DNA from: a virus
UHGV virus genome: UHGV-1480848
Reading direction: 5' to 3' (one strand)
Length of the DNA: 32,007 nucleotides
Part shown: positions 1-32,007 of the stretch, piece after piece
How the letters are laid out: each line of letters begins with the position of its first letter
How positions within the stretch are numbered: the stretch's first letter is position 1
Position numbers and translations under genes: made by a program
The notes under the pieces: model-generated
Database searches by the model: none
The model's input: only the letters and a program-made list of their open reading frames with translations
Told to the model about the DNA's origin: nothing

Positions 1-18
1 ATATAAAGAGGTAAATCA

Positions 19-177
19 TTTGATACTGCTGAAAAATCCGGGAGGAAAGTGGATCAAACGGGATTTGATGGGATAAAACAAACAGTTATGACGTAAAACA
101 GTGTTATGCGCACAACATGTGATTTGATACTACTGTCGCAAAGAAAGCTAAAAACGAAAAAATATTTGATACTACTG
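19..177 (+). repeat. Three direct copies of 13-mer TTTGATACT(G/A)CTG; putative transposase end-binding sites (L1/L2/L3-like)
   Basis: Copies seen at 19-31, 123-135 and 165-177, each followed by an A-rich tract; bases 32-70 resemble the Mu left-end sequence CCGGGAGG...GATGGGAT as I recall it. Confidence 0.6.
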
Positions 178-234
178 ATTTCTGCGATTTTAACGTTTTA
201 AACAGGTTAAAAAACCAGCCGCGGGCTATTGGAA

Positions 235-819
235 TTAGCCCGCCTTCGATTCTAAACTACTTGAGAGTTTATCGCTTTCAATTTCTGCCAAAATCTCTCT
301 AACTCTTTCATCCGATAAATGATCTAAAAGTAGAGCTGCTGCACGTTTTCGTCCTTCAAGTTGGATTAGTTCTTGATTCTCTGGTTCAAGTAACCGTGAC
401 AAGTACTTAGCTCCATTTAGCGCGAGGATTTTTGATAATCGCTCTGCCTCTGATGCTTCTAAAGCACTTAGTATAGCAAGAAGGCGCTGTAGCGTTATAT
501 CTAGGGGCAATTGGACGTTTTCATCTATTTTAGGTGATATTGGTTCTATATCCTCCTTGCCAAAAACAAGCCAATCAATGCTCACCCCTTCTGCAAAAGC
601 AATCTGACCAGCTACTTGTAGAGATGGTGTCGCATCTTTCTCAAAGTAGTTGTTAAGTGTTGAGAACGGTAGCCCCCACGCCTTCGCCACGGCAGTCTTG
701 GAGCGCCCGCGCATTAACATGGCTAGGCGCTCTTTAATGCTTTCTTTTTGAAACACAGGAAAAGAAAAATCACTTTCTTTTTCAGTGCTTCTTTCTTTTC
801 TGTTAACTATATGATTCAT
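235..819 (-). CDS. Prophage repressor (c-like), HTH DNA-binding protein
   Basis: Only leftward gene, divergent from ner as in Mu; HTH-like segment SKTAVAKAWGLPFSTLNNY. Start taken at internal ATG (MNHIV...) because the ORF-track N-terminus is an implausible hydrophobic extension; alternative start 870. Confidence 0.7.
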   Translation of the reverse strand: MNHIVNRKERSTEKESDFSFPVFQKESIKERLAMLMRGRSKTAVAKAWGLPFSTLNNYFEKDATPSLQVAGQIAFAEGVSIDWLVFGKEDIEPISPKIDENVQLPLDITLQRLLAILSALEASEAERLSKILALNGAKYLSRLLEPENQELIQLEGRKRAAALLLDHLSDERVREILAEIESDKLSSSLESKAG

Positions 820-959
820 AAAGAAATATCCTTTTGTAGATAAAAACCACCAAAGAAAGAGATAAAACACCTTTACTTTTCTTTTGTAGTGATCAAATAT
901 TTATATGTAGAGATTATCCGGCGGTGTTATCCGCGCAGATAACTTTTAAGGATAAACGA
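820..959. promoter_or_regulatory. Divergent operator/promoter region between repressor and ner
   Basis: AT-rich 140 bp with direct repeat CTTTTGTAG at 831-839 and 881-889, IHF-like core gATCAAatatTTA at 890-902, and imperfect palindrome GTTATC-N6-GATAAC at 926-943. Confidence 0.55.
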
Positions 960-1196
960 ATGATGTCTATAAATGAAGTTGTTAAACAGGACTGGCACCC
1001 CGCGCATGTTGTCGCGGCGGTGCATGTAAAAGGTTTTACTTTACGCTCTCTGTCCATTGAAGCCGGTTTAAACCAGGATTCTTTAAAGAATGCCCTGTAC
1101 CGCAAATGCCCAAAATATGAGCGCATTATTGCTGATGCTATTGGTGTTGCTCCGGAGGAGATCTGGCCCAGCCGTTACGCTCGTAAGGTGGTATAA
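960..1196 (+). CDS. ner: Ner-like DNA-binding protein (negative regulator of early transcription)
   Basis: Translation carries Ner/Nlp-family motifs (DWH..V.A, IIA.A.G..PE.IWPSRY); ATG at 960 preceded by AAGGA; ORF-track start 924 is GTG without a good RBS. Confidence 0.85.
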   Translation: MMSINEVVKQDWHPAHVVAAVHVKGFTLRSLSIEAGLNQDSLKNALYRKCPKYERIIADAIGVAPEEIWPSRYARKVV

Positions 1197-1198
1197 AA

Positions 1199-3286
1199 AT
1201 GTTTGTATCAGTTAATGAGCTTGTAGGGCTACCAGGTATGCCGGGAACTGCGCAAGGGGTGCGGTATTCCATAAGGAAACTGGCCTCATCTGAGCATTTC
1301 AGGCGCAAACGTGCGGGTTCAAAAACCATTGAATACAGCATCGACTGCCTCCCTCCGATTACACAACGGGCGTTACGTGAGCGACATGTAGCTCAACTGA
1401 TGGCAAGCGCCCCGCAGGAGATAACTACCCAGCCTCCTGTAAAGCGTGAACGCAAACAAAATGTTGTACAGCCTGTTGAGGCATATCGCGGTTCGCCACA
1501 ATTGGTAGAAGAGCGTCTGAATGCGCTTACGGAAAATCAACGTAAAGTTGCAGAAGCGCGCATTGCTCTTGTCTGTGAAGTTCTACGAATTAGCCAGGAG
1601 CCGGGATTCAGTTGTGCCAGCGCTATACGTTTTATTGTGTCGCGGTTAGCACAGGGTAACCTGGAAGAACGCCTGGAATCTTTGGTCATTACTGCTAATG
1701 CCCGTAAAGGAAAAGAGCGAACTCTGAGCGCAATTACGCTCAAACGTTGGATAGCTGCGTTTAACAAAGCACAGAATGCCGCAGAACGACTGCTGTTACT
1801 GGCACCAGGAAAGCGCGACGAAATAAAACCGGAAGAAATTAGCTGGCTGCCTGAATTTCTGGCGCAGTATCGTCAGGCTAACGGCAGGCCTATGTCTGAA
1901 GCCTATGAGGATTTTGTCGCTGATTGGCAGCGTCGCCATGCGGACGAACCATACATGCTGGAGGTGATGCCTTCCTATGATGTTGTCCGGTATGCCATGA
2001 AAAAACTGCCGGAAGTGGTGAAACAAAAAGGGCGCGTTACCGGCAGTGAATACCGTCAGCTTGAAGGATTCACCCGCCGCGACTGGACAGCTATGCCGGT
2101 GAATTATGTCTGGATTGGTGACGGTCACGGTATGAAGCTGAAATGTGCGCATCCGGTTCACGGGCGTCCATTTTCACCGGAAGTTACGTTTGTGATCGAC
2201 GGTGGAACCCGGTTTGTGGTTGGCTGGAGTCTTGATCTTGCGGAGAACGTGTTCGCTGTTGCCGGGGCGATACAACACGGCATTCGCAATCATGGAAAAC
2301 CATTCCTGTATTACTCGGATAATGGTTCCGGTGAAACGGCAGATATGCTGGATAAAGAGATCGTCGGGATTCTGCCCCGTCTGGGGATTAACCACCCCAC
2401 CGGTATTGCGGGAAATCCGCAGGGACGCGGCATTATTGAACGCCTGAACCGAACATTACCGATGCGTATAGCCAGGAGGTATCGCACCTATTTCGGCAAG
2501 GGTGCTGACCGGGAATCGTTGCGAGTACTTAATCGTGATCTGCGTTCAGCGTTTAATGCCCTGCAACAGGACAAGCCACTGAGCGCCCGTCAGAAAGCCG
2601 CAATGCGCGAGCTGCCGTCCTGGTCAGAACTGATTGAGGCTATCCGTGAGGGGGTGGAGTGGTACAACAACCGCCCACATTCTGAATTGCCGATGAAACC
2701 AAACGGAAAGCATTACAGCCCGGCAGAGTTCAGAAAAAAACGCTTAGCGGAAGAAGACACTGAAATTGAGTGGCTGAGTGATCTTGAGCTGCGCGACATG
2801 TTCCGCCCGATGGTGGAGCGTCCGGTAAGACGCTGCGAAATCCAGTGGCTGAACAATATTTACTACGCGCCAGAGCTGCGTGATGAACATGGTCGCAAAG
2901 TACTTATCAGCTATGACATTCACGATGCCGAGCGAATTACGGTACGCCGTAAGGACGGTAGCTTTATCTGTGAGGCGATATGGAACGGCAATAAACGCGC
3001 AGCCTTTCCTGTCACGGCTGAATATCACAAACAACAGCAGCGTATTAAAGGCATGCGCAAGCGTGCTGAGGAAAAAATTCGTGATGCAGAGGATGAAGGT
3101 ATTCAGATTCTGGAACACAAACAGGCTGAACCCTGGCTGGATAATGTTTATCGCCCGGTTGGTAATACGGTAACCATCCGGCAACAGGATTATGAGGAAG
3201 ATTACGACGAAGATTATGAACGCGATTTCAGGCTGGGTTTGCAAAAACTTGCAGCCATACAGGAACAGGATGATCCGCTGGCCTGA
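1199..3286 (+). CDS. A: DDE transposase, MuA-like
   Basis: 695 aa directly after ner; Mu-transposase-like core (VWIGDGHGMKLK, NHGKPFLYYSDNGS) and acidic C-terminal tail. Confidence 0.93.
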   Translation: MFVSVNELVGLPGMPGTAQGVRYSIRKLASSEHFRRKRAGSKTIEYSIDCLPPITQRALRERHVAQLMASAPQEITTQPPVKRERKQNVVQPVEAYRGSPQLVEERLNALTENQRKVAEARIALVCEVLRISQEPGFSCASAIRFIVSRLAQGNLEERLESLVITANARKGKERTLSAITLKRWIAAFNKAQNAAERLLLLAPGKRDEIKPEEISWLPEFLAQYRQANGRPMSEAYEDFVADWQRRHADEPYMLEVMPSYDVVRYAMKKLPEVVKQKGRVTGSEYRQLEGFTRRDWTAMPVNYVWIGDGHGMKLKCAHPVHGRPFSPEVTFVIDGGTRFVVGWSLDLAENVFAVAGAIQHGIRNHGKPFLYYSDNGSGETADMLDKEIVGILPRLGINHPTGIAGNPQGRGIIERLNRTLPMRIARRYRTYFGKGADRESLRVLNRDLRSAFNALQQDKPLSARQKAAMRELPSWSELIEAIREGVEWYNNRPHSELPMKPNGKHYSPAEFRKKRLAEEDTEIEWLSDLELRDMFRPMVERPVRRCEIQWLNNIYYAPELRDEHGRKVLISYDIHDAERITVRRKDGSFICEAIWNGNKRAAFPVTAEYHKQQQRIKGMRKRAEEKIRDAEDEGIQILEHKQAEPWLDNVYRPVGNTVTIRQQDYEEDYDEDYERDFRLGLQKLAAIQEQDDPLA

Positions 3287-3358
3287 ATAAAAAACAGTCC
3301 GCGGGAACGGACTGTTAAGTAAAGGAAACAAAGCTGATTTGAATAAACGGAGAATAAT

Positions 3359-4291
3359 ATGACCGATATTAATGATGTTTTCAACACAATTAATGCGCTG
3401 ATTACTGACGGTGTAAAAACACAAAGCGCTATCGCCAAAGAAGCTGGCGTGTCGGAGGCCACTCTTTCTGAACTTCGCAAAGGCCGTTACAAAGGCGATA
3501 CCGAAGGGATGCACAACAAATTACTGATGTGGCATCAGGGCTGGCAGAAAAGTCTGGAGTTGCCCGGCACCCCACAACTTGTGGAAACACAGACCCTGCG
3601 TGATTTGCGTGAACTTTTTCAGACAGTGCGTGTTATGGGGTGTATCAGCGTTCTGGTGGGTGTGCCGGGGGTAGGAAAAACCGTTGCGGCCCGTGAATAC
3701 AGTAACCGCGTATCTAATACCTGGATGGTAACCCTTTCCCCTGCACACTCAACGGTGACGGAATGTCTGCTGGAACTGGCAGACGCGCTGGGAATTGATA
3801 ACCCGCAAAGGAATAAAGGCGCGCTGACCCGTGCCATTCGCAAAAAACTGAACGGTACACGCGGTCTGGTGATTGTGGATGAAGCTGACCACCTGAGCAT
3901 TGACGGGCTGGAACAATTACGTGCCATTCAGGATGCCACCGGAGTCGGGATGGTATTGATTGGTAACCCCAGTCAGTTAGCCAAAGCCACACATCGGGGA
4001 ACGGATGACCTTGCACGTTTGTTCAGTCGTTTCGCCAGGACAAAGCAACTACGTAAAGCCAAAAAGGCTGACGTGGTGGCAATTGCGAAAGCCTGGGGCA
4101 TTGAGGGCGAAGATGAATTATCACTCATGCAGAGCATCGCGGAAAAGCCAGGCGCATTGCGTGTATTAACTCACACGCTGAATCAGGCGTGGCTGGCAGC
4201 CAGCGGGAAAGGCGTTCCTCTGTCCAAAGGCTACATAAAAGCGGCTTTTAAAGAGGTTTACAGCAACCCGAAATTACTGAACTGGTGGTAA
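3359..4291 (+). CDS. B: Transposition ATPase / target DNA activator, MuB-like (AAA+)
   Basis: 310 aa; N-terminal HTH; Walker A GVPGVGKT; Walker B LVIVDEADHL; follows A. Confidence 0.93.
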   Translation: MTDINDVFNTINALITDGVKTQSAIAKEAGVSEATLSELRKGRYKGDTEGMHNKLLMWHQGWQKSLELPGTPQLVETQTLRDLRELFQTVRVMGCISVLVGVPGVGKTVAAREYSNRVSNTWMVTLSPAHSTVTECLLELADALGIDNPQRNKGALTRAIRKKLNGTRGLVIVDEADHLSIDGLEQLRAIQDATGVGMVLIGNPSQLAKATHRGTDDLARLFSRFARTKQLRKAKKADVVAIAKAWGIEGEDELSLMQSIAEKPGALRVLTHTLNQAWLAASGKGVPLSKGYIKAAFKEVYSNPKLLNWW

Positions 4292-4305
4292 GGGGATAAT
4301 AAATA

Positions 4306-4533
4306 ATGATGTCACGAAATATAAAAATGGCAACGGATGCGCAGAACTGGTTACAGGCGCGCGGGAGTCATGTAAATGAATCATATCTCGGCGTGGCGCG
4401 TCCGATTCTTGAAATCACTTACCCACCGGTGGAACTGGTAAAAAACGCGGTCAGAATTATGGAGCATAAGTCCGGGGTGGCCCGTTCTGTATGGACGGCC
4501 CGTTTTAATGGTTGCCAGATAATCTGGAGATAG
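4306..4533 (+). CDS. Hypothetical early protein (occupies the position of Mu kil)
   Basis: 75-aa ORF with AAGGGGA RBS 9 nt upstream; no recognisable motif. Confidence 0.45.
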
Positions 4534-4540
4534 CATTTAA

Positions 4541-4753
4541 ATGATGGTGATAAATATTCACGATAATCTGGGAATCAGTAAGTTAATCAACCTTGATAAT
4601 GTCAGTGTAATGGAAACGACTGTTGAGGGCGGTATTGCTTTTGAATTTATTGATGGTCACCGGCTGGTCGTTCATGTCGGCAACCATCATCACGCAGAAG
4701 ATGTGTTTTGGGAACTTAACAAAATCACAAATGCAACACCCGTTAATCAATAA
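4541..4753 (+). CDS. Hypothetical early protein
   Basis: 70-aa ORF, GGAGA upstream; AT-rich early region. Confidence 0.4.
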   Translation: MMVINIHDNLGISKLINLDNVSVMETTVEGGIAFEFIDGHRLVVHVGNHHHAEDVFWELNKITNATPVNQ

Positions 4754-4760
4754 GCAGGTA

Positions 4761-5036
4761 ATGAAAATGGCAAAAGTAATCTTTGAATTTAACAATACAA
4801 GAAATATTGAGTTTCAGGATAATGGAGGTTTTGCCGTAAATATGAATGTGCGACTGGAAGAATCCTCACCTGAGGACCAGACCGGGCCACATGATGTAAT
4901 GGCAGGCATCATCAAGAGCATGGCTCCTGAAATCATTAAAAAAGCGACCGAGGAGTTGTTGAAATCAGCCAGGGAGCTTGGGCTGGAAGCCGAGGGGGAA
5001 TTATTCAGCTATAACCCGAATGCAGCCAGACATTAA
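4761..5036 (+). CDS. Hypothetical early protein
   Basis: Start chosen at ATG 4761 (MKMAKV...) just after the stop of the previous gene; the ORF-track start 4623 would overlap that gene. Confidence 0.45.
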   Translation: MKMAKVIFEFNNTRNIEFQDNGGFAVNMNVRLEESSPEDQTGPHDVMAGIIKSMAPEIIKKATEELLKSARELGLEAEGELFSYNPNAARH

Positions 5037-5056
5037 TTCACAAAGGAACGCTGACA

Positions 5057-5476
5057 ATGAACGTCAAAATCCGAAATGAAATTCAGGCATTAATCCGAAT
5101 TCAGGAACGCAATAACAACGGTGGTGAATTACGCGAGTTTATTTGCGCCCGAAAAGTTGATGATTGTGGTGAAAAGACTTACCTGATTGCTTTCGACCAT
5201 TACAGCATCTGTGCGCGTTATTGCGGCGAAAGCATATCCCGCGCCATTGCATTTGGCGGTGCGTTCAACGTGGATTTATGGGAGTACGTCATGGACCGGG
5301 AATACATCTGCGCATCAGACCCTGAAGCCCGTGAAATGTGGCAGCGTATCTGGCGCGATTACCGGTTAATGGCAAAAGGCTGGGCGCGCTGCTGTTATTC
5401 CTCGCTTGCCCTGAAAGCGGTTCAGTTATCGCTGCGGCATATTCCGGCATCACTGCGCGAGCCTCTGCTGTACTGA
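5057..5476 (+). CDS. Hypothetical early protein, Cys-rich
   Basis: 139 aa; AAGGAA RBS 8 nt upstream; several Cys (CARK..DDCG, CARYCG, ARCCY). Confidence 0.5.
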   Translation: MNVKIRNEIQALIRIQERNNNGGELREFICARKVDDCGEKTYLIAFDHYSICARYCGESISRAIAFGGAFNVDLWEYVMDREYICASDPEAREMWQRIWRDYRLMAKGWARCCYSSLALKAVQLSLRHIPASLREPLLY

Positions 5477-5776
5477 ATGGTGGCTGACATGAAGTGTAAT
5501 CGTAAGCGCTGGTCACGCGAAGACCGGGAATTTATCGAAGCCAACGTCGGGAAAATGACCGTTGAAGAAATGGCGGAAAAACTGAAAGTCGCCACAACCG
5601 CCCTCCGGGCACATGCCAGAAGGCACGGAATATCATTGTGTGTATACCGAATCAGTGAACACGACAAATATTTATGTCGTGAACTTTATAAAGAAGGGCT
5701 GGATATTCATGTCATTGCCCGAAAGATGGAATTAAGCAATCGAGCTGTATCCAGCATTGTATACAGCGGATATTAA
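5477..5776 (+). CDS. Putative DNA-binding protein with two HTH-like segments
   Basis: 99 aa; segments MTVEEMAEKLKVATTALRAHARRHG and LDIHVIARKMELSNRAVSSIVY look like helix-turn-helix units; alternative start 5489. Confidence 0.5.
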   Translation: MVADMKCNRKRWSREDREFIEANVGKMTVEEMAEKLKVATTALRAHARRHGISLCVYRISEHDKYLCRELYKEGLDIHVIARKMELSNRAVSSIVYSGY

Positions 5777-5795
5777 TTAACAGGAGCTTTAATTT

Positions 5796-6320
5796 ATGGC
5801 TAAACCAGCAAAACGCATCAAAAGTGCCGCAGCGGCTTATGTGCCACAAAACCGCGATGCGGTGATTACCGATATTAAACGCATCGGGGATTTACAGCGC
5901 GAAGCATCACGTCTGGAAACGGAAATGAATGATGCCATCGCGGAAATTACGGAGAAATTTGCAGCCCGGATTGCACCGATTAAAACCGATATTGAAACCC
6001 TTTCAAAAGGCGTTCAGGGATGGTGTGAAGCGAACCGCGACGAACTGACGAACGGCGGCAAAGTGAAGACGGCGAATCTTGTCACCGGTGATGTATCGTG
6101 GCGGGTCCGTCCACCATCAGTAAGTATTCGTGGTATGGATGCAGTGATGGAAACGCTGGAGCGTCTTGGCCTGCAACGCTTTATTCGCACGAAGCAGGAA
6201 ATCAACAAGGAGGCGATTTTACTGGAGCCAAAAGCGGTCGCAGGTGTTGCCGGAATTACGGTTAAATCGGGAATTGAAGATTTTTCCATTATTCCGTTTG
6301 AACAGGAAGCCGGTATTTAA
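5796..6320 (+). CDS. gam: Host-nuclease inhibitor Gam (DNA-end-binding, Ku-like)
   Basis: 174 aa; sequence closely matches Mu Gam as I remember it (MAKPAKRIKSAAAAYVPQNRDAVITDIKRIGDLQREA...); CAGGAG RBS. Confidence 0.9.
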   Translation: MAKPAKRIKSAAAAYVPQNRDAVITDIKRIGDLQREASRLETEMNDAIAEITEKFAARIAPIKTDIETLSKGVQGWCEANRDELTNGGKVKTANLVTGDVSWRVRPPSVSIRGMDAVMETLERLGLQRFIRTKQEINKEAILLEPKAVAGVAGITVKSGIEDFSIIPFEQEAGI

Positions 6321-6418
6321 TACCACCATTAATATTTAATTAATTCACATTCTTTTAATTATGGCGCGATGCGTCAGGGGATTGCTCGCGCCTGAAACAT
6401 ATTACAGAGGAATAAAAC

Positions 6419-6958
6419 ATGGTTGATGCAAAAATTCTGAATGGTGTCAGCACATTATTACGGGCTTACGGACGCCTGACCTGTGGAGTTCTGGCTGAAA
6501 AAATGAATATGCTGCCCTCGTCAATGGTGTATTTCCTGCGTGATGCGGTTGATGCCGGAGTGCTCACCGAATGCAACGGATTTTATGACGTACCGCGTCC
6601 CCGTACAGAGCAGCCTGTAAGACGAAACGCAACTGAGCAGCCTGCTGTTGATGATGCGGTGTGGTGCAACTGGCGTCGCTCATTACCCTGGGTGGAAGGT
6701 AATACCATCCCTGCGCTGGCAAAAGAGTTTGCGACGGGCGTGCTGACCTGTGAGTCAGTCCACATTGTTGCTGAGGTGGATAACAGAATGTGCGAACAGG
6801 GAATGCCCCGTTTTGTGATGGCTTATATCGATATCCGGCTGGGGCGTTTTATTTGCAGTTCAAGCGCCTGGAATATCACCGACCATGTACTGCGTTATCT
6901 CATCATTGATTTTTCATCAGCACCGGGTGTGGTGCAGGAGGCTGGTTGTGAAATTTGA
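6419..6958 (+). CDS. Hypothetical protein with possible N-terminal winged-helix domain
   Basis: 179 aa; AGAGGA RBS; the winged-helix call for the N-terminal ~50 aa is inferred from its amphipathic pattern only. Confidence 0.5.
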   Translation: MVDAKILNGVSTLLRAYGRLTCGVLAEKMNMLPSSMVYFLRDAVDAGVLTECNGFYDVPRPRTEQPVRRNATEQPAVDDAVWCNWRRSLPWVEGNTIPALAKEFATGVLTCESVHIVAEVDNRMCEQGMPRFVMAYIDIRLGRFICSSSAWNITDHVLRYLIIDFSSAPGVVQEAGCEI

Positions 6959-7652
6959 AGACTGGGGTATTGATAAAAGTTGTGGCCGGGACGTCCTGGT
7001 GTACAAAAGCTGTAGCGTGATTGAAGGAGAAGATGCCTGGCAGGTTCTGGATATACTTCGTTCTGCTTTATGCAGAGCTGGCTATGTTACGCCAGCGTCA
7101 GTTAATGGCGGAACTGCCACTACCTGTATCAGAAAGCAACTTTATAGTTTTTATACAGCCTACAACCGATGGTTAAAGAATGGGGCAATGGAGACGGGCG
7201 ATGATGTATTTACCCGGGCTGCCGGATTATGTGCCAATGCTTACGATTATTTTGAATCAACCGGTGCAGACAGTGAAGCCGCATTAGAACAATTACATGC
7301 GGACTTTATCTCAGCAGGGCTGAATGAGAAATTGCCATTTAACCGGGACAGCAAACATTACAGAAACGAAAGCAAATTGGCCAGATGCCACCAGAATTCA
7401 GCACGTGTGGCATGGGTTGAAAAACACTGTATTAGTTCTGATTCAGAAATAACGGGGAAAAAGACAGTCGGTGAAACATCGTATTCGTGGCTGGGGAAAT
7501 TTACCACGGTGAAACAGGAATGCCCGACCTGCGGTAATGAATCCCCTGAATATCTGAAAGAGTGTCCCCATTGTGGCGGGCAGAAATGCAACCACTGTGA
7601 TATGGGCGATGACACGGCGTGCATGAATTGTGAAGGTGAACAGAATGAATAA
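6948..7652 (+). CDS. Hypothetical protein with C-terminal 4x CxxC zinc-ribbon
   Basis: GTG start at 6948 preceded by AGGAGG; C-terminus CPTCG..CPHCG..CNHC..CMNC. ORF-track start 6885 lies inside the upstream gene. Confidence 0.5.
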   Translation: MKFEDWGIDKSCGRDVLVYKSCSVIEGEDAWQVLDILRSALCRAGYVTPASVNGGTATTCIRKQLYSFYTAYNRWLKNGAMETGDDVFTRAAGLCANAYDYFESTGADSEAALEQLHADFISAGLNEKLPFNRDSKHYRNESKLARCHQNSARVAWVEKHCISSDSEITGKKTVGETSYSWLGKFTTVKQECPTCGNESPEYLKECPHCGGQKCNHCDMGDDTACMNCEGEQNE

Positions 7653-7953
7653 TGGCGTATTTACAAAATCCGAGGAACTGACAGCGTTGTTGACGGCGGC
7701 TGGTTTTCCTGAAGATGTGATCGGTAACTTTGTGGCGGCGGTATATGCCCCGTCTTATAACCGTGCAATTGATGAGGTCATGGCGTACCGACTCGGCATT
7801 GTTGCTGAGTCACTGAGTCCTCACTGGATTATTGAAAATCTCCGCGCTATTGCTGATGGCAACGATAAATCAGCAGCCGTTGCTGCACTGGATGTGTTAC
7901 GGCAAATGAGTCTGAAATTTTATCCTGAATTTATTCTGAGGGCCGCAAAATGA
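7645..7953 (+). CDS. Hypothetical early protein
   Basis: ATG 7645 overlaps the upstream stop by 8 nt; ends in ATGA overlap with the next gene. Confidence 0.45.
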   Translation: MNNGVFTKSEELTALLTAAGFPEDVIGNFVAAVYAPSYNRAIDEVMAYRLGIVAESLSPHWIIENLRAIADGNDKSAAVAALDVLRQMSLKFYPEFILRAAK

Positions 7954-8252
7954 ACAATGAAGATAAATTTACTCCCCTTAATATTGATAACGTCATGGCT
8001 GAAAAAAGGATGCTGGAACGTGTTCGCGCTATCGTTGAATATGGTATTAAGCATGAACTCACCGCCAGAGAAGTTCGTGACATTATCAACCGCGAAATGA
8101 ATCGTCTGGAAACATTAGTGGCACTGCAAAATGAAACAGCCCGCGAGGAGTACATCCGCCGCAGGCTGGGGTTATCAGACCAGGATATTGTTACTGACGC
8201 TCATGTGTTTGAGGCTTTTGAGATCCGTCAGCATCTGGGCCTTACGAACTGA
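7950..8252 (+). CDS. Hypothetical early protein
   Basis: 100 aa; ATGA start/stop overlap with the previous gene. Confidence 0.45.
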   Translation: MNNEDKFTPLNIDNVMAEKRMLERVRAIVEYGIKHELTAREVRDIINREMNRLETLVALQNETAREEYIRRRLGLSDQDIVTDAHVFEAFEIRQHLGLTN

Positions 8253-8303
8253 TGTGTAAATTCAGGCGGTGTTGCAGCACCGCCTCTTTCCGGAGGTACG
8301 ATC

Positions 8304-8855
8304 ATGAGTCGCACATCCCTGATTAAATTAATCCATGTTGCCCGTCGGGAGCTACAACTCGACGACGACACTTACCGCGCTTTTCTGATGCAGAAAACGG
8401 GCAAAATCAGTTGCCGCGAGCTTACGGTTACGCAACTGGAACAGGTGCTCGATGCCATGAAAGAACGCGGCTTTAAGAAGCTGAATAAATACCCCCGTCG
8501 CCGCTTTAAGGGACATGTCACACCCCGCGAGAAGGTGTATAAAATCTGGCAGCAGATGGCAGAAGACGGTTTTATTACCGATGGCGGTGATGTGGCGCTG
8601 GACAGATATGTTCAACGCCTGACCGCGAAACGCAACGGCGGACAGGGTGTTTCCACACTGGCGTGGTGTCATGGCGACACGCTGCTGACAGTCCTCGAAA
8701 CACTCAAGCAGTGGCACATCCGCTGTATTCGTGAAGCCTTTTCCCGTCACGGGCTTCCGTTGCCGGTCAGTCCGTCCGGTCGTGAACTGCGCGGCTATGA
8801 TGCCATGACGGCGGCTTATGCCCATGCCAGAAAGACACGGAGGATGGCACAATGA
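8304..8855 (+). CDS. gemA: GemA-like protein (Mu gp16 family)
   Basis: 183 aa immediately upstream of mor as in Mu; GGAGG RBS. Confidence 0.75.
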   Translation: MSRTSLIKLIHVARRELQLDDDTYRAFLMQKTGKISCRELTVTQLEQVLDAMKERGFKKLNKYPRRRFKGHVTPREKVYKIWQQMAEDGFITDGGDVALDRYVQRLTAKRNGGQGVSTLAWCHGDTLLTVLETLKQWHIRCIREAFSRHGLPLPVSPSGRELRGYDAMTAAYAHARKTRRMAQ

Positions 8856-9241
8856 CGGAAGATTTATTTGGTGATTTGCAGGATGACACCATCCTGGCAC
8901 ATCTTGACAATCCCGCAGAGGATACGTCACGCTTTCCGGCACTGCTGGCGGAGCTGAACGATTTACTACGCGGGGAATTGTCCCGGCTGGGTGTTGATCC
9001 TGCCCATTCACTGGAGATTGTTGTGGCTATCTGTAAGCATCTGGGCGGCGGTCAGGTCTACATTCCACGCGGTCAGGTTCTGGACTCGCTGATTCGGGAT
9101 TTGCGTATCTGGAATGATTTTAACGGTCGCAACGTCAGCGAACTGACCACCCGTTATGGTGTCACTTTCAATACGGTTTACAAGGCCATTCGCCGGATGC
9201 GACGGCTGAAATACCGCCAGTACCAGCCCTCACTTCTGTAA
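8852..9241 (+). CDS. mor: Middle operon regulator Mor (Mor/C family transcription activator)
   Basis: 129 aa; shares HLGGGQVYIPRG and FNGRN motifs with the downstream C paralog (FLGGRQFYIPCG, FNGRN). Confidence 0.9.
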   Translation: MTEDLFGDLQDDTILAHLDNPAEDTSRFPALLAELNDLLRGELSRLGVDPAHSLEIVVAICKHLGGGQVYIPRGQVLDSLIRDLRIWNDFNGRNVSELTTRYGVTFNTVYKAIRRMRRLKYRQYQPSLL

Positions 9242-9246
9242 ACAGT

Positions 9247-9271
9247 AAAGCCGGTTAATCCGGCTTTTTTT
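9247..9271 (+). terminator. Rho-independent terminator ending the early operon
   Basis: AAAGCCGG-TTAAT-CCGGCTTT hairpin followed by a T-run, 6 nt after the mor stop. Confidence 0.8.
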
Positions 9272-9318
9272 ACGCCCTCAATATCCTGTGATGAATAACC
9301 GTACCGGGGGAAATCATC

Positions 9319-9537
9319 ATGGGTAAAGGCTGGAATGCATCCTTTCATCTTGGCAGACGTGAGCGGCTGCGTCAGGAGGTTTTGCACCGTGTCGCCGGTG
9401 GGCCACGGCCTGCGCCCCGCGACTATACCGGTCATGATGGCACCCACGGCAGTTATTACATGAAAGGCTGGCAGTCAGTTGATATGCCGGAAATTCTTCA
9501 TCATTGCCTGCTTTACAGGGAGAAACATGATGTCTGA
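9319..9537 (+). CDS. Hypothetical middle-operon protein
   Basis: 72-aa ORF between the early terminator and C; no motif recognised. Confidence 0.35.
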   Translation: MGKGWNASFHLGRRERLRQEVLHRVAGGPRPAPRDYTGHDGTHGSYYMKGWQSVDMPEILHHCLLYREKHDV

Positions 9538-9892
9538 GCGTTCTGCTCGTCAGTGGCCTGATTTTTTATCGGTGGTGTTACTGGCGCTGTTATTGTGGAT
9601 AAGTCTGTTTTGTGGCTGGCGCGCGCTGATGTTTTGCTGTGCCTCGGTTTTCAGTGTTGCTTTATGTGTTGCCGGTGATTGTCTGGATGCGCTGATAATG
9701 AGCTGCCGGGTGCCTGAACATTTTGCCCGGTTCGTCTGGCCTCTGACCTGGCTGGGGAGTCTGTCCGGGCTGGGATTAGCCGTGATGGCAACGTCTCAAC
9801 TGAAAACGGGTCCTGAGCATGTCATCTGGGCGCTGGCCGGATTGCTGACGTTCTGGCTCTCCTTTCGTTTTCGCGCTCGTCTGTTCGGGTAA
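9527..9892 (+). CDS. Putative integral membrane protein (about 4 TM segments)
   Basis: ATG 9527 preceded by AGGGAG; hydrophobic stretches VVLLALLLWISLF, ALMFCCASVFSVALCVA, LTWLGSLSGLGLAVMA, VIWALAGLLTFWL. Confidence 0.55.
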   Translation: MMSERSARQWPDFLSVVLLALLLWISLFCGWRALMFCCASVFSVALCVAGDCLDALIMSCRVPEHFARFVWPLTWLGSLSGLGLAVMATSQLKTGPEHVIWALAGLLTFWLSFRFRARLFG

Positions 9893-9901
9893 AGGGGCAC
9901 C

Positions 9902-10021
9902 ATGTACAGAAAATTCAGTGATGAATGTTTCGGGCCGTCCACGCTGATTAGTGCGATAAAAGTGATTGCCCTTGTGGTTCTGATAACCATCAGTGCCGTG
10001 GTGTATCTTTCTGTCTGTTAA
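9902..10021 (+). CDS. Putative 39-aa single-TM peptide (below ORF-track size cutoff)
   Basis: Hand-translated: MYRKFSDECFGPSTLISAIKVIALVVLITISAVVYLSVC; weak AGGGG RBS; fills the gap between the membrane protein and C. Confidence 0.3.
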   Translation: MYRKFSDECFGPSTLISAIKVIALVVLITISAVVYLSVC

Positions 10022-10033
10022 CCGGGGGAAAAT

Positions 10034-10456
10034 ATGCAGCATGATTTATTTGAACACGATCCGGCAATTCGCCAGTTAATCGGACATATTGATAACATCC
10101 CGGCCCCGGAACTGGAATCACGCTGGCCCCGTTCGGTGGTTGATCTGATTGATGTTCTGGAAAACGAACTGAAACGCCAGAACGTCAGCAATCCCCGTGA
10201 GCTTGCCCGTAAACAGGCCGTTGCCCTGTCCTGTTTTCTGGGCGGACGGCAGTTTTACATCCCCTGCGGCGATACGATCCTGACCGCGTTACGCGACGAT
10301 TTGCTTTACTGCCAGTTCAATGGTCGTAACATGGAAGAACTGCGTCGCCAGTATCGCCTGTCCCAGCCGCAGATCTACCAGATTATTGCCCGCCAGAGAA
10401 AGCTGCATACACGACGTCATCAGCCTGATCTGTTCTCACCTGAAAGCCAGAAATAA
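10034..10456 (+). CDS. C: Late gene transcription activator C (Mor/C family)
   Basis: 140 aa; paralog of Mor by shared motifs; precedes the lysis and morphogenesis genes. Confidence 0.9.
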   Translation: MQHDLFEHDPAIRQLIGHIDNIPAPELESRWPRSVVDLIDVLENELKRQNVSNPRELARKQAVALSCFLGGRQFYIPCGDTILTALRDDLLYCQFNGRNMEELRRQYRLSQPQIYQIIARQRKLHTRRHQPDLFSPESQK

Positions 10457-10477
10457 CCGGCATCCTGCCGGTTATTT
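10451..10477 (+). terminator. 12-bp perfect hairpin overlapping the C stop codon; likely middle-transcript terminator
   Basis: AAATAACCGGCA-TCC-TGCCGGTTATTT; U-rich 3' arm; overlaps the TAA of C. Confidence 0.6.
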
Positions 10478-10480
10478 CCT

Positions 10481-10547
10481 GTCACCATAATCCCGCACCT
10501 GCCATCTGATTTTTTAGACTGCCATCAGAGCATTTTTTCAGGGAAGC
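10481..10547 (+). promoter_or_regulatory. Candidate C-dependent late promoter upstream of lys
   Basis: Intergenic region between the C terminator and lys; carries CCCGCACCT at 10493-10501 (also found upstream of I) and direct repeat TGCCATC at 10500-10506 and 10521-10527. Confidence 0.45.
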
Positions 10548-11066
10548 ATGATGGCGGGGATACCAAAAAAACTGAAAGCCGCACTGCTGGCGGCAACGAT
10601 TGCCGGTGGCAGTGTGGGTGGTTATCAGGAAATGACCCGTCAGTCTCTGATCCATCTGGAAAATATCGCTTATATGCCTTACCGCGATATTGCCGGTGTG
10701 CTTACGGTCTGTGTGGGACATACCGGGCCGGATATCGAAATGCGCCGTTACAGCCATGCGGAGTGTATGGCTCTTCTCGACAGTGATTTAAAACCGGTTT
10801 ATGCGGCAATCGATCGTCTTGTCAGGGTGCCGCTGACGCCATATCAGAAAACGGCGCTGGCAACGTTTATTTTCAACACCGGTGTTACCGCATTCAGTAA
10901 ATCAACGCTGCTGAAAAAACTCAATGCCGGTGATTACGCCGGAGCGCGTGACCAGATGGCCCGCTGGGTGTTTGCCGCAGGCCATAAATGGAAAGGACTG
11001 ATGAACCGTCGCGAAGTGGAAATGGCTATCTGGAATATCAGGGGGGCGGATGACCTTCGCCAGTAA
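10548..11066 (+). CDS. lys: SAR endolysin (T4-lysozyme-like muramidase with N-terminal signal-anchor-release domain)
   Basis: 172 aa; N-terminus KKLKAALLAATIAGGSVGGY is Gly/Ala-rich and weakly hydrophobic, typical of SAR domains; closely resembles Mu Lys as remembered. Confidence 0.85.
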   Translation: MMAGIPKKLKAALLAATIAGGSVGGYQEMTRQSLIHLENIAYMPYRDIAGVLTVCVGHTGPDIEMRRYSHAECMALLDSDLKPVYAAIDRLVRVPLTPYQKTALATFIFNTGVTAFSKSTLLKKLNAGDYAGARDQMARWVFAAGHKWKGLMNRREVEMAIWNIRGADDLRQ

Positions 11067-11436
11067 AAGTTTACTGCTGGCAGCCGTGTTTGCCGCCGTT
11101 CTGTCCGGGGTGTTGTGGCACAGGCTGGACAGCACCCGCCACGATAACCAGACGCTGCGCCGTGAATTACAGACGGAGCAACAGGCCCGCCACACTGCTG
11201 AATGGTTGTTACACGGTCAGGAACAGACGATGCAGGTATTTTCCGCTATCCGTGCCGCAAATCGTGCCGCACGGCTGGCAGATGAGACAGAACATCATGA
11301 TGCAAAAGAAAAAATTACAACCGCCATTACCGGTGACAATTGCAGCACTCGTCCTGTGCCTGCCGTTGCTGCTGACAGGTTGCGGGAACTCGAAAAACGC
11401 ACCCGTGCCATCGGTGGTGATCCTGCCCGAAACTGA
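11050..11436 (+). CDS. Inner-membrane spanin component (Rz-like i-spanin)
   Basis: N-terminal TM LLLAAVFAAVLSGVLW followed by a charged helical region; overlaps the end of lys. Confidence 0.7.
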   Translation: MTFASKSLLLAAVFAAVLSGVLWHRLDSTRHDNQTLRRELQTEQQARHTAEWLLHGQEQTMQVFSAIRAANRAARLADETEHHDAKEKITTAITGDNCSTRPVPAVAADRLRELEKRTRAIGGDPARN

Positions 11437-11638
11437 TGCAGAACTGACGGAAGCCACGCCCGTTCCGCCCATGCCACAGCCCCTGACGTGGGGTGCATCC
11501 CTTCTCTGGAATGCTGACCTGTTGATGGCGCTCGGGCAGTGCAACCGCGACAAGGCATCAGTCCGGGAACAGGAGACCCGAAGGAAAGAAATTTATGAAC
11601 GAAGACCAGAACCGGGCGGTGGCGCTGCTGCTCGCTGA
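11297..11638 (+). CDS. Outer-membrane lipoprotein spanin component (Rz1-like o-spanin)
   Basis: Starts in a different frame inside the i-spanin gene; lipoprotein signal with lipobox LLTGC; Pro-rich mature region; start could be 11282 or 11300. Confidence 0.65.
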   Translation: MMQKKKLQPPLPVTIAALVLCLPLLLTGCGNSKNAPVPSVVILPETDAELTEATPVPPMPQPLTWGASLLWNADLLMALGQCNRDKASVREQETRRKEIYERRPEPGGGAAAR

Positions 11639-11789
11639 ACTCTGGCAGGGGGATACCCGTGATATTCCCCGCCCGGCGGCGTATGACCCGCCTGTATTGT
11701 GTGCCGGTTGCGGTCGTGAGCTGCGGCCTGATGTGCTGAGACAGCAGCCGATGGCGAACTACTGCCACTGGTGCCGTGGAGCAGAATAA
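11595..11789 (+). CDS. Small zinc-finger protein (TraR/DksA-like C4 motif)
   Basis: 64 aa; CAGC...x17...CHWC; AAGGAAAG RBS; ends in TAATG overlap with the next gene. Confidence 0.5.
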   Translation: MNEDQNRAVALLLAELWQGDTRDIPRPAAYDPPVLCAGCGRELRPDVLRQQPMANYCHWCRGAE

Positions 11790-12088
11790 TGGATTTGATT
11801 TCAGTTTTAGCGTTATGGCCTTACCTGTTGCCTGTTGTGGCCGGTGGGGCCGTCTGGGCGATGCGTCGTAGTTTTGCCAGCACCGAGCGTGTGGAGCGTC
11901 TTGAAAACCGGATGACCGAAATGGAAACCCGCTACGCCAGCATCCCTGGCACAGAAGATGTACACGAAATGCGCCTGCGAATTGCAGAGCTGTCCGGCGA
12001 TATCCGGGTGCTGTCCCAGCGGGTGCAGTCATTTTCCCATCAACTGGAGCTGCTGCTTGAAAACGCAGTAAACCGGAGTAATTCATGA
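11789..12088 (+). CDS. Membrane-anchored coiled-coil protein, Mu gp25-like (releasin candidate)
   Basis: N-terminal TM ISVLALWPYLLPVVAGGAVWA then coiled-coil; position matches Mu gp25. ORF-track start 11771 is GTG; ATG 11789 preferred. Confidence 0.6.
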   Translation: MDLISVLALWPYLLPVVAGGAVWAMRRSFASTERVERLENRMTEMETRYASIPGTEDVHEMRLRIAELSGDIRVLSQRVQSFSHQLELLLENAVNRSNS

Positions 12089-12375
12089 TTAACGATATTC
12101 TGACCGAAGACCGTCGTCTGGTCATCCTGCGTTCCCTGATGGACTGCAATAACGAAGCCAACGAATCCATCCTTCAGGACTGTCTGGATGCATACGGACA
12201 CAACGTTTCCCGTGATGTGGTTCGCGGCCAGATTGACTGGCTGGCAGAGCAGCAACTGGTCACCGTGGAAAACCTGCGCGGCTTTTATGTCGTAACGCTG
12301 ACCTCCCGTGGTCAGGATGTGGCGGAAGGCCGTGCCCGCATTGCCGGTGTCAAGCGTCCGCGTCCCCGTGCATGA
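12085..12375 (+). CDS. Hypothetical protein (positional analog of Mu gp26)
   Basis: 96-aa ORF with ATGA overlap to the previous gene. Confidence 0.5.
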   Translation: MINDILTEDRRLVILRSLMDCNNEANESILQDCLDAYGHNVSRDVVRGQIDWLAEQQLVTVENLRGFYVVTLTSRGQDVAEGRARIAGVKRPRPRA

Positions 12376-12962
12376 CAGGAGGCGTGATGGACAGGAAAAC
12401 ACGGGGACGGGCTTCAAAAGTGGATTTACTGCCGGAAAATGTACGTAAAACGCTGCATGAAATGCTGCGTGATAAGGCGATCCCACAGGCCCGCATTCTT
12501 GAAGAAATTAACGCACTGATTGAAGACGCTGGCCTGCCGGATGAGATGAAACTCTCCCGTTCAGGTCTGAACCGTTACGCGACGAACGTCGAGCAGGTAG
12601 GCCATAACCTGCGGCAGATGCGTGAAATGACGTCAGCACTGACCGCAGAACTTGGCGACAAGCCAATGGGTGAAACCACAAAGCTGATTCTGGAAATGGC
12701 CCGCAGCCAGCTTTTTAAGGCCATGATGCGGCAAATCGAAAACCCGGAATCTGACGTGGATATTGACCTGCTGAAAAATGCCATGCTGGCGGCACAGCGT
12801 CTGGAATCCACGGCAATGTCCAGCCACCGGCGCGAGAAAGAAATCCGCCAGGCATTCGCAGAAGAAGCGGCAAACGCCGTCAGTGAAGAACTGCGCGGGC
12901 AGGATGGCATCAGCGAAGAGCTGGAGCAGCGTATCCGTGATGTGCTGCTGGGTAAGGCATGA
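12372..12962 (+). CDS. Mu gp27-like protein (putative terminase small subunit / DNA-recognition component)
   Basis: Immediately upstream of terminase large subunit; alternative start ATG 12387 after AGGAGG. Confidence 0.65.
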   Translation: MTGGVMDRKTRGRASKVDLLPENVRKTLHEMLRDKAIPQARILEEINALIEDAGLPDEMKLSRSGLNRYATNVEQVGHNLRQMREMTSALTAELGDKPMGETTKLILEMARSQLFKAMMRQIENPESDVDIDLLKNAMLAAQRLESTAMSSHRREKEIRQAFAEEAANAVSEELRGQDGISEELEQRIRDVLLGKA

Positions 12963-12969
12963 GAGGGTT

Positions 12970-14625
12970 ATGAACACCAGAGAAAACAATCTTAAAGCCC
13001 TTCATGCCCCCCGAAAAATCGACCTGCGTAAGGAAGCCGAACTGCTGGGCGTGAATATCGTTACCGATATCGGGGAAGCACAGCCTCGCAATGAACCGGT
13101 TTTTCTGGGTTATCAGCGCCGCTGGTTTGAGGATGAAAGCCAGATTTGTATTGCTGAAAAATCCCGTCGTACCGGTCTGACATGGGCCGAAGCGGGCCGC
13201 AATGTCATGACGGCAGCAAAGCCGCGTCGCCGTGGCGGTCGCAACGTTTTTTATGTGGGTTCCCGTCAGGAAATGGCGCTGGAATACATTGCCGCCTGTG
13301 CCCTGTTTGCCCGCGCCTTTAACCAACTGGCAAAGGCTGACGTATGGGAGCAGACCTTCTGGGACAGCGACAAAAAAGAAGAAATCCTCACTTATATGAT
13401 CCGTTTCCCTAACAGCGGATTTAAGGTGCAGGCGCTGTCAAGCCGTCCGTCTAACCTGCGTGGTTTGCAGGGAGACGTGGTGATTGATGAGGCGGCATTT
13501 CATGAAGCCCTGGACGAACTCCTGAAAGCGGCTTTTGCTCTCACCATGTGGGGTGCCCGCGTGCGGATCATATCGACACATAACGGCGTCGATAACCTGT
13601 TTAACCAGTACATTCAGGATGCGCGCGAGGGGCGCAAGGATTACAGCGTTCACCGCATCACGCTGGATGATGCCATCGCTGACGGGTTGTACCGACGTAT
13701 CTGTTACGTCACGAATCAGCCGTGGTCGCCGGAAGCGGAAAAAGCCTGGCGTGATGGCCTGTACCGGAATGCGCCGAATAAAGAGAGTGCCGACGAGGAA
13801 TACGGCTGCATTCCCAAAAAATCCGGGGGCGCTTATCTGTCACGCGTGCTGATTGAAGCCGCCATGACGCCAGTGCGGGATATCCCGATTCTGCGTTTTG
13901 AAGCCCCGGACGATTTTGAATCGCTGACACCACAAATGCGCCACGGCATCGTTCAGGACTGGTGTGAACAGGAGCTGCTCCCGTTGCTCGATGCGCTGTC
14001 GCCGCTCAATAAACACGTACTGGGCGAAGACTTTGCACGCCGTGGCGACCTGACGGTGTTTGTGCCGCTTGCCATCACTCCTGACTTACGCAAACGCGAA
14101 TGTTTCCGCGTGGAGCTGCGTAATGTGACCTATGACCAGCAGCGACAAATCCTTTTATTCATTCTGTCCCGTTTGCCCCGTTTTACCGGCGCTGCATTTG
14201 ATGCCACCGGTAACGGCGGTTATCTGGCAGAAGCCGCCCGTCTGATTTATGGCCCGGAGATGATCGACTGCATCAGTCTGACCGCCGCCTGGTATCAGGA
14301 GTGGATGCCGAAACTGAAAGGCGAGTTTGAAGCGCAGAACATCACGATTGCCCGGCATCAGACCACACTCGATGACCTGCTTCATATCAAGGTGGACAAA
14401 GGTATTCCGCAGATTGATAAGGGGCGCACAAAAGATGAAAGCGGTAAAGGCCGACGACATGGTGACTTTGCCGTGGCGCTCTGTATGGCTGTCAGGGCGT
14501 CTTATATGAATGGTTTTGTTATCGACGAGGACAGCATACAGGCGCTGCCACCACGCCACCGTGGTGATGATGTTGATAACGATGATTTTGATGATTATCA
14601 CCAGTTTGAACGAGGGGGCTGGTAA
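12970..14625 (+). CDS. Terminase large subunit
   Basis: 551 aa from ATG 12970 (GAGAGGG RBS); ATPase-like VFYVGSRQ and nuclease-like C-terminal half. ORF-track start 12778 overlaps the upstream gene. Confidence 0.85.
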   Translation: MNTRENNLKALHAPRKIDLRKEAELLGVNIVTDIGEAQPRNEPVFLGYQRRWFEDESQICIAEKSRRTGLTWAEAGRNVMTAAKPRRRGGRNVFYVGSRQEMALEYIAACALFARAFNQLAKADVWEQTFWDSDKKEEILTYMIRFPNSGFKVQALSSRPSNLRGLQGDVVIDEAAFHEALDELLKAAFALTMWGARVRIISTHNGVDNLFNQYIQDAREGRKDYSVHRITLDDAIADGLYRRICYVTNQPWSPEAEKAWRDGLYRNAPNKESADEEYGCIPKKSGGAYLSRVLIEAAMTPVRDIPILRFEAPDDFESLTPQMRHGIVQDWCEQELLPLLDALSPLNKHVLGEDFARRGDLTVFVPLAITPDLRKRECFRVELRNVTYDQQRQILLFILSRLPRFTGAAFDATGNGGYLAEAARLIYGPEMIDCISLTAAWYQEWMPKLKGEFEAQNITIARHQTTLDDLLHIKVDKGIPQIDKGRTKDESGKGRRHGDFAVALCMAVRASYMNGFVIDEDSIQALPPRHRGDDVDNDDFDDYHQFERGGW

Positions 14626-16163
14626 TGGGCCGTATTCTGGATATTTCCGGGCAGCCGTTTGATTTTGACGATGAAATGCAGACCCGCAGCGATGAGCTGG
14701 CAATGGTCATGAAGCGCACGCAGGAGCATCCTTCCAGTGGTGTGACGCCGAACCGGGCCGCGCAGATGCTGCGTGATGCCGAACGCGGTGATCTGACCGC
14801 ACAGGCTGACCTGGCCTTTGATATGGAAGAAAAGGACACCCACCTTTTTTCCGAACTGAGCAAGCGCCGCCTTGCCATTCAGGCGCTGGAATGGCGCATC
14901 GCTCCGGCACGTGATGCCAGCGCACAGGAGAAAAAAGACGCCGACATGCTGAATGAATATCTGCATGATGCGGCGTGGTTTGAAGATGCCCTGTTTGATG
15001 CCGGTGATGCCATTCTCAAGGGTTATTCCATGCAGGAGATTGAATGGGGCTGGCTGGGCAAAATGCGCGTGCCGGTGGCGCTGCATCATCGCGATCCGGC
15101 GCTGTTCTGCGCGAACCCCGATAATCTGAACGAATTACGTCTGCGTGATACGTCTTATCACGGGCTGGAGCTGCAACCGTTCGGCTGGTTTATGCACCGG
15201 GCCAAATCCCGCACCGGGTATGTTGGCACCAATGGCCTTGTGCGCACGCTTATCTGGCCTTTTATTTTTAAAAACTATTCCGTGCGTGATTTTGCAGAGT
15301 TTCTGGAAATTTACGGACTCCCCATGCGCGTCGGTAAATATCCGACCGGCTCCACAAACCGTGAGAAAGCCACGCTGATGCAGGCCGTGATGGATATCGG
15401 GCGACGTGCCGGTGGCATTATTCCGATGGGGATGACGCTGGATTTTCAGAGCGCCGCAGATGGTCAGTCAGACCCCTTTATGGCGATGATTGGCTGGGCA
15501 GAAAAAGCGATTTCAAAAGCCATTCTTGGCGGCACCCTGACCACAGAGGCTGGCGATAAAGGTGCACGGTCGCTGGGTGAAGTGCATGATGAGGTTCGCC
15601 GGGAAATCCGTAACGCGGATGTGGGCCAGCTTGCCCGCAGTATTAACCGTGACCTGATTTATCCCCTGCTGGCACTGAACAGTGACAGCACCATTGATAT
15701 TAACCGCCTGCCGGGCATTGTATTTGATACCAGTGAAGCGGGTGATATTACGGCACTGTCTGACGCCATTCCGAAACTGGCGGCGGGAATGCGTATTCCG
15801 GTCTCCTGGATACAGGAAAAACTTCATATTCCACAGCCGGTCGGTGATGAAGCCGTGTTTACTGCTCAACCGGTTGTCCCGGATAACGGTCCGCAGAAAG
15901 AGGCCGCATTATCCGCTGAAGATATCCCGCAGGAGGATGATATCGACCGGATGGGCGTCTCACCGGAAGACTGGCAGCGTTCGGTTGATCCCCTGCTGAA
16001 ACCCGTCATTTTTTCTGTGCTGAAAGATGGCCCGGAAGCCGCCATGAACAAAGCCGCTTCATTATATCCGCAGATGGATGATGCAGAACTTATCGACATG
16101 CTGACCCGTGCCATTTTTGTTGCCGATATATGGGGGCGTCTGGATGCCGCAGCAGACCATTGA
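14625..16163 (+). CDS. Portal protein (Mu gp29 family)
   Basis: 512 aa; TAATG overlap with terminase; sits between terminase and the F-like protein. Confidence 0.85.
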   Translation: MGRILDISGQPFDFDDEMQTRSDELAMVMKRTQEHPSSGVTPNRAAQMLRDAERGDLTAQADLAFDMEEKDTHLFSELSKRRLAIQALEWRIAPARDASAQEKKDADMLNEYLHDAAWFEDALFDAGDAILKGYSMQEIEWGWLGKMRVPVALHHRDPALFCANPDNLNELRLRDTSYHGLELQPFGWFMHRAKSRTGYVGTNGLVRTLIWPFIFKNYSVRDFAEFLEIYGLPMRVGKYPTGSTNREKATLMQAVMDIGRRAGGIIPMGMTLDFQSAADGQSDPFMAMIGWAEKAISKAILGGTLTTEAGDKGARSLGEVHDEVRREIRNADVGQLARSINRDLIYPLLALNSDSTIDINRLPGIVFDTSEAGDITALSDAIPKLAAGMRIPVSWIQEKLHIPQPVGDEAVFTAQPVVPDNGPQKEAALSAEDIPQEDDIDRMGVSPEDWQRSVDPLLKPVIFSVLKDGPEAAMNKAASLYPQMDDAELIDMLTRAIFVADIWGRLDAAADH

Positions 16164-17463
16164 TCTGGCGTATGCCGCACGCCTCCCGCCAAAGGAGGCT
16201 GTCGCGTATTTCCGCGCCAAAGGCTACAACATCACCTGGAACTGGTACGAACAACTGGCAGACGCGCACGCCCGCGCCTTTACCGTTGCCAAAGCCACCC
16301 GGATGGATGTCCTGACCACAATCCGTGAGGAAGTGGAGCGGGCTGTCAGTGAAGGCATCACCCGTGAGGAATTTACCCGCACACTGGCCCCCCGGCTGCA
16401 AAAACTCGGATGGTGGGGAAAACAAATCATCGTGGATGCAGAGGGAAACGCAAAGGTAATCGAGCTGGGCAGTCCGCGTCGTCTGGCAACCATTTATAAC
16501 GTCAATACCCGTACGGCGTATGGGGCAGGACGTTATGCGCAGATGATGAATACCGCAGATTTGTATCCGTACTGGCAGTATGTTGCCGTTATGGATGGCA
16601 GAACACGCCCGGAACATGCGCGGCTGCACAATATGGTTTTCAGGTATGACGACATTTTCTGGCAGACGCATTACCCGCCCAATGGCTGGAACTGCCGCTG
16701 TCGCGTCCGGGCGGTGTCTGCGGCCCGCATGAAAGAACTGGGGCTACAGGTCAGTTATGGTGCGTCATTCATGAACACCCGCGAAGTGGATGCCGGTACG
16801 GATGAAAGCACCGGAGAGATTTTCCGCACATCGTCAACCACATTTGACAACGGTCGGGTAAAAATGACGCCGGATGTAGGCTGGTCATATAACCCTGGTT
16901 CGGCGGCATTTGGTACGGATCAGGCACTGATTCGAAAACTGGTGGAAATTCACGACGCGCAGCTGCGTGAGCAGGTTGTGCAGACACTGAATAACAGCCG
17001 GGAGCGTCAGCTTGCTTTTTCCCTCTGGCTTAAACGCCTGGCAGGATCACGTCAGGCCGGTCATGAAATCCGGGCGCTGGGTTTTATGACGGGATCCGTG
17101 GCTGAAGCCGTATATCAGCGCACCGGGAATATGCCAGCCCGTTTGCTTGTAATGAACGGGAAAAGTCTGGCGACCACTGCTGATGCCGCCCTGAAACCGG
17201 AAGATTTACAGCGTCTGCCGTCGCTGATGGCAAAACCACAGGCGGTATTGTGGGACAGGGAGAACCACCAGTTGCTGTATGTTGTGGCAACCCGCGACGG
17301 CACTGCAAAAGTTGTGGTCAGAACATCGCAGGCTGTCAGCAAACAGAATGACCGGGCGGATGTGCTGGTCAGTATCAGCCGCGTATCTGCACTGTCGCTT
17401 GAAGCCGCGATTGCTGACGGGATGATTGACATACTGGAGGGGCATGTGGAGGTGAATAAGTGA
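16144..17463 (+). CDS. F: Head morphogenesis protein, Mu F-like
   Basis: MuF-family motifs (RPEHARLHNMVF, YPPNGWNCRCRV); ATG 16144 overlaps the portal end by 20 nt; alternative GTG 16108. Confidence 0.8.
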   Translation: MPQQTIDLAYAARLPPKEAVAYFRAKGYNITWNWYEQLADAHARAFTVAKATRMDVLTTIREEVERAVSEGITREEFTRTLAPRLQKLGWWGKQIIVDAEGNAKVIELGSPRRLATIYNVNTRTAYGAGRYAQMMNTADLYPYWQYVAVMDGRTRPEHARLHNMVFRYDDIFWQTHYPPNGWNCRCRVRAVSAARMKELGLQVSYGASFMNTREVDAGTDESTGEIFRTSSTTFDNGRVKMTPDVGWSYNPGSAAFGTDQALIRKLVEIHDAQLREQVVQTLNNSRERQLAFSLWLKRLAGSRQAGHEIRALGFMTGSVAEAVYQRTGNMPARLLVMNGKSLATTADAALKPEDLQRLPSLMAKPQAVLWDRENHQLLYVVATRDGTAKVVVRTSQAVSKQNDRADVLVSISRVSALSLEAAIADGMIDILEGHVEVNK

Positions 17464-17471
17464 GTCTTGAT

Positions 17472-17930
17472 ATGAACGTTGCCGTGGATGTGCGACGTAT
17501 TCAGCTTGCACTGGATGAACTGGGAACCGTTACACGTGACCGCGCCATTCCCCGTGTGATGGCTGCGGCGCTGCTGTCATCCACGGAACAGGCATTTGAA
17601 CGGCAGGCAGACCCGGATACAGGGAAAGGCTGGGAAGCGTGGAGCGATTCGTGGCTGGCATGGCGTCAGGATCATGGTTTTGTTCCGGGCAGTATCCTTA
17701 CCCTGCATGGCGATCTGGCACGCAGCATTACCACCGATTATGGACAGGATTATGCCCTGATTGGTTCGCCAAAAATTTATGCTGCCATTCATCAGTGGGG
17801 CGGTACACCCGATATGGCACCCCGCCCGGCAGGCGTTCCTGCGCGTCCTTATATGGGGCTGGATAAGACCGGGGAACAGGAAATTTTTGATGCCATCAGA
17901 AAACGCGTCAGCACCGCTCTGAGGCAATAA
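17472..17930 (+). CDS. G: Virion morphogenesis protein, Mu G-like
   Basis: Follows F as in Mu; alternative GTG start 17460 overlapping the F stop. Confidence 0.7.
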   Translation: MNVAVDVRRIQLALDELGTVTRDRAIPRVMAAALLSSTEQAFERQADPDTGKGWEAWSDSWLAWRQDHGFVPGSILTLHGDLARSITTDYGQDYALIGSPKIYAAIHQWGGTPDMAPRPAGVPARPYMGLDKTGEQEIFDAIRKRVSTALRQ

Positions 17931-18126
17931 ACAGAATCAGGCATAAAATCAGCCGCACAGATTTTTTAAAACGCGCCACGGGATTTTTAAACCGGTATTT
18001 AACGGTGTATGAATCCCGTTTTATCTTCCTTCCACTTTCTTTCTCCAGTACTCAAATAGCATAACCCCAGATTTTCCCGCACCTCCCGCAAACTGACTGC
18101 TCATAAACCATGATGAGCAGCAGGAC
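17931..18126. promoter_or_regulatory. G-I intergenic region: candidate late promoter and candidate strong gyrase site
   Basis: 196 bp non-coding gap in an otherwise packed operon; 8-bp inverted repeat ACGGGATT (17978-17985) / AATCCCGT (18012-18019); CCCGCACCT at 18076-18084; GCTCAT/ATGAGC hairpin at 18099-18117 next to the I start. Confidence 0.5.
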
Positions 18127-19212
18127 ATGAAAAAACACGCGATTGGCATTGCCGCACTGAGTGCGCTGTCCATTGACGATGACGGCTGGTGCCAGCTATT
18201 GCCTGCCGGTCATTTCAGTGCCCGTGATGGTCGTCCGTTTGATGTGACAGGCGGTCAGGGGTGGTTCATCGACGGTGAGATTGCCGGGCGTCTGGTTGAA
18301 GGCGTTCGCGCGCTCAACCAGGACGTGCTGATTGATTACGAGCATAACCAGCTACGTAAGGACAAAGGATTACCCCCGGAACAACTCGTCGCGGCTGGCT
18401 GGTTTAACGCCGATGAAATGCAGTGGCGTGAAGGTGAAGGATTATTTATCCACCCACGCTGGACGGCGGCGGCCCAGCAGCGCATCGATGACGGCGAATT
18501 TGGTTATCTCTCTGCGGTTTTTCCGTATGACACCGACACCGGTGCAGTGCTGCAAATCCGCCTTGCTGCGCTGACCAATGACCCCGGTGCCACCGGCATG
18601 AAAAAGCTGACCGCACTGGCGGCAGACCTTCCCGACATCCTTCAACAGGAGAACAAACCCATGAATGAAACGCTGCGCAAGCTGCTTGCGCGTCTTGGGG
18701 TGACGGTCCCCGAAAATGCAGACATCACCGATGAACAGGCCAGCGCGGCCCTGAGTGCGCTTGATGCGCTCGAAACAGATGCCGGAAAAGTGGCGTCGTT
18801 ATCCGCCGAACTGGAAAAGGCACAGAAAGCCGCCGTTGACCTGACGAAATACGTCCCGGTGGAAAGCTACAACGCCCTGCGTGATGAACTGGCACAGGCG
18901 ACTGCACAAAGCGCCACAGCCAGCCTGAGCGCCGTTCTGGACAAGGCGGAACAGGAAGGCCGCATTTTCAAAAGCGAACGCACTTACTTGGAACAGCTTG
19001 GCGGTCAGATTGGCGTGGCGGCACTGTCGGCACAGCTTGAGAAAAAACAGCCCATCGCTGCGTTATCTGCCATGCAGACCACCACAGCGAAAATCCCGTC
19101 GCAGGAAAAACCGGCGGTGGCGGTGCTGTCTGCTGATGAACAGGCAGCAGTGAAGGCGCTCGGCATTACTGAGGCTGAGTATCTGAAAATGAAACAGGAA
19201 CAAGAAAAATGA
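18127..19212 (+). CDS. I: Head maturation protease / scaffold, Mu I-like
   Basis: 361 aa; N-terminal protease-like domain then Ala/Gln-rich helical scaffold-like C-terminus; lies before the major capsid gene. Confidence 0.85.
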   Translation: MKKHAIGIAALSALSIDDDGWCQLLPAGHFSARDGRPFDVTGGQGWFIDGEIAGRLVEGVRALNQDVLIDYEHNQLRKDKGLPPEQLVAAGWFNADEMQWREGEGLFIHPRWTAAAQQRIDDGEFGYLSAVFPYDTDTGAVLQIRLAALTNDPGATGMKKLTALAADLPDILQQENKPMNETLRKLLARLGVTVPENADITDEQASAALSALDALETDAGKVASLSAELEKAQKAAVDLTKYVPVESYNALRDELAQATAQSATASLSAVLDKAEQEGRIFKSERTYLEQLGGQIGVAALSAQLEKKQPIAALSAMQTTTAKIPSQEKPAVAVLSADEQAAVKALGITEAEYLKMKQEQEK

Positions 19213-20126
19213 TTGTCACCCCGGCATCCATTAAAGCCCTGATGACCTCCTGGCGTAAGGATTTTCAGGGCGGTCTTGAAGACGCCCCGTCGCAGTACAG
19301 CAAAATTGCAATGGTGGTGAACTCTTCCACCCGCAGTAATACCTATGGCTGGCTGGGTAAATTCCCGACCCTGAAAGAATGGGTGGGTAAGCGAACCATT
19401 CAGCAAATGGAAGCGCATGGCTACTCCATCGCCAATAAAACGTTTGAAGGCACCGTGGGTATTTCCCGTGATGACTTCGAGGATGACAATCTGGGTATTT
19501 ATGCGCCGATTTTTCAGGAGATGGGCCGTTCTGCGGCAGTTCAGCCGGATGAGCTGATTTTTAAACTTCTGAAAGATGGCTTTACCCAGCCCTGCTATGA
19601 CGGTCAGAACTTCTTCGACAAGGAGCATCCGGTATATCCGAATGTGGATGGCACGGGCAGCGCGGTTAATACCTCCAACATCGTTGAGCAGGACAGCTTC
19701 AGCGGTCTGCCATTCTATCTGCTGGACTGCTCCCGCGCAGTCAAACCGCTGATTTTCCAGGAGCGCCGCAAACCGGAACTGGTCGCACGAACCCGTATCG
19801 ATGACGACCACGTTTTTATGGATAACGAGTTCCTGTTTGGTGCCAGCGCCCGCCGTGCTGCCGGTTACGGCTTCTGGCAGATGGCTGTCGCGGTAAAAGG
19901 CGATCTGACGCTGGATAACCTCTGGAAGGGCTGGCAACTGATGCGCTCTTTTGAAGGTGATGGCGGTAAGAAGCTGGGCCTGAAGCCGACACATATCGTT
20001 GTACCGGTCGGGCTGGAAAAAGCCGCAGAGCAACTGCTTAACCGTGAACTGTTCGCGGATGGCAATACCACCGTCTCCAACGAGATGAAGGGCAAGCTGC
20101 AACTGGTTGTCGCTGACTACCTGTAA
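19209..20126 (+). CDS. T: Major capsid protein, Mu T-like
   Basis: 305 aa; ATGA overlap with I; followed by a strong terminator. Confidence 0.88.
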   Translation: MIVTPASIKALMTSWRKDFQGGLEDAPSQYSKIAMVVNSSTRSNTYGWLGKFPTLKEWVGKRTIQQMEAHGYSIANKTFEGTVGISRDDFEDDNLGIYAPIFQEMGRSAAVQPDELIFKLLKDGFTQPCYDGQNFFDKEHPVYPNVDGTGSAVNTSNIVEQDSFSGLPFYLLDCSRAVKPLIFQERRKPELVARTRIDDDHVFMDNEFLFGASARRAAGYGFWQMAVAVKGDLTLDNLWKGWQLMRSFEGDGGKKLGLKPTHIVVPVGLEKAAEQLLNRELFADGNTTVSNEMKGKLQLVVADYL

Positions 20127-20134
20127 CCGTCATT

Positions 20135-20160
20135 AAAAGGCGGTTCAGACCGCCTTTTAA
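20135..20160 (+). terminator. Rho-independent terminator/attenuator after the major capsid gene
   Basis: AAAAGGCGGT-TCAG-ACCGCCTTTT, a 10-bp stem with U-run. Confidence 0.75.
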
Positions 20161-20192
20161 CCTGATTTAAAGGAAAAGGAGGAGCATGTGTT

Positions 20193-20603
20193 ATGTCAGG
20201 CACTTCGCTTAATTCACAACGGCTGGACACTTCTCGCATCACTTGCACGGCGATTATTAAATGCCTTCGTCCGGTCTACCGCCGCGCCGGAATCGCCTTT
20301 ACGCGTGGCGAAAACACCGTGGAAGTCACCGAAGAACAACTGGCGATCATTCGTGCCGACAGCGTGCTGTCTGTGGTATCTGCATCGTCAGCAGAAACGC
20401 TCGCTGAGGCTGGGGGGCTGGACGTTCTGGGTGTGGGCGATCTGAATACCCGTATCCGTGCGACCGTTGCCGGTCTGGATAAGGCAAACCCGGAGCACTT
20501 TACCGCAGGGGGAGAACCCAAAGTGAAAGCCGTCAGTGCGGCGCTGGGGGAACCGGTGAGCAGTGCGCAAATCAAAGCGGCGCTGGTTGAGGCGGATGCA
20601 TGA
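20193..20603 (+). CDS. Hypothetical head-associated protein
   Basis: 136 aa; AGGAGG RBS; C-terminal segment KVKAVSAALGEPVSSAQIKAAL is HeH-like. Confidence 0.55.
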   Translation: MSGTSLNSQRLDTSRITCTAIIKCLRPVYRRAGIAFTRGENTVEVTEEQLAIIRADSVLSVVSASSAETLAEAGGLDVLGVGDLNTRIRATVAGLDKANPEHFTAGGEPKVKAVSAALGEPVSSAQIKAALVEADA

Positions 20604-21025
20604 ATTACGCGACGGTAAATGACCTGTGCGCCCGCTATACACGTACGCGGCTGGATATTCTCACCCGCCCTAAAACAGCGGACGGGCAGCCGGATGATGC
20701 CGTGGCAGAACAGGCACTGGCAGATGCTTCGGCCTTTATTGATGGTTATCTCGCCGCACGCTTTGTTCTGCCGCTTACAGTCGTCCCCTCACTGCTGAAA
20801 CGGCAGTGTTGCGTGGTGGCCTGGTTTTATCTGAATGAATCACAACCCACCGAGCAGATCACCGCTGCCTACAGGGACACAGTGCGCTGGCTGGAACAGG
20901 TGCGCGATGGCAAAACAGATCCCGGCGTGGAAAGCAGGACGGCAGCCTCGCCGGATGGTGAAAACCTTGTGCAGGTGCAGTCTGACGCGCCGGTCTTCTC
21001 ACGAAAACAGAAGGGGTTTATCTGA
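20600..21025 (+). CDS. Mu gp36-like head-tail connector/completion protein
   Basis: 141 aa; ATGA overlap; position between capsid and sheath genes. Confidence 0.65.
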   Translation: MNYATVNDLCARYTRTRLDILTRPKTADGQPDDAVAEQALADASAFIDGYLAARFVLPLTVVPSLLKRQCCVVAWFYLNESQPTEQITAAYRDTVRWLEQVRDGKTDPGVESRTAASPDGENLVQVQSDAPVFSRKQKGFI

Positions 21026-21573
21026 TGCTGGAAGAAACCGAAGCCGCACTGCTGGCGCGCGTTCGTGAGTTGTTTGGGGCAACCCTGCGGCAGGTGGAAC
21101 CCCTTACCGGCACATGGACTAACGAGGATGTGCACCGTCTCTTTCTGGCCCCGCCATCGGTATTTCTGGCATGGATGGGCTGTGGTGAGGGGCGTACGCG
21201 TCGGGAAGTTGAAAGTCGCTGGGCATTTTTTGTCGTGGCGGAGTTGCTGAACGGGGAACCGGTAAACCGGCCCGGTATTTATCAGATTGTGGAGCGACTG
21301 ATTGCCGGTGTTAACGGTCAGACGTTTGGCCCGACCACCGGGATGAGGCTGACGCAGGTCAGAAATCTTTGTGACGACAACCGTATCAATGCCGGTGTGG
21401 TGCTTTACGGCGTTCTGTTCAGTGGCACAACCCCGCTGCCGTCCGTGGTGGACCTGGATTCGCTGGATGATTACGAGCGTCACTGGCAGACCTGGAAATT
21501 CCCGGACGAAACCCCGGAATTTGCCGCACATATCAATGTGAATCAGGAAAAGGATCATGATGCTGAAAATTAA
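21025..21573 (+). CDS. Mu gp37-like head-tail joining protein
   Basis: 182 aa; gene order. Confidence 0.6.
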   Translation: MLEETEAALLARVRELFGATLRQVEPLTGTWTNEDVHRLFLAPPSVFLAWMGCGEGRTRREVESRWAFFVVAELLNGEPVNRPGIYQIVERLIAGVNGQTFGPTTGMRLTQVRNLCDDNRINAGVVLYGVLFSGTTPLPSVVDLDSLDDYERHWQTWKFPDETPEFAAHINVNQEKDHDAEN

Positions 21574-21763
21574 ACCCGCAGCGGGAAAAGCCATCCGTGA
21601 CCCGCTCACGATGAAATTACTGGCTCCGGAGGGAGAAGAAAAGCCCCGTAACAGTTTCTGGATACGTCGCCTTGCAGCCGGTGATGTGGTTGAAGTCGGG
21701 AGCACCGAAAACACGGCGGATGATACCGACGCTGCGCCGAAAAAACGGAGTAAATCGAAATGA
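21557..21763 (+). CDS. Mu gp38-like small protein
   Basis: 68 aa immediately before the sheath gene; Lys-rich C-terminus. Confidence 0.55.
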
Positions 21764-23247
21764 GCGATATTTCATTTAACGCGATCCCGTCAGATGTTCG
21801 CGTTCCTCTGACGTATATCGAATTTGATAACAGCAATGCCGTCAGCGGAACACCGGCTCCCCGCCAGCGCGTGCTGATGTTCGGGCAAAGCGGAAGTAAA
21901 GCCAGTGCCGCACCGAACGTGCCTGTCCGTATCCGTTCCGGCTCACAGGCCAGTGCGGCATTTGGTCAGGGTTCCATGCTGGCACTGATGGCAGATGCAT
22001 TCCTGAACGCTAACCGCGTGGCGGAGCTGTGGTGTATCCCGCAGGGAAACGGCACCGGTAATGCTGCTGTCGGTGAAATCTCACTGTCAGGAACTGCAGG
22101 CGAAAACGGCTCGCTTGTGACCTATATTGCCGGTCAGCGACTGGCGATATCCGTCGCAGCAGGTACAAAAGGGGCTGCGCTGGCTGACCTACTGGTTGCC
22201 CGAATCAAAGGCCAGCCGGATTTACCGGTGACGGCAGAAGTTCGCGCAGACAGCGGAGATGATGATACCCATGCGGACGTGGTTCTGAGTGCAAAATTTA
22301 CGGGTGCATTATCTGCCGTGGATGTGCGCTGGAACTATTACGCGGGTGAAACCACCCCTTACGGGATTATCACGGCATTCAAAGCCGCCTCCGGGAAAAA
22401 TGGCAACCCGGATATCAGCGCAAGTATCGCGGGAATGGGCGATCTGCAATACAAATATATTGTGATGCCCTATACCGATGAACCGAACCTGAATCTGTTA
22501 CGCACTGAATTGCAGGAACGCTGGGGACCGGTCAATCAGGCTGATGGCTTTGCTGTGACAGTGCTGTCCGGCACGTATGGGGACATTTCCACGTTTGGTG
22601 TCAGCCGTAATGACCATCTGATTTCCTGTATGGGGATTGCCGGTGCACCGGAACCGTCATATCTGTACGCCGCCACACTGTGTGCCGTTGCCAGCCAGGC
22701 GCTTTCCATCGACCCGGCGCGTCCACTCCAGACGCTGACGTTGCCCGGAAGAATGCCGCCTGCGGTGGGGGATCGTTTCACCTGGTCAGAACGTAATGCG
22801 CTGCTGTTTGACGGCATCTCCACGTTTAACGTGAATGATGGTGGTGAAATGCAGATTGAACGCATGATCACGATGTACCGCACAAACAAGTACGGTGACA
22901 GCGATCCGTCTTATCTGAACGTGAATACCATCGCCACGCTGAGTTATCTGCGTTATTCGCTGCGAACCCGCATCACGCAGAAATTCCCGAACTACAAGCT
23001 GGCAAGTGATGGCACCCGCTTTGCCACCGGTCAGGCCGTGGTGACGCCATCCGTGATCAAAACGGAGCTGCTGGCACTGTTTGAAGAATGGGAAAACGCC
23101 GGACTGGTCGAGGATTTCGACACGTTCAAAGAGGAGCTGTATGTGGCACGTAACAAGGACGACAAAGACCGTCTTGATGTGCTGTGTGGCCCGAATCTGA
23201 TTAACCAGTTCCGCATTTTCGCGGCACAAGTTCAGTTCATTCTGTAA
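21760..23247 (+). CDS. L: Contractile tail sheath protein
   Basis: 495 aa; size and position before the tube gene. Confidence 0.88.
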
Positions 23248-23256
23248 GGAGCATTT

Positions 23257-23613
23257 ATGGCTGGAAATCAGCGTCAGGGGGTGGCGTTCATCCGTGTCAA
23301 TGGCATGGAGCTTGAAACGATGGAAGGTGCCTCCTTCACACCTTCCGGCATCACCCGTGAAGAAGTGACCGGCTCGCGGGTTTATGGCTGGAAAGGTAAA
23401 CCACGTGCCGCAAAGCTGGAATGCAAAATTCCGGGCGGTGGTGATATCGGTCTGGATGAAATCATCGGCTGGGAAAACATCACGGCAGAGTTTCAGGCAG
23501 ACACCGGTGAAACCTGGATGATGGCGAATGCCTGGCAGGCAGATGAACCGAAAAACGACGGCGGCGAAATTTCGCTGGTACTGATGGCAAAACAAAGCAA
23601 ACGCATTGCATAA
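23257..23613 (+). CDS. M: Tail tube protein
   Basis: 118 aa directly after the sheath gene. Confidence 0.8.
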   Translation: MAGNQRQGVAFIRVNGMELETMEGASFTPSGITREEVTGSRVYGWKGKPRAAKLECKIPGGGDIGLDEIIGWENITAEFQADTGETWMMANAWQADEPKNDGGEISLVLMAKQSKRIA

Positions 23614-23622
23614 GGGGAAACA

Positions 23623-24057
23623 ATGGACGAAATGAATTTAGGTCCTGAAGCACAGGAACTGCATGACAGCATTGTGGCAGAAATTCAGTCCGGCGTGCTG
23701 AAACTGAAAGACGGCCTGCCGTTCGGCACCGGTGACGAGACTGAAATGCAGTATGACGTGACACTGCGTGAACTGACCGCAGGCGATCTGATTGATGCCC
23801 AGGCGGCTGCTGAAAAGCTGGTAATGAGCAAGGAAGGCCCGGTGCTGGTCAGTTCCCCGTCCCGGATGGGACTGGAAATGCTGCGCCGACAGATTGCCAG
23901 CGTGGGTTGCATCAAAGGCCCGTTATCGCTGGCGCTGATGCGCAAGCTGTCTGTTGATGACTTCCAGCGTCTGTCGCTGGCTACAGAGATGCACGACATG
24001 GCTGTGGCGGCATCGCTGACGCAAGAACGGGGGCGAGTGGCTGCGGTGCCGGAATGA
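23623..24057 (+). CDS. Tail assembly chaperone
   Basis: 144 aa acidic protein between tube and tape-measure genes. Confidence 0.65.
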   Translation: MDEMNLGPEAQELHDSIVAEIQSGVLKLKDGLPFGTGDETEMQYDVTLRELTAGDLIDAQAAAEKLVMSKEGPVLVSSPSRMGLEMLRRQIASVGCIKGPLSLALMRKLSVDDFQRLSLATEMHDMAVAASLTQERGRVAAVPE

Positions 24058-24201
24058 TATTGAGAAAGCGGCGACAGCGATTGGCGTTATTCTGAAAAGT
24101 GGCCCGGAATGGGCCTTGTCTCTCCCGCTGTCCCGCTTTTTCCGGCACTGCCAGCAGGCTAAAACCCTCTCTCAATATCACCGTTAAATCAGGAAATCTC
24201 T

Positions 24202-26223
24202 ATGACCGGGAAACGCTTAAAGGCGTCTGTCATTATTGACCTTAATGGCAATCTTTCCCGGCGTTCCCGCCAGTATTCGAACCAGATAAACGCCCTGTCC
24301 CGTAGCGGGCAAAGTTCCCTGCGTGCCCTGCGTATGGAGGTTGTGCGCGTTTCTGGTGCCATTGACAGAATGGGTTCACTGTCAACCCGTACATTCCGAA
24401 TGCTGTCAGCCGGGGCGCTGGGTATCGCTGGTGTGGGTTACACCGCCAATAAACTGTTTATTGGTGCAGCCGCCCAGCGTGAGCAGCAAATTATCGCCAT
24501 GAACTCGCTGTATCACGGCGATAAGGTCAGAGCGCAGGCCATGATGGCCTGGGCGAAGCAGAACGCGAAGGACACCACGTGGGGGCTGAGTGGTGTTCTG
24601 GATGAGATCCGTTCGTCGAAAGGCTTCGGCATGACGGATGAACAGACGAAACAGTTCATCACCATGTTGCAGGATCAGGGGGCCATGCACGGCTGGGATT
24701 TACCCACTGCACAGGGTGCCTCACTGCAACTGAAACAGATGTTTGCCCGCCAGCAAATCACGGCGGCGGATGCCAACCTGCTGACCGGTTACGGTATCAA
24801 CGTTTATCAGGCGCTGGCGGATGCAACGGGAACGGACGTTAAAAAAATCCGTGATCTGGGTACAAAGGGCAAGCTGGGCATGAAATCCATTCTGACGGTA
24901 TTCAGAACGCTGTCAGAACAGTCAAAAGGTGCACAGGCCAGTGCGATGAACTCCTGGGACGGGATGTTCGCCCAGATGGAAGCTAACCTGCTTGAATTTC
25001 GCATAAAGGTGGCAAACAGCGGCCCCTTTGAAGAAATCAAGAACGAGATGCGCCGGGTGCTTAACTGGCACGACATGGCGGATAAATCCGGGGAACTTGA
25101 CGCACTGGCAGAAAACATTGGTCAGAAATTTCTGACCACGTTCAGAACGGTAAAAATCGCGGCGCAGGAATTATGGCGCTGGCTGAAACCGGGTAAAGAT
25201 GCGCTGGCATGGGTTGACCAGAATATTGTCAGCCTGAAAAAACTGGCTGCTGTTCTGGTGTCTGTCTGGCTTGCCAATAAAGCCCTGAGAGCAGGCTGGG
25301 CTGTGGCAAAACCCTCATGGCAGGTTGCCAGTTATCCGTTTAAAACCGGACGTCGTATGTGGCGCTGGATGCGGAACCGCAAACGTGGGCAGGCAGGTCT
25401 GCCGGTCCCGGATGCCATGACGTCTGAGACGCTGTTGCAGGGTATCGGCATTCAGCGTGTGTTTGTCATCAACTGGCCCCGTGGATTTGGTGGCTACGGG
25501 AGTGGCGGCGGTCGTCGCGGACGGAGCGGCAGAAGAATGGCCCCGCTGTTACCACGCCCTGTACTGGCATTACCCCCACCCGGCGTACCGGTAACGGCAC
25601 GGCCTGCACCATTACCTTTAGCCGGTAAATCCGGTCTTCTGAGCAGGCTTGCAGGCAGTGCTGCCGGGCAACTGGTTACGGGAACGGTCGGAAAGCTGGC
25701 TGATGCCGGGCGTGCTGTTGGCGGGTGGTTTTCCGGTATCGGAAACAAACTTGCAGGCAGTGCGATCGGTCGGGTTGTGACAAAAGGTGCCGGGGCGCTG
25801 GGCTGGATGGGGAAAGGTGCCGGTCGTGCGTTGTCACGTCTGGGTGGCCCGGTAATGGGGGCACTCCAGCTTGCCCCCGTCCTGATGGATGAACAGGCGT
25901 CAACCCATGAAAAAGCAGGCGCAATTGGCAGTACAGCCGGTGCATGGCTCGGCGGTGCCGTTGGCAGCCTTGCCGGACCGCTGGGTACGGTTGCCGGTGC
26001 CACGCTGGGCAGTGTCGCCGGCGAGTATCTGGGCGGTTTTGTAACCGACCTGTATCAGAAATGGACGGCCACGGATAAGGAACCGCAGGAGCAAAAAGTC
26101 AATGCGGAAGCCTCGTTGCGCGTCGAACTCGGCGAGGGGTTACGTCTGACCAGTTCCCGCGTCACCGAGGATGGTATGGGGCTGAATATTTACGCGGGAG
26201 ATAACTACATTACAGGCTGGTAA
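24202..26223 (+). CDS. Tail tape measure protein
   Basis: 673 aa; helical N-terminal half; Gly/Arg-rich [18 protein letters not shown] and Pro-rich segment; Gly/Ala-rich TM-like C-terminal region. Confidence 0.85.
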
Positions 26224-26227
26224 AACC

Positions 26228-27715
26228 ATGTTTGAAGATGCTTTAAATGCCGTTAATGCTGTCCGGGATAAAATCAGCGGTGGTAAGAAAACAACCGGCA
26301 AAGGCACGTTTCGTAACGTGCCGTTTCTCGTCATCGAGGAGCAAAAACAGGCTGGCGGACGTCGCCTGGTTAAACGCGAGTACCCGTTACGTGATACCGG
26401 CGGCGTCAATGACCTGGGGAAAAAGCTTCGCTCCCGTACATTCAGCGCCTGCATTCTGAACAGCAACGCAGAAACAGCCAGAGATGAAGCGGGTGCGCTG
26501 ATGGATGCTCTTGATGCTCCGGGCAGCGGTGAGCTGGTGCACCCTGATTTCGGCACTGTGGACGTCATGGTGGATTCATGGGAATGCCGCACTAAAGCGG
26601 ATGAACTGAATTATTACGCGTTCACCGTTACCGTTTATCCGTCGTTGCAGGATACTGCCCCGGACGCAGAGACAGACACCAGTGCAGCCGTACCGGCACA
26701 GGCCGTTGCTGTAACCGGTTCTCTGGGAGATACGCTGTCCTCTGTCTGGCAGACCGTAAAAGATGGCACTGCGGCGGCAACCGCCGTGATGGAAGCTGTA
26801 ACCGGTGTCATCGATGATATCAGTGATGCGGTGGACAATCTGGGGGTTACGCAGACTGTCAGTGGTCTGATGGGCTCGCTTTCCGCGATGAAAGGCTCTG
26901 TGACCAGCCTGATTAATCAACCTGCCATGCTGGCCTCCTCGCTGATGGGGGCGCTGTCCGGCGTTTCATCGTTATGCGATACCCGGACAGCATTTTCCAC
27001 ATGGAACCGTCTGGCGCAGCGATTCGAACGTCGCCATGCCGCCACCGCAGGCAGACAGGGGGCAATCACAACCTCGTACAACAGTCCGGTTGCAGAAAAA
27101 AATATTGCCACACTGAACTACGTCATGCTGGCAGCGGCGCAGACATACCGGGCAGAAGCTGCCAGCCAGGCACTGACTGCGGCACTGGATTTCAGTCGCC
27201 GGATGGATAATGCCGCCCGTGCACCTGTACTGGATGCCCCGTCCACCACAACCGGCACAGCCAGCGGGGCCAGCAGCACATCTGCTACCGTCACACAGGG
27301 ACAGTTACAGTTAACTGCCATAACCCCGGACGGCGGCTTTTCACAGGTATCCTTTTCAGACAGTGGTACAGCCACGCCCCCGGTATTTGAAAGTGTGTCC
27401 GATATCGGAAAAACAGCCGCCATGCTGGGGGCTGCACTGGATACCGTCATTCTGACGGCATCTGAGCAGGGCTTTTCGACAGACAGCGTTCAGCTTACGC
27501 AACTGCGTCTGCTGGTTGTTGCCGACCTGGAAAAACGCGGGCTGCAACTGGCGGGCAGTGAAACGCACCGCCTGCCGGAGACGATGCCTGCAATGGTGGC
27601 CCTGTACCGTTACACAGGAAACAGCCGGAACTGGCAACGGCTGGCCCGCAGGAACGGTATCAGCAACCCGTTGTTTGTTCCCGGTGGTGTCAGTATTGAG
27701 GTGATTAATGAGTAA
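26228..27715 (+). CDS. DNA circulation protein family (Mu N-like) tail/baseplate protein
   Basis: 495 aa following the tape-measure gene; Ser/Thr/Ala-rich linker. Confidence 0.75.
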
Positions 27716-28847
27716 TACCGTCACACTGCGAGCGGATGGCAGGCTTTTTACCGGCTGGACGTCAGTCTCTGTCACCCGCTCCATTGAATCCGTAGCCGGA
27801 TATTTTGAGCTGGGGGTGAATGTGCCACCGGGTACAGATTTATCCGGGCTGGCACCGGGGAAAGCGTTCACGCTGGAAATCGACGGGCAGATTGTCTGCA
27901 CCGGTTACATCGATTCGCGGCGACGCCAGATGACCGCTGACAGCATGAAAATCATTATTGCCGGGCGCGACAAAACGGCTGACCTGATTGACTGTGCAGC
28001 CGTTTACAGTGGCGGGCAGTGGAAAAACCGCACACTGGAACAGATTGCGCGTGACCTGTGCGCCCCTTATGGCGTTACCGTTCGCTGGGAGCTTTCCGAT
28101 AAGGAAAGTTCGGCAGCTTTTCCCGGCTTCACGCTGGACCATTCAGAAACCGTTTATGAGGCGCTGGTGCGTGCCTCCCGCGCACGCGGTGTACTGATGA
28201 CCAGCAATGCCGCCGGAGAGCTGGTATTCAGCCGGGCTGCCAGCACAGCCACTGATGAGCTGGTTCTCGGAGAAAATCTGCTGACACTGGATTTTGAGGA
28301 AGACTTCCGCGACCGGTTCAGCGAATACACCGTCAAGGGGTATGCCCGCGCAAACGGTGCTGAGGGTGATGATATTGATGCGAAAAGTATCGTCTCCCGG
28401 AAAGGGACCGCCACTGACAGTGATGTGACCCGTTACAGACCGATGATCATCATTGCCGACAGCAAAATTACGGCGAAGGATGCACAGGCCCGCGCCCTGC
28501 GTGAGCAACGCCGCAGACTGGCAAAATCCATCACCTTTGAGGCTGAAATTGACGGATGGACTCGCAAGGACGGGCAACTCTGGATGCCGAACCTGCTGGT
28601 CACTATTGATGCCTCGAAATATGCCATCAAAACCACGGAATTACTGGTCAGCAAAGTCACCCTGATACTGAATGACCAGGACGGGCTGAAAACCCGCGTC
28701 AGCCTTGCACCACGCGAAGGCTTTCTGGTGCCGGTTGAAAGCGACCGTAAAAACAGGAAAGGCGGCGACAGTAACGGCGGTATTGATGCGCTGGTTGAAG
28801 ATTATTATCGCAGACACCCGGAGAAAACACCGCCGTGGAAAGAGTAA
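27708..28847 (+). CDS. Baseplate hub-like protein (Mu P-like)
   Basis: 379 aa; 8-nt overlap with the upstream gene; position. Confidence 0.75.
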
Positions 28848-29428
28848 ATGATTCCGCCCTGAACCGCCTGCTGACGCCGCTGATGCGTCGTGTGCGCCTG
28901 ATGCTTGCGCGCGCTGTTGTTAACGTGATTAACGACGGGCGAAAGGTTCAGAACCTGCAGGTCGGTCTGCTGGATGATGAGGAATCCGATGAAGTGGAGC
29001 GCCTGCAAAATTACGGACATTTCAGCGTTCCCCTGCCGGGCGCAGAGGCGCTGATTGCCTGTGTGGGTGCACAACGTGATCAGGGGATCGCCGTTGTGGT
29101 GGAAGACCGCCGCTACCGCCCGACAAATCTTGAACCGGGTGATGCAGGCATTTACCACCATGAGGGGCATCGTATCAGGCTGACAAAGGACGGACGCTGC
29201 ATCATTACCTGTAAAACGGTCGAGGTTTACGCTGATGAAAGTATGACCGTTGACACACCCAGAACCACGTTTACCGGCGACGTTGAGATCCAGAAAGGTC
29301 TGGGCGTTAAAGGTAAAAGCCAGTTCGACAGCAATATTACTGCCCCGGATGCCATCATCAATGGCAAATCGACGGATAAGCATATCCACCGTGGCGACAG
29401 CGGCGGAACCACGGGGCCAATGCAATGA
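28835..29428 (+). CDS. Baseplate spike / assembly protein V-like (Mu gp45-like)
   Basis: 197 aa; GTG start overlapping the upstream gene (uncertain). Confidence 0.7.
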   Translation: MERVNDSALNRLLTPLMRRVRLMLARAVVNVINDGRKVQNLQVGLLDDEESDEVERLQNYGHFSVPLPGAEALIACVGAQRDQGIAVVVEDRRYRPTNLEPGDAGIYHHEGHRIRLTKDGRCIITCKTVEVYADESMTVDTPRTTFTGDVEIQKGLGVKGKSQFDSNITAPDAIINGKSTDKHIHRGDSGGTTGPMQ

Positions 29429-29862
29429 CCGATTTAGCCATTATCTGGACGAACGGACGCGGCGATATTGCACAGGATGGCATTGATATGCTGACCGACG
29501 ACAGCCTGACAACCGATGTGACAATCTCCCTGTTTACCGACCGGCGCGCGCTGGATTCTGACACGCTGCCGGATGGTTCAGATGATCGCCGTGGATGGTG
29601 GGGTGACAGTTACCGCGACCGCCCCATCGGTTCGCGGTTGTGGCTGTTATCACGTGAAAAAGCCACACCGGATACGCTGGAACGTGCCAGAGGGTATGCC
29701 GAAGAGGCGCTGGAATGGCTGAAAACAGCGGGACGGGTAAGTGCAATTAACGTCAGAGCGGAACAGTTACATCAGGGCTGGTTATACCTCTACATTGCAC
29801 TGACATTACCGGATGGTTCCGTTATTCCTTATGAGTTTAAAGCAGCATTTAACGGGGTTTAA
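29425..29862 (+). CDS. Baseplate protein, Mu gp46-like (GP46/W family)
   Basis: 145 aa; ATGA overlap. Confidence 0.7.
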   Translation: MTDLAIIWTNGRGDIAQDGIDMLTDDSLTTDVTISLFTDRRALDSDTLPDGSDDRRGWWGDSYRDRPIGSRLWLLSREKATPDTLERARGYAEEALEWLKTAGRVSAINVRAEQLHQGWLYLYIALTLPDGSVIPYEFKAAFNGV

Positions 29863-30945
29863 ATGGCTTATTCACCACCGACATTATCATCGCTGATTGC
29901 CCGTACAGAACAGACTATTGAACAGCGCCTGCCGGGTAGCTGGCCTCAGGCCCGTGAAAAAACGCTGAGTGCCATTGCTTATGCTCAGGCAGGCCTTGCT
30001 GCCGGTTGTCACGAGCATATTTCATGGGTTGGACGGCAGATTATCCCGTCGACAGCAGATGAAGATGAGTTGCTGGAGCACTGCCGGTTCTGGGGCGTGC
30101 GCCGCAAACAGGCGACAGCCGCCAGCGGCCCGCTGACTGTCACCACATCGGCAGCGACCACCATTCCTGCCGGTACACGCTGGCAGCGTGCTGATGGTGT
30201 GGTTTACAGCCTGGCTGATGCCATTGTGATTGACCGTGCAGGAACGACGGAAATTACCGTTACCGCACTGGCTGCCGGTGAGGCAGGAAATACCGGTGAG
30301 AATACCCTTTTAACGTTAATCACCCCGGTTGCCTGTGTTGTTTCCGATGCCATCACTGTAAAAGGGTTTTCCGGTGGAGCTGATATTGAGAGTGCAGCGG
30401 AGCTGCTGTCACGGCTGGAATATCGTGTCCAGTATCCTCCGTTCGGCGGTAATCAGTTTGATTACGTCCGCTGGGCACGTGAAGTCAGCGGCGTTACCCG
30501 TGCCTGGTGTTTTCCGACATGGAAAGGCGGTGGCACAGTCGGGGTGACGTTTGTTATGGATAACCGGAGCAATATTTTTCCACAACCGGCAGACGTGGAA
30601 CGCGTGGCGGATTATATCGCCGGTCATACTGACCCGATCACCGGCCTGATTGTCGGACAGCCTGACGGTGTAAATGTCACTGTATTTGCGCCAAAGGCAA
30701 AGCCGGTCAATCCACGGATTTATATATCACCAAAGACAACCGAACTGAAACAGGCTATTACCCACGCCATTAATACCATGTTTTTTAATGAGGTGACGCC
30801 GGGCGGCGCACTTGCCCCCTCCCGTATTATCCGTGCGGTGGCAGGTGTTACCGGTCTGGATGATTTTGAAGTGCGTTACCCGACAGAGATCCAGCGTTCG
30901 GAGAATACGGAACTGTTAACACCGGGGACAATTGAATGGCTGTAA
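29863..30945 (+). CDS. Baseplate J-like protein (Mu gp47-like)
   Basis: 360 aa; start abuts the upstream stop. Confidence 0.75.
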   Translation: MAYSPPTLSSLIARTEQTIEQRLPGSWPQAREKTLSAIAYAQAGLAAGCHEHISWVGRQIIPSTADEDELLEHCRFWGVRRKQATAASGPLTVTTSAATTIPAGTRWQRADGVVYSLADAIVIDRAGTTEITVTALAAGEAGNTGENTLLTLITPVACVVSDAITVKGFSGGADIESAAELLSRLEYRVQYPPFGGNQFDYVRWAREVSGVTRAWCFPTWKGGGTVGVTFVMDNRSNIFPQPADVERVADYIAGHTDPITGLIVGQPDGVNVTVFAPKAKPVNPRIYISPKTTELKQAITHAINTMFFNEVTPGGALAPSRIIRAVAGVTGLDDFEVRYPTEIQRSENTELLTPGTIEWL

Positions 30946-31478
30946 CACCCTATCAGACGGCCTTTCTGCAATTACTGCCGTCAGGGCTTGCATGGAATAA
31001 AAGCCCCGACAGCAAATTATCTGCGCTGGCGCAGGCCATCAGCGACGTGATTGCCACTGCGGCGGATGATGCGCGGCAAATGCTGCGGGAGCGTTTCCCG
31101 TCCACATCCCGCTGGTATCTGGGGGAGTGGGAATCATTTCTGGGGTTGCCGGACTGTACCAGCGAAAACGGCACTCTGTCCGAACGCCAGCGGGCTGCCG
31201 CGAATAAAATGCGTATGACCGGCAATCTGAGTCGGCGCTTTTATGAATGGCTGGCTGCGCAGTACGGTTTTACCGTCAGGCTGACGGATTCCACAGAAGG
31301 CCAGTGGGTTACGCAGGTCAATATTTACGGTATTAAAAATTATCGCAACGCAACGGTGCTGGATAATGTTCTGACGCCGTTACGTGTTTATGAATCGGGT
31401 GCGCTGGAATGTTTACTGGAGAAATATAAACCCGCGCATCAGATTTATAAATTTGTTTACCATGACGGAGATAACTAA
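30936..31478 (+). CDS. Tail protein, Mu gp48-like
   Basis: 180 aa; overlaps the J-like gene by 10 nt; directly precedes the tail fibre gene. Confidence 0.65.
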   Translation: MAVTPYQTAFLQLLPSGLAWNKSPDSKLSALAQAISDVIATAADDARQMLRERFPSTSRWYLGEWESFLGLPDCTSENGTLSERQRAAANKMRMTGNLSRRFYEWLAAQYGFTVRLTDSTEGQWVTQVNIYGIKNYRNATVLDNVLTPLRVYESGALECLLEKYKPAHQIYKFVYHDGDN

Positions 31479-32007
31479 TGTTTTATATTGATAACGACAG
31501 CGGCGTAACCGTCATGCCGCCCGTATCCGCCCAGCGTAGTGCTATCGTTCGCTGGTTTTCAGAAGGTGACGGGAATAATGTTATCACATGGCCCGGCATG
31601 GACTGGTTTAATATTGTGCAGGCGGAGTTATTAAACACGCTGGAAGAAGCCGGTATTCAACCGGATAAAACAAAATTAAACCAGCTTGCACTGTCCATTA
31701 AAGCCATCATGAACAAGAACGCGCTGCTGATAAAAAATAACCTCAGCGAAATTAAAACTGCCGGGGCATCAGCACAGCGTACAGCACGTGAAAATCTGGA
31801 TATCTGGGATGCCAGCCTGAACAAGAAAGGACTCGTTCAGCTAACCAGTGCCACTGACAGCCCCAGTGAAACGCTGGCAGCCACCGCAAAAGCGGTGAAA
31901 ATTGCGATGGATAATGCCAATGCCCGTCTGGCAAAAGACCGGAACGGAGCAGATATTCCCAATAAGCCGCTGTTTATCCAAAACGTCGGTTTACAGGAAA
32001 CGGTAAA
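31478..32007 (+). CDS. Tail fibre protein, N-terminal part (runs off the window end)
   Basis: Hand-translated from ATG 31478 (TAATG overlap): MFYIDNDSGVTVMPPVSAQRSAIVRWFSEGDG..., open to the window end; not in the ORF track because it has no stop. Confidence 0.65.
   Translation, partial: MFYIDNDSGVTVMPPVSAQRSAIVRWFSEGDGNNVITWPGMDWFNIVQAELLNTLEEAGIQPDKTKLNQLALSIKAIMNKNALLIKNNLSEIKTAGASAQRTARENLDIWDASLNKKGLVQLTSATDSPSETLAATAKAVKIAMDNANARLAKDRNGADIPNKPLFIQNVGLQETV

Follow-up and report, generated by a model that had tools for sequence, protein, structure and literature searches.

DDE transposition is best known from phage Mu, which serves as the reference and whose ends, TG/CA termini and 5-bp target duplication are textbook features. 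The Mu repressor and the Iα domain of the MuA transposase are homologous and share operator/enhancer sites, while packaging of Mu DNA begins at the left end, with pac located within ~60 bp of that end. Three sites are present at each end of the Mu genome, at unequal spacings (PMC3145075). The TG-CA dinucleotides were kept in all Mu- and B3-like phages described before the transposable prophages of Leptospira, which are of Mu size and carry TA at both termini, a feature regarded there as unusual; the target duplication is 5 bp in Mu and 6 bp in B3 (PMC8705779). For DMS3-type phages, a 5-bp duplication has been described (PMC11406979). Two further groups are relevant here, namely an element within a Stx phage (LC727895) that resembles Sp18 of O157:H7 Sakai (PMC10132054), and the Yersinia phages vB_YpM_5 and vB_YpM_6, which were obtained as infectious Mu-like phages in a study that does not discuss the ends of the vB_YpM phages (PMC10434027). 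Within the searchable literature we found no description of the ends of the lineage treated below (vB_YpM_5 ends, a 4-bp Mu-like duplication, the JNE122137 element), and no binding or transposition experiments on it.

The window, i.e., the whole stretch of 32,007 bp that was analyzed, corresponds to an entire metagenome contig (JGI Ga0495776_119503). A first-pass annotation had pointed to a 13-mer repeated at its left end with a Mu-like spacing. Comparison with related prophages and phages indicates that the three 13-mers are very probably the L1, L2 and L3 sites (attL) of the phage's own DDE transposase A, encoded in a module related to Sp18 on a backbone that is Mu. The features referred to in the text are the following (window coordinates):

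1..1, no strand: one non-phage base (host or variable-end), being A, C or T in aligned insertions, with conservation starting at base 2
2..12, + strand: left terminus TATAAAGAGGT with the inferred cleavage position; 5'-TA, bottom-strand 3' end ...TA-3'
13..32, + strand: L1, predicted terminal transposase site; core TTTGATAC at 19-26, 13-mer at 19-31
32..76, + strand: L1-L2 spacer segment, candidate pac; 37/45 positions identical to Mu nt 25-69, ungapped
117..136, + strand: L2, predicted transposase site; 13-mer at 123-135
159..178, + strand: L3, predicted transposase site; 13-mer at 165-177
221..243, - strand: terminator-like hairpin and T tract; 8-pair stem with 6 GC pairs, then GGCTGGTTTT; overlaps the repressor stop codon
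235..870, - strand: immunity repressor of the CI/XRE type; Pfam Phage_CI_repr and HTH_3
960..1196, + strand: ner-like gene (HTH_35, Pfam 4.4e-25); product 46% identical to Mu Ner
1199..3286, + strand: transposase A, 695 aa; Pfam HTH_Tnp_Mu_1 and Mu-transpos_C; DDE residues D308, D374 and E414
3359..4291, + strand: B protein, AAA+ target-DNA activator; Pfam Phage-MuB_C and AAA_22; 44% identical to MuB (BLASTP)
4294..32007, + strand: rest of the genome; five blocks of 95-98% nucleotide identity to Mu 4300-31987 (AF083977) by blastn

Repeats, termini and target duplication

An exact pattern search over the 32,007 bp returned three matches to TTTGATACTRCTG, all on the + strand (19-31, 123-135 and 165-177), in agreement with the first-pass annotation; beyond the first 177 bp of the 32-kb window, no exact copy is present. 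The copy at 19-31 reads TTTGATACTGCTG, and those at 123-135 and 165-177 read TTTGATACTACTG. Allowing up to two mismatches added one further match in the window, at 15723, and a repeat finder lengthened the copies to 20 nt (13-32, 117-136 and 159-178; 75-85% identity). The 8-mer core TTTGATAC was counted four times on both strands of the window, versus 0.84 expected from shuffles, and three of these four occurrences fall within positions 1-177. The clustering of the left-end repeats is far above chance. Their start-to-start spacings are 104 and 42 bp, and the cores begin at nt 19, 123 and 165, compared with nt 22, 127 and 167 for CGAAA in Mu, so the likeness to the spacing of the Mu left end was rightly perceived, as was the difference in repeat sequence, CGAAA-type sites being absent at L1-L3. 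An Rfam scan of the window gave no family above threshold, and a sigma-70 promoter scan of positions 1-1250 gave no hits.

The element shared family-wide approximates AAWNATTTGATACYR, a consensus built from 18 sites; in this comparison the CTG that forms the final 3 nt of the 13-mer proved to be lineage-specific. A prophage with a transposase annotated as WP_000498156.1, an accession shared with another strain, carries TTTGATACTACCA as L2 and TTTGATACTACGC as L3.

When the window was aligned with five E. coli prophages, vB_YpM_5 and a metagenome contig (L027), similarity started at base 2. From this base, the left end reads TAT[A/G][A/G]AGAGGTAAATCATTTGATAC, window positions 5-6 being variable (A/G) between strains. 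The host/phage junction thus lies at window base 2 in seven independent contexts, and not far upstream, and because of this the window opens 1 bp outside the phage. The earlier proposal that it starts at or just inside the prophage end was therefore correct as to the end but not as to the side. Bases 1-20, ATATAAAGAGGTAAATCATT, contain no TG, as had been remarked, and this absence is genuine because the terminus is TA. The host loci of the prophages are patD, ydcO, glpT, rlmB, an epimerase gene, tyrR and an alanine racemase gene, a variety expected of transposition. The right edge of the window lies 21 bp beyond the gixL crossover (31974-32007, TTATCCAAAACGTCGGTTTACAGGAAAC), and the boundary of the Mu G segment, annotated at 31966, corresponds to window position 31986. 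Breaks of the contig at the phage end and at gixL are expected, given variable host flanks and an invertible G segment.

GenBank already contains members of the lineage, which E. coli, Salmonella and Shigella commonly carry; the same A protein was present on 10 contigs. The Yersinia phages vB_YpM_5 and vB_YpM_6 are near-identical in sequence and share their left end with the window, and when the left 1.2 kb was compared at the DNA level with phages in distant mode, these two alone were retrieved, with Mu not among them. The vB_YpM_5 record (MT374853; L006:4573-4732) was deposited as circular, and in it the right end ...GCGCGCTTTA is followed by 91 bp of non-phage DNA and then by the left end TATGAAGAGG..., placing the true linear ends at about 4641 and 4733. 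All 17 features annotated under the match and its flanks are hypothetical proteins except hin. The contig L027, from human gut (ENA), encodes an identical transposase and shows, in its positions 1-127, a host joint between ...GCTGTTCGA and TATAAAGAGG; its flank presumably derives from a gene resembling a LysR-type regulator gene of E. coli.

No right-end repeat copies are present inside the window, as the contig halts at gixL. The right end was taken from prophages that are 96-98% identical to the window over the matched stretches, with gaps in the match at 4533-4880, 6942-8259 and 9529-9902. These close relatives diverge from Mu past the mom stop codon and end in ...AGTATCAAA-N26-GGTATCAAAAAAAATTCAAAACGGTATCAAATGATTTTGCGCGCTTTA, the terminus itself being ...GGTATCAAATGATTTTGCGCGCTTTA. 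From the terminus inward, the right end reads TAAAGCGCGCAAAATCATTTGATAC and the left end TATAAAGAGGTAAATCATTTGATAC, in the same register; likewise, the left terminus of the window shares its register with TAAAGCGCGCA, the reverse complement of the relatives' right end. The inverted right-end copies that the first-pass annotation had suggested looking for do exist in the close relatives: counted from the right terminus, three TTGATA cores start at nt 19, 41 and 76, facing those that start at nt 19, 123 and 165 from the left.

This arrangement extends to more distant relatives. TTGATA(C/T) cores are found at right nt 19/41/76 and left nt 19/114/166 in the Sp18-like prophage, and at right nt 19/41/75 and left nt 19/89/131 in Klebsiella phage Kp4866-3. 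Six sites per genome, all pointing inward, were counted in the window lineage, the Sp18-like prophage and Kp4866-3, and in the three TTGATA-type relatives the terminal TTGATA core starts at this distance of 19 nt on the left and on the right alike. An inverted motif with terminal copies equidistant from the ends, as at Mu-type att ends, was thus observed in the close prophages and in three distant relatives.

One of the prophages, that of E. coli 1290 (L020, NZ_CP184007.1 167779-203862), lacks gin and has its second tail-fibre assembly gene reduced to a fragment, for which reasons its G region is fixed; one of its early genes is frameshifted.

The insertions from which the target duplication could be read are listed below:

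E. coli S6: in patD, duplication TTAA
E. coli 1290: in ydcO, duplication GTGA
E. coli WS1933D: in glpT, duplication AGCC
E. coli RM8082: in an epimerase gene, duplication CGAA
E. coli TD225-C4: in rlmB, duplication GATA
E. coli STEC346: in an alanine racemase gene, duplication ATTC
LC727895 element: in a Stx1a phage, duplication AGAG (4 bp annotated by the depositors, sequence read here)

All seven independent insertions show a duplication of 4 bp, instead of the 5 bp that the first-pass annotation had expected, and two were confirmed against empty sites: with one 4-bp copy removed, the flanks reconstitute uninterrupted ydcO and glpT, matching at 176/176 positions as a single stretch in over 5,000 E. 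coli genomes. These empty-site matches fix the duplication length at 4 bp. A 5- or 6-bp duplication was also considered, and with the boundaries shifted by one base either way the flanks were never equal. A duplicated TA target in the style of Tc1/IS630 was rejected as well, since TA is absent from the point of insertion in the empty ydcO and glpT sites. All six insertions of the window lineage and STEC346 have 5'-TA...TA-3' termini; in the Sp18-like and Klebsiella relatives the left end is TG and the right end ...TA-3'. Sites at the terminus, a short duplication and insertion at many loci are the properties of Mu-type att ends, and all of them are found here.

The transposition module and its Mu backbone

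The match between the window and Mu is interrupted at 4533-5041, 6942-7473 and 7655-7946. Among the late proteins, identity to Mu is 98-100%, with TerS at 100% and TerL at 98%. A blastn comparison of window 1-4293 with Mu gave no match, and BLASTP of the repressor against Mu c gave no significant similarity. As judged from these comparisons, the element is a mosaic, Mu in its middle and late genes but with its transposition and immunity module (ends, repressor, ner, A and B) replaced, and the replacing module derives from a different Mu-like lineage, kin to Sp18-like E. coli prophages. A and B are 78% and 70% identical, respectively, to their counterparts in the Sp18-like element LC727895. In tblastn searches, A reached 56-57% identity with Klebsiella phage Kp4866-3 and Yersinia phage Tongde, 43-48% with VW-6B, SuMu and 3927AP2, and ~31% with D3112-like phages. 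Identity to MuA over the full length was 22% (BLASTP), for which reason the repeats are not MuA sites proper.

Two observations on the immunity region are added here. The hairpin at 221-243 would halt leftward transcription ahead of the L3-L1 sites and the host junction. The repressor is of the CI/XRE type, unlike Mu c, yet the transposase retains a Mu Iα-like winged-helix N-terminus.

The catalytic residues D308 and D374 of A align with MuA D269 and D336, and E414 corresponds to the catalytic Glu in RSV integrase (phmmer); phmmer matches for A comprised RSV integrase and MuA Iα. An AF2 model of residues 1-300, based on a 57-sequence alignment, reached a mean pLDDT of 90.9 and consists of a winged helix (1-69) and helical domains (~93-200 and 217-290), with a low-confidence linker at residues 71-90 (pLDDT 58-59). 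The top PDB matches in Foldseek were the Mu transpososome (4FCY) and the MuA domains Iα (1TNS), Iβ (2EZK) and Iγ (2EZH); the TnsB proteins from Tn7 and CAST elements ranked among the best matches too. The Foldseek E-values are weak (0.0037 to 4), and domains were assigned by rank and target-normalised TM, which was 0.68 for 1TNS, 0.67 for 2EZK and 0.65 for 2EZH. A is thus predicted to carry Iα-, Iβ- and Iγ-like DNA-binding domains. As at Mu-type att ends, genes for a DDE transposase with end-binding domains and for a MuB-like ATPase adjoin the left end.

A prophage of E. coli STEC346 (A at L024:1360-3447) offers the most informative comparison for the link between A and the repeats. Its late genes are 30-50% identical to those of the window, while A, B, the repressor and Ner are 86%, 97%, 82% and 97% identical, respectively. 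Outside residues 61-90 and 121-210, its A is 93-100% identical to the window A, except for 83% at 91-120; identity is 30-40% in residues 61-90 and 121-180 and 73% in 181-210. At the equivalent positions where the window lineage has TTTGATAC, all six end sites of STEC346 read TTCAAGATA(A/G), with cores at right nt 18/40/75 and left nt 18/89/141.

The repeats hence track a short segment of A, and not the terminase or the phage backbone. The combination of Mu-identical late genes with non-Mu end repeats in the window has the same implication, i.e., that the sites follow A rather than the backbone. Residues 61-90 and 121-180 of A include part of the MuA-Iβ-like domain. Residues 121-180 of the window A were aligned by BLASTP to MuA residues ~110-156; these lie inside Iβ if its boundaries in MuA are, as we assume, 77-174. 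The STEC346/window pair has the appearance of a specificity cassette exchanged in nature, and the fact that A residues 61-90 and 121-180 vary in step with the motif lends indirect support to binding of A to the repeats, which we infer. We consider it reasonably probable that the lineage natively has TA-3' termini and a 4-nt stagger, that its end-recognition specificity may reside in a small exchangeable cassette of the Iβ-like domain (~aa 121-180), swapped together with the six sites, and that the whole module is mobile between unrelated Mu-like backbones, having replaced Mu's while a Mu-like pac segment was kept between L1 and L2.

If A works as MuA does, each ~22-bp site would be occupied by A monomers that contact it via their Iβ/Iγ-like domains. 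The consensus used for comparison was what we take to be the 22-bp MuA end-site consensus, its CGAAA half having been checked on the Mu sequence; because the sites of the window mismatch it, details of half-site recognition are not transferable from Mu. L1, R1 and R2 would be synapsed into the transpososome core, again by analogy (PMC3145075), and the terminal site would set the DDE active site 18 nt outside the TTGATA core. Nicking at the 3' ends ...TA-3' of both strands would then be followed by their joining to target phosphates at a spacing of 4 nt, with assistance from the MuB-like protein. Both the assembly order and the roles given to individual sites are modeled on MuA.

The Mu-like spacer segment and other readings of the repeats

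The segment at 32-76 is the sole Mu-like DNA stretch in window 1-4293. Its motif, CCGGGARGA..TGGA....CGGGATYTGATGGGAT, is also present in STEC346 (33/45) and Kp4866-3 (29/45) and absent from the Sp18-like element. Mu pac is, on our assumption, placed at this left-end segment, and the segment probably serves the Mu-identical terminase as the pac site that it requires. A relation between the segment and TerS identity was examined as well and gave no clean fit, the segment being present with a TerS of 46-47% identity (STEC346 and Kp4866-3) and absent with one of 57% (Sp18-like).

That packaging of Mu starts at the left end, with pac lying near it, and that arrays of direct repeats are frequent targets of small terminase subunits, would also suit the repeats themselves as pac, i.e., as recognition sites of the small terminase subunit. 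Such a role is nevertheless highly improbable. TerS and TerL are 100% and 98% identical to those of Mu, yet the TTTGATAC repeats are absent from the Mu end; they also occur in inverted orientation at the right end, where no packaging starts, and they change with the A segment in a prophage with unrelated late genes. The segment at 32-76 is, moreover, the better pac candidate. It is equally hard to credit the repeats as operators for the CI-type repressor or Ner, even though the 3' end of the repressor gene is 60-220 bp away: they are positioned downstream of the repressor stop codon and past the terminator-like hairpin, outside the divergent c-ner promoter region (871-959), and the motif occurs three times at the far right end, adjoining mom. 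In STEC346, the repressor and Ner are 82% and 97% identical to those of the window and the repeat motif is different, a weaker argument in that A alone was scanned for a divergent segment.

The repeats could also be ancestral transposase sites in a dead prophage remnant, no longer functional, a reading in keeping with a contig that lacks the right 4-5 kb and with relatives some of which have frameshifted early genes or a truncated G region. We regard this as very unlikely, since A, B, the repressor and ner are full-length open frames and bases 4-5 are the sole difference between the left end and that of the plaque-forming vB_YpM_5. The break points of the contig coincide exactly with the phage end and gixL, as would be the case for an active, inverting genome inserted at multiple sites, and the occurrence of one A protein on 10 contigs likewise speaks against a remnant.

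The site set is best filed as the cognate ends of an Sp18-related transposition module that displaced that of Mu. A genome that is 96-98% identical to Mu from position 4294 on, yet runs on another transposition module with its own binding sites, TA termini and 4-bp duplication, amounts to a natural swap experiment, through which one can ask what sets the target stagger and the terminal-dinucleotide need in a Mu-type transpososome, and it indicates a candidate specificity cassette in the end-binding domain. The module might also supply a second end/transposase pair orthogonal to mini-Mu tools. In practice, prophage finders keyed to TG...CA and 5-bp repeats will misplace the ends in this E. coli/Salmonella/Shigella group.

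Comparison with known transposable phages

The overall organization is that of Mu. Three sites are present per end, with the terminal one at a fixed short distance from the cleavage point; the left spacings are 104/42 bp in the window lineage versus 105/40 bp in Mu, and the R1-R2 distance is 22 bp in both. The genes c, ner, A and B are adjacent and in the same order, and the window A shares the Iα/Iβ/Iγ, DDE and Mu-transpos_C architecture of the Mu transposase. In contrast, the site sequence AAWNATTTGATACYR is unrelated to that of Mu, in which CGAAA is common to all six sites, and R3 points in the same direction as R1 and R2, whereas it is inverted in Mu. The termini are TA...TA versus TG...CA, and the duplication is 4 bp versus 5 bp. 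The marks of MuA sites in the strict sense (the MuA consensus, TG/CA termini, a 5-bp duplication and a close MuA homologue) are thus all four absent.

With the transposable prophages of Leptospira, the lineage has TA termini in common; those prophages, however, possess a B3/Tn552-type transposase and a 6-bp duplication, whereas here an A of Mu-like domain architecture and a 4-bp duplication are found in enterobacteria. A is nearer to the transposases of D3112/DMS3-like phages, SuMu and Mannheimia phage 3927AP2 (31-44%, tblastn) than to MuA. SuMu and 3927AP2 start with TGTGGGGTACTGA and repeat TTTTTGCATAG, while the window lineage repeats TTTGATAC.

The Sp18-like element shares with the window lineage TTGATAC cores at right nt 19/41/76 and left nt 19, as well as a right terminus ...TA-3' and an annotated 4-bp duplication. 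It differs in its left TG, in L1-L2 and L2-L3 spacings of 95 and 52 bp, and in the absence of the Mu-like 32-76 segment, and the late genes of the Sp18-like prophage are 51-73% identical to those of the window.

Follow-up and report, generated by a model that had tools for sequence, protein, structure and literature searches.

The five open reading frames (ORFs) that fill positions 4306-5776, on the + strand between B and gam, in the 32,007-nt stretch of viral DNA analysed here (UHGV-1480848, hereafter the window) are, judging from sequence comparison, the well-catalogued kil-to-gp9 stretch of a Mu/D108-type prophage, in which one gene was exchanged for a known prophage gene (Table 1). We regard it as very probable that they open the semi-essential (SE) block as its first five members, namely kil, a slot-2 cassette, gp7, gp8, and gp9, and that these are dispensable, host-acting accessories, transcribed from Pe and swapped as cassettes. 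The first-pass annotation held that none of the genes could be assigned by eye, which does not amount to novelty: none of them is new, because four have annotated counterparts in D108 (kil, 7, 8, and 9) at 97-100% identity and the fifth has one in an E. coli prophage at 96%.

Table 1. Genes of the kil-to-gp9 stretch and its two boundary genes, with positions in the window
Gene	Position	Strand	Remarks
B (AAA+ transposition ATPase), divergent allele	3359..4291	+	left boundary of the cluster; Pfam Phage-MuB_C, E=5e-24
kil (Mu gp5), 75 aa	4306..4533	+	97% aa identity to Mu and D108 Kil
ORF2, 70 aa, acidic, His cluster HVGNHHHAED	4541..4753	+	alternative cassette in the Mu gp6 (E5) slot
gp7, D108-type allele, 89 aa	4767..5036	+	98% identical to D108 gp7
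gp8 (E7), 139 aa, 7 Cys	5057..5476	+	100% identical to D108 gp8, 96% to Mu gp8
gp9 (E8), 99 aa (95 aa if ATG 5489)	5477..5776	+	100% identical to D108 gp9, 99% to Mu gp9
gam (host nuclease inhibitor)	5796..6320	+	right boundary of the cluster; Pfam Phage_Mu_Gam, E=4e-42

The five ORFs are real genes, as proposed initially, by their profile HMM matches to PHROG families (E from 7e-29 to 4e-97, for every one of them), their synteny in a comparison set of 42 close Muvirus loci (related viral contigs), and their dN/dS below 1. Genes follow each other with gaps of 0-20 nt across the cluster, and Shine-Dalgarno motifs are visible. The coordinates of the first-pass annotation were correct overall, except that the third gene starts at 4767 and the fifth perhaps at 5489. 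Its description of the stretch as AT-rich is mildly true, the GC content being 46% in 4306-5776 (lowest in ORF2, 39%, and 50% in gp8) against 53% in the whole window. Minus-strand and overlapping ORFs in 4381-5667 match no PHROG family and were rejected as spurious. The first four ORFs had no significant match in Pfam, NCBIfam, or PADLOC, and in the PDB neither sequence nor profile searches reached an E below 0.2 for Kil, ORF2, gp8, or the gp7 family.

The Mu/D108-like DNA starts at 4294, right after the stop codon of B (4291), and from there onward, cassettes aside, the nucleotide identity is 98.4% to D108 and 97.6% to Mu. The order kil, 6, 7, 8, 9, gam is common to both annotated phages, and, slot 2 aside, the window has these genes in that order too, which bears out the placement of this locus in the semi-essential early region of Mu. 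D108 (NC_013594; EP-D108_gp05, gp07, gp08, gp09) shows the order, spacing, and strand of the window between B and gam, but its kil and gene 7 are separated by a Cys-rich gp6, in place of which the window carries ORF2, an unrelated gene. Mu (NC_000929; kil, E5-E8, Mup05-Mup09) shares the five-slot layout with the window, but its slot 2 (gp6/E5) is replaced in the latter, and slot 3 holds a different allele from Mu gp7/Gnarl2. The only kind of record with all five genes, ORF2 included, is the elppa5 Mu-like prophage of E. coli (NZ_CP083503; WP_135395856/58/60 and neighbours), which is 98.8% identical in nucleotides to the window, in one piece, over 4294-5900, and whose five genes are all annotated as hypothetical proteins only. 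The two boundary genes are of different kinds. Gam is 100% identical to the proteins of both Mu and D108, whereas the B of the window is of a divergent type, with 44% amino acid identity to Mu B, only 44% to D108 B, and 98% to its counterparts in two IMG/VR loci (L004 and L009); the elppa5 prophage has a Mu-type B (99% to Mu B).

In Mu, kil and E5-E8 belong to the Pe early transcript and to the SE region (PMC3325207; PMC3820752), and deletion of this region from MuBam brought host viability after infection back to 100% (PMC3325207). By analogy, the five genes of the window would not be an independent unit, and would be translated off a long Pe transcript that begins before ner and extends across A, B, and the SE genes. 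Promoter and terminator searches on the + strand of 4000-6500 gave no consensus-like site, Rfam had no match in the region, and the repeat scan gave nothing suggesting a non-coding element. The products would then act on the host as dispensable accessory factors after the early operon switches on. Most of these genes are, as had been stated at the outset, without an established function (PMC3325207; PMC3820752), and our literature search returned no paper giving Mu gp6, gp8, or gp9 a function. All five encode known Mu-group accessory proteins, but a tested phenotype fits the exact protein of the window for kil only, because the one reported for Gnarl2 (see below) belongs to a different gp7 allele.

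The first ORF had been proposed as a possible kil analog. It is kil, and its sequence indicates not a mere analogue but Mu Kil itself. It matches phrog_2743 over its full length (1-75 of 75, E=4e-43), has a dN/dS of 0.08-0.27 against divergent alleles, and is preceded by a Shine-Dalgarno sequence, AAGGGG, about 10 nt upstream of its start, which the annotation of Mu places one codon downstream (4309). It is also the first gene after B, its ATG lying at 4306 after the B stop codon, as it is in Mu, D108, and the 42 viral loci. Expression of Mu kil is described, in the part of PMC3961180 that cites Waggoner 1989, as causing host death and spherical cells, not filaments. At 97% identity, the Kil of the window would be expected to kill the host and to turn rods into spheres, which points to blocked cell elongation. 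Filamentation, suggested earlier as a read-out for each ORF, is probably the wrong one for kil if that account of spherical cells (PMC3961180) holds. The Kil proteins of lambda and Rac, which are FtsZ inhibitors, are likewise small proteins of the early phase of a phage, lethal on expression and called by the same name, but their sequences are not similar to that of Mu Kil, and they cause filamentation via FtsZ where the same passage of PMC3961180 gives spherical cells for Mu Kil. The database name of the Kil family, 'septation inhibition', conflicts with the spherical-cell phenotype.

The variable part of the cluster emerges when the 42 loci are compared. Synteny is conserved among them, and they have 13 gene combinations in the kil-to-gp9 interval: none of the 42 lacks kil, a gp7-family member, or gp9, whereas gp8 occurs in 37/42, and slot 2 holds gp6 in 25 loci, holds ORF2 in 4, and is empty in 13. 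The cassette junctions are exact in the DNA alignment. We suggest that the region evolves by the exchange of gene-sized cassettes at conserved intergenic junctions.

The third slot differs among the loci by its alleles, which are highly divergent across the 42 and encode proteins of 87-89 aa. The gp7 of the window matches phrog_2230 over positions 1-89 of 89 (E=2e-39), with a dN/dS of 0.12-0.50 against divergent alleles. A longer, 137-aa ORF called mechanically from TTG 4623 is an artefact, because the 48 aa that it adds overlap ORF2 in another reading frame and gave no family match; the true start is the ATG at 4767. A match of this long form to RraB (E=0.023) was below its cut-off and was rejected. 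The Mu allele of this slot, E6/Mup07 (NP_050611.1, Mu 4784-5047), is Gnarl2, which alters or shortens the O-antigen, causes shifts of its bands, and makes wild E. coli sensitive to T5. This phenotype was described by Silas et al. (Nat Commun 2025, PMC12373910), and for the Mu allele only. The supplements of that study contain neither the accessions of D108-type gp7 and ORF2 nor the sequence strings that we searched for.

By its sequence, the gp7 of the window appears only weakly related to Gnarl2. The two share the genomic slot, a similar size (89 vs 87 aa), a MAKVI.E start, a C-terminal His, and a collinear weak profile match via intermediate alleles. Direct comparisons give little more: BLAST aligns the first 11 aa only, the pairwise identity is about 21%, Mu gp7 (phrog_10252) cross-matches phrog_2230 weakly (E=0.009), and hhalign of the D108 and Mu types covers the first 14 columns only, with a probability of 37%. 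An intermediate allele (L058) matches both types with pairwise E of about 1e-8 to 3e-9, and a profile built from the non-Mu types recovers Mu gp7 at E=1e-5, the best decoy being at 0.67. When the N-terminus is removed from this profile the E value of Mu gp7 becomes 0.03, about half of the score coming from the shared N-terminal MAKVI.E motif, whose conservation could reflect translation initiation or recombination instead of common descent of the whole protein. By analogy with Gnarl2, the gp7 of the window, as an allele of a fast-diverging family, would probably act on envelope or LPS biosynthesis too, possibly with another target or host specificity.

The turnover of cassettes also invites a reading in terms of conflict, according to which the cluster would serve mainly as an island of counter-defence or superinfection exclusion, where the variable genes ORF2, gp7, and gp8 inhibit host immunity or block other phages instead of aiding the replication of Mu itself. 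This overlaps our preferred explanation, from which it differs mainly in the selective purpose, and we hold it to be possible but rather unlikely. It fits the 13 combinations among 42 loci, the elevated dN/dS of gp7 and ORF2 (0.4-0.5), and the very narrow taxonomic range of both families; moreover, the gp7 slot was chosen as an 'accessory gene' in a screen of hypervariable regions of phages, in which the Mu allele altered phage sensitivity (PMC12373910). Yet the authors of that screen call the T5 sensitisation by Gnarl2 serendipitous (PMC12373910), searches with PADLOC and defence-related profiles gave no significant match, and the literature searched reports no anti-defence activity for gp6, gp8, gp9, or ORF2.

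The last gene of the cluster, gp9, may start at ATG 5489 instead of 5477, because most of its homologues have 95 aa. It matches phrog_323, 'transcriptional regulator, D5-like' (E=7e-29), and its dN/dS is mostly about 0.17-0.26, with 0.77 against one allele (that of L041). The early suggestion that this ORF encodes a tandem helix-turn-helix (HTH) protein is supported by the predicted structure and by profile matches. The AlphaFold2 model (pLDDT 78.5) has helices at 14-23/29-36/40-49 and 61-72/77-83/88-97, each half gives weak matches to HTH profiles, and one homologue carries a third repeat. The top PDB fold matches found by Foldseek are bipartite HTH domains, all with E of at least 0.08, the best PDB sequence match has E=0.009 (HMMER), and tandem-HTH phage proteins match in BFVD with E down to 1.7e-5. 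The model thus depicts gp9 as two three-helix HTH units joined by a linker, and as a putative DNA-binding regulator. The same arrangement of two HTH units and a short linker is found in the Tc3 transposase (1U78), the CRISPR-repeat binding protein Cbp2 (2LVS), and the DNA-binding domain of AraC, which are the leading matches of gp9 by fold and by sequence. Full-length bipartite matches are 15-17% identical to gp9, and short ones that cover a single HTH reach 37%, but no context is shared, and the resemblance is one of architecture, not of family membership. Most likely, gp9 would bind DNA as a bipartite reader, regulating phage or host transcription.

The notion that gp9 regulates the development of Mu itself, for instance as one of the genetic functions of the SE region that have no assigned gene (cim or arm), by binding Mu operators, ends, or enhancer and not host DNA, draws on the similarity of its bipartite HTH to the DNA-binding domains of transposases, Tc3 and IstA being among the top fold matches, and on its presence in 42/42 close loci and, at 48% identity, in more distant Mu-like phages. 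These fold matches are weak, however, growth does not require the SE region, and we found neither cim nor arm mapped to gp9; the paper that names cim, arm, and sot as SE functions assigns no ORFs to them. We consider this role rather unlikely.

Its neighbour, gp8, is a full-length member of phrog_3690 (E=4e-97) with a dN/dS of about 0.17, and the named sources of its family are only E. coli, Salmonella, and 'Enterobacterales'. It is indeed Cys-rich in this copy, as had been noticed, but when 12 homologues are compared, C52, C56, and H48 are the only invariant residues among its Cys and His, and C30, C37, C85, C112, and C113 vary. A zinc-finger or Cys-ligand metal binder was accordingly rejected, as four conserved Cys/His ligands are absent and no zinc-finger Pfam family matches. 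An apparent distant homologue with a reported identity of 45% (P0031) was dropped from the alignment because it is a frameshifted copy. Neither Pfam, NCBIfam, PADLOC, nor the PDB had a match to gp8, and its AlphaFold2 model, built with the 12 homologues, was unusable for fold search (pLDDT 46.5, pTM 0.31). Both gp8 and ORF2 are small soluble proteins without a recognisable fold or domain, and our best guess from their context is that each binds and inhibits a host protein.

ORF2 is the sole gene of the five absent from both Mu and D108. It belongs to phrog_3375, of unknown function, and the Cys-rich Mu gp6 belongs to phrog_3786; BLAST gives no match between ORF2, which has 0 Cys, and the gp6 of Mu or D108. 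In the DNA alignment the replacement is exactly gene-sized, extending from the stop codon of kil at 4533 to the shared AATCAATAAG (4745-4754). ORF2 is 96% identical to a hypothetical protein of E. coli Mu-like prophages (WP_135395858.1 in the elppa5 prophage). Its homologues form only 7 protein clusters in 5.8e9 proteins, those with a named source being all from E. coli, and tblastn in 50,697 phage records gave no match. HMMER against 1.84e9 representatives yielded nothing further except two giant repeat proteins, which we did not take as homology and keep as a weak lead only, because their score sums 5-7 near-identical repeats. The dN/dS of ORF2 is 0.44-0.47 when it is compared with the two divergent alleles; the 96%-identical allele gives 0.80, but there the differences are too few to judge.

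Since ORF2 is paired with the D108-type gp7 allele in 6/6 cases, one may ask if the two are a functional pair. They could be a two-gene cassette for envelope remodelling or exclusion, with this gp7 as a second Gnarl-type class directed at another host target and ORF2 as a new host-protein inhibitor replacing a zinc-ribbon-like gp6, a proposal that we regard as doubtful. That ORF2 in particular, or any other of the ORFs, is just an open frame in recombinant filler DNA is very improbable, for although ORF2 has the lowest GC content, the highest dN/dS, few homologues (some database copies, P0004-P0007, being truncated or frameshifted), and no domain match in Pfam, NCBIfam, or PADLOC, it matches phrog_3375 nearly end to end (residues 1-69 on profile 1-73, E=5e-33), alleles that share only 77-79% identity with it keep the frame open, at a dN/dS below 0.5, its ATG follows a GGAG 11 nt upstream, it fills the slot exactly, and PGAP calls it a CDS.

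Overall, the finding alone matters little, as it amounts to the kil-to-gp9 segment of Mu and D108 found again in a mosaic relative. Its interest lies in the kil-to-gp9 interval as a natural site of cassette exchange, one slot of which has already yielded a remodeller of the O-antigen, Gnarl2. The allelic series of gp7 and the alternation of gp6 with ORF2 provide a natural set of variants for asking which host targets Mu-type phages act upon first.

The five open reading frames that the first-pass annotation had described between B and gam are present in our ORF list, all on the plus strand, and correspond to the kil-to-gp9 segment already known from phages of the Mu/D108 type; the gp6 slot between kil and gp7 holds an alternative cassette that is likewise known. 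In a megablast search of 4200-5900 against 50,697 phage records, D108 matched at 98.4% identity over 82% of the query and Mu at 97.6% over 65%, with the D108/Mu-like DNA beginning at 4294, directly after the B stop codon. Gene order is shared by the D108 and Mu records, both of which list kil, 6, 7, 8, 9 and gam. The profile searches suggested earlier assigned each of the five ORFs to a PHROG family (E from 7e-29 to 4e-97), and the suspicion that the first is a kil analog was borne out. The observation as a whole is confirmed; its interpretation was right in part, the locus being an already known Mu/D108 segment in which none of the five genes is new. On their Pfam matches, the flanks B and gam are secure.

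Genes between B and gam, with protein identities, occurrence among 42 close viral loci and dN/dS of the window gene against divergent alleles from related loci
Gene	Position	Strand	Assignment	Close loci	dN/dS
B (left flank)	3359-4291		MuB-type ATPase gene; Pfam Phage-MuB_C, E=5e-24		
kil (ORF1)	4306-4533	+	97% to Kil of Mu and of D108	42/42	0.08-0.27
ORF2	4541-4753	+	70 aa; phrog_3375, full-length profile match, E=5e-33	4/42 (same slot: gp6 25/42, empty 13/42)	0.44-0.47; 0.80 vs 96%-identical allele
gp7 (ORF3)	4623/4767-5036	+	real start ATG 4767; from there 98% to D108 gp7	42/42 (gp7 family)	0.12-0.50
gp8 (ORF4)	5057-5476	+	100% to D108 gp8, 96% to Mu gp8	37/42	about 0.17
gp9 (ORF5)	5477-5776	+	100% to D108 gp9, 99% to Mu gp9; alternative start 5489	42/42	mostly 0.17-0.26; 0.77 vs related locus L041
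gam (right flank)	5796-6320		Pfam Phage_Mu_Gam, E=4e-42; 100% to Gam of Mu and of D108		

The stretch had been called AT-rich, which holds only mildly, since its GC content is 46% against 53% in the window (lowest in ORF2, 39%; 50% in gp8). Four of the five starts have a Shine-Dalgarno motif ahead of them, the gp8 stop directly adjoins the gp9 ATG (TGAATG), and GGTGG lies ahead of the alternative gp9 start, which the majority of gp9 homologues use. A 137-aa reading of ORF3 from TTG 4623 was rejected as an artefact: its extra 48 residues overlap ORF2 in another frame and match nothing. A consensus scan of the plus strand found no promoter or terminator match, an Rfam search found no family in the region, and its minus-strand ORFs gave no family match. 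Further right, downstream of the gp11 homologue, a 255-aa ORF (6885-7652) has a C-terminal tail dense in CxxC motifs (CPTCG...CPHCGGQKCNHC...CMNC); because it overlaps the end of that homologue (6419-6958), its true start is probably later than called.

In a three-way DNA alignment, identity with Mu and D108 stops at the kil stop (4533) and restarts at AATCAATAAG (4745-4754), which includes the stop codon of ORF2 as well as of Mu gp6; ORF2 is an exact, gene-sized cassette replacement in the gp6 slot. Protein comparison found no similarity between ORF2 and gp6 of Mu or D108. The protein is acidic, lacks Cys and has a conserved HVGNHHHAE cluster. Its homologues form only 7 clusters among 5.8 billion proteins, those with a named source all being from E. 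coli, and it was not found in the 50,697 phage records. A Mu-like prophage of E. coli elppa5 carries it at 96% identity and matches 4294-5900 in a single piece at 98.8%. The sole additions from an exhaustive HMMER search were two giant repeat proteins of a metagenome library (P0064 and P0065, 1312-1363 aa), in which a unit of ~50 aa that ORF2 weakly resembles is repeated 5-7 times; their whole-protein E-values, 1e-11 and 7e-4, reflect scores summed over near-identical repeats, and we take the resemblance for a weak lead.

We fetched 127 related loci with Gam as the anchor, and the 42 viral ones with Gam identity of at least 90% show 13 gene combinations. Five IMG/VR loci that are close Mu relatives (L031-L034 and L047) lack gp8, have a longer gp9 (107 aa) and a kil-to-gam interval down to ~850 nt. 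In Mu-like phages further removed (Gam 73-80%), kil persists at 41-54% identity and a gp7-like or gp9-like gene is present in some cases, whereas gp8 is missing. The left arm of the window (1-4293) is a module distinct from Mu and D108: positions 2-3166, covering c, ner and most of A, share 98.3% nucleotide identity with Yersinia phages vB_YpM_5 and vB_YpM_6, and B is 44% identical in amino acids to Mu B and 98% to its counterparts in IMG/VR contigs L004 and L009. Over the 24 kb rightward, identity to Mu and D108 is about 98%. The combination of divergent B, ORF2 and D108-type gp7 was absent from all 127 fetched loci; the window is nonetheless one more mosaic of known parts.

The semi-essential (SE) region of Mu has been described as largely uncharacterised and as belonging to the long early transcript from Pe (PMC3325207; PMC3820752); with MuBam lacking this region, host viability after infection returned to 100% (PMC3325207). 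RefSeq and PHROG name kil 'Kil protein for bacterial septation inhibition', which clashes with a spherical-cell phenotype. PMC3961180 reports that Mu kil is without similarity to lambda kil or Rac kil and produces spherical cells, read as a block of elongation. The septation label is therefore doubtful, and filamentation, one of the read-outs proposed earlier for each ORF, is probably the wrong expectation for kil. Our literature search found no paper on gp6, gp8 or gp9. The cluster most likely serves as the opening part of the early operon's accessory block, which is dispensable and directed at the host.

Mu gp7 (E6/Mup07, NP_050611.1) has been named Gnarl2, and its expression shifts O-antigen bands and makes wild E. 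coli T5-sensitive (PMC12373910). The D108-type allele of the window shares with it the slot, a nearly equal length, the MAKVI.E start and a terminal His; in the BLAST comparison only the first 11 residues align. Mu gp7 cross-matches the D108-type PHROG at E=0.009 (residues 1-78), and an allele from locus L058 is intermediate, matching each of the two types at E about 1e-8. When all non-Mu alleles are combined in a profile, it recovers every Mu-type copy among 4051 ORFs at E about 3e-6 (best decoy 0.67), with about half of the score supplied by the N-terminal 10 residues (E=0.03 without them); hhalign aligns 14 columns of the two types and no more. That window gp7 is a relative of Gnarl2 is plausible but not proven. 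A third common allele (MAKVIFEFTWLESSD...), found in IMG/VR loci L004, L006-L010, L014 and L016-L018, is 40-43% identical to the D108 type; it diverges most in its N-terminal half, keeps the GPHD...MAPEIIKKA core and gives dN/dS of 0.42-0.50 against the window allele.

The first-pass annotation had seen a tandem helix-turn-helix (HTH) protein in gp9, and several lines of evidence support this. Both halves have weak HTH matches (HTH_Tnp_1, Sigma70_r4_2, GerE and HTH_23 in Pfam, Cbp1 in NCBIfam), and the gp9 profile matches 2LVS in the PDB at E=0.009. The AlphaFold2 model (pLDDT 78.5) has two bundles of three helices each, with a linker of ~10 residues between them; the PDB folds that score best against it are bipartite HTH domains (Tc3 transposase, YesN, AraC, Cbp2, IstA), at E of at least 0.08, and BFVD holds many phage proteins of ~100 aa with this architecture (E down to 1.7e-5). 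A homologue from Pluralibacter gergoviae (P0055, 153 aa) has one more copy of the first HTH repeat at its N-terminus, hence three in all, which supports a modular repeat origin of gp9. DNA binding by gp9 is putative, as would be any regulatory role.

The description of gp8 as Cys-rich fits the window copy, which has seven Cys, but across 12 homologues H48, C52 and C56 are the only invariant residues among Cys and His. Pfam, NCBIfam, PADLOC and PDB searches returned no domain or structural relative, and the structure model (pLDDT 46.5) was unusable. Named sources of the family are only E. coli, Salmonella and 'Enterobacterales'. What interest the segment retains lies in the functions of ORF2, of gp8 and gp9, and of the gp7 allele that diverges from Mu.

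Follow-up and report, generated by a model that had tools for sequence, protein, structure and literature searches.

What fills the interval between gam and gemA in Mu-like phages, and what might the proteins encoded there do? Mu is a classic model phage; to our knowledge, its gp11, gp12 and gp13 proteins have never been given a function. We have addressed this question in UHGV virus genome UHGV-1480848, in a stretch of 32,007 nucleotides (hereafter the window), in which all the features described below lie on the plus strand.

The locus and its setting

Phage identity and gene order place the window at the left end of a Mu-like phage (Muvirus). A preliminary description had pointed to two adjacent uncharacterised genes in its semi-essential early region, and both open reading frames, here ORF-A (6419-6958) and ORF-B (6948-7652), are indeed present directly downstream of gam (5796-6320). 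They belong to the dispensable, semi-essential stretch that extends from gam to gemA within the long early operon. In Mu, the Pe transcript carries the semi-essential genes, the functions of which are largely unknown (PMC3820752). No sigma-70-like promoter was found across positions 5700-8400. The gam-gp11 intergenic region contains a hairpin (GGCGCGA...TCGCGCC, 6363-6392) with no T-run after it, the predicted RNA fold of which is not significant (z = -1.46). DNA comparison shows that an extra DUF5420 gene found in related phages inserts just downstream of this hairpin, at 6399/6404. The "DUF5420" label used by RefSeq in SfMu-type phages was considered as a name for gp11 and rejected, the label belonging to this different, inserted gene. 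A literature search for DUF5420, Mup11, Mup12 and Mup13 retrieved nothing relevant, the Mup names leading only to mouse MUP genes, and a paper on systematic discovery of anti-defence genes concerns an unrelated phage.

ORF-A encodes an orthologue of Mu gp11

ORF-A, which is preceded by AGAGGA at 6406-6411, runs from an ATG start to a TGA stop and encodes 179 residues. Judged by Pfam, PHROGs and sequence identity, it is the orthologue of Mu gp11. The PF25754 (Gp11_C) model matches it with an E-value of 1.5e-39 (134.6 bits versus a cut-off of 27), phrog_1949 aligns with residues 1-176 (E = 1.4e-105), and the representative of the Mu gp11-type cluster (P0012) is ~94% identical. The gene is under purifying selection, with a dN/dS of 0.14-0.18 versus three relatives (L005, L006 and L012).

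The protein has two domains, a putative N-terminal three-helix winged-helix-like domain (residues 1-58, 6419-6592) and the C-terminal alpha/beta Gp11_C domain (residues 89-166, 6683-6916), which are joined by a Pro/Arg-rich linker. Models weakly suggest that the former resembles a winged-helix-like bundle and the latter a Tudor/SH3-like barrel. When the N-terminal domain was compared with HTH and wHTH families, no Pfam HTH match was obtained at E <= 1, and this domain is acidic, its pI of 4.9 being at odds with the basic recognition surface of wHTH proteins. Searches of PDB sequences, both with single sequences and with profiles, returned no relatives of gp11.

ORF-B is a chimera created by cassette exchange at Mu gp12

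ORF-B encodes a 234-residue, three-module chimera. It is translationally coupled to ORF-A, its start overlapping the ORF-A stop by 11 nt. The GTG start at 6948 lies 6 nt after a Shine-Dalgarno sequence (AGGAGG, 6936-6941), which comparison of the Mu junction shows to be common to any cassette that follows gp11, the gp12 start of Mu using it from the equivalent position. This GTG is kept in three related loci, and independent gene calls for P0001, a full-length homologue 97% identical to ORF-B, begin at the equivalent residue. The 234-residue start proposed in the preliminary description is therefore well founded, and it retains the zinc-ribbon reading frame. An alternative ATG at 6885, which would give the longest open reading frame (255 residues), was rejected in its favour because of the Shine-Dalgarno sequence, conservation and gene calls. 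The full-length fused architecture has its own family, phrog_6418, which matches ORF-B end to end (residues 1-231 to profile positions 1-231, E = 2.3e-163). ORF-B has a net charge of -8.8 and is under purifying selection as well (dN/dS of 0.26-0.36 versus the same three relatives).

When the window was compared with Mu (L001) by blastn, a foreign cassette of 532 bp (6942-7473) was found in place of the 537-bp gp12 cassette, between flanks that are 95-97% identical to Mu. The replaced stretch begins at the Shine-Dalgarno sequence common to both and stops just short of the gp13 codons for TSYSW. The cassette lacks a stop codon, and the start codon of gp13 has been removed; consequently, the eight-Cys gp13 module is made as the C-terminus of a 234-residue fusion. 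A diverged gp12 was considered as the origin of the cassette and rejected (BLASTP E = 9; hhalign probability 0.2%), and phrog_2314, the Mu gp12 family, does not match ORF-B. Comparison with Mu thus shows that ORF-B arose by non-homologous cassette exchange at gp12. The fused allele recurs in two E. coli chromosomes (L005 and H57), two Logan contigs (L006 and L007) and four IMG/VR loci. It is rare, being present in 2/5426 complete E. coli genomes and 4/66 IMG/VR loci. It is a minority allele, since the zinc module is usually free-standing in Mu-like phages. The interval between gp11 and gemA exists in at least three states (gp12 present, slot empty, or foreign cassette fused to gp13), and sequence comparison identifies it as a recombination hot spot.

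The cassette contributes two modules. Module 1 (residues 1-52, 6948-7103) is small, N-terminal and common to otherwise unrelated proteins, P0181 and P0187 matching ORF-B at residues 1-52 and 1-45 only; its AF2 model is of low confidence (pLDDT below 50). Module 2, or mid domain (residues 58-162, 7119-7433), is an all-alpha domain of ~100 residues that is widespread in phages, hundreds of uncharacterised phage proteins containing it. Its invariant or near-invariant residues (W75, G93-L94-C95, P130-F131, E141, N150 and R153) are kept across sequences that are only 25-40% identical, and C95 is at the start of a modelled helix (residues 94-105, AF2). No relatives of this domain were found in Pfam, or in PDB sequences searched with single sequences and with profiles. 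It occurs alone in a Mu-like prophage of Salmonella (L008), where a 129-residue gene takes up the same position and no zinc ribbon is present, and also in lytic coliphages. In the nin regions of lambdoid phages it is fused to DUF551, and elsewhere to a dATP/dGTP pyrophosphohydrolase domain.

The C-terminal module is Mu gp13

The third module (residues 176-234, 7473-7652) corresponds to Mu gp13, as evidenced by the junction sequence and by 96-100% identity of residues 176-231 to gp13 of Mu, D108 and SfMu. Since the gp13 start codon is missing, this region can be produced only as part of the fusion. Within it, invariant alignment columns define an eight-Cys, probably two-zinc module (residues 190-231, 7515-7640) with the pattern C-x2-C-G-N-x5-Y-x3-C-P-x-C-x3-K-C-x2-C-D-x-G-D-x3-C-x2-C. 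The C-terminal zinc-ribbon motif suspected earlier is real: the four CxxC pairs (C192/C195, C206/C209, C214/C217 and C225/C228) are not due to chance, because all eight Cys are invariant in 15/15 diverse homologues. ORF-B carries all the invariant columns of that alignment, including the conserved G, K and D-x-G-D residues, and phrog_5584 matches the module with an E-value of 4.6e-41. In the fused zinc part, dN is 0.02 versus a dS of 0.21-0.35 (same three relatives). The module, which has a net charge of about -8 over 44 residues, probably binds two zinc ions; we infer zinc stoichiometry and topology from the Cys pattern only, since AF2 models this part unreliably (pLDDT below 50).

The zinc module is a separate gene of 46-63 residues in the majority of the 66 loci that were found, and it ends unrelated N-terminal regions in five other proteins (P0011, P0175, P0180, P0199 and P0248). 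It is the most conserved element of the gp12/gp13 slot in Mu-like phages, and is kept in the early regions of most of those sampled. Distant zinc-ribbon-like matches (37-42% identity) were also seen outside Mu-like phages, beside genes for primase, SNF2, integrase or portal proteins; these may be convergent Cys motifs and were not used as evidence.

We looked for proteins of known function that resemble ORF-A or ORF-B. No ORF-B homologue of known function was found in Pfam, NCBIfam, PHROGs, PADLOC, PDB or BFVD. The PHROGs families matched by the two proteins are all of unknown function, the BFVD fold search returned only uncharacterised phage proteins, and the PADLOC models of anti-phage defence systems match neither protein at E <= 0.1. 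The host-takeover or anti-defence role raised in the preliminary description is suggested by genomic position. The DnaJ central cysteine-rich domain (PF00684) was rejected for ORF-B, its score being 15.4 bits versus a cut-off of 32.7; 0/4 of the CxxC pairs have the full CxxCxGxG form, and two are directly followed by Gly (CxxCG). Neither protein shows likeness to structural or housekeeping proteins; such likeness would, according to the preliminary description, have overturned it. The word-indexed homologue search for ORF-B yielded few relatives (11 and 17 hits), and because so few were reached, the alignment underlying the AF2 model is shallow outside the mid domain. Together, these findings leave the gene pair, the 234-residue start and the probably zinc-binding C-terminus of that description in place, and add what it had overlooked, namely gp11, gp13 and the gp12-replacing chimera.

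The one functional lead is a weak likeness between the first zinc site and the C4 finger of RadA, which interacts with RecA. The best PDB sequence match of the zinc-module profile is the RadA N-terminal C4 finger (E = 7e-4), with which the first zinc site shares an identical CxxC-x10-CxxC spacing as well as G, S-P, Y-L and C-P-x-C-G. When aligned with residues 1-60 of E. coli K-12 RadA by hhalign, the profile matches in the same register (E = 2e-4). However, hhalign assigns a probability of only 47% and an identity of 25% to the alignment with the E. coli finger, and BLASTP gives no match. Moreover, the profile also matches the ribbons of eL40, NrdD and rubrerythrin (E-values of 0.01-1), as short Cys-rich motifs match many zinc ribbons, and the second zinc site has no RadA counterpart. 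The RadA helicase domain (KNRFG motif) and Lon-like P domain are absent from the 234 residues of ORF-B.

Possible roles of the two proteins

The explanation that we favour, with a probability of roughly 55%, is that the locus consists of a gp11 orthologue and a cassette-born gp13 fusion that most likely serve as acidic, protein-binding accessory factors. We infer that both would be acidic cytoplasmic factors binding proteins rather than nucleic acids. They would probably be expressed early in lytic growth, and their targets are probably host or other phage proteins, bound as accessory functions. The zinc module is probably an autonomous docking unit, and the cassette domain probably an exchangeable effector or ligand-binding unit. 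This picture is consistent with the independent occurrence of all three ORF-B modules elsewhere, and with purifying selection on every part, the fused zinc module included. Acidity speaks against nucleic-acid binding and is not in itself proof of protein binding.

It is possible, although we think it rather doubtful, that the fusion is no more than a side product of the exchange, with the mid domain and the gp13 module acting separately on different targets and gaining nothing from being joined. Since both main modules work alone elsewhere (gp13 in most of the 66 loci, the mid domain in the Salmonella prophage and lytic phages), the fusion may have no functional meaning. The rarity of the fused allele points the same way, as does the right junction, which falls exactly at the expected start codon and Shine-Dalgarno sequence of gp13, so that the zinc module would still be expressed only in those survivors of the exchange that stayed in frame. 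Against this, the zinc module is joined to at least five other unrelated N-terminal regions, which suggests that tethering is tolerated and perhaps useful, and purifying selection persists on the fused zinc part. However, neither multiple fusions nor selection separates a by-product from a functional fusion.

Less plausibly, ORF-B could be an anti-defence protein, in which the mid domain would either bind small molecules, as a sponge for immune signals, or be a small enzyme. Its pocket would be formed by the invariant Arg, Asn, Glu and aromatic residues, with the invariant Cys at the start of a helix. The persistence of these residues in very divergent sequences and the predicted position of C95 fit such a pocket, and the mid-domain family is restricted to phages, occurs in several copies in some lytic ones, and is encoded in accessory early regions. 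However, it does not look like any known sponge or anti-defence family, and a Cys-His dyad is unlikely, because many members have Tyr, Trp or Phe instead of the His beside the second Cys.

We consider it improbable that gp11 and the zinc-ribbon protein bind DNA or RNA and thereby regulate early/middle Mu genes or host genes, along the lines of Ner, GemA, Mor or Com. The modelled winged-helix-like fold of the gp11 N-terminal domain would suit such a role, zinc ribbons often bind nucleic acids, and the neighbours gp9, gemA and mor are regulators. Against it stand the acidity of the gp11 N-terminal domain and its lack of a Pfam HTH match, the negative charge of the zinc module, and the fact that Mu mutants deleted for the semi-essential region still form plaques.

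[quoted passage not shown]

Significance

ORF-B is a new architectural variant, the component families of which are known but uncharacterised. In our analysis, the conserved core of the gp11-to-gemA slot is the small zinc module, and the mid domain defines a large, phage-specific, all-alpha family with neither a Pfam entry nor a solved relative. Natural fusions with several unrelated domains and a weak likeness to the RadA finger make the zinc module amenable to concrete and inexpensive experiments. Were the RadA likeness to reflect docking on RecA, Mu gp13 alone would compete with RadA, at recombination or transposition intermediates for example, while fused gp13 would bring exchangeable N-terminal effectors to RecA filaments in this phage and others; the slot would then be a modular, RecA-targeted host-takeover locus beside the RecBCD-directed Gam. 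If no phenotype emerges, the locus would be an ordinary case of phage mosaicism.

Comparison with known systems

Tip of Pseudomonas phage D3112 and Aqs1 of DMS3 are small, dispensable early proteins that act on host proteins. So are Kil, Gam and GemA of Mu (PMC3820752). All five are like ORF-A and ORF-B in the kind of region that encodes them. None of the five is related in sequence or structure to ORF-A or ORF-B, the analogy being one of genomic position only. The RadA/Sms C4 finger has the same spacing as the first zinc half of ORF-B and shares several non-Cys residues with it, a marginal likeness; unlike ORF-B, RadA/Sms has helicase and Lon-like domains, whereas ORF-B has an extra second zinc site, which makes this a resemblance rather than membership.

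Proteins of the phrog_2510/VOG7392 type and the DUF551 mosaics of nin regions share the domain at residues 58-162 of ORF-B, with up to 68% identity, and are likewise encoded in non-essential early regions. In these proteins, however, the domain is found alone, in tandem, or joined to DUF551 or to a dATP/dGTP pyrophosphohydrolase domain rather than to a zinc module as in ORF-B, and all of them are uncharacterised. Mu gp12 (Mup12, formerly E13; PF26885, phrog_2314) occupies the same slot as the ORF-B cassette, uses the same Shine-Dalgarno sequence and is of near-equal length, but the two have no detectable sequence similarity, as expected of a non-homologous replacement.

The closest counterparts are in Mu itself. 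ORF-A is like Mu gp11 (Mup11, formerly E10-E12; PF25754) over its full length, in its place after gam and in its domain layout, and differs from it only in the last ~10 residues, because the cassette junction falls there. Mu gp13 (Mup13, formerly E14; phrog_5584) has 60 residues with eight Cys and lies upstream of gp14/gemA, as does its counterpart in ORF-B. In Mu, however, gp13 is a gene of its own, the ATG of which overlaps the gp12 stop by 14 nt, whereas in ORF-B this ATG is gone and gp13 has become the C-terminus of a 234-residue protein.

ORF-A and ORF-B in the Early Region

The window is the left end of a Mu-like (Muvirus) phage, with genes running from a repressor (minus strand) through ner, the transposase gene A, B, kil, four small genes and gam (5796-6320) to ORF-A, ORF-B, two small genes, gemA, mor, C and lys. 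When positions 5700-8300 were compared with Mu, D108, SfMu and Yersinia Mu-like phages, identity was 95-97%, over just 55-80% of the length. No sigma-70-like promoter was found in 5700-8400, which fits transcription of ORF-A and ORF-B as part of the long early (Pe) message; the "semi-essential" genes of this transcript have a "largely unknown" function (PMC3820752). As for the left 5.7 kb, only 72% of it matches any phage record, the best being Yersinia phage vB_YpM_5/6 (98.3%). The GC content of the first kilobase is 38.7%, versus about 50-58% across the remaining window, and the transposase has 695 aa, versus 662 aa encoded by closely related MuA genes on two Logan contigs (L006 and L007). 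The immunity region and transposase N-terminal region appear to be a distinct allele.

ORF-A (6419-6958, plus strand) starts with an ATG and encodes 179 aa. ORF-B can be read from an ATG at 6885 in its longest form or, as in the preliminary description, from a GTG at 6948 as a 234-aa protein. The latter is the correct call. An AGGAGG (6936-6941) lies 6 nt upstream of the GTG, the Mu gp12 start has the same Shine-Dalgarno at the corresponding position, the GTG is kept in an E. coli chromosome (L005), in L006 and in another relative (L012), and independent gene calls for a 97%-identical protein (P0001) start at the same residue. The four CxxC pairs previously listed for ORF-B are indeed present (C192/195, C206/209, C214/217 and C225/228), all eight Cys being invariant in diverse homologues. 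The dN/dS ratio is 0.14-0.18 for ORF-A and 0.26-0.36 for ORF-B, the zinc part of which shows by itself a dN of 0.02 versus a dS of 0.21-0.35. Together, start site, Cys conservation and dN/dS show that ORF-A and ORF-B are real genes under purifying selection.

Cassette Replacement and Fusion in ORF-B

Judged by alignment, ORF-B is a mosaic in which a cassette stands in place of Mu gp12 and is fused to Mu gp13. Its last ~56 residues correspond to the 60-aa gp13, which gp12 directly precedes in Mu, with 96-100% identity. At the DNA level, 6942-7473 (532 bp) occupies the place of Mu 6947-7483 (537 bp) between flanks that are both 95-97% identical, the left junction falling immediately 3' of the shared Shine-Dalgarno and the right junction just 5' of the codons encoding TSYSWLGKF. 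Relationship of the first 175 residues to Mu gp12 was ruled out (BLASTP E = 9; hhalign probability 0.2%). In Mu (L001), the gp13 ATG and the gp12 stop share a 14-nt overlap at 3267-3280 (ATGGAAAACAATAA), gp13 being read in the +1 frame; the arrangement looks like translational coupling. In the window, other sequence stands where the gp13 ATG would be, and the reading frame runs from the stop-less cassette straight into the zinc module; inspection of the sequence revealed no other start codon preceded by a Shine-Dalgarno from which the zinc ribbon could be made on its own.

The fused allele, always directly after gp11 and without gp12, recurs in two complete E. coli chromosomes, two Logan contigs and four IMG/VR loci. 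The fusion is the minority arrangement: in most enterobacterial Mu-like loci, gp12 is followed by a free-standing gp13. In two loci the slot is empty, the gp11 C-terminus being joined to the last six gp12 codons.

We are highly confident of this anatomy of ORF-A and ORF-B. No characterised relative of either was present in the databases searched. Our main reading, to which we give a probability of roughly 0.4, is that they are accessory factors: their products would be cytoplasmic, bind proteins and be made early in lytic growth. In this reading the zinc module would serve as a self-contained docking unit, and the cassette domain would be an effector or ligand binder that can be exchanged. The fusion might instead be an incidental by-product with no functional coupling, a somewhat less likely reading.

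Variability Around the Slot

More distant Mu-like prophages (L009, 4671-5816; L034-L049) carry ~1 kb of extra variable genes between gp12 and the zinc ribbon, and the variable slot therefore reaches beyond gp12. In L009 this interval holds a 108-aa ORF and then a 271-aa fusion to the zinc module; another gene seen there in distant prophages is gp9-like (183 aa). In SfMu, an unannotated stretch (3301-3814) contains an apparent truncated Mu-gp12 ORF (122 aa, 3460-3828).

Between gam and gp11 there is a hairpin (GGCGCGA 6363-6369 / TCGCGCC 6386-6392) with no T-run 3' of it. A few bases 3' of the hairpin, 6399/6404 is the exact insertion point of an extra ~550-bp DUF5420 gene in SfMu, L005, L024 and L028-L030, and is a second insertion hot spot of the region. 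Downstream of ORF-B, the 7645-7953 gene (phrog_1988, about 102-107 aa) has no Mu counterpart, 7655-7946 being without alignment to Mu, but SfMu and Yersinia Mu-like phages carry it. It adds another presence/absence polymorphism to the semi-essential region. Annotation of the gene after gp14 differs between the Mu records NC_000929 and AF083977: a minus-strand Mup15 in one, a plus-strand Mu_54 in the other. At this place the window can be read in both directions, with ORFs at 7931-8155 (minus) and 7950-8252 (plus), and the plus-strand ORF matches phrog_6075 end to end.

Three Independent Modules in ORF-B

Searched exhaustively with HMMER (E <= 1e-3), a set of 1.84 billion representative proteins yielded 549 matches to ORF-B in three non-overlapping classes, and the modules are independent. 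Module 1 (residues 1-52) is common only to P0181 and P0187 among the matches listed. Of the best 150 matches, roughly 130 are to module 2, the mid domain (residues ~58-165). Module 3 (residues 176-231) matches 48-70-aa stand-alone proteins or the C-termini of otherwise unrelated proteins (P0011, P0175, P0180, P0199 and P0248).

Module 2 is modeled by AF2 as a five-helix domain (pLDDT 84-96). W75, G93-L94-C95, P130-F131, N150 and R153 vary little or not at all, and the motifs FY..Y..W, Y..E and WV are conserved. In BFVD it matches just uncharacterised phage proteins, from phages of Rhizobium, Achromobacter, Burkholderia, Delftia, Pectobacterium, Shigella and E. coli. That such a domain is a small-molecule sponge or an enzyme seems improbable to us.

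Matches to module 2 are mostly stand-alone proteins of 95-115 aa, some being tandem and some embedded in longer mosaics. A Salmonella Mu-like prophage encodes it by itself, as a 129-aa gene at the corresponding position, with no zinc ribbon there. Phapecoctavirus-type lytic coliphages have multiple copies in small-ORF clusters, and lambdoid nin regions have it joined to DUF551. Fusion to a PF04447 dATP/dGTP pyrophosphohydrolase domain and DUF7415 was seen once (P0143, 307 aa); this PF04447 domain is the only fusion partner found with a known biochemical activity.

ORF-A and Mu gp11

Sequence comparison identifies ORF-A as the Mu gp11 orthologue. It is ~94% identical to Mu-type gp11, its residues 90-166 match Pfam PF25754 (Gp11_C; 134.6 bits), and phrog_1949 matches it end to end. 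Prophages of Salmonella and E. coli commonly carry homologues with about 60% identity. The label "DUF5420 family protein" in SfMu-type records was rejected as gp11, being that of another gene inserted between gam and gp11. In SfMu (L002, NC_027382; 2212-3997) the RefSeq numbering is shifted relative to Mu, "gp11" being the DUF5420 gene and "gp12" the Mu gp11 orthologue.

AF2 models ORF-A (mean pLDDT 66) with an N-terminal unit of three helices (4-17, 22-29 and 33-46; pLDDT about 65-73), followed by a disordered Pro/Arg-rich linker (residues 57-88) and then by an alpha/beta C-domain that is predicted with confidence (pLDDT 80-92). A possible winged helix had been proposed for the N-terminus. 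The model has no wing strands, the Pfam search gave no HTH family match and the domain is acidic (pI 4.9). A winged helix is therefore plausible, not established. Module 3 is also strongly acidic (about -8 over 44 residues). Charge and lack of HTH matches make it very improbable that these proteins are nucleic-acid-binding regulators.

The gp13 Zinc Module and Comparison with Known Systems

Module 3 has the pattern C-x2-C-G-N-x5-Y-x3-C-P-x-C-x3-K-C-x2-C-D-x-G-D-x3-C-x2-C. The module probably binds two zinc ions, a reading based on the Cys pattern since its AF2 model is unreliable (pLDDT < 50). A scan of IMG/VR for the ribbon gave 66 loci. At least 44 of these have it after Mu-type gam/gp11/gp12 and ahead of gp14/gemA/mor, and one divergent phage has it immediately 3' of gam. 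More distant matches, which may have arisen by convergence, adjoin genes for replication, integrase or portal proteins in other phages.

When the zinc-module profile was searched against PDB sequences, the best match was the N-terminal C4 finger of RadA/Sms (E = 7e-4), followed by generic zinc ribbons (E 0.01-1). The two share an identical CxxC-x10-CxxC spacing together with G, SP, YL and CPxCG. With the E. coli K-12 RadA N-terminus, hhalign gave the same register (E = 2e-4), but with a probability of just 47% and an identity of 25%, and BLASTP gave nothing. [quoted passage not shown] The likeness, seen in sequence profiles, is a resemblance rather than evidence of membership or function, and a RecA-directed mimic of the RadA finger is a remote prospect.

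All the families involved already stand in PHROGs or Pfam as function-unknown, and the fused architecture too has a PHROG (phrog_6418). Three points are new relative to the databases and literature searched: the mid domain is a large fold family that is restricted to phages and lacks a solved relative, gp13 is the slot's conserved core and, as a C-terminal module, is promiscuous, and the gp12 slot is an exchange hot spot with a fused allele.

Follow-up and report, generated by a model that had tools for sequence, protein, structure and literature searches.

The question raised by three small genes lying between the early terminator and the late activator gene C of the UHGV virus genome UHGV-1480848 is whether they serve lysis, some other membrane function or nothing much at all. 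The whole stretch of DNA analysed, 32,007 nt long, is referred to here as the window. An initial annotation, made from the letters of the window, had placed a 72-aa ORF, a roughly four-transmembrane (4-TM) protein and a hand-found 39-aa single-TM peptide in this interval. Its coordinates proved base-exact, position 9319 being the A of the gene 18 ATG and position 10021 the final stop base of gene 20. The locus and its surroundings comprise the following features.

8852..9241, + strand: mor, the middle-promoter activator and upstream boundary (Pfam Mor, 4.1e-33; Mu annotation)
9247..9272, + strand: early-operon terminator hairpin AAAGCCGGTTAATCCGGCTTTTTTT, annotated in Mu (AF083977) and D108 (GQ357916)
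9319..9537, + strand: gene 18 (gp18), 72 aa, soluble with three predicted helices (PF26867 Phage_Mu_gp18; phrog_2121)
9530..9892, + strand: gene 19 (gp19), 120 aa, four-helix inner-membrane protein (phrog_4975; alternative ATG at 9527)
9902..10021, + strand: gene 20 (gp20), 39 aa, single-TM peptide (phrog_19823)
10034..10456, + strand: C, the late activator and downstream boundary (Pfam Mor family, 9.3e-34; Mu annotation)
10548..12088, + strand: late lysis cassette with SAR endolysin gp22, spanins gp23/23.1, gp24 and releasin gp25 (context only)

The three ORFs are already catalogued. In transposable phages of the Mu/D108 type they are known as genes 18, 19 and 20, the names under which all three are annotated in the GenBank records of D108 (GQ357916) and Mu (AF083977). 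The 792 bp from the Mor stop to the C start (9242-10033) are 99.6% identical to D108 and 99.1% identical to Mu. The order Mor-18-19-20-C and the gene overlaps are those of Mu and D108 (Mup18-20; E18, E19), from which the window departs by point differences only, e.g. ATGATG at 9527 where both Mu and D108 have ATTATG. As a whole the window has the look of a Muvirus mosaic, its left 4.3 kb resembling Yersinia phage vB_YpM_5 and the remainder being ~98% identical to D108/Mu.

Genes 18-20 are packed closely on the + strand, with overlaps or gaps of 10-13 nt as far as the C start, and SD-like purine-rich runs (GGGGGAA, AGGGAG and AGGGG) lie 6-9 nt 5' of all three ATGs. Transcription of all three, together with C, starts at middle times from Pm, which depends on Mor; between them and lys come a terminator and Plys, a C-dependent promoter (PMC9239132). 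C is the sole middle-operon gene reported as needed. The early terminator, a hairpin with a T-run downstream of the Mor gene, is identical in sequence to that of the Mu and D108 records and falls within the region annotated in Mu as Pm. A simple terminator scan overlooked it because the scan extends the stem into the T-run, and an Rfam scan of 9100-10600 gave a single hit, sroD on the terminator, at chance level (E 0.46). Beyond C, the GH24 lysozyme gp22 occupies 10548-11066 (Pfam Phage_lysozyme, 1e-37), and the re-annotated Mu record labels the downstream genes SAR endolysin (22), spanins (23, 23.1) and releasin (25). The late cassette is assigned from the Pfam match, this re-annotation, PMC9239132 and the architecture given by tblastn.

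To judge from their conservation, genes 18, 19 and 20 are all genuine coding genes, and all three are under purifying selection (dN/dS 0.04-0.41). For gene 18 the ratio is 0.04-0.30, with synonymous change saturated, for gene 19 it is 0.30 and for gene 20 it is 0.34-0.41. The initial annotation held that function could not be read from the sequence, and the searches bear this out: Pfam, NCBIfam and the PDB gave no functional match for gp18, gp19 or gp20, their PHROGs families are all of ‘unknown function’, and PADLOC gave no match for gp18 or gp20 and only E 0.056 to a 2TM model for gp19. A search of the literature found no paper giving genes 18-20 a function and no exclusion experiment on them.

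The middle ORF was given by the ORF lister as 137 aa from a TTG at 9479, but the start annotated in Mu/D108 is the ATG at 9530, which yields 120 aa; a second in-frame ATG is present in the window at 9527. The match of gp19 to phrog_4975 (E 2.2e-72) covers 120 of 120 positions, between genes 18 and 20. The prediction of about four TM segments stands, as AlphaFold2 (AF2) gives four helices (residues 9-28, 30-58, 64-89 and 96-119; pLDDT 66 and pTM 0.45, too low to compare folds) and the GenBank Mu record describes a 4-TM protein with N-in/C-in topology, with which the arginine-rich C-terminus (RFRARLFG) is compatible. The 39-aa peptide found by hand is likewise real. A single strongly hydrophobic stretch (Kyte-Doolittle mean 2.77), the Mu/D108 annotation (1-TM, N-in/C-out in Mu) and a conserved ORF in relatives all support it, and gp20 matches phrog_19823 (E 8.2e-30) over 39 of 39 positions immediately 5' of C. 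It is retained as a 39-46-aa TM ORF down to 37% identity, and at 37-38% identity divergent alleles of genes 19 and 20 together keep their length and hydrophobic, TM pattern.

The description of the Mor-dependent middle operon as carrying uncharacterized membrane proteins therefore fits gp19 and gp20, but gp18 is instead a small soluble protein. No hydrophobic segment is present in it, the highest 19-residue Kyte-Doolittle mean being 0.03, and AF2 gives three helices (4-26, 40-52 and 56-70; pLDDT 85.6, with one of five models confident). We conclude that gp18 is a small cytoplasmic protein of predicted helical structure. It is 99% identical to the Mu/D108 gene 18 product, and the 11 gp18 homologues returned (one of them 93% identical) all bear the precomputed label PF26867, i.e. 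Phage_Mu_gp18; a direct Pfam scan of gp18 gave no match with a model set that lacked PF26867. In a set of 11 homologues, 34 residues are invariant. The gene is intact in relatives down to ~30% aa identity and at all of the ~180 loci examined, frameshifted metagenome assemblies excepted. The family is small: an exhaustive HMMER scan of 1.84 billion proteins found 17 representatives. Foldseek of the gp18 model against the PDB and BFVD gave nothing below E=1, and comparison with PDB sequences gave no match at E<=10.

Several more specific ideas about gp18 were tried and abandoned. By eye, gp18 has a likeness to RMF/CrpP in an R(D/E)RL ... S-x-aromatic-x-x-G-W motif of similar spacing. As a candidate relationship it was rejected: hhalign aligned no more than 13 columns and gave a probability of 0.3%, a phage RMF came no higher than rank 7 (E 3.1) in Foldseek, which turned up none from the PDB, and 14 gp18 family members found no Pfam match at E<=10 in this test. 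Residues H23, H/C39, H43 and C63 are invariant among close homologues and could have bound zinc, but H23, H43 and C63 are lost in distant family members. Apparent natural fusions, which might have served as Rosetta-stone evidence, dissolve into gp18 frameshifted into a downstream 4-TM gene, and these long forms (P0021, P0054 and the ORF at locus L017) are probably sequencing or assembly errors.

Gene 19 has a patchier distribution. It is missing from SfMu and vB_YpM_5, in which gene 18 runs directly into gene 20, and is found in 15 of the 29 loci with Mor as well as C and in ~20 of 41 complete E. coli genomes carrying the region, about half being without it. By its distribution gene 19 is a present/absent cassette. 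The family is confined to Enterobacterales and consists of six clusters among 5.8 billion proteins, the window protein being 98% identical to cluster P0001. A wider relationship emerges from comparison with a 134-136-aa 4-TM protein encoded after gp18 in prophages that lack C: hhalign aligns the two with 85% probability over 94 columns, taking in all four helices, and the profile score is 37.6 as against 14.8±2.6 (maximum 21.3) in 30 block-shuffled controls, a separation of ~9 SD, and 11.6 for the reversed profile. On these profile comparisons gp19 is homologous to the 4-TM protein of the C-less prophages, and the combined family amounts to 28 clusters, all ‘hypothetical’. A divergent gene 19 allele (locus L032) looks, by eye, intermediate between the two.

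The surroundings of these homologues were compared at ~180 related loci. Of gp18-containing loci, 98 were classified by tblastn, and 80 close GH108 loci were fetched independently. In 78 of the 98 loci GH108 is the gene directly 5' of gp18, one more locus retains a truncated GH108 remnant, and gp18 lies downstream in 80 of the 80 close GH108 relatives, counts that come mostly from closely related Enterobacterales prophages and are not independent events. The gp18 start comes 0-8 nt from where GH108 ends, and the gene that follows begins before gp18 has ended, in the way gene 19 overlaps gene 18 in Mu. The association extends to distant gp18 relatives (~30-55% identity), which are still immediately 3' of a GH108+PG_binding_3 gene and are found near a TraR-like protein, a DUF2730 protein and a protein matching Pfam GTA_holin_3TM (44.3 bits, cut-off 24.8). 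It is this neighbour, and not the homologues of the window ORFs, that matches the holin family; gp19 and gp20 themselves gave no match in a Pfam scan to GTA_holin_3TM (PF11351).

Two arrangements account for the 98 loci. The majority, 69, have no C and also no GH24 lysozyme. Here the upstream order is GemA, Mor, variable cargo, early terminator hairpin, GH108+PG_binding_3 muramidase and gp18, the hairpin being conserved directly 5' of GH108; gp18 is followed by the 134-136-aa 4-TM protein, a 201-203-aa protein (H203), a TraR-type zinc finger, a DUF2730 releasin, gp26, gp27 and terminase. In relatives, the position behind Mor forms a hot spot of variable cargo, which ranges from secreted proteins and a KAP NTPase to small proteins of the membrane. 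The other 29 loci are Mu-like, with Mor and C. GH108 is kept in 11 of them (e.g. vB_YpM_5), and gene 20 is present in all 29 and in none of the 69 C-less loci. The C-less cassette has no counterpart of gp20 apart from a 10-residue N-terminal resemblance; that gp20 derives, by truncation, from the N-terminal part of a gp19-like gene is speculative, these 10 residues being all that align (P 0.007). The phrog_2121 profile, of 284 positions, spans both gp18 and H203. H203 resembles GTA_holin_3TM or other holins only weakly (Pfam E 0.003-0.007, sub-threshold). It was rejected as a holin, as it has only these matches and its profile does not significantly match that of the true GTA holin in the distant relatives. 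A third lineage (L202-L207) has GemA, terminator, a C-like activator, a GH24 SAR lysozyme, gp23, gp24 and gp25, and neither Mor nor genes 18-20.

Judged by gene order and homology, what Mu carries as genes 18 and 19 is its version of a module that heads the lysis/late operon, beginning right behind the early terminator, in C-less transposable prophages. As far as the literature searched shows, this link of genes 18 and 19 to a GH108/holin-type lysis cluster has not been described, and it would represent a modest advance.

The explanation to which we lean, though we would stop a little short of calling it probable, is that genes 18-20 are leftovers or accessories of the head of an ancestral lysis operon, with gp18 and gp19, and perhaps gp20, acting as modulators of lysis and not as hole-formers. 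The 5' part of the Mu middle operon would be what remains of the head of a Mor-controlled, GH108-type lysis/late operon. In the Muvirus lineage this head would have been joined to a C/SAR-endolysin/spanin/releasin module resembling the one in the third lineage; GH108 would later have been lost in Mu, D108 and SfMu, gene 19 would have become optional, and the ‘middle’ timing of gp18 and gp19 would be a derived feature. The proteins themselves would be accessory modulators of envelope lysis that tune the timing or activity of muramidase, holin or releasin, and genes 18-20 would be dispensable in laboratory Mu because they modulate and do not form holes.

The two halves of this explanation differ in strength. 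The evolutionary half, i.e. the joining of a lysis-operon head to a C module with loss of GH108, seems fairly likely from the comparison of loci; its direction (loss or gain of GH108, mosaic origin) is something we infer. The functional half, in which gp18 and gp19 modulate lysis, is more tentative and to us somewhat less than an even prospect. Synteny in the phage genomes is no more than suggestive of a role in lysis. Against such a role, gp18 is kept in Mu and SfMu, both of which are without GH108 and the holin-like gene, so neither of the two can be an absolute requirement for what gp18 does. The experiments on Mu lysis described below also count against it.

A sharper version centres on gp18. 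The PF26867 protein might be an unrecognized cytoplasmic component of the lysis machinery in transposable phages, inherited along with the signal-less GH108 enzyme, translationally coupled to it and regulating, together with the gp19-type 4-TM protein, the muramidase, the holin or the DUF2730 releasin. We consider this doubtful; if true, the Mu middle operon would be the fossil junction of a Mor-controlled GH108 operon and a C-controlled SAR-endolysin operon, and the fusion of the two would have created the three-tier early/middle/late cascade of Mu.

Alternatively, gp19 and gp20 could be ‘moron’-type accessory functions unrelated to lysis, such as keeping out superinfecting phage DNA during the lytic cycle, or changes to the host envelope or physiology, with gp18 an unrelated small regulator. 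Gene 19 behaves as such a gene might, coming and going between conserved flanks; its family is tiny and restricted to Enterobacterales, and the position after Mor is where variable cargo accumulates in the relatives. Moreover, the known exclusion protein Imm of T4 is a small membrane protein. What makes this reading unlikely is, first, that the homologue of gp19 has a stable place in the lysis cluster and is not part of the variable cargo, and that the adjacency of gp18 and GH108 is conserved at deep divergence. Second, there is no match to PADLOC or other defence families. Third, expression is Mor-dependent and limited to lytic growth, which is unusual for prophage exclusion genes; a Mor-activated lytic promoter as the sole source argues against a role in protecting the lysogen, and nothing in the analysis favoured superinfection exclusion, which the initial annotation had also suggested.

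It could also be held that genes 18-20 are near-functionless, decaying remnants that persist as a translated leader bringing ribosomes and transcription to C. Their dispensability in the laboratory (PMC9239132), the frequent loss of gene 19 and the prior disappearance of GH108 and the holin-like gene from Mu all agree with decay, and the tight packing up to the C start fits translational coupling. Decay is nevertheless hard to square with the purifying selection on all three genes, with the invariant residues of gp18 and its intactness across the loci examined, with an intact gene 20 wherever Mor and C occur together, or with the length and TM character preserved in the divergent gene 19 and 20 alleles, and we rate this reading as distinctly unlikely.

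There remains the suggestion in the initial annotation of a holin/antiholin-like pair. This is not new, having been published in 2021 and experimentally rejected in 2022. According to its citation in PMC9239132, Samanta et al. (2021) proposed gp19/gp20 as such a pair. Like holins, gp19 with its four helices and gp20 with its one TM segment are small proteins with at least one TM domain; they are not co-expressed with the endolysin on the late lysis transcript. In the work of Chamblee et al. (2022; PMC9239132), DNP was added after induction of gp19, gp20 or both, and viability was unchanged; lambda S105 and phage 21 S68, put through the same depolarization test, did kill the cells. DNP delays Mu lysis and does not trigger it, the spanin tests relied for lysis on a gp22-gp25 construct without genes 18-21, and earlier genetics, in so far as this source relays it, saw no significant effect of inactivation on lysis (PMC9239132). 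The same work agrees with the observation in the initial annotation that the downstream cassette has no canonical holin: Mu lacks one because the releasin gp25 acts on the SAR endolysin gp22 and frees it (PMC9239132). The natural absence of gene 19 from SfMu, which forms plaques, and from about half of the E. coli Muvirus prophages is consistent with its not being required for lysis.

The case for gp19/gp20 as the holin/antiholin pair that Mu seems to lack draws on their small size and their four and one TM segments near the endolysin gene of a phage without a recognizable holin, and on the gp19 homologues placed between muramidase and holin-like gene in relatives, but against the DNP result, the lysis seen on inactivation as relayed in PMC9239132, the sufficiency of gp22, gp25 and the spanins to account for lysis and the natural losses of gene 19, such a pair is extremely improbable, and hole formation has in our view already been refuted. 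A looser link to lysis fares better than hole formation, since relatives do have the homologues of both gene 18 and gene 19 flanked by a muramidase and a holin-like gene.

As first described, the locus amounts to three annotated, non-essential Mu genes that were already known. The remaining value is comparative, in that many transposable prophages of Enterobacterales prove to conserve genes 18 and 19 within a muramidase/holin-type cluster. This offers a concrete and inexpensive experimental way into genes left without an assigned function since their sequencing around 1990. The comparison further bears on the role of the DUF2730 ‘releasins’ in phages whose endolysins have no signal sequence, and it suggests that the Mor-to-C cascade of Mu could stem from the mosaic joining of two lineages with a single activator each. 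Current understanding is unchanged unless a phenotype emerges for genes 18-20.

Among known systems, the holin/antiholin pairs S105/S107 of lambda and S68/S71 of phage 21 resemble gp19/gp20 in being small membrane proteins encoded near an endolysin, but gp19 and gp20 are middle and not late proteins, are not lethal on depolarization and are not required for lysis. The exclusion proteins Imm and Sp of T4 and SieA of P22 are, like gp19 and gp20, small inner-membrane proteins encoded by phages; there is no homology between them, and gp19 and gp20 differ in that their expression is lytic and Mor-dependent. P2 LysA has four TM segments, is non-essential and affects the timing of lysis, while T4 RIII and P1 LydB are small cytoplasmic antiholins. 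These three offer an analogy only, as small dispensable proteins, multi-TM or cytoplasmic, in or near lysis clusters; no similarity of sequence or fold was detected, and Mu has no holin to antagonize. The other comparison is with the cassettes that pair GH108 with a GTA-type 3-TM holin (PF05838+PF09374 with PF11351; ‘holin-associated N-acetylmuramidase’ in NCBIfam), in which gp18 and gp19 have no described role. The window differs from them in having neither GH108 nor the holin-like gene, its endolysin being a GH24 SAR enzyme under a separate, C-dependent promoter. Yet in related transposable prophages the gp18 homologues lie between the two genes of the cassette, and in Enterobacterales the gp19 homologues lie there with them.

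Gene 19, which encodes the 4-TM protein of the Mor-dependent middle operon, is a clean present/absent cassette. It is present in the window at 9530-9892 but missing from SfMu (locus L003, 1578-1908) and from Yersinia phage vB_YpM_5 (L004, 1793-2135), in both of which gene 18 is followed directly by gene 20 and the two genes overlap, gene 20 starting before gene 18 has ended. The final ~40 nt of gene 18 are unlike in the forms with and without gene 19, while the flanks are ~99% identical, and this pattern suggests that the cassette is exchanged by recombination. At the start of gene 19 the window reads ATGATG (9527-9532), where Mu and D108 have ATTATG; the gene therefore has two adjacent in-frame start codons.

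Mosaicism is apparent at the left end of the window. Positions 1-4294, the repressor/ner/transposase side, match Yersinia phages vB_YpM_5/6 and have no Mu or D108 match at megablast level, whereas from 4294 onward identity to D108/Mu is ~98%. Judged by these matches, the phage is a mosaic whose immunity/early region differs from that of Mu/D108.

A single PHROGs family profile of 284 positions, phrog_2121, matches gp18, the product of gene 18, through its N-terminal positions 3-73 and the 201-203-aa holin-like protein through its C-terminal positions 89-273; this reflects either a genuine fusion of the two in some phage or a mis-annotated read-through merged into the family. In three independent sequences (L017 3956-4546 and the long protein hits P0021 and P0054) gp18 is frameshifted into the downstream 4-TM gene, a product that arises because the 4-TM frame is open far upstream of its ATG. 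Though recurrent, these are probably assembly errors.

Relatives carry a cargo hot spot in the slot that separates Mor from the lysis genes, as seen at:
L005/L008, 1813-2325
L017, 2982-3314
L056, 3267-3590
L098-L100, 800-3334
What is carried differs by locus: secreted proteins of 161-170 aa, membrane proteins of 107-110 aa, NTPases of the KAP family or a protein of 838 aa.

In some Muviruses, namely vB_YpM_5 (L004, 1240-1800), L030 and L032-L040, the middle operon opens with a gene for a GH108+PG_binding_3 muramidase. These phages also encode the late GH24 SAR endolysin, and a single phage thus carries two muramidases, each under a different activator. Mu-type gp24 (window 11595-11789; 64 aa, CxxC...CxxC) occupies the slot of the Pfam zf-dskA_traR protein of C-less cassettes (compared with L008, 4215-4445). 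Its Pfam matches are weak and confined to NinF/DUF7575; gp24 could be a TraR-like zinc finger that has diverged.

A related lineage, L202-L207 (e.g. L203, 1472-3510), has one C-like activator, which shares 58-75% identity with Mu C and is placed after GemA and then a terminator, with the Mu-type SAR endolysin cassette directly 3' of it. In L203, the one locus inspected for this feature, a minus-strand secreted-protein gene also precedes the activator. Since this lineage has a single C-like activator and lacks Mor and genes 18-20, the Mor-to-C cascade of Mu may itself be a mosaic in which two single-activator lineages were combined.

Follow-up and report, generated by a model that had tools for sequence, protein, structure and literature searches.

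The window, that is the whole 32,007-nt stretch of DNA that was analysed, is a Mu-type phage genome with about 98% identity to Mu from 8.2 kb onward. Around Plys and PI the phage is a mosaic, and over its first 4.3 kb it shows no DNA-level relationship to Mu. Identity to Mu, D108 and PhiR68_1 ranges from 98.5 to 99.9% across the two regions considered here, and a megablast search recovered the PI region in 41 of 5,426 complete E. coli genomes with 95–99% identity. As proposed in the first-pass annotation, the window encodes a homolog of the activator C: its product is identical to Mu C at 138 of 140 positions, with an unchanged helix-turn-helix (HTH) region, and matches PF08765. The late promoters and a cognate activator of the Mor/C family are thus carried by the same element, as expected of the Mu late-promoter class. 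The features of the locus are collected in Table 1; in Mu, lys is annotated from the equivalent of its second ATG, which is at 10551 here.

Table 1. Late promoters, repeat copies and genes discussed in the text (positions in the window; promoter numbering relative to the transcription start)
Feature	Position	Strand	Description and basis
Gene C	10034..10456	+	140-aa activator of late transcription; matches Pfam PF08765, the Mor family (E=9e-34); annotated as late activator in Mu and D108
Plys	10474..10540	+	Late promoter; = Mu 10403-10469, AF083977 'Late promoter activated by C, PMID 2522923'
Plys -52..-34	10475..10493	+	Required for C-dependent activity, holds the C site; from the start at 10527 and PMC2582627
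9-mer copy 1, CCCGCACCT	10492..10500	+	Plys -35..-27 (10-mer, -36..-27)
Plys -10 hexamer	10515..10520	+	TAGACT, 24 nt after ATAA
lys	10548..11066	+	SAR endolysin gene, first in the lys transcript; Pfam Phage_lysozyme (E=1e-37)
PI	18048..18114	+	Late promoter; = Mu 17977-18043, AF083977 'late promoter, PMID 2522923'
PI -52..-34	18049..18067	+	Predicted C site, by analogy; aligned in register to Plys, PP and Pmom
9-mer copy 2, CCCGCACCT	18076..18084	+	PI -25..-17, promoter spacer (10-mer, -26..-17)
PI -10 hexamer	18089..18094	+	CAAACT, 24 nt after ATAA
Gene I	18127..19212	+	Head maturation protease/scaffold; Pfam Mu-like_Pro PF10123 (E=2e-97); Mu annotation
PP	27307..27373	+	Late promoter within gene N; 67/67 = Mu 27287-27353, annotated 'late promoter, PMID 2522923'

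The two intergenic regions, initially taken for the C-dependent promoters Plys and PI, do fall inside the corresponding features of AF083977, from which they depart at two (Plys, -22 C>T and +5 A>C; 65/67 identical) and one (PI, +4 C>T; 66/67 identical) of 67 positions. Apart from these three point differences, they share with their Mu counterparts the loci, the -10 hexamers, the ATAA placed 24 nt upstream and the flanking genes (C-lys and G-I). Since both copies of the repeat lie inside the mapped Plys and PI and C is almost identical to Mu C, the promoters and their activator are correctly identified as those of a Mu-type phage, and their transcription is predicted from this likeness to be C-dependent. 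The Mu late promoters were reportedly mapped by Margolin, Rao and Howe in 1989 with S1 mapping, and mutagenesis of a Mu late promoter is said to have been performed by Chiang and Howe in 1993.

The C site of Mu has been described as an imperfect dyad of 16 bp that has its centre at -43.5 and the consensus TTAT-N5-6-ATAA (PMC2582627, PMC12867686). For Plys, mutations define a required block from -52 to -34 plus the -10 hexamer, the DNase I footprint extends from about -55 to -30, and the bases immediately adjacent to the dyad on its downstream side are reported to be critical (PMC2582627). Each of the four late promoters, namely Plys, PI, PP and Pmom, needs C in vitro, and at Plys, PI and PP the activator acts at isomerisation, not recruitment, with promoter architecture thought to matter (PMC4461284). 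C was long modelled as a dimer, but a 2025 cryo-EM preprint shows it as a tetramer. The -10 hexamers and the transcription starts, both as published, served to anchor the register; the starts were drawn from the oligonucleotide design of PMC4461284, and the required block and footprint from the summary in PMC2582627. Three checks support this numbering: the TTAT-N6-ATAA site of Pmom is centred at -43.5, the ACCACA -35 element of Pmom is found with a 19-bp spacer as in PMC2582627, and the lys, I and P oligonucleotides of PMC4461284 leave 20 nt downstream of the start. The transcription start of Plys is so placed at the A at 10527; that of PI is near the T at 18101, with an uncertainty of 1 nt due to one extra base in the printed I oligonucleotide.

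The 9-mer CCCGCACCT occurs exactly twice in the window, on the + strand in both cases. The claim of an identical 9-mer ahead of lys and I is therefore borne out, and the coordinates of the second copy were right, while the first lies at 10492-10500 instead of 10493-10501. The gap to the first downstream ATG amounts to 47 nt for lys (10548), as previously noted, and to 42 nt, not 43, for I (18127). The exact shared block is a 10-mer, TCCCGCACCT (10491-10500 and 18075-18084), and it can be extended to a block matching at 12 of 13 positions (TCCCGCACCTgCC versus TCCCGCACCTcCC), with unrelated flanks. PI also carries an adjoining partial repeat, CCCGCAcct CCCGCAaac. A search of the whole window returned the 9-mer at the two late promoters only and one extra copy of the 8-mer CCCGCACC, at 15208 within the portal gene, which was discarded as a further late-promoter site since it is without ATAA or -10 context. 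In the whole Mu genome, CCCGCACCT has likewise just two copies. Both promoters and their 10-bp match are already known: the match is drawn in a figure published in 2015, where it is given no function, and the lys and I oligonucleotides of that work contain TCCCGCACCT (PMC4461284). The block marked there is the same as the one for which the first-pass annotation, in contrast, proposed a role as a C element.

By chance, 0.27 copies of CCCGCACCT are expected in the window, and at least two copies were obtained in 3 of 100 dinucleotide shuffles. A common substring of at least 10 nt between both intergenic regions (91 and 196 nt) appeared in 1.4% of mononucleotide shuffles, and one between the two 24-nt promoter spacers in 0.07% of shuffles (~7e-4), both being post hoc estimates. 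The suggestion that the match is unlikely by chance thus holds above composition alone (p ~0.014 to 0.0007), but the excess is post hoc and not overwhelming. The match is statistically unusual, yet no function is evident. Given these statistics, the match may have a non-random origin, for instance sequence exchange or a shared constraint.

The two copies do not occupy equivalent positions when measured from the -10 hexamers and the transcription starts. The 9-mer spans -35 to -27 in Plys and -25 to -17 in PI, and is thus 10 bp out of register, or about one helical turn. The matching positions first claimed for the copies are roughly correct relative to the ATGs, but they differ by those 10 bp once the promoters themselves are the reference; both copies do lie upstream of the published transcription starts. 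In Plys, the proximal half-site ATAA of the C site is at 10487-10490 and the 9-mer starts right after it, so that its leading CCC (-35 to -33) belongs to the activator-proximal element and is among the critical bases adjacent to the dyad. This CCC falls within the conserved late-promoter element; the other bases of the Plys copy are unconserved. Six of its nine bases are under the C footprint, and two of nine are in the required -52 to -34 block. The likeness to the Mu C site ends there: the dyad is distinct from the 9-mer, and neither the required block nor the expected footprint should reach any base of the PI copy. That copy lies 11 nt downstream of the PI ATAA and, by analogy with Plys and Pmom, should be outside the C contact zone. 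Besides, PI has its own in-register element, CATAACCCC, at 18060-18068. Aligning PI to Plys on the 10-mer was also attempted and abandoned: ATTT then replaces ATAA and GCTCAT (GCTCAC in Mu) stands at -10, which leaves no promoter in that register. With an offset of almost exactly one helical turn, the block would point to the same side of the helix in both promoters.

Alignment with the Plys, PI, PP and Pmom promoters of Mu reveals a different common element. The four annotated 67-bp features are in register, with ATAA ending at position 17, followed after 24 nt by TAGACT, CAAACT, TATCCT or TAAGAT. The shared signature consists of RKAA at -40 to -37, CCC at -35 to -33 and exactly 24 nt from RKAA to a NANNNT -10 hexamer; TAGACT and CAAACT both display the A at position 2 and the T at position 6. 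PP has CATAACCCC at 27319-27327, its -10 hexamer TATCCT at 27348-27353 and its transcription start at the A at 27360, and the P oligonucleotide shows the same geometry for this promoter (PMC4461284). Neither PP of the window nor Pmom of Mu contains the 9-mer, and PP lacks CCCGCACC as well. In the window, CATAAYCCC is found at Plys, PI and PP only, each time with the 24-nt spacing, and ATAA[CT]C[CA]C-N20-NANNNT matches at 10487, 18061 and 27320 only, for 0.15 matches expected. A sigma-70 consensus scan of the Plys and PI regions found no promoter.

Conservation among Mu-like phages follows the same line. The CCC at -35 to -33 is present in 15, 14 and 17 of 17 non-redundant Mu-like late promoters at its three positions, while -32 to -27 and -25 to -17 carry about 0–0.5 bit, with the exception of -29 (about 1.0 bit). 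This profile was anchored by a regular expression forcing -38/-37 and -11/-7, which makes those four columns circular. At the spacing of the PI -10 hexamer, relatives have CACACT, CAAAAT, GAAAAT or AAAAAT. The 9-mer is absent from all diverged Mu-like relatives, which all keep the RKAA-N-CCC, 24-nt and -10 architecture; likewise, Aeromonas, Tolumonas and Oceanimonas prophages have this architecture and none has the 9-mer. Plys equivalents of diverged phages do conserve the 5' bases CCC(G) of the 9-mer. Relatives also have long in-register blocks common to their own Plys and PI equivalents, such as CAGATACCGGAATCCCCGAT, and these illustrate the appearance of a true shared activator site. Most close relatives of Mu keep the 9-mer at both sites, but this retention says little either way because their genomes are about 98–99% identical overall. 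One phage (L043) has two substitutions in the PI 10-mer, although its C is 100% identical and its Plys canonical, and in another (L032) the PI copy is replaced with the flanking promoter elements kept.

Taken together, these data make it very probable that the two copies lie inside the known Plys and PI and that their 10-bp identity is not a shared C-recognition element, since the PI copy is one helical turn downstream, in the spacer, and PI possesses its own CATAACCCC. The first proposal, that CCCGCACCT itself is the C-recognition or late-promoter element at equivalent positions of Plys and PI, did have some appeal: its only copies in the window are at these two late promoters and precede their transcription starts, the Plys copy overlaps both the -35 region and the margin of the C footprint, and the CCC(G) is conserved in diverged Plys equivalents. 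It nevertheless became extremely improbable, as the copies are out of register by 10 bp, PP and Pmom are equally C-dependent and lack it, the required block of Plys takes in only two of its nine bases while the published site is the dyad at -43.5, no diverged relative conserves it, and two substitutions occur in the PI 10-mer of a phage whose C is 100% identical. The element shared in register is RKAA/CCC/-10.

Could the 10-mer instead be a functional module apart from C recognition, through a contact with RNA polymerase or a host factor or through DNA structure? The unusual statistics of the match, an offset close to one helical turn, the retention of the block in most close relatives and the action of C at isomerisation at Plys, PI and PP, where architecture is thought to matter (PMC4461284), would fit such a role. 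We consider it very unlikely, given that PP is mechanistically like Plys and PI yet lacks the block, that nothing beyond CCC is conserved at either position in diverged phages, that the PI copy is substituted in one relative and replaced in another with its flanking elements kept, and that the Plys mutagenesis summary confines the required region to -52 to -34 plus the -10 (PMC2582627). The same low credence goes to its more specific form, in which the block would be used at -35 in Plys and, on the same helical face but one turn downstream, in the PI spacer, and could tune these two morphogenetic/lysis promoters differently from PP and Pmom. That TCCCGCACCT, shifted by exactly one helical turn between Plys and PI, is a contact element for RNA polymerase or the C tetramer, or a DNA-structure element facing the same side of the helix, and tunes open-complex formation at both promoters is very unlikely as well. 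Two further ideas were dropped. For a covarying, conserved hairpin in the leader of I, RNAalifold gave only a weak four-pair closing stem with one compensatory pair. The strong gyrase site (Mu 17879/17880), which lies upstream of the PI copy by about 125 bp, was judged too distant to account for the block.

Most likely, the 10-bp identity is a coincidence specific to this lineage or survives from a local exchange of sequence between two C-rich promoter regions, and the PI copy probably has no function. A more definite history, in which illegitimate recombination or gene conversion, for example, transferred or duplicated sequence between the promoters within the Mu lineage and left a match that is now neutral, is possible but doubtful. 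The 12 identities within one discrete stretch of 13 nt bordered by unrelated sequence, the confinement of this block to the immediate Mu lineage and the partial repeat adjoining it in PI all point in that direction; however, neither a donor/recipient polarity nor intermediate forms were found among the sampled relatives, and so short a block may arise by chance in C-rich sequence. Such a history is compatible with the preferred explanation rather than opposed to it.

Activation in this phage would proceed as in Mu, whose late promoters are established to have a usable -10 hexamer and no -35 consensus. C would bind the imperfect dyad centred at -43.5, of which the proximal ATAA ends at -37 and is followed by CCC at -35 to -33, and sigma-70 RNA polymerase would form a productive open complex once C is bound. 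The Plys 9-mer begins just past the half-site and would have about six bases beneath bound C.

To conclude, the repeat is of little importance beyond annotation, as it amounts to a rediscovery of Plys and PI of Mu, for which mapping dates from 1989, mutagenesis from 1993 and mechanistic work from 2015. When Mu-like prophages are annotated, the sequence diagnostic of late promoters is RKAA-N-CCC with exactly 24 nt from RKAA to a NANNNT -10 hexamer, and not CCCGCACCT. This composite signature selects exactly three late promoters in the window and holds as far as Aeromonas prophages.

The intergenic regions upstream of lys and I are the known late promoters Plys and PI, and the repeat that they share, although genuine, was wrongly assigned as the recognition element of the activator C. 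From 8.25 kb to its end the window is 97.8% identical to Mu (AF083977), and identity to Mu, D108, SfMu and PhiR68_1 reaches 98.5-99.9% in the C-lys and G-I regions. Both copies of the 9-mer CCCGCACCT fall inside the late-promoter features of the curated Mu record (annotation reference PMID 2522923), with the endolysin gene downstream of Plys and a Mu-like I protease gene downstream of PI. The first-pass annotation had therefore named both promoters correctly, as it had the C homolog, whose product is identical to Mu C at 138 of 140 positions and matches Pfam Mor (PF08765). No sigma-70 consensus promoter was found in the Plys or PI region, as expected for activator-dependent promoters without a -35 element. 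The 10-bp match had itself been recorded, with no function assigned, in the Fig 1B legend of Swapna et al., so that the repeat, like the promoters, is already known.

Late-promoter features in the window and in Mu
Feature	Window	Mu	Difference from Mu	Hexamer	TSS in window
Plys	10474-10540	10403-10469	2/67 positions	TAGACT	10527
PI	18048-18114	17977-18043	1/67 positions	CAAACT	about 18101
PP				TATCCT	27360
Pmom				TAAGAT	
9-mer in Plys (+ strand)	10492-10500				
9-mer in PI (+ strand)	18076-18084				
C ORF	10034-10456				
Hairpin 3' of C	10454-10477	10383-10406			

Outside this Mu-like part, window 1-4293 (repressor, ner, transposase A and B) and 7655-7946 have no blastn match to Mu, and the Yersinia phages vB_YpM_5 and vB_YpM_6 are 98% identical over window 2-3175. 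Since the left 4.3 kb is non-Mu at the DNA level and resembles Yersinia phages, the window is a mosaic Mu-like phage in which middle and late regions of Mu type are joined to a heterologous immunity/transposition module. Gene C is followed by the hairpin CCGGCATCCTGCCGG, the counterpart of a terminator annotated in Mu, although a simple scan for terminators missed it. This hairpin continues directly into the distal TTAT (10472-10475) of the region that holds the Plys C site, so that the late promoter's upstream edge overlaps with the place where the middle transcript terminates.

The 9-mer occurs exactly twice in the window, at the two late promoters, against 0.27 copies expected by chance; the first copy lies 1 nt from the position initially reported (10493-10501). 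Two copies were reached in 3 of 100 dinucleotide shuffles. The exact identity extends to the 10-mer TCCCGCACCT, and 12 of 13 positions agree on further extension, while the 8-mer CCCGCACC has one more copy inside the portal gene (15208), without promoter context. A shared substring of at least 10 nt appeared in 1.4% of shuffles of the two intergenic regions and in 0.07% for the two 24-nt promoter spacers, both tests being post hoc. The match is thus somewhat above composition expectation, which bears out, within that limit, the view that it is unlikely by chance. A partial direct repeat (CCCGCAcct CCCGCAaac, 18076-18094) comes after the 9-mer in PI; its second unit extends into the hexamer, and the repeat may be the trace of local slippage or duplication.

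The matching positions claimed for the two copies hold only approximately when counted from the ATGs, since the leaders are not equally long, and do not hold when counted from the transcription starts. The four late-promoter features annotated in Mu line up: in each, ATAA ends at feature position 17 and the hexamer follows after 24 nt. Three independent checks were made on the numbering. With the hexamer at -12 to -7, the Pmom site TTATGCCCCAATAA has its centre at -43.5, in agreement with the 16-bp imperfect dyad described as the C site (Jiang & Howe, PMC2582627); the proposed Pmom -35 element ACCACA keeps the 19-bp spacer stated in that paper; and the oligonucleotides of PMC4461284 share one geometry (53 nt, hexamer, 6 nt, TSS, 20 nt), the printed I oligonucleotide having one extra base that leaves the PI start uncertain by 1 nt. 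With the starts so placed, the 9-mer spans -35 to -27 in Plys and -25 to -17 in PI, a shift of 10 bp, and the copies are out of register when their flanks are aligned with Mu Plys, PI, PP and Pmom.

The C site tells the same against the 9-mer as activator element. C binds a dyad that lies upstream of the -35 region and overlaps it, and PMC2582627 places protection at Plys and Pmom at about -55 to -30, with extensive point mutagenesis of Plys identifying -52 to -34 plus the -10 as required and the bases directly downstream of the dyad as likewise critical. This required block (window 10475-10493) covers only the first 2 bases of the Plys 9-mer, of which the footprint takes in 6. The PI copy lies 11 nt downstream of the PI ATAA and, by analogy, would be outside the C footprint. 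In vitro, PP and Pmom depend on C just as much (PMC4461284), and the 9-mer is absent from PP in the window and from Pmom in Mu.

Plys and PI equivalents were gathered from IMG/VR contigs through C and I protein searches, with additional PI equivalents taken from the genomes of bacteria. In all lineages where a promoter was recognisable, as far as Aeromonas, Tolumonas and Oceanimonas prophages, RKAA is followed by N-CCC, and a NANNNT hexamer comes exactly 24 nt after RKAA. Across 17 non-redundant promoters, CCC at -35 to -33 is kept in 15, 14 and 17 and T at -49 in 16, columns -38/-37 and -11/-7 being forced by the anchoring pattern and hence circular, while -32 to -27 and -25 to -17 carry about 0-0.5 bit, except -29 (about 1.0 bit). 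In the window, ATAA[CT]C[CA]C-N20-NANNNT occurs only at 10487, 18061 and 27320 (0.15 expected), a count that is circular as a significance test and shows specificity; CATAAYCCC likewise occurs only at these promoter sites. In one phage, CAGATACCGGAATCCCCGAT stands in register in both the Plys and the PI equivalent and exemplifies a true shared activator site.

At Plys, the 9-mer provides the conserved CCC adjoining the half-site and sits where the missing -35 hexamer would be; at PI, the 9-mer is spacer. C was long modelled as a dimer, whereas a 2025 cryo-EM preprint describes a centrosymmetric tetramer on Pmom contacting alpha-CTD, sigma-70 region 4 and the beta flap; MuC makes use of the beta sliding clamp as well. 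At Plys, PI and PP, C is dispensable for polymerase binding and needed for a productive open complex to form (PMC4461284). What remains odd is the 10-mer itself, statistically unusual and shifted by one helical turn between the two promoters; sequence exchange could have left it as a relic. That it is a functional spacer or -35 module is less likely; nothing found here favours a function, and the comparative data argue against one. The 9-mer was found at neither site in diverged relatives. In contig IMGVR_UViG_2541047851_000005, C is 100% identical and Plys canonical, yet the PI 10-mer has two substitutions within an otherwise 99% identical region. In a related locus (L032) with a 99% identical I protein, the spacer is wholly different, although ATAACCCC, CACACT and the 24-nt spacing are kept. 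Both natural variants speak against a constraint on the PI copy.

The leaders vary as well. The I leader of Mu-like phages (window 18095-18129) starts with GRCY and ends with RGYC just before the ATG; an 8-bp stem can form between CTGCTCAT and ATGAGCAG in the window, one pair longer than in Mu owing to a C>T change at +4, and RNAalifold returned only a weak closing stem of 4 pairs, with one compensatory pair. In contrast to the leader of about 26-33 nt in Mu and its enteric relatives, seven PI equivalents of Edwardsiella, Tolumonas, Aeromonas and Oceanimonas prophages (L102, L114, L123, L126, L134, L144, L156) have the I ATG only 6 nt past the predicted -10 hexamer (e.g. CACTAT GGCGGC ATG), so that their late transcript would begin at the A of the start codon or beside it and is predicted to be leaderless. 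In this group the -10 lies between the arms of an inverted repeat, CATGCCGCC...GGCGGCATG. Just after the endolysin start codon of one contig (L026/L086, IMGVR_UViG_2576861418_000006), about 8 tandem copies of the 9-bp AAAAGCCCC enlarge the N-terminal (signal-arrest-release) region of the lys homologue compared with the sister contigs L025 and L027.

To conclude, prophages ranging from Enterobacterales to Aeromonadales (L097-L156, L085-L094) keep (ACC)RKAA-N-CCC, 24 nt and NANNNT upstream of their homologues of I and lys, and this arrangement could be a practical signature for annotating the late promoters of Mu-like prophages.

Follow-up and report, generated by a model that had tools for sequence, protein, structure and literature searches.

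A near copy of the phage Mu lysis gene cluster in a Muvirus genome, with a probable TraR/DksA-type zinc-finger protein encoded by gene 24

The gene cluster at positions 10548–12088 of UHGV-1480848, a viral genome of 32,007 nt (the window), is by nucleotide identity Mu's own lysis cassette, nearly unchanged and already known. Taken together, the evidence makes it very probable that this stretch belongs to a Mu-family transposable phage, forms the 5' portion of its late lys operon and directs holin-less lysis, and that the small zinc-finger protein gp24 most likely has a role outside lysis. As a near copy of a published and experimentally dissected system, the cassette itself adds nothing to knowledge. 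For Mu gp24, whose gene is among the last late genes of this model phage to lack an assignment, the analysis offers a testable TraR/DksA-type hypothesis, which also bears on the unexplained spread of DUF2730 proteins.

Organization of the lysis region and its relation to Mu

Positions 10400–12400 share 98.6–99.0% nucleotide identity with Mu, D108, SfMu and Yersinia Mu-like phages (98.6% with Mu specifically), and the window, which also carries homologues of Mor, C, GemA and Mu gp27, is a Muvirus genome. The region was detected at ≥95% identity in 41 of 5,426 complete Escherichia coli genomes. All five ORFs of the initial annotation were confirmed at their coordinates on the plus strand (Table 1) and correspond to Mu genes 22, 23, 23.1, 24 and 25, which the Mu record used here (GenBank AF083977) names, after curation, SAR endolysin, i-spanin, o-spanin, hypothetical protein and releasin. 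The initial annotation had matched the cluster to a Mu-type holin-less lysis scheme, and the identity values confirm that the region is the Mu cassette itself. Four of the five genes have been characterized experimentally in Mu (Chamblee et al. 2022, mBio; PMC9239132), in a paper that makes no mention of gene 24.

Adjacent genes overlap by 17 nt (22/23), 44 nt (23.1/24) and 1 nt (24/25, within ATAATG), and genes 25 and 26 share ATGA. This tight packing is not a product of chance; the whole stretch is 98.6–99% identical to Mu-family phages. At the protein level, gp24 and gp25 are identical to their Mu counterparts, while gp22, gp23 and gp23.1 carry two, two and four substitutions, respectively, which leave the known functional residues untouched.

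Upstream, window positions 10440–10560 align to Mu free of gaps with a constant offset (window = Mu + 71), which places the terminator hairpin and the late promoter Plys; the latter is conserved, with two substitutions relative to Mu. The products of the middle genes 19 and 20 differ from those of Mu by one substitution each. Downstream, gene 26 is the next gene of the lys operon and not a lysis gene; related phages carry it alongside genes 24 and 25.

Table 1. Features of the lysis region and its flanks, in window coordinates
Feature	Position	Strand	Basis
Middle genes 19 (4 TMDs) and 20 (1 TMD), context	9530..10021	+	Mu annotation
Terminator hairpin after gene C	10454..10477	+	Matches TransTermHP-predicted terminator, Mu 10383-10406
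Plys, C-activated late promoter of the lys operon	10474..10540	+	Mu annotation, Mu 10403-10469
Gene 22, SAR endolysin, GH24-type lysozyme, 171 aa	10551..11066	+	Pfam PF00959; PHROG 7 endolysin
Gene 23, i-spanin	11050..11436	+	PHROG 214 Rz-like spanin, E 5e-35; N-terminal TMD
Gene 23.1, o-spanin, outer-membrane lipoprotein	11297..11638	+	Pfam PF23793; PHROG 3001 and 456
Gene 24, C4 zinc-finger protein, 64 aa	11595..11789	+	Identical to Mu gp24, curated "hypothetical protein"
Gene 25, releasin (DUF2730), 99 aa	11789..12088	+	Pfam PF10805; identity to Mu gp25
Gene 26, winged-HTH, VpaChn25_0724 family	12085..12375	+	NCBIfam NF050184, E 5e-38; Mu annotation

The SAR endolysin gp22

The gp22 sequence matched Phage_lysozyme (PF00959, E 1e-37) and retains the catalytic triad E-x8-D-x5-T as E37/D46/T52. 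The endolysin ORF proposed by the initial annotation is present; the Mu annotation takes the second ATG, at 10551, as its start, and 10548 is an alternative ATG. The N-terminus (MAGIPKKLKAALLAATIAGGSVGGYQ) comprises three Lys followed by an Ala/Gly-rich stretch; residues 6–26 (KKLKAALLAATIAGGSVGGYQ) hold five Ala, four Gly and the basic residues K6, K7 and K9, giving the uncharged, weakly hydrophobic, Gly/Ala-rich segment preceded by basic residues that typifies a SAR domain. The most hydrophobic 19-residue window of gp22 is not this segment but residues 103–121 (1.05), compared with about 1.9 for the TMDs of gp23 and gp25. The proposed SAR-type assignment agrees with this composition and with the behaviour of Mu gp22, which acts as a SAR endolysin, being released both by the phage 21 pinholin S21-68 and by chloroform (PMC9239132). 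A cleavable signal peptide at the gp22 N-terminus was rejected on the same published experiments (PMC9239132).

Only V15A and G21S separate this protein from Mu gp22 (98.8% identity), both within the SAR domain, whereas K6/K7/K9 and the triad are kept. In Mu, either K6A or K7A abolishes the dependence of gp22 on gp25, and the Gly run of the SAR domain was suggested to be possibly relevant to membrane retention (Chamblee et al., PMC9239132). The two substitutions are natural variants inside this Gly-rich stretch suspected of controlling retention; they shorten the Gly run, and release kinetics could therefore differ from those of Mu gp22.

The spanins gp23 and gp23.1

The i-spanin gp23 has a TMD at residues 4–22 (Kyte-Doolittle 1.93), in which both of its differences from Mu (T15A and G21V) lie. 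The o-spanin gp23.1 matched the Pfam LysC/Rz1-like family PF23793 (E 7.4e-15), carries the lipobox LLTGC with Cys29 and differs from Mu at L12P, I46T, T48A and I94T. Genes 23 and 23.1 share 140 nt in different reading frames, as had been read from the sequence together with the lipobox, and the two proteins show the features of a two-component, overlapped Rz/Rz1-type spanin pair. Amber mutations in Mu 23.1 produce the classic spherical-cell phenotype of spanin defects, and the same is reported for gene 23 ambers (PMC9239132).

The releasin gp25

Gene 25, the fourth gene after gene 22, encodes a protein that does not differ from Mu gp25 at any residue (100% identity). Because Mu gp25 is the founding releasin, the earlier designation "releasin-like" understates the relationship. 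The match to DUF2730 (PF10805) scored 50.4 bits (cutoff 24.9) and spans the full length of the protein, which comprises an N-terminal, N-out TMD (residues 4–22), the twin arginines R26 and R27 at the junction and a cytoplasmic coiled-coil domain of ~73 aa, as in type I DUF2730 releasins. The order proposed initially, a small C4 zinc-finger ORF followed by a TM plus coiled-coil protein, is correct. A lysis phenotype had been expected for this second ORF, and the Mu 25::cam lysogen does fail to lyse in time, with lysis delayed until about 3 h; plasmid-borne gp22 and gp25 suffice for lysis (PMC9239132).

Lysis mechanism and the question of a holin

In the scheme that applies to Mu, gp22 would be exported via Sec and remain inactive, its weakly hydrophobic SAR domain, rich in Gly and Ala, tethering it to the inner membrane and the positive charges of K6 and K7 holding it there. 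Release into the periplasm would require the membrane-anchored gp25, with its acidic cytoplasmic coiled-coil; once freed, gp22 would refold and degrade the peptidoglycan. Disruption of the outer membrane by the gp23/gp23.1 spanin complex would be the last step. These three lysis steps are experimental for Mu, and for the window we infer them from near-identity.

It is highly improbable that the cassette is instead a conventional pinholin and SAR endolysin system, with a holin supplied by gp19/gp20 or by gp25 itself. The products of genes 19 and 20, encoded just upstream, were proposed to be a holin–antiholin pair (Samanta et al., cited in PMC9239132), and gp25 is likewise small, membrane-located and made late; yet none of the three has a holin family match in Pfam or PHROGs, and Mu genes 19, 20 and 25, singly or combined, were non-lethal upon DNP triggering (PMC9239132), a negative result on which gp19/gp20 were rejected as holin and antiholin. 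Moreover, Mu lysis is delayed by DNP, whereas a holin system would lyse early (PMC9239132). The holin-less character claimed by the initial annotation is thus backed by the published Mu experiments (PMC9239132), although sequence alone cannot show the absence of a holin.

Gene 24 encodes a probable TraR/DksA-type zinc-finger protein

Profile comparisons and structure prediction make gp24 a probable C4 zinc-finger protein of the TraR/DksA type, diverged and truncated at its C-terminus. Its cysteines (36, 39, 57 and 60) form CxxC-x17-CxxC, the TraR spacing, and stand in register with TraR C37, C40, C58 and C61; within the gp24 family, a single subgroup shows x16 spacing. Direct searches with gp24 returned no Pfam family match above threshold, with PF01258 unmatched at E values up to 10, and the NCBIfam model DksA_like reached only E 0.019 (15 bits; cutoff 105). 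One of 13 family members matched PF01258 (E 0.035), and gp24 falls into PHROG 3260, a group of unknown function. An exhaustive phmmer search against 1.84 billion representatives recovered just three true relatives (P0001, P0003 and P0009); the other matches were long proteins with 4–8 matched stretches, of which the one examined (P0014) is a tandem CxxCG repeat, and were discounted. A word-indexed search with the family profile yielded 21 short proteins, none of which had a precomputed Pfam domain or formed a bridge to PF01258; the named ones came from E. coli, Salmonella, Citrobacter and Erwinia.

The AF2 model of gp24, built with an alignment of database proteins, reached a pLDDT of 85 and predicts a helix at residues 3–16. 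Foldseek ranked TraR bound to RNAP first against this model, on which the zinc fingers of DksA superpose at 0.7–1.3 Å. Two functional elements of the family are missing from gp24. The DxxDxA motif of the N-terminal helix, critical for function in TraR/DksA (PMC9239242), is replaced by E3-x-x-N6-x-A8 (D/K-x-x-N/Q-x-A in relatives), and the RNAP-contacting C-terminal helix is lacking, the protein ending four residues past C60 with a short helix modelled at 58–63.

Genomic context points in the same direction. In the slot equivalent to gene 24, a clear TraR/DksA protein was found in four of the six distant DUF2730 phages examined and also in Burkholderia phage KS10, and its identity was confirmed with Pfam in three phages. 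In phages HS6 and MuM16-2, a zf-dskA_traR gene confirmed by Pfam immediately precedes DUF2730, and ORFs of canonical TraR-like appearance occupy this position in Klebsiella phage Kp4866-3 and in a Mu-like element borne by an E. coli Stx phage. KS10 carries a TraR-like gene in the same slot; the protein encoded downstream of it, gp6 (TM plus coiled-coil), was considered as a cryptic DUF2730 member, but the hhalign probability was 1% and no link is claimed.

Alternative readings of gp24

Could gp24 be a generic small zinc ribbon, with a convergent or trivial likeness to TraR/DksA and a structural, nucleic-acid-binding or no role? Its score below the Pfam gathering threshold and the loss of both DxxDxA and the C-terminal helix would fit such a protein, as would weak matches of similar size to unrelated zinc-finger models (NinF 0.008, BsaP 0.004 and ECs_2282 0.009). 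We nevertheless consider this unlikely, since the family profile, run against 177,635 PDB sequences, singled out the DksA family (2kq9, E 0.0029) by about 40-fold over the next match (0.12). In addition, hhalign aligned the gp24 family with TraR-like proteins of the same gene slot at a probability of 83% (P 9e-6), with a score of 31.0, higher than that of any of 200 Cys-preserving shuffles (mean 17.1, SD 3.9). In gp24, 33 residues separate the N-terminal motif from the first cysteine, against 34 in TraR; this matching distance and the clear TraR/DksA proteins in the gene 24 slot of several transposable phages likewise speak against mere convergence.

Somewhat less probable still is that gp24 belongs to the lysis system as a cytoplasmic partner or regulator of gp25 (timer, anti-releasin or cofactor) rather than being a transcription factor. 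The 1-base overlap of genes 24 and 25 suggests translational coupling, and a small C4 protein is encoded immediately upstream of the DUF2730 gene in 29 of 29 related viral loci, besides the four of six distant phages. Furthermore, gp25 works from the cytoplasmic side and may need a further partner, and plasmid-borne gp22 and gp25 lysed cells at ~50 min compared with ~40 min for the phage (PMC9239132). Against this, gp24 is not required for lysis because gp22 and gp25 lyse cells on their own (PMC9239132), a result that also upholds the initial view of the zinc-finger gene as lying outside the standard set of lysis components. At the loci of Pasteurella phage AFS-2018a and Pelagibaca phage P1, DUF2730 has no zinc-finger neighbour, and the sequence and fold signals of gp24 lead to the RNAP-binding DksA/TraR family. 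Most likely, then, gp24 is not a lysis protein and is co-inherited with the DUF2730 gene; it might bind RNAP, as TraR homologues do, or else act as a gp25 partner.

A more specific proposal, which we put forward tentatively and regard as doubtful, is that gp24 is a minimal, late TraR-like protein that has kept the finger and the N-terminal helix and binds the RNAP secondary channel or acts with gp25. If so, the DUF2730 releasins would have a second role in transcription or DNA packaging, which would explain the presence of DUF2730 in phages with cytoplasmic endolysins. The parts that such a protein would have lost are the catalytic-site aspartate of DxxDxA and the C-terminal helix. In this reading, gp24 would act as part of a conserved block of transposable phages that comprises the zinc-finger gene, DUF2730, the winged-HTH gp26 and the small terminase.

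Comparison with known systems

The closest system is the Mu cassette 22-23-23.1-24-25 (AF083977), with which the window shares gene order, overlaps, promoter and proteins; the genomes differ in their early regions (c, ner, A and B), which in the window are not Mu-like at the megablast level.

For gp24, the comparison is with TraR/DksA proteins of PF01258 (F-plasmid TraR, lambda Orf73 and P2 Orf82; PMC9239242; PDB 6N57). Like the phage members of that family, gp24 is phage-borne, and its zinc finger lies at similar residue numbers (36–60; 37–61 in TraR), with an N-terminal helix from residue 3. It is similar to TraR in size (64 vs 73 aa) but has a Pro-rich linker where TraR has the second half of its N-terminal helix. 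Expression also differs, gp24 being a late protein whereas lambda Orf73 and P2 Orf82 are products of early genes.

For lysis, the Mu-type system resembles phage 21 S21-68/R21 and P1 Lyz in using a Sec-exported endolysin whose weakly hydrophobic SAR domain at the N-terminus tethers it to the membrane, and the phage 21 pinholin is able to release Mu gp22. Unlike pinholin systems, however, the Mu-type scheme has no holin or pinholin, and release relies on a cytoplasm-facing DUF2730 protein that depolarization does not trigger.

Identity of the lysis cassette with that of phage Mu

The genome represented by the window belongs to the Mu family (Muvirus). Five closely packed plus-strand ORFs occupy 10548-12088, as the initial annotation had placed them, in a region (10400-12400) sharing 98.6-99.0% identity with Mu, D108, SfMu, PhiR68_1 and Yersinia Mu-like phages; the window is likewise Mu-like from ~4.3 kb to its end. 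The curated Mu record AF083977 assigns the corresponding genes as 22 (SAR endolysin), 23 (i-spanin), 23.1 (o-spanin, locus tag Mu_55), 24 (hypothetical protein) and 25 (releasin), with a terminator after gene C and the C-activated late promoter Plys, both upstream of gene 22; Plys is conserved in the window with two substitutions. The features previously read from the sequence were recovered: an endolysin N-terminus (MAGIPKKLKAALLAATIAGGSVGGYQ) of SAR type, weakly hydrophobic, with three lysines followed by an uncharged, Ala/Gly-rich stretch; i-spanin and lipoprotein o-spanin genes overlapping by 140 nt in different frames; and a small C4 zinc-finger ORF after the spanins.

Residue-by-residue comparison revealed gp24 and gp25 identical to the Mu proteins, only V15A and G21S in gp22, only T15A and G21V in gp23, and four differing positions in gp23.1. 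Retained residues include K6, K7, K9 and the E37/D46/T52 triad of gp22, the lipobox cysteine of gp23.1 and the twin arginine of gp25. The gp22 and gp23 substitutions both lie at positions 15 and 21, within the membrane segment of each protein. G21S leaves the window gp22 with a shorter Gly run than Mu gp22, and a possible effect of this run on SAR release has been suggested (PMC9239132).

Features of the window, with supporting matches
Feature	Position	Strand	Characteristics
Repressor-like ORF	235-870	-	early region
ner-like ORF	924-1196		early region
Transposase ORF	1199-3286		early region; 695 aa
B-like ORF	3359-4291		early region
Gene C	10034-10456		late activator
ORF 1, gene 22, SAR endolysin	10548/10551-11066	+	Pfam Phage_lysozyme, E 1e-37
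ORF 2, gene 23, i-spanin	11050-11436	+	N-terminal TMD; Rz-like spanin PHROG match
ORF 3, gene 23.1, o-spanin	11297-11638	+	lipobox LLTGC; Pfam LysC/Rz1-like, E 7.4e-15
ORF 4, gene 24	11595-11789	+	64 aa; Cys at 36, 39, 57, 60
ORF 5, gene 25	11789-12088	+	DUF2730 protein; N-terminal TMD

The early region (1-4293) gave no match to Mu or D108 at megablast level and the remainder is Mu-like, so the genome looks mosaic, combining a distinct immunity/transposition module with a Mu-like late region. Positions 1-10400 align, starting at base 2, with Yersinia phages vB_YpM_5 and vB_YpM_6, in six pieces that cover 74% of the query. The gene C product differs from that of Mu only by T138S and P139Q, at its last residues; its intact QHDLF (residues 2-6) and QPDLF (residues 130-134) look like the two clamp-binding motifs of MuC (Ho and Harshey 2026, PMC12867686). 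Among 5,426 complete E. coli genomes, 41 carry the cassette at an identity of at least 95%. These copies are all chromosomal, with up to three per genome, and the hosts listed are animals (opossum, dog, horse, yak).

Lysis mechanism

The initial annotation had proposed a holin-less, Mu-type scheme, which is supported here: the cassette is Mu's own (AF083977; PMC9239132). What it named as refuting, a cleavable endolysin signal peptide or loss of the last two ORFs without a lysis phenotype, has been tested in Mu, with outcomes favouring the holin-less SAR/releasin scheme (PMC9239132).

The Mu mechanism was worked out by Chamblee et al. 2022 (PMC9239132). In that work, gp22 behaves as a SAR endolysin that either chloroform or the phage 21 pinholin can release, and gp23 pairs with gp23.1 in a two-component spanin whose amber mutations yield spherical cells, lambda RzRz1 being provided as a complementation test for the 23.1 amber construct. 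A Mu 25::cam lysogen did not lyse until ~3 h, plasmid-borne gp22 and gp25 sufficed for lysis, K6A or K7A in gp22 removed the need for gp25, and gp25 likewise promoted release of unrelated SAR endolysins. DNP delayed Mu lysis, as opposed to the early lysis expected of a holin system; the membrane proteins gp19, gp20 and gp25 were rejected as holins, DNP triggering being non-lethal for the Mu proteins. Proposals are that gp25 acts as a protease, by neutralising the N-terminal charges, or through either a host partner or a transient channel (PMC9239132). Judging from the near-identity with Mu, all these steps would be expected to apply to the window.

Probable relationship of gp24 to TraR/DksA proteins

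gp24 goes unmentioned in the Mu lysis paper (PMC9239132), and direct searches with the protein were uninformative. Its family is small: the short proteins recovered number only a few dozen and belong to Mu-like elements and prophages, with named members in E. coli, Salmonella, Citrobacter and Erwinia; a gp24-like C4 protein lies directly upstream of the DUF2730 gene in 29/29 related viral loci.

Several weak, independent signals converge on TraR/DksA. The CxxC-x17-CxxC motif matches F-plasmid TraR in spacing and residue numbers, and NCBIfam DksA_like is among the weak matches. Searched against 177,635 PDB sequences, a 13-member family profile ranked the DksA-family entry 2kq9 first (E 0.0029; next, 0.12). 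Profile comparison with hhalign gave probabilities of 59% for TraR, 79% for gp7 of the transposable Burkholderia phage KS10 and 83% for TraR-like proteins of the same gene slot, with the cysteines in register in all three; the score of 31.0 exceeded 200/200 column shuffles that kept the cysteines in place (mean 17.1, SD 3.9, maximum 29.4). For the AF2 model (18 sequences, pLDDT 85), the top Foldseek match in the PDB was TraR bound to RNA polymerase (6n57_M), and DksA zinc fingers superposed at 0.7-1.3 Å over 30 residues, with non-significant E-values for this very small domain.

Synteny provides the strongest argument. The gene directly upstream of DUF2730 exceeds the Pfam zf-dskA_traR threshold in Pseudoalteromonas phage HS6 and Shewanella phage MuM16-2, canonical-looking TraR-like ORFs fill this slot in Klebsiella phage Kp4866-3 and a Mu-like element within an E. 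coli Stx1a phage, and the TraR-like gp7 of KS10 is encoded between that phage's endolysin and small terminase genes. Exceptions to the pairing exist: no zinc finger accompanies DUF2730 in Pasteurella phage AFS-2018a or Pelagibaca phage P1.

The Mu-like element, inserted in the Stx1a-converting phage Stx1_JNE122137 (L036:1093-3656) in a stretch without gene annotation, encodes a SAR-like endolysin of its own, which begins MPKLPAPLRKKLIALVLAGAGTF, together with overlapped spanins, a canonical-looking TraR-like ORF carrying the DxxDxA motif (MDDSDRA), DUF2730, and gp26 and gp27 homologues. A block of small TraR-type zinc finger, DUF2730, gp26-like winged-HTH (NCBIfam VpaChn25_0724) and small terminase, corresponding to 11595-12962 of the window, is repeated in transposable phages only distantly related, from Pseudoalteromonas, Shewanella, Klebsiella and E. 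coli (loci L034, L036, L037, L038). This recurrence hints at a DUF2730 role beyond endolysin release.

Genes 24 and 25 overlap and travel together, and thus a modulatory role of gp24 with gp25 is possible; the plasmid gp22-gp25 system lyses without gp24 (PMC9239132). We hold homology of the gp24 zinc finger to TraR/DksA to be likely. A reading of gp24 as a minimal TraR-like factor whose function is linked to DUF2730 and gp26 across transposable phages appears rather unlikely. Functional TraR activity is not claimed. In place of the DxxDxA motif, critical for TraR function (PMC9239242), Mu gp24 has E3-x-x-N6-x-A8 and relatives have D-x-x-Q-x-A; unlike TraR, gp24 has no C-terminal helix, and its model predicts a Pro-rich linker where the N-terminal helix of TraR has its second half. 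Taken with the weak signals and synteny, these differences from working TraR proteins lead us to regard gp24 as probably a TraR/DksA-type zinc-finger protein in diverged and truncated form. This assignment is a modest, annotation-level hypothesis and describes no new kind of system; the cassette, being the same as the published Mu lysis system, is already known.

What the first reader, a model, noticed from the sequence alone, without database searches (positions are those of the whole stretch)
17931..18126. 196-bp G-I gap with dyad symmetry at the position of the Mu strong gyrase site
Phage Mu has a strong gyrase site in the G-I intergenic region at the genome centre, needed for efficient replicative transposition. 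Here the G-I gap is the largest non-coding stretch in the late region and lies about 18 kb from the left-end repeats. It contains an 8-bp inverted repeat (17978-17985 / 18012-18019), the late-promoter 9-mer, and a hairpin over the I ribosome-binding region.
Basis: partly seen in the sequence, partly recalled or inferred. Interest (0 to 1): 0.6.

Follow-up and report, generated by a model that had tools for sequence, protein, structure and literature searches.

The report
Phage Mu's known strong gyrase site

Summary
The window is a Mu-family phage whose late region is about 98-99% identical to phage Mu. The G-I gap (17931-18126) matches Mu 17860-18055 at 194 of 196 bases. It matches the 133-bp "Mu SGS" fragment used in published gyrase binding and Topo-Seq experiments at 131 of 133 bases (window 17883-18015). 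The gyrase cut site annotated in Mu maps to window 17950^17951.

The interpretation needs one correction. The dyad is not the gyrase recognition element. It starts 27 bp right of the cut, and with the U-run that follows it is the terminator of the upstream late operon, embedded in the SGS right arm.

Comparison with diverged Mu-like phages shows a ladder of helically phased T/A tracts that stays in place, while the dyad sequence does not. In a full-length E. coli prophage relative the cut lies at 49.4% of the genome (48.7% in Mu). The window lacks the right end.

Verdict: already known, low interest. One side observation: the same SGS sits next to a transposase only 22% identical to MuA.

The parts
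17460..17930 (+). Gene G (virion morphogenesis / neck protein). Its last ~43 nt form most of the SGS left arm.
   Evidence: ORF. Pfam Phage_tail_S, E 1.5e-42. Corresponds to Mu_31 at an offset of +71.
17888..17934 (.). SGS left arm (positions -63 to -17 of the Topo-Seq gyrase motif, with position 0 = 17951). One difference from Mu, at 17913 (A instead of G, position -38).
   Evidence: Mapping of the 133-bp Mu SGS fragment to 17883-18015. Motif geometry from PMC6379681. No notable A/T phasing. Reported dispensable (PMC13284261 citing Oram 2006).
17935..17970 (.). SGS core (G-segment, -16 to +19) with the annotated gyrase cut at 17950^17951 (AAAATC^AGCC). Identical to the Mu reference.
   Evidence: Mu misc_feature 'gyrase cut site' 17879^17880, offset +71. 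The centre of the 133-bp fragment is 17949.
17971..18029 (.). SGS right arm, a ladder of helically phased T/A tracts (ATTTTTTAAAA, ATTTTTAAA, TATTTAA, TATGAAT, GTTTTAT). This arm is wrapped on the GyrA C-terminal domain and presented as the T-segment. Identical to Mu.
   Evidence: The 50-bp window 17980-18029 ranks 17th of 31,958 for 10-11.25-bp A/T periodicity. An 18-nt direct repeat is spaced 21 bp. Tract positions are conserved in lineages with G/I proteins only 51-57% identical. Role from PMC11626157 and PMC13284261.
17978..18028 (+). It is embedded in the SGS right arm (+27 to +77).
   Evidence: RNA fold -19.8 kcal/mol, z -2.98. Inverted repeat I1. TransTermHP terminator in the Mu record at 17908-17953, which is window 17979-18024. 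Diverged relatives carry a different hairpin plus T-run nearby.
18048..18114 (+). Late promoter PI (C-activated). Conserved box CATAACCCC at 18060-18068, -10 hexamer CAAACT at 18089-18094, inferred start near 18101.
   Evidence: 66/67 identical to the annotated Mu PI feature, and in register with Plys, PP and Pmom. No sigma-70 -35/-10 pair found, as described for Mu late promoters (PMC2582627).
18097..18120 (+). 8-bp stem and 8-nt loop hairpin whose 3' arm covers the I ribosome-binding site (GAG at 18115-17). T at 18104 (C in Mu) adds one base pair.
   Evidence: -15.7 kcal/mol, z -5.1, against -14.7 in Mu. Inverted repeat I3. RBS annotation.
18127..19212 (+). Gene I (head maturation protease, with the internal scaffold gene Z).
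   Evidence: ORF. Pfam Mu-like_Pro, E 1.6e-97. Corresponds to Mu_32.

Best explanation
The gap holds three known, partly overlapping functional elements of phage Mu.

1. The strong gyrase site (SGS). Host DNA gyrase binds about 130-150 bp centred on the cut at 17950^17951. The right arm (about 17971-18029), with its helically phased A/T tracts, wraps around a GyrA C-terminal domain and is presented as the T-segment. This gives unusually efficient and processive supercoiling. Because the site lies at the middle of the roughly 36-37 kb prophage, the supercoiled loop that grows from it brings the two phage ends together for synapsis, which allows rapid replicative transposition.

2. The rho-independent terminator of the lys late transcript.

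3. The C-activated late promoter PI and the ribosome-binding region of gene I.

Shown here: the sequence identity, the positions of the elements, the phasing and the conservation pattern. Taken from the literature on the near-identical Mu sequence: gyrase binding and cleavage, and the replication role. Inferred: that these hold for this particular phage.
For: - Identity to Mu: 194/196 in the gap and 100% to phage PhiR68_1. From 17914 to 18031, which covers the core and the whole right arm, there are no differences from the Mu reference.
- The Mu records annotate a gyrase cut site, a terminator, the late promoter and the RBS at the corresponding positions.
- The window is 131/133 identical to the fragment with published gyrase EMSA and Topo-Seq data.
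- Right-arm A/T phasing is in the top 0.05% of the window, while the left arm is ordinary. This matches the published asymmetry.
- Central position: 49.4% in a relative bounded by a target-site duplication, 48.7% in Mu.
- The gap length (195-204 nt) and the T/A-tract ladder are conserved in lineages whose G and I proteins are only 51-57% identical.
- Literature: deleting the SGS delays Mu replication by about 100 min, and the centre is the optimal position (PMC10052514). The SGS is needed for pairing of the prophage ends (PMC3820752). The SGS is the top-scoring gyrase motif in the Mu genome (PMC6379681).
Against: - There are no gyrase cleavage or binding data for this exact sequence or phage.
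- My crude scan with the published consensus (strong/weak base pattern and base matches) did not single the site out: about the top 5%, z about 2. The real weight matrix was not available.
- The right end of the element is outside the window, so centrality is inferred from relatives.
- The transposase here is only 22% identical to MuA, so dependence of this phage's replication on the SGS is extrapolated.
- The published 133-bp fragment differs from both the window and the Mu reference at 17952. The reason is unknown.
Confidence: 0.93

Rival explanations
1. The dyad (17978-18019) is itself the gyrase recognition or cleavage element, for example as an extruded cruciform. This is what the finding's title implies.
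For: The dyad is real and stronger than chance. It lies within the functionally essential right arm, at +27 to +68.
Against: - The annotated cut is 27 bp to its left.
- The dyad arms are not conserved in a 72%-identical prophage or in the more distant lineages, whereas the phased T/A tracts are. In those lineages a different hairpin plus T-run occurs nearby, as expected for a terminator.
- Published models explain right-arm function by phased bending signals wrapped on the GyrA C-terminal domain, not by a dyad.
Confidence: 0.07
2. The gap is only an ordinary operon boundary (terminator plus promoter) and has no special gyrase function in this phage.
For: Terminator and promoter signals account for about 120 of the 196 nt. 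The crude consensus scan was unremarkable.
Against: The core and right arm are base-for-base identical to the experimentally defined Mu SGS. The only SGS difference from the Mu reference is in the dispensable left arm. Right-arm phasing is extreme.
Confidence: 0.03
3. The gap encodes a small protein, like 'gene 31.5' annotated in phage D108.
For: D108 annotates a 42-codon ORF at the equivalent of window 17936-18064.
Against: The D108 start codon arises from an A-to-G change that is absent in the window and in Mu. There is no plus-strand ORF of 20 aa or more in the gap. The region is not conserved as coding sequence in diverged relatives.
Confidence: 0.01

Closest known systems
[quoted passage not shown] 2003, 2006)
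   Same: Same locus between G and I. 194/196 identity across the gap. Core and right arm are identical to the Mu reference. Same annotated cut-site sequence, same phased right arm, and about the same distance from the left end.
   Different: One substitution in the left arm (17913) and two downstream of the SGS (18032, 18104). The SGS here sits in a mosaic phage whose early region is unrelated to Mu at the DNA level and whose transposase is 22% identical to MuA.
SGS-like central sites of Mu-like prophages (Oram & Pato 2004, J Bacteriol 186:4575; cited in PMC3820752, paper itself not readable here)
   Same: The diverged G-I gaps I retrieved keep the gap length and the T/A-tract ladder at the same positions.
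   Different: Those copies differ in the cleavage-core sequence and in the terminator hairpin. The window belongs to the Mu-proper sequence type, not to these variants.
Plasmid strong gyrase sites (pSC101, pBR322) and the genome-wide Topo-Seq gyrase motif
   Same: A ~130-bp gyrase footprint with a central cleavage region and periodically phased flanks (PMC6379681).
   Different: According to the literature the plasmid sites are weaker or cannot support Mu replication (PMC4982056). The Mu site is distinguished by its extended right arm. There is no sequence homology.
[quoted passage not shown]
   Same: PI is 66/67 identical, with the conserved box and -10 hexamer in register with the other late promoters. 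The terminator lies at the position annotated in Mu.
   Different: T instead of C at 18104 adds one base pair to the RBS hairpin.

Membership tests
Mu strong gyrase site (SGS) | Sequence homology to the experimentally defined SGS (core plus arms) | tested here: met
   131/133 to the 133-bp fragment of PMC6379681. 194/196 to the Mu gap. No differences from the Mu reference between 17914 and 18031.
Mu strong gyrase site (SGS) | Cleavage-site sequence at the annotated cut (Mu 17879^17880) | tested here: met
   Maps to window 17950^17951 (AAAATC^AGCC), identical to the Mu reference. The partner cut on the other strand was not resolved from the sources available.
Mu strong gyrase site (SGS) | Right arm with an extended set of helically phased bending (A/T) signals | tested here: met
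   17980-18029 ranks 17th of 31,958 50-bp windows. The left arm is at about the 29th percentile. 21-bp-spaced direct repeat D1.
Mu strong gyrase site (SGS) | Location in the G-I intergenic region | tested here: met
   Flanking ORFs match Pfam Phage_tail_S and Mu-like_Pro and correspond to Mu_31 and Mu_32.
Mu strong gyrase site (SGS) | Central position between the two phage ends | tested here: inconclusive
   The right end is outside the window; the window stops at Mu coordinate 31987. The cut is at 49.4% in the full-length E. coli S6 relative bounded by a 5-bp duplication and at 48.7% in Mu. The extrapolated range for this phage is about 48.9-50.2%.
Mu strong gyrase site (SGS) | Strong, site-specific gyrase binding and quinolone-induced cleavage | not testable with these tools
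   Shown for the near-identical Mu sequence in the literature.
Mu strong gyrase site (SGS) | Required for rapid replicative transposition and end synapsis | not testable with these tools
   Mu lacking the SGS is delayed by about 100 min (PMC10052514). End pairing depends on the SGS (PMC3820752).
Rho-independent terminator (end of the lys late transcript) | Stable stem-loop immediately followed by a U-run, at the 3' end of an operon | tested here: met
   -19.8 kcal/mol, z -2.98, then UUUUAUCUU, 48 nt after the G stop codon. TransTermHP feature in the Mu record. The simple scan missed it because the helix is interrupted by internal loops, so no single continuous stem with a 3-8 nt loop passes that scan's rule.
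Rho-independent terminator (end of the lys late transcript) | The structure, rather than the sequence, is conserved in relatives | tested here: inconclusive
   Diverged copies carry a different hairpin abutting a T-run (-12.6 to -16.2 kcal/mol in L026, L027, L029 and L030; -13.5 in L025). It is shifted in position, it was not clearly found in L028 and L031, and its z-scores are weak.
Rho-independent terminator (end of the lys late transcript) | Mapped RNA 3' end | not testable with these tools
   From my own memory, Zha, Zhao & Howe 1994 (J Bacteriol) mapped the 3' end of the lys transcript between G and I. I could not read that paper here.
C-dependent Mu late promoter (PI) | Conserved activator box upstream of a -10 hexamer at fixed spacing, with no -35 hexamer | tested here: met
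   66/67 to the annotated PI. The box [C/A]ATAA[C/T]C[C/A]C and the -10 hexamer are in register in Plys, PI, PP and Pmom. No sigma-70-type promoter match. Architecture as described in PMC2582627.
C-dependent Mu late promoter (PI) | Transcription dependent on C protein | not testable with these tools
   Shown for Mu PI in vitro (PMC4461284). A C homologue is encoded at window 10034-10456.

The most novel reading that the evidence does not exclude
The overlap of the lys-operon terminator with the SGS right arm may be functional rather than incidental. Heavy late transcription that stops exactly on the gyrase site would deliver positive supercoils, and therefore gyrase, to the SGS. The helically phased T/A-tract ladder, rather than the cleavage core or the dyad, would then be the portable determinant that works with unrelated transposases (22% identity here). 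What is compatible with this: a hairpin plus T-run stays next to the conserved ladder in most of the diverged lineages, even though its sequence changes.
Probability: 0.12. Interest if true: 0.4.

Novelty: already known. Interest (0 to 1): 0.08.

Why it matters
The Mu SGS is the best-studied strong gyrase site. It is used as the reference substrate for gyrase mechanism, cryo-EM and Topo-Seq work.

Two points add a little. First, across lineages the phased T/A-tract ladder of the right arm is the conserved feature, and the dyad is not. Second, an identical SGS is combined with a very different transposition module, which fits a mechanism that depends on gyrase and not on a particular transposase.

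Tried and rejected
1. Scanning the window with the published 133-bp gyrase consensus, as a strong/weak base pattern and as base matches. It was not discriminating: the SGS frame was in about the top 5%, and GC-rich coding stretches scored higher. The real weight matrix (sheet DS10 of PMC6379681) was cut off in the stored supplement, so I could not reproduce the published score of 14.3.

2. The simple promoter/terminator scan found nothing in 17400-18600. The terminator helix is interrupted by internal loops and falls outside the rule. PI lacks a -35 hexamer by design.

3. Rfam scan of 17700-18400 at E <= 1: no hit.

4. Small-ORF reading (D108 'gene 31.5'): rejected, because the start codon is absent and there is no plus-strand ORF.

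5. Plain A/T Fourier power was not significant in the most distant gaps (P 0.7-1.1), although the tract positions line up. The statistic is weak for long T-run/A-run blocks, so I relied on the aligned positions instead.

6. The primary papers (Pato 1990, PMC55030; Pato 1994, PMC44337; Oram & Pato 2004, PMC438558; Oram 2006, PMC1347280) are not held. Their content is cited only through later open papers or marked as my own memory.

7. The second cut of the 4-bp stagger could not be placed from the sources available. It is either 17946^47 or 17954^55 on the other strand.

Full report
**What the window is.** The window is a Mu-family (Muvirus) genome. From about base 4294 to its end it aligns with phage Mu (AF083977 / NC_000929) at about 98% identity. 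It aligns similarly with D108, SfMu, PhiR68_1 and several Yersinia "vB_YpM" phages. The first 4.3 kb do not match Mu at the DNA level. They match Yersinia phages vB_YpM_5/6 and E. coli prophages instead. In the G-I region the window coordinate equals the Mu coordinate plus 71.

**Checking the observation.**
- Gene G (17460-17930, Pfam Phage_tail_S) ends in TAA. Gene I (18127-19212, Pfam Mu-like_Pro) starts with ATG. The gap between them is 196 nt.
- It is the largest non-coding stretch of the late region.
- The 8-bp inverted repeat ACGGGATT / AATCCCGT sits exactly at 17978-17985 and 18012-18019. It is the outer part of 20-nt arms that are 80% complementary. The RNA fold is -19.8 kcal/mol, z -2.98, with 0 of 200 shuffles as stable, and UUUUAUCUU follows.
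- CATAACCCC lies at 18060-18068.
- The hairpin CTGCTCAT / ATGAGCAG (18097-18120; -15.7 kcal/mol, z -5.1) covers the I ribosome-binding site.

**What it is.** The gap is 194/196 identical to Mu 17860-18055 and 100% identical to phage PhiR68_1. Within this stretch the Mu record annotates four features:
- a gyrase cut site at 17879^17880, which is window 17950^17951;
- the late promoter PI at 17977-18043, which is window 18048-18114;
- the I ribosome-binding site.

The 133-bp "Mu SGS" DNA used for gyrase EMSA and competition assays by Sutormin et al. (PMC6379681, supplementary sheet S2) maps to window 17883-18015 with 131/133 matches. One difference is at 17913, in the left arm and inside gene G. 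The other is at 17952, where the window agrees with the Mu reference. Between 17914 and 18031 the window has no difference from the Mu reference. The cleavage core and the whole right arm are therefore unchanged.

**Anatomy in gyrase-motif coordinates** (position 0 = 17951; geometry from PMC6379681):
- left arm, -63 to -17: 17888-17934, mostly the 3' end of G;
- core, -16 to +19: 17935-17970;
- right arm, +20 to +66: 17971-18017.

The right arm carries a ladder of T/A tracts at helical spacing. The 50-bp window 17980-18029 ranks 17th of 31,958 in the whole window for 10-11.25-bp A/T periodicity. The left arm is unremarkable. An 18-nt direct repeat, CACAGATTTTTTAAAACG / CACGGGATTTTTAAACCG, is spaced 21 bp, which is two helical turns. 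This asymmetry matches the literature. Removing the right arm abolishes preferential gyrase activity, whereas the left arm is dispensable (PMC13284261 citing Oram 2006). In the cryo-EM structure the right arm wraps a GyrA C-terminal domain with its A/T repeats facing the protein, and it presents the T-segment (PMC11626157).

**The dyad is a terminator, not the gyrase centre.** It starts 27 bp right of the cut and spans +27 to +68, so it lies within the right arm. I compared diverged copies of the G-I junction:
- a 72%-identical E. coli prophage (TUM9757);
- IMG/VR contigs whose G and I proteins are 55-57% and about 51% identical to the window's.

In all of them the gap length is kept (195-204 nt). 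The T-run/A-run blocks sit at the same gap positions (about 31-34, 52-54, 64-68, 75). The columns that are invariant across all six sequences aligned cluster in the proximal and middle right arm (window 17965-67, 17970-71, 17984-88, 17990-91, 17995-18002). The dyad arms are not conserved. In most of these copies a different hairpin abuts a T-run nearby, which is how a terminator evolves. The cleavage-core sequence is also not conserved in the distant group. From memory, which I could not check here, Zha, Zhao & Howe (1994) mapped the 3' end of the lys transcript to the G-I interval.

**Promoter and leader.** The four 67-bp late-promoter features of the Mu record align in register. The box [C/A]ATAA[C/T]C[C/A]C is at feature positions 13-21 and the -10 hexamer at 42-47.

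| Promoter | Window coordinates | Identity to Mu feature |
|---|---|---|
| Plys | 10474-10540 | 65/67 |
| PI | 18048-18114 | 66/67 |
| PP | 27307-27373 | 67/67 |

It also fits the published description of C-dependent promoters that lack a -35 hexamer (PMC2582627; PMC4461284; no sigma-70 match).

The PI -10 hexamer (CAAACT, 18089-18094) puts the inferred start near 18101, inside the 5' arm of the RBS hairpin. That hairpin would therefore be complete only in RNA reading through from upstream. This is an inference and was not tested.

**Position in the genome.** The window ends at Mu coordinate 31987, so the right end is missing. A full-length relative in E. coli S6 is bounded by a 5-bp duplication (ATTAA) within patD and is 36,095 bp long. 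Its SGS cut lies 17,837 bp from the left end, at 49.4%. In Mu the cut is at 48.7%. Extrapolating either right-hand part to this window gives 48.9-50.2%. The site occurs in 44 of 5,426 complete E. coli genomes.

**Mechanism.** The following comes from the literature on the near-identical Mu site.
- Gyrase binds the SGS strongly and supercoils processively. A plectonemic loop grows with the SGS at its apex and aligns the two halves of the prophage, so that the ends synapse.
- Deletion delays replication by about 100 min, and the central position is optimal (PMC10052514).
- The SGS is needed for end pairing in the prophage domain (PMC3820752).
- The published weight matrix ranks the SGS first in the Mu genome.

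**Exclusions.** There is no plus-strand ORF of 20 aa or more in the gap. The D108 "gene 31.5" start codon is absent here and in Mu. There is no Rfam match.

**Verdict.** The transposase encoded at 1199-3286 is only 22% identical to MuA, so an identical SGS is serving a very different transposition module. That fits a mechanism dependent on gyrase rather than on a particular transposase, but it is a side observation.

Noticed in passing
window 1-4293 (transposase ORF 1199-3286): The early region does not match Mu at the DNA level, and the transposase is only 22% identical to MuA. The late region is about 98% Mu. The early region matches Yersinia phages vB_YpM_5/6 at high identity and E. coli prophages at 85-98%. 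This is a mosaic in which an unchanged SGS sits next to a very different transposition module.
   Followed up: partly
window 1-30; L004 2549-2600 and 38640-38700: In the full-length E. coli S6 relative the prophage is flanked by a 5-bp duplication (ATTAA) in patD. Its termini read 5'-ATAGAGAGG...GCGCGCTTTA-3', not the canonical Mu 5'-TG...CA-3'. By analogy the window's left end is at about base 3 (ATAAAGAGG...).
   Followed up: partly
window 17952: The published 133-bp 'Mu SGS' oligonucleotide (PMC6379681, sheet S2) has C where the window and the Mu reference have G, two bases right of the annotated cut. This could be a strain polymorphism, a cloning variant or a nu-type mutation.
   Followed up: no
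window 17936-18064 (equivalent of D108 17914-18042): The D108 record annotates a 'gene 31.5' lying over the SGS and terminator. Its ATG exists only because of an A-to-G change at the equivalent of window 17945. It is absent in Mu and in the window, so the annotation is probably spurious.
   Followed up: yes
window 18104: T here, against C in Mu, D108 and the other copies aligned, adds an A-U pair to the hairpin over the I ribosome-binding site (-15.7 against -14.7 kcal/mol).
   Followed up: partly
window 18089-18104: The PI -10 hexamer (18089-18094) puts the inferred transcription start near 18101, inside the 5' arm of the RBS hairpin. The hairpin would then be complete only in read-through RNA from the lys operon, and could damp translation of I from read-through transcripts. 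This is an inference only.
   Followed up: partly
window 17913: A G-to-A change relative to Mu turns Ala into Thr at G residue 152 and lies at position -38 of the SGS left arm. The E. coli A21 prophage shares it.
   Followed up: no
window 31986-32007: The window stops about 21 bp after the left boundary of the invertible G segment (Mu 31966, which is window 31986). The sequence may break at the invertible segment.
   Followed up: no
L026-L031 gap positions about 1-30 after the G stop codon: In the distant Mu-like lineages the sequence at the position of the Mu cleavage core is unrelated to AAAATC^AGCC, although the right-arm ladder is conserved. Where gyrase cuts in those phages is unknown.
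   Followed up: no

What the first reader, a model, noticed from the sequence alone, without database searches (positions are those of the whole stretch)
24020..24201. Unexplained 144-bp gap before the tape-measure gene with an open alternative frame
Late genes here mostly overlap or abut, yet 144 bp separate the chaperone stop (24057) from the tape-measure ATG (24202). By hand translation, the frame shifted one nucleotide forward is open from 24020 to a stop at 24185-24187, overlapping the last ~12 chaperone codons across a GGGGG run (24029-24033). Tail chaperones are often made with a frameshifted extension. The extension would be short (about 50 aa) and no classic slippery heptamer is visible, so a promoter or RNA structure is an equally valid reading.
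Basis: inference. Interest (0 to 1): 0.5.

Follow-up and report, generated by a model that had tools for sequence, protein, structure and literature searches.

The report
Known phage Mu tail-chaperone −2 frameshift

Summary
There is a 144-nt gap (24058-24201), the alternative frame is open from 24020 to 24187, and a GGGGG run lies at 24029-24033.

The window is a Mu/D108-type phage. Window 24022-24197 is base-for-base identical to phage Mu. My conceptual −2 product for Mu is an exact match to Swiss-Prot P0DJY4 (FS-gp41). The window's own −2 product is 184/188 identical to it, and the extension is 100% identical.

Comparative evidence:
- 86 of 89 related loci, reaching Vibrio, Aeromonas and Bilophila, keep a G-run plus CGA at the end of the chaperone gene. 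81 of them have CGGGGGCGA exactly.
- All 86 have a 40-60-codon ORF in the +1/−2 frame from the site.
- Within the gap, variation follows the codon positions of that frame, and that frame has no stops.

One point goes beyond what I could find in the papers I could read. A conserved long hairpin starts 3 nt after the A-site CGA codon (24040-24053 pairing with 24141-24155). It has compensatory changes and is a candidate 3' stimulator.

No promoter-like site and no Rfam family were found.

Verdict: already known, low interest.

The parts
23257..23613 (+). Tail tube gene (Mu gp40/M homologue), immediately upstream of the chaperone gene
   Evidence: ORF list. Corresponds to annotated Mu_40 'tail tube protein'.
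23623..24057 (+). Tail assembly chaperone gp41, the zero-frame product (144 aa)
   Evidence: ORF list. Pfam PF23746 Gp41_Mu, E=1.1e-33. PHROG 508 tail assembly chaperone, E=7.7e-47. Corresponds to annotated Mu_41.
24028..24036 (+). Shift site CGG_GGG_CGA. The G5 run is 24029-24033, the proposed P-site codon is GGG 24031-24033, and the A-site codon is CGA 24034-24036.
   Evidence: Sequence. Identical to Mu. CGGGGGCGA is present in 81 of 89 related loci, and CGA is a zero-frame codon in 84. CGA makes up 42 of 690 Arg codons in the window's long ORFs.
24032..24187 (+). Extension read after the −2 shift (GGC GAG TGG ... CGT TAA; 51 codons plus stop). The full product FS-gp41 is join(23623..24033, 24032..24187), 188 aa.
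   Evidence: Translation. Extension 100% identical to Swiss-Prot P0DJY4. PHROG 12783, E=5e-30. Coding signature and no stops in 20 relatives. Homologous 47-51-aa extensions across clades with an invariant Pro.
24040..24053 (+). 5' arm of the conserved long-range stem. It starts 3 nt after the A-site CGA codon and 6 nt after the P-site GGG.
   Evidence: MFE fold. RNAalifold on 20 relatives. 98.1% of cells paired against 21-52% for slid controls, with 3 compensatory pairs. Duplex −28.3 kcal/mol against −13.6±3.4, and 0 of 1095 control positions as good.
24141..24155 (+). 3' arm of the long-range stem, with a one-base bulge at 24151 or 24152
24064..24140 (+). Inner part of the hairpin: helix 24064-24079 with 24126-24140, and apical hairpin 24101-24105 with 24111-24115
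   Evidence: for coordinates; the inner helix is 80% paired with 8 of 15 pairs changed on both sides, and the apical hairpin is 95% paired. The apical hairpin also appears as a terminator-like hit without a proper T tract.
24191..24194 (+). AGGA ribosome-binding site of the tape-measure gene, 3 nt after the extension's stop codon
   Evidence: Sequence. Corresponds to the annotated RBS of Mu_42, record 24120-24123, offset +71.
24202..26223 (+). Tape measure protein gene (Mu gp42 homologue)
   Evidence: ORF list. Annotated Mu_42 / D108 gene 42.

Best explanation
This is the programmed ribosomal frameshift site of the phage Mu tail assembly chaperone (gp41 / FS-gp41), the Mu counterpart of lambda G/GT and P2 E/E+E'.

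Most ribosomes translate 23623-24057 and stop, giving the 144-aa gp41. A minority change frame on CGG_GGG_CGA (24028-24036) and read on to TAA at 24185-24187. This gives a 188-aa protein whose last 51 residues are encoded in the apparent gap.

Proposed mechanism:
- Peptidyl-tRNA(Gly) sits on GGG (24031-24033).
- The little-used, probably slowly decoded CGA codon waits in the A site.
- The tRNA slips back two bases onto GGG (24029-24031), where it re-pairs perfectly.
- Decoding resumes at GGC (24032), giving the junction ...QERG-GEWLRC....

A stable conserved hairpin begins 3 nt after the A-site codon. It probably impedes the ribosome, and its short spacer would favour −2 over −1.

By analogy with lambda gpG/gpGT, the common gp41 part would coat the tape measure protein. 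The extension would then recruit the tail tube subunit, with the low frameshift rate setting the ratio of the two proteins.

Basis of each step:
- Shown here: sequence identity to Mu, coding nature of the shifted frame, and conservation of both the frame and the shift motif.
- Taken from annotation and literature: the shift occurs in Mu and is −2.
- Inferred: which tRNA slips, the role of CGA, the role of the hairpin, and the function of the extension.
For: Identity with the documented Mu site:
- The window is 99.1% identical to D108 and 96.6% to Mu over 23257-24500.
- Window 24022-24197 is identical to Mu.
- AF083977 carries the joined CDS Mu_56, 'verified -2 translational frameshift in PMID 15469818; tail assembly chaperone frameshift product', at the matching coordinates.
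- My conceptual −2 product for Mu is an exact match to Swiss-Prot P0DJY4, 'Probable tail assembly protein FS-gp41'. The +1 version is not on record.
- The window's −2 product is 184/188 identical to P0DJY4, and all four differences lie upstream of the site.

Literature:
- Mu is cited as a natural case of −2 frameshifting, with efficiency about 2.2% (PMC3498833; PMC5009743; PMC2628397).
- A 10-mer of the Mu site gave 14% shifting in a purified translation system (bioRxiv 10.1101/2025.10.02.679949).

Conservation:
- 86 of 89 related loci have a G-run plus CGA followed by a 40-60-codon ORF in this frame. The −1 frame extension is mostly short and of variable length: 1-29 codons in most loci, 90 in the Bilophila-type loci.
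- RGR is nearly invariant in the zero-frame protein.
- In the gap, entropy by codon position of the shifted frame is 0.59/0.26/1.07. Synonymous to nonsynonymous differences are 159:192, against 27:380 and 84:300 in the other two frames. The shifted frame has zero stops in 20 of 20 sequences.
- The extension peptides form a family: PHROG 12783, 47-51 aa with an invariant Pro.
- There is no ATG/GTG/TTG in the shifted frame before 24116, so independent initiation is unlikely.

Hairpin.
Lambda analogy for function: PMC5009743.
Against: - Nothing was measured for this particular phage. The claim rests on sequence identity with Mu.
- I could not read Xu et al. 2004 itself. The −2 direction and the 'verified' status therefore come from the GenBank note, Swiss-Prot and citing papers.
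- The two public records disagree on the junction residue: P0DJY4 has RGGEW and UIW09302.1 has RGREW. The exact slipping tRNA is therefore not settled by what I can see.
- Reporter assays cannot separate −2 from +1.
- The hairpin's role is unproven. The 10-mer alone already shifts in vitro. The plain MFE z-scores are weak (0.05 for 77 nt, −1.88 for 202 nt). A second measure, the unwinding barrier, gives only p=0.11 for the window.
Confidence: 0.93

Rival explanations
1. The same site and the same extension, but the ribosome shifts +1 rather than −2. This would give a 187-aa product with the junction ...QERGEWLRC....
For: +1 and −2 reach the same frame, and reporters cannot tell them apart. Relatives with only four Gs (CAG_GGG_CGA in L049/L050, UCG_GGG_CGA in L051) cannot re-pair perfectly at −2, so a +1 route is plausible in those phages. 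A slow A-site codon is a classic +1 stimulus (established knowledge of RF2- and Ty1-type sites).
Against: The GenBank note, Swiss-Prot and several papers state −2 for Mu. Five Gs give perfect re-pairing at −2, while GGC at +1 mismatches. The G5 run is kept in 81 of 89 loci.
Confidence: 0.04
2. The shifted-frame ORF is a separate small gene, as in the D108 annotation '41.5', translated from its own start.
For: D108 GQ357916 annotates a 48-aa CDS 41.5 here, and PHROG 12783 collects such calls. The G run could act as a Shine-Dalgarno-like sequence 7 nt before CTG 24041, which is TTG in some relatives.
Against: There is no ATG/GTG/TTG in this frame before 24116 in the window. Distant clades have no start codon at an equivalent place, yet the ORF always begins at or upstream of the G run, and residue conservation starts right at the site (G-E/D...). 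The fused product is reported as verified in Mu.
Confidence: 0.02
3. The gap is non-coding and holds a promoter, a terminator or a regulatory RNA for the tape-measure gene. Alternatively, the long product comes from RNA polymerase slippage on the G run.
For: A conserved RNA hairpin fills the region. A terminator-like stem was flagged at 24101-24115. Insertion of two Gs by the polymerase would give the same protein as a −2 shift.
Against: There are 0 promoter-like sites and no Rfam match. The flagged stem lacks a real T tract. The region shows a third-position variation pattern and 0 stops in the shifted frame across 20 relatives. Transcriptional slippage is known for long A/T runs, not for five Gs (established knowledge). 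A purified translation system shifts on the 10-mer, although that reporter was also transcribed in vitro.
Confidence: 0.01

Closest known systems
Phage Mu gp41 / FS-gp41 (Mup41; Swiss-Prot P0DJY4; GenBank Mu_41/Mu_56), −2 programmed frameshift (Xu, Hendrix & Duda 2004, PMID 15469818)
   Same: Same genes in the same order (sheath, tube, chaperone, tape measure). The shift region and extension are identical at the nucleotide level, and the conceptual product is 98% identical.
   Different: Four amino-acid substitutions in the gp41 part. The window is closer to D108 (99.1%) than to Mu (96.6%). In the D108 record the extension is annotated as a separate gene, 41.5.
Lambda gpG / gpGT (−1 frameshift at G_GGA_AAG)
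   Same: Position between the major tail gene and the tape measure gene. [quoted passage not shown] Two products with a shared N-terminal part, and an assembly chaperone role (PMC5009743).
   Different: Direction is −1 with tandem slippage on a heptamer. No detectable sequence similarity. The tail is non-contractile.
P2 gpE / gpE+E' (−1 frameshift on a T run) and Pfam Phage_TAC_7 (PF10109)
   Same: Contractile-tail phage with the same gene order. gp41 gives a weak hit to PF10109, 'Phage tail assembly chaperone proteins, E, or 41 or 14' (E=7.2e-5, below the cut-off).
   Different: −1 shift on a T-rich heptamer (my own knowledge, plus PMC5009743 for the efficiency). The extension is unrelated in sequence.
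Arterivirus nsp2TF −2 frameshift
   Same: One of the few other natural −2 events. −1 and −2 compete at one site, and the −1 product terminates early (PMC5009743). Here the −1 frame ends after 20 codons at 24093-24095.
   Different: A eukaryotic RNA virus. The shift is stimulated by a viral protein bound downstream, not by a hairpin, and the shift site is different.

Membership tests
Mu-type tail chaperone −2 frameshift (gp41 / FS-gp41) | Upstream ORF is a Gp41_Mu-family chaperone lying between the tail tube and tape measure genes | tested here: met
   PF23746 E=1.1e-33, above the cut-off. PHROG 508. Gene order.
Mu-type tail chaperone −2 frameshift (gp41 / FS-gp41) | [quoted passage not shown] | tested here: met
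   24028-24036. Identical to Mu. Present in 81 of 89 relatives.
Mu-type tail chaperone −2 frameshift (gp41 / FS-gp41) | Open +1/−2 frame from the motif to just before the tape measure start, encoding the conserved extension of about 50 aa | tested here: met
   24032-24187, with the stop 14 nt before the ATG. Extension 100% identical to P0DJY4. Coding signature.
Mu-type tail chaperone −2 frameshift (gp41 / FS-gp41) | The fused 188-aa protein is actually made, by a −2 rather than a +1 shift | not testable with these tools
   Known only from the annotation note and citing papers for Mu. The primary paper is not held. The junction residue differs between P0DJY4 and UIW09302.1.
G/GT-type conserved tail assembly frameshift of long-tailed phages (Xu et al. 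2004) | Two overlapping ORFs between the major tail/tube gene and the tape measure gene. The second ORF lacks its own start and is reached by a shift near the end of the first. | tested here: met
   No start codon in the shifted frame before 24116.
G/GT-type conserved tail assembly frameshift of long-tailed phages (Xu et al. 2004) | Canonical −1 slippery heptamer X_XXY_YYZ | tested here: not met
   No such heptamer in the overlap. This is the known Mu exception, so it separates the Mu subtype from the −1 majority and does not exclude the functional class.
G/GT-type conserved tail assembly frameshift of long-tailed phages (Xu et al. 2004) | Both products are needed for tail assembly and are absent from virions, and their ratio is set by shift efficiency | not testable with these tools
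   Reported for lambda (PMC5009743). Inferred for Mu.

The most novel reading that the evidence does not exclude
The conserved hairpin is a functional 3' stimulator of the frameshift. It spans 24036-24160, and its main stem (24040-24053 with 24141-24155) starts only 3 nt after the A-site codon. The unusually short spacer is what steers the ribosome to −2 instead of −1.

Together with CGG_GGG_CGA, this would form a frameshift cassette conserved from Enterobacteriaceae to Vibrio, Aeromonas and Bilophila prophages. Natural 4-G and 7-G variants would use other routes.

I found no description of such a stimulator for Mu in the papers I could read, but the primary paper (Xu et al. 2004) was not available to me, so it may already be described.
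Probability: 0.3. Interest if true: 0.4.

Novelty: already known. Interest (0 to 1): 0.12.

Why it matters
For annotation, the region 24058-24187 should not be left as intergenic or called as a separate small gene. The D108 record does the latter, and PHROG 12783 reflects the same practice. It should be annotated as join(23623..24033, 24032..24187), tail assembly chaperone frameshift product.

Biologically this is a textbook case: the first documented natural −2 programmed frameshift, which sets the ratio of two tail assembly chaperones.

The modest added value here has three parts:
- The shift motif and the extension are conserved far beyond Mu.
- There is covariation evidence for a downstream hairpin with a short spacer. 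This gives a testable explanation for why this site shifts −2.
- The two public Mu records disagree on the junction residue.

Tried and rejected
- **Promoter in the gap:** 0 sigma-70-like sites, against 0.8 expected. Rejected, with the caveat that Mu late promoters are activator-dependent and the scan would not recognise them.
- **Terminator:** the hit at 24101-24115 has no real T tract and lies inside a coding, conserved hairpin. Rejected.
- **Known RNA family:** no Rfam match at E≤1.
- **−1 frameshift:** the −1 frame closes after 20 codons at 24093-24095. In most relatives its extension is short and variable in length. Rejected as the selected product, although some −1 slippage on the G run may occur as a by-product.
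- **Pfam for the extension:** no family. Only PHROG 12783, function unknown.
- **Local stem-loop right after the site (77 nt):** z = 0.05, not notable. The relevant pairing is long-range.
- **Primary paper, PMID 15469818:** not held. A text search for the motif GGGGGCGA with 'frameshift' returned only irrelevant papers.
- **Structure prediction of the fusion protein:** not run. A monomer model would not test the proposed partner binding.

Full report
**1. The observation**

- The chaperone ORF runs 23623-24057 and ends with TGA at 24055-24057.
- The tape measure ATG is at 24202, so 144 nt (24058-24201) look unassigned.
- The frame shifted one base forward has a stop at 24017-24019 and then none until TAA at 24185-24187.
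- GGGGG occupies 24029-24033.
- There is no X_XXY_YYZ heptamer.

In isolation the open frame is only moderately unusual. The same frame has 11 stops in the 132 chaperone codons upstream and none in the following 55. GGGGGCGA occurs once in the window, against 1.36 expected. GGGGG runs are not rare in absolute terms (38 in the window), though they are fewer than the 72.8±9.5 seen in shuffles.

**2. What the window is**

Megablast of 23257-24500 against phage records gives 14 hits, all Mu-type phages. D108 is 99.1% identical and Mu 96.6%. The local gene order is sheath (21760-23247), tube (23257-23613), chaperone gp41 (23623-24057), then tape measure (24202-26223).

**3. The feature is annotated and published**

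The Mu record AF083977.1 carries two CDSs that start at the same ATG. One is Mu_41, the 144-aa chaperone. The other is Mu_56, a CDS joined from two pieces and spanning record 23552-24116. Its note reads 'verified -2 translational frameshift in PMID 15469818; tail assembly chaperone frameshift product'. With the +71 offset this maps to window 23623-24187.

Window 24022-24197 is identical to Mu base for base.

I built the conceptual −2, +1 and −1 products.
- The Mu −2 product (188 aa, junction QERGGEWLRC) is an exact match to Swiss-Prot P0DJY4, 'Probable tail assembly protein FS-gp41'.
- The +1 version is not on record.
- The window's −2 product is 184/188 identical to P0DJY4. All four differences lie upstream of the site, and the 51-residue extension is identical.

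Papers I could read state the following:
- Mu uses a −2 shift for this protein (PMC2628397; PMC5009743; PMC4378225).
- It was the only known natural −2 case in 2012, with an efficiency of about 2.2% (PMC3498833).
- A 10-mer of the site gives 14% shifting in a purified system (bioRxiv 10.1101/2025.10.02.679949).

The primary paper, Xu, Hendrix & Duda 2004, is not in the library.

**4. Independent comparative test**

I collected 13 loci from bacterial genomes and 74 from IMG/VR, using an alignment of gp41 homologues. With the Mu and D108 records (L001, L002) this makes 89 loci.

Results:
- 86 of the 89 loci have a G-run plus CGA near the end of the gp41 homologue, followed by a 40-60-codon ORF in the +1/−2 frame.
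- 81 have N-CGGGGGCGA exactly.
- In 84 the CGA is a zero-frame codon.
- This holds down to 43-50% protein identity, in Vibrio, Aliivibrio, Aeromonas, Bilophila and Pluralibacter.
- The three exceptions are a 271-bp fragment (L015) and one decayed Kluyvera prophage seen twice (L005, L042).
- The −1 frame extension is mostly short and of variable length: 1-29 codons in most loci, 90 in the Bilophila-type loci.
- The zero-frame protein keeps R-G-R at the site: Gly and the second Arg are invariant and the first Arg nearly so.

In 20 enterobacterial sequences, the part of the gap beyond the zero-frame stop shows a clear coding signature in the shifted frame.

| Frame | Synonymous : nonsynonymous codon differences | Stops per sequence |
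|---|---|---|
| +1/−2 (shifted) | 159:192 | 0 in all 20 |
| zero | 27:380 | 1-4 |
| −1 | 84:300 | 1-5 |

Mean column entropy by codon position of the shifted frame is 0.59, 0.26 and 1.07.

The extension peptides from all clades are 47-51 aa long. They align with an invariant Pro inside an L-P-[LIV]-x-x-[LF] motif, although overall identity falls to 12-21%. They match PHROG 12783, 'unknown function'.

**5. Mechanism**

The zero-frame codons are CGG (24028-30), GGG (24031-33) and CGA (24034-36). With GGG in the P site, a two-base backward slip lands the Gly tRNA on GGG (24029-31), where it re-pairs perfectly. The next codon is then GGC (24032). This gives RGGEW, which is the Swiss-Prot junction.

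CGA accounts for 42 of 690 Arg codons in the window's long ORFs. It is read through an inosine-adenosine wobble (established knowledge). A slow A site is therefore a plausible contributor. This is inferred, not shown. Its conservation is also explained by dual coding: Arg in one frame and Gly-Glu/Asp in the other.

GenBank UIW09302.1 instead reads RGREW. That places the join after CGA. It may be an annotation convenience, or it may reflect the experimental junction. I cannot decide between these from here.

**6. A downstream RNA structure**

The 202 nt around the gap fold into one long irregular hairpin (MFE −76.9 kcal/mol, z = −1.88).

RNAalifold on the 20 enterobacterial sequences independently predicts the same core stem. 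It pairs alignment columns 27-39 with 129-142, which correspond to window 24040-24052 and 24142-24155.

Counts on that stem:
- 98.1% of cells are paired, against 21-52% when the partner is slid by 1-3 columns.
- 3 of 13 pairs have compensatory changes: C-G to U-A in 4 sequences, G-C to A-U in 3, and G-C to A-U in 1.
- 0 of 500 shuffles reach the observed pairing percentage or covariation score.

Two of these changes alter amino acids in both arms together (Cys to Tyr in the 5' arm with His to Tyr in the 3' arm).

Counts on the full hairpin:
- 13 pairs changed on both sides, against 6.0±1.3 in shuffles (0 of 500).
- The inner helix (24064-24079 with 24126-24140) contributes 8 of them.

Two energy-based tests gave different strengths:
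- Duplex test. I scored the 17 nt starting 6 nt after the P-site codon against the next 134 nt. This gives −28.3 kcal/mol, against −13.6±3.4 at 1095 other positions of the locus, none as good.
- Unwinding barrier. This measures the net energy lost when the first 18 nt after the A-site codon are forced open. It gives only p = 0.11 for the window. It lies above the null mean in 12 of 13 clade representatives, and the combined Fisher p is 1.3e-4.

Distant clades have stems that start 6-10 nt after the P-site codon, but with different architectures.

The main stem starts 3 nt after the A-site codon. That is shorter than the 5-9 nt typical of −1 sites. Shortening the spacer is reported to raise −2 relative to −1 (PMC5009743). 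This fits a stimulator that favours −2.

This remains inference, for three reasons:
- The 10-mer alone already shifts in vitro.
- The sequences are related, and both arms are coding.
- I do not know whether the primary paper already discusses a structure.

**7. Function of the product**

In lambda, the shared G part of gpG and gpGT binds the tape measure protein. The T extension binds the major tail subunit. The roughly 30:1 ratio of the two proteins matters for assembly, and neither protein is in the virion (PMC5009743).

By position and architecture, Mu gp41 and FS-gp41 are the counterparts. The extension would be expected to recruit the tube protein (gene at 23257-23613) onto the chaperone-coated tape measure. 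This is analogy, not tested here.

**8. Alternatives**

- A separately initiated gene, as D108's '41.5'. This is unlikely. There is no ATG/GTG/TTG in the frame before 24116. There is no conserved start in the distant clades, and residue conservation begins at the site itself.
- A promoter or terminator. No promoter-like site was found, and the one terminator-like hit lacks a T tract and lies in coding sequence.
- A known RNA family. None matched.
- Transcriptional slippage on five Gs. This has no precedent I know of.
- +1 instead of −2. This cannot be excluded from sequence alone but contradicts the records for Mu. It may apply to the natural 4-G variants.

**9. Verdict**

The feature is the already known Mu gp41/FS-gp41 −2 programmed frameshift, so novelty is nil and interest is low.

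The leads worth keeping are the conserved short-spacer hairpin, the breadth of conservation of CGG_GGG_CGA, the natural G-run variants, and the junction discrepancy between the two public records.

Noticed in passing
window 24031-24036 (Mu records P0DJY4 and UIW09302.1): The two public sequences of the Mu frameshift product differ at the junction. Swiss-Prot P0DJY4 reads ...QERGGEWLRC... (slip on GGG), while GenBank UIW09302.1 reads ...QERGREWLRC... (join placed after CGA). Both are 188 aa.
   Followed up: partly
L007 (Erwinia tracheiphila ICMP 5845), L005/L042 (Kluyvera YDC799); proteins P0001, P0002, P0047, P0006, P0057: Some genomes and assemblies have only four Gs, so the chaperone and the extension are fused in one frame (187- or 199-aa gene calls, junction RGEW). 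The Kluyvera copy has a second indel further on. These could be homopolymer sequencing errors or decaying prophages that make only the long form.
   Followed up: partly
L049/L050 (CAG_GGG_CGA), L051 (UCG_GGG_CGA), L006 (CAG_GGG_GGG_CGA): Natural shift-site variants that keep the zero frame. Two types have only 4 Gs, where −2 re-pairing is imperfect and +1 is as plausible. One type has 7 Gs. All keep the 50-51-codon extension ORF.
   Followed up: no
window 24041-24187; D108 GQ357916 gene 41.5; PHROG 12783: The D108 record annotates the extension as a free-standing 48-aa gene starting at CTG. A PHROG family of 'unknown function' consists of this extension. This is a recurrent mis-annotation of the frameshift product.
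   Followed up: yes
whole window, both strands: GGGGG runs are about half as frequent as in dinucleotide-preserving shuffles (38 against 72.8±9.5). This is possibly avoidance of slippery G runs in coding sequence.
   Followed up: no
L066 about 1912-1940 (alignment A4 columns 96-124), and the related L014: In the Pluralibacter-type clade, the part of the extension ORF encoding the conserved LPLRQL motif forms a perfect 12-bp hairpin (GGAACAGCUGCC / GGCAGCUGUUCC). L014 has two compensatory changes in it. The RNA architecture differs from the Mu clade.
   Followed up: partly
window 24033-24095: A −1 slip on the same G run would give a 157-aa product ending ...GASGCGAGMILRKRRQRLALF. One assembly-derived protein (P0005) enters this frame through an upstream indel. 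The frame is not conserved in relatives.
   Followed up: yes
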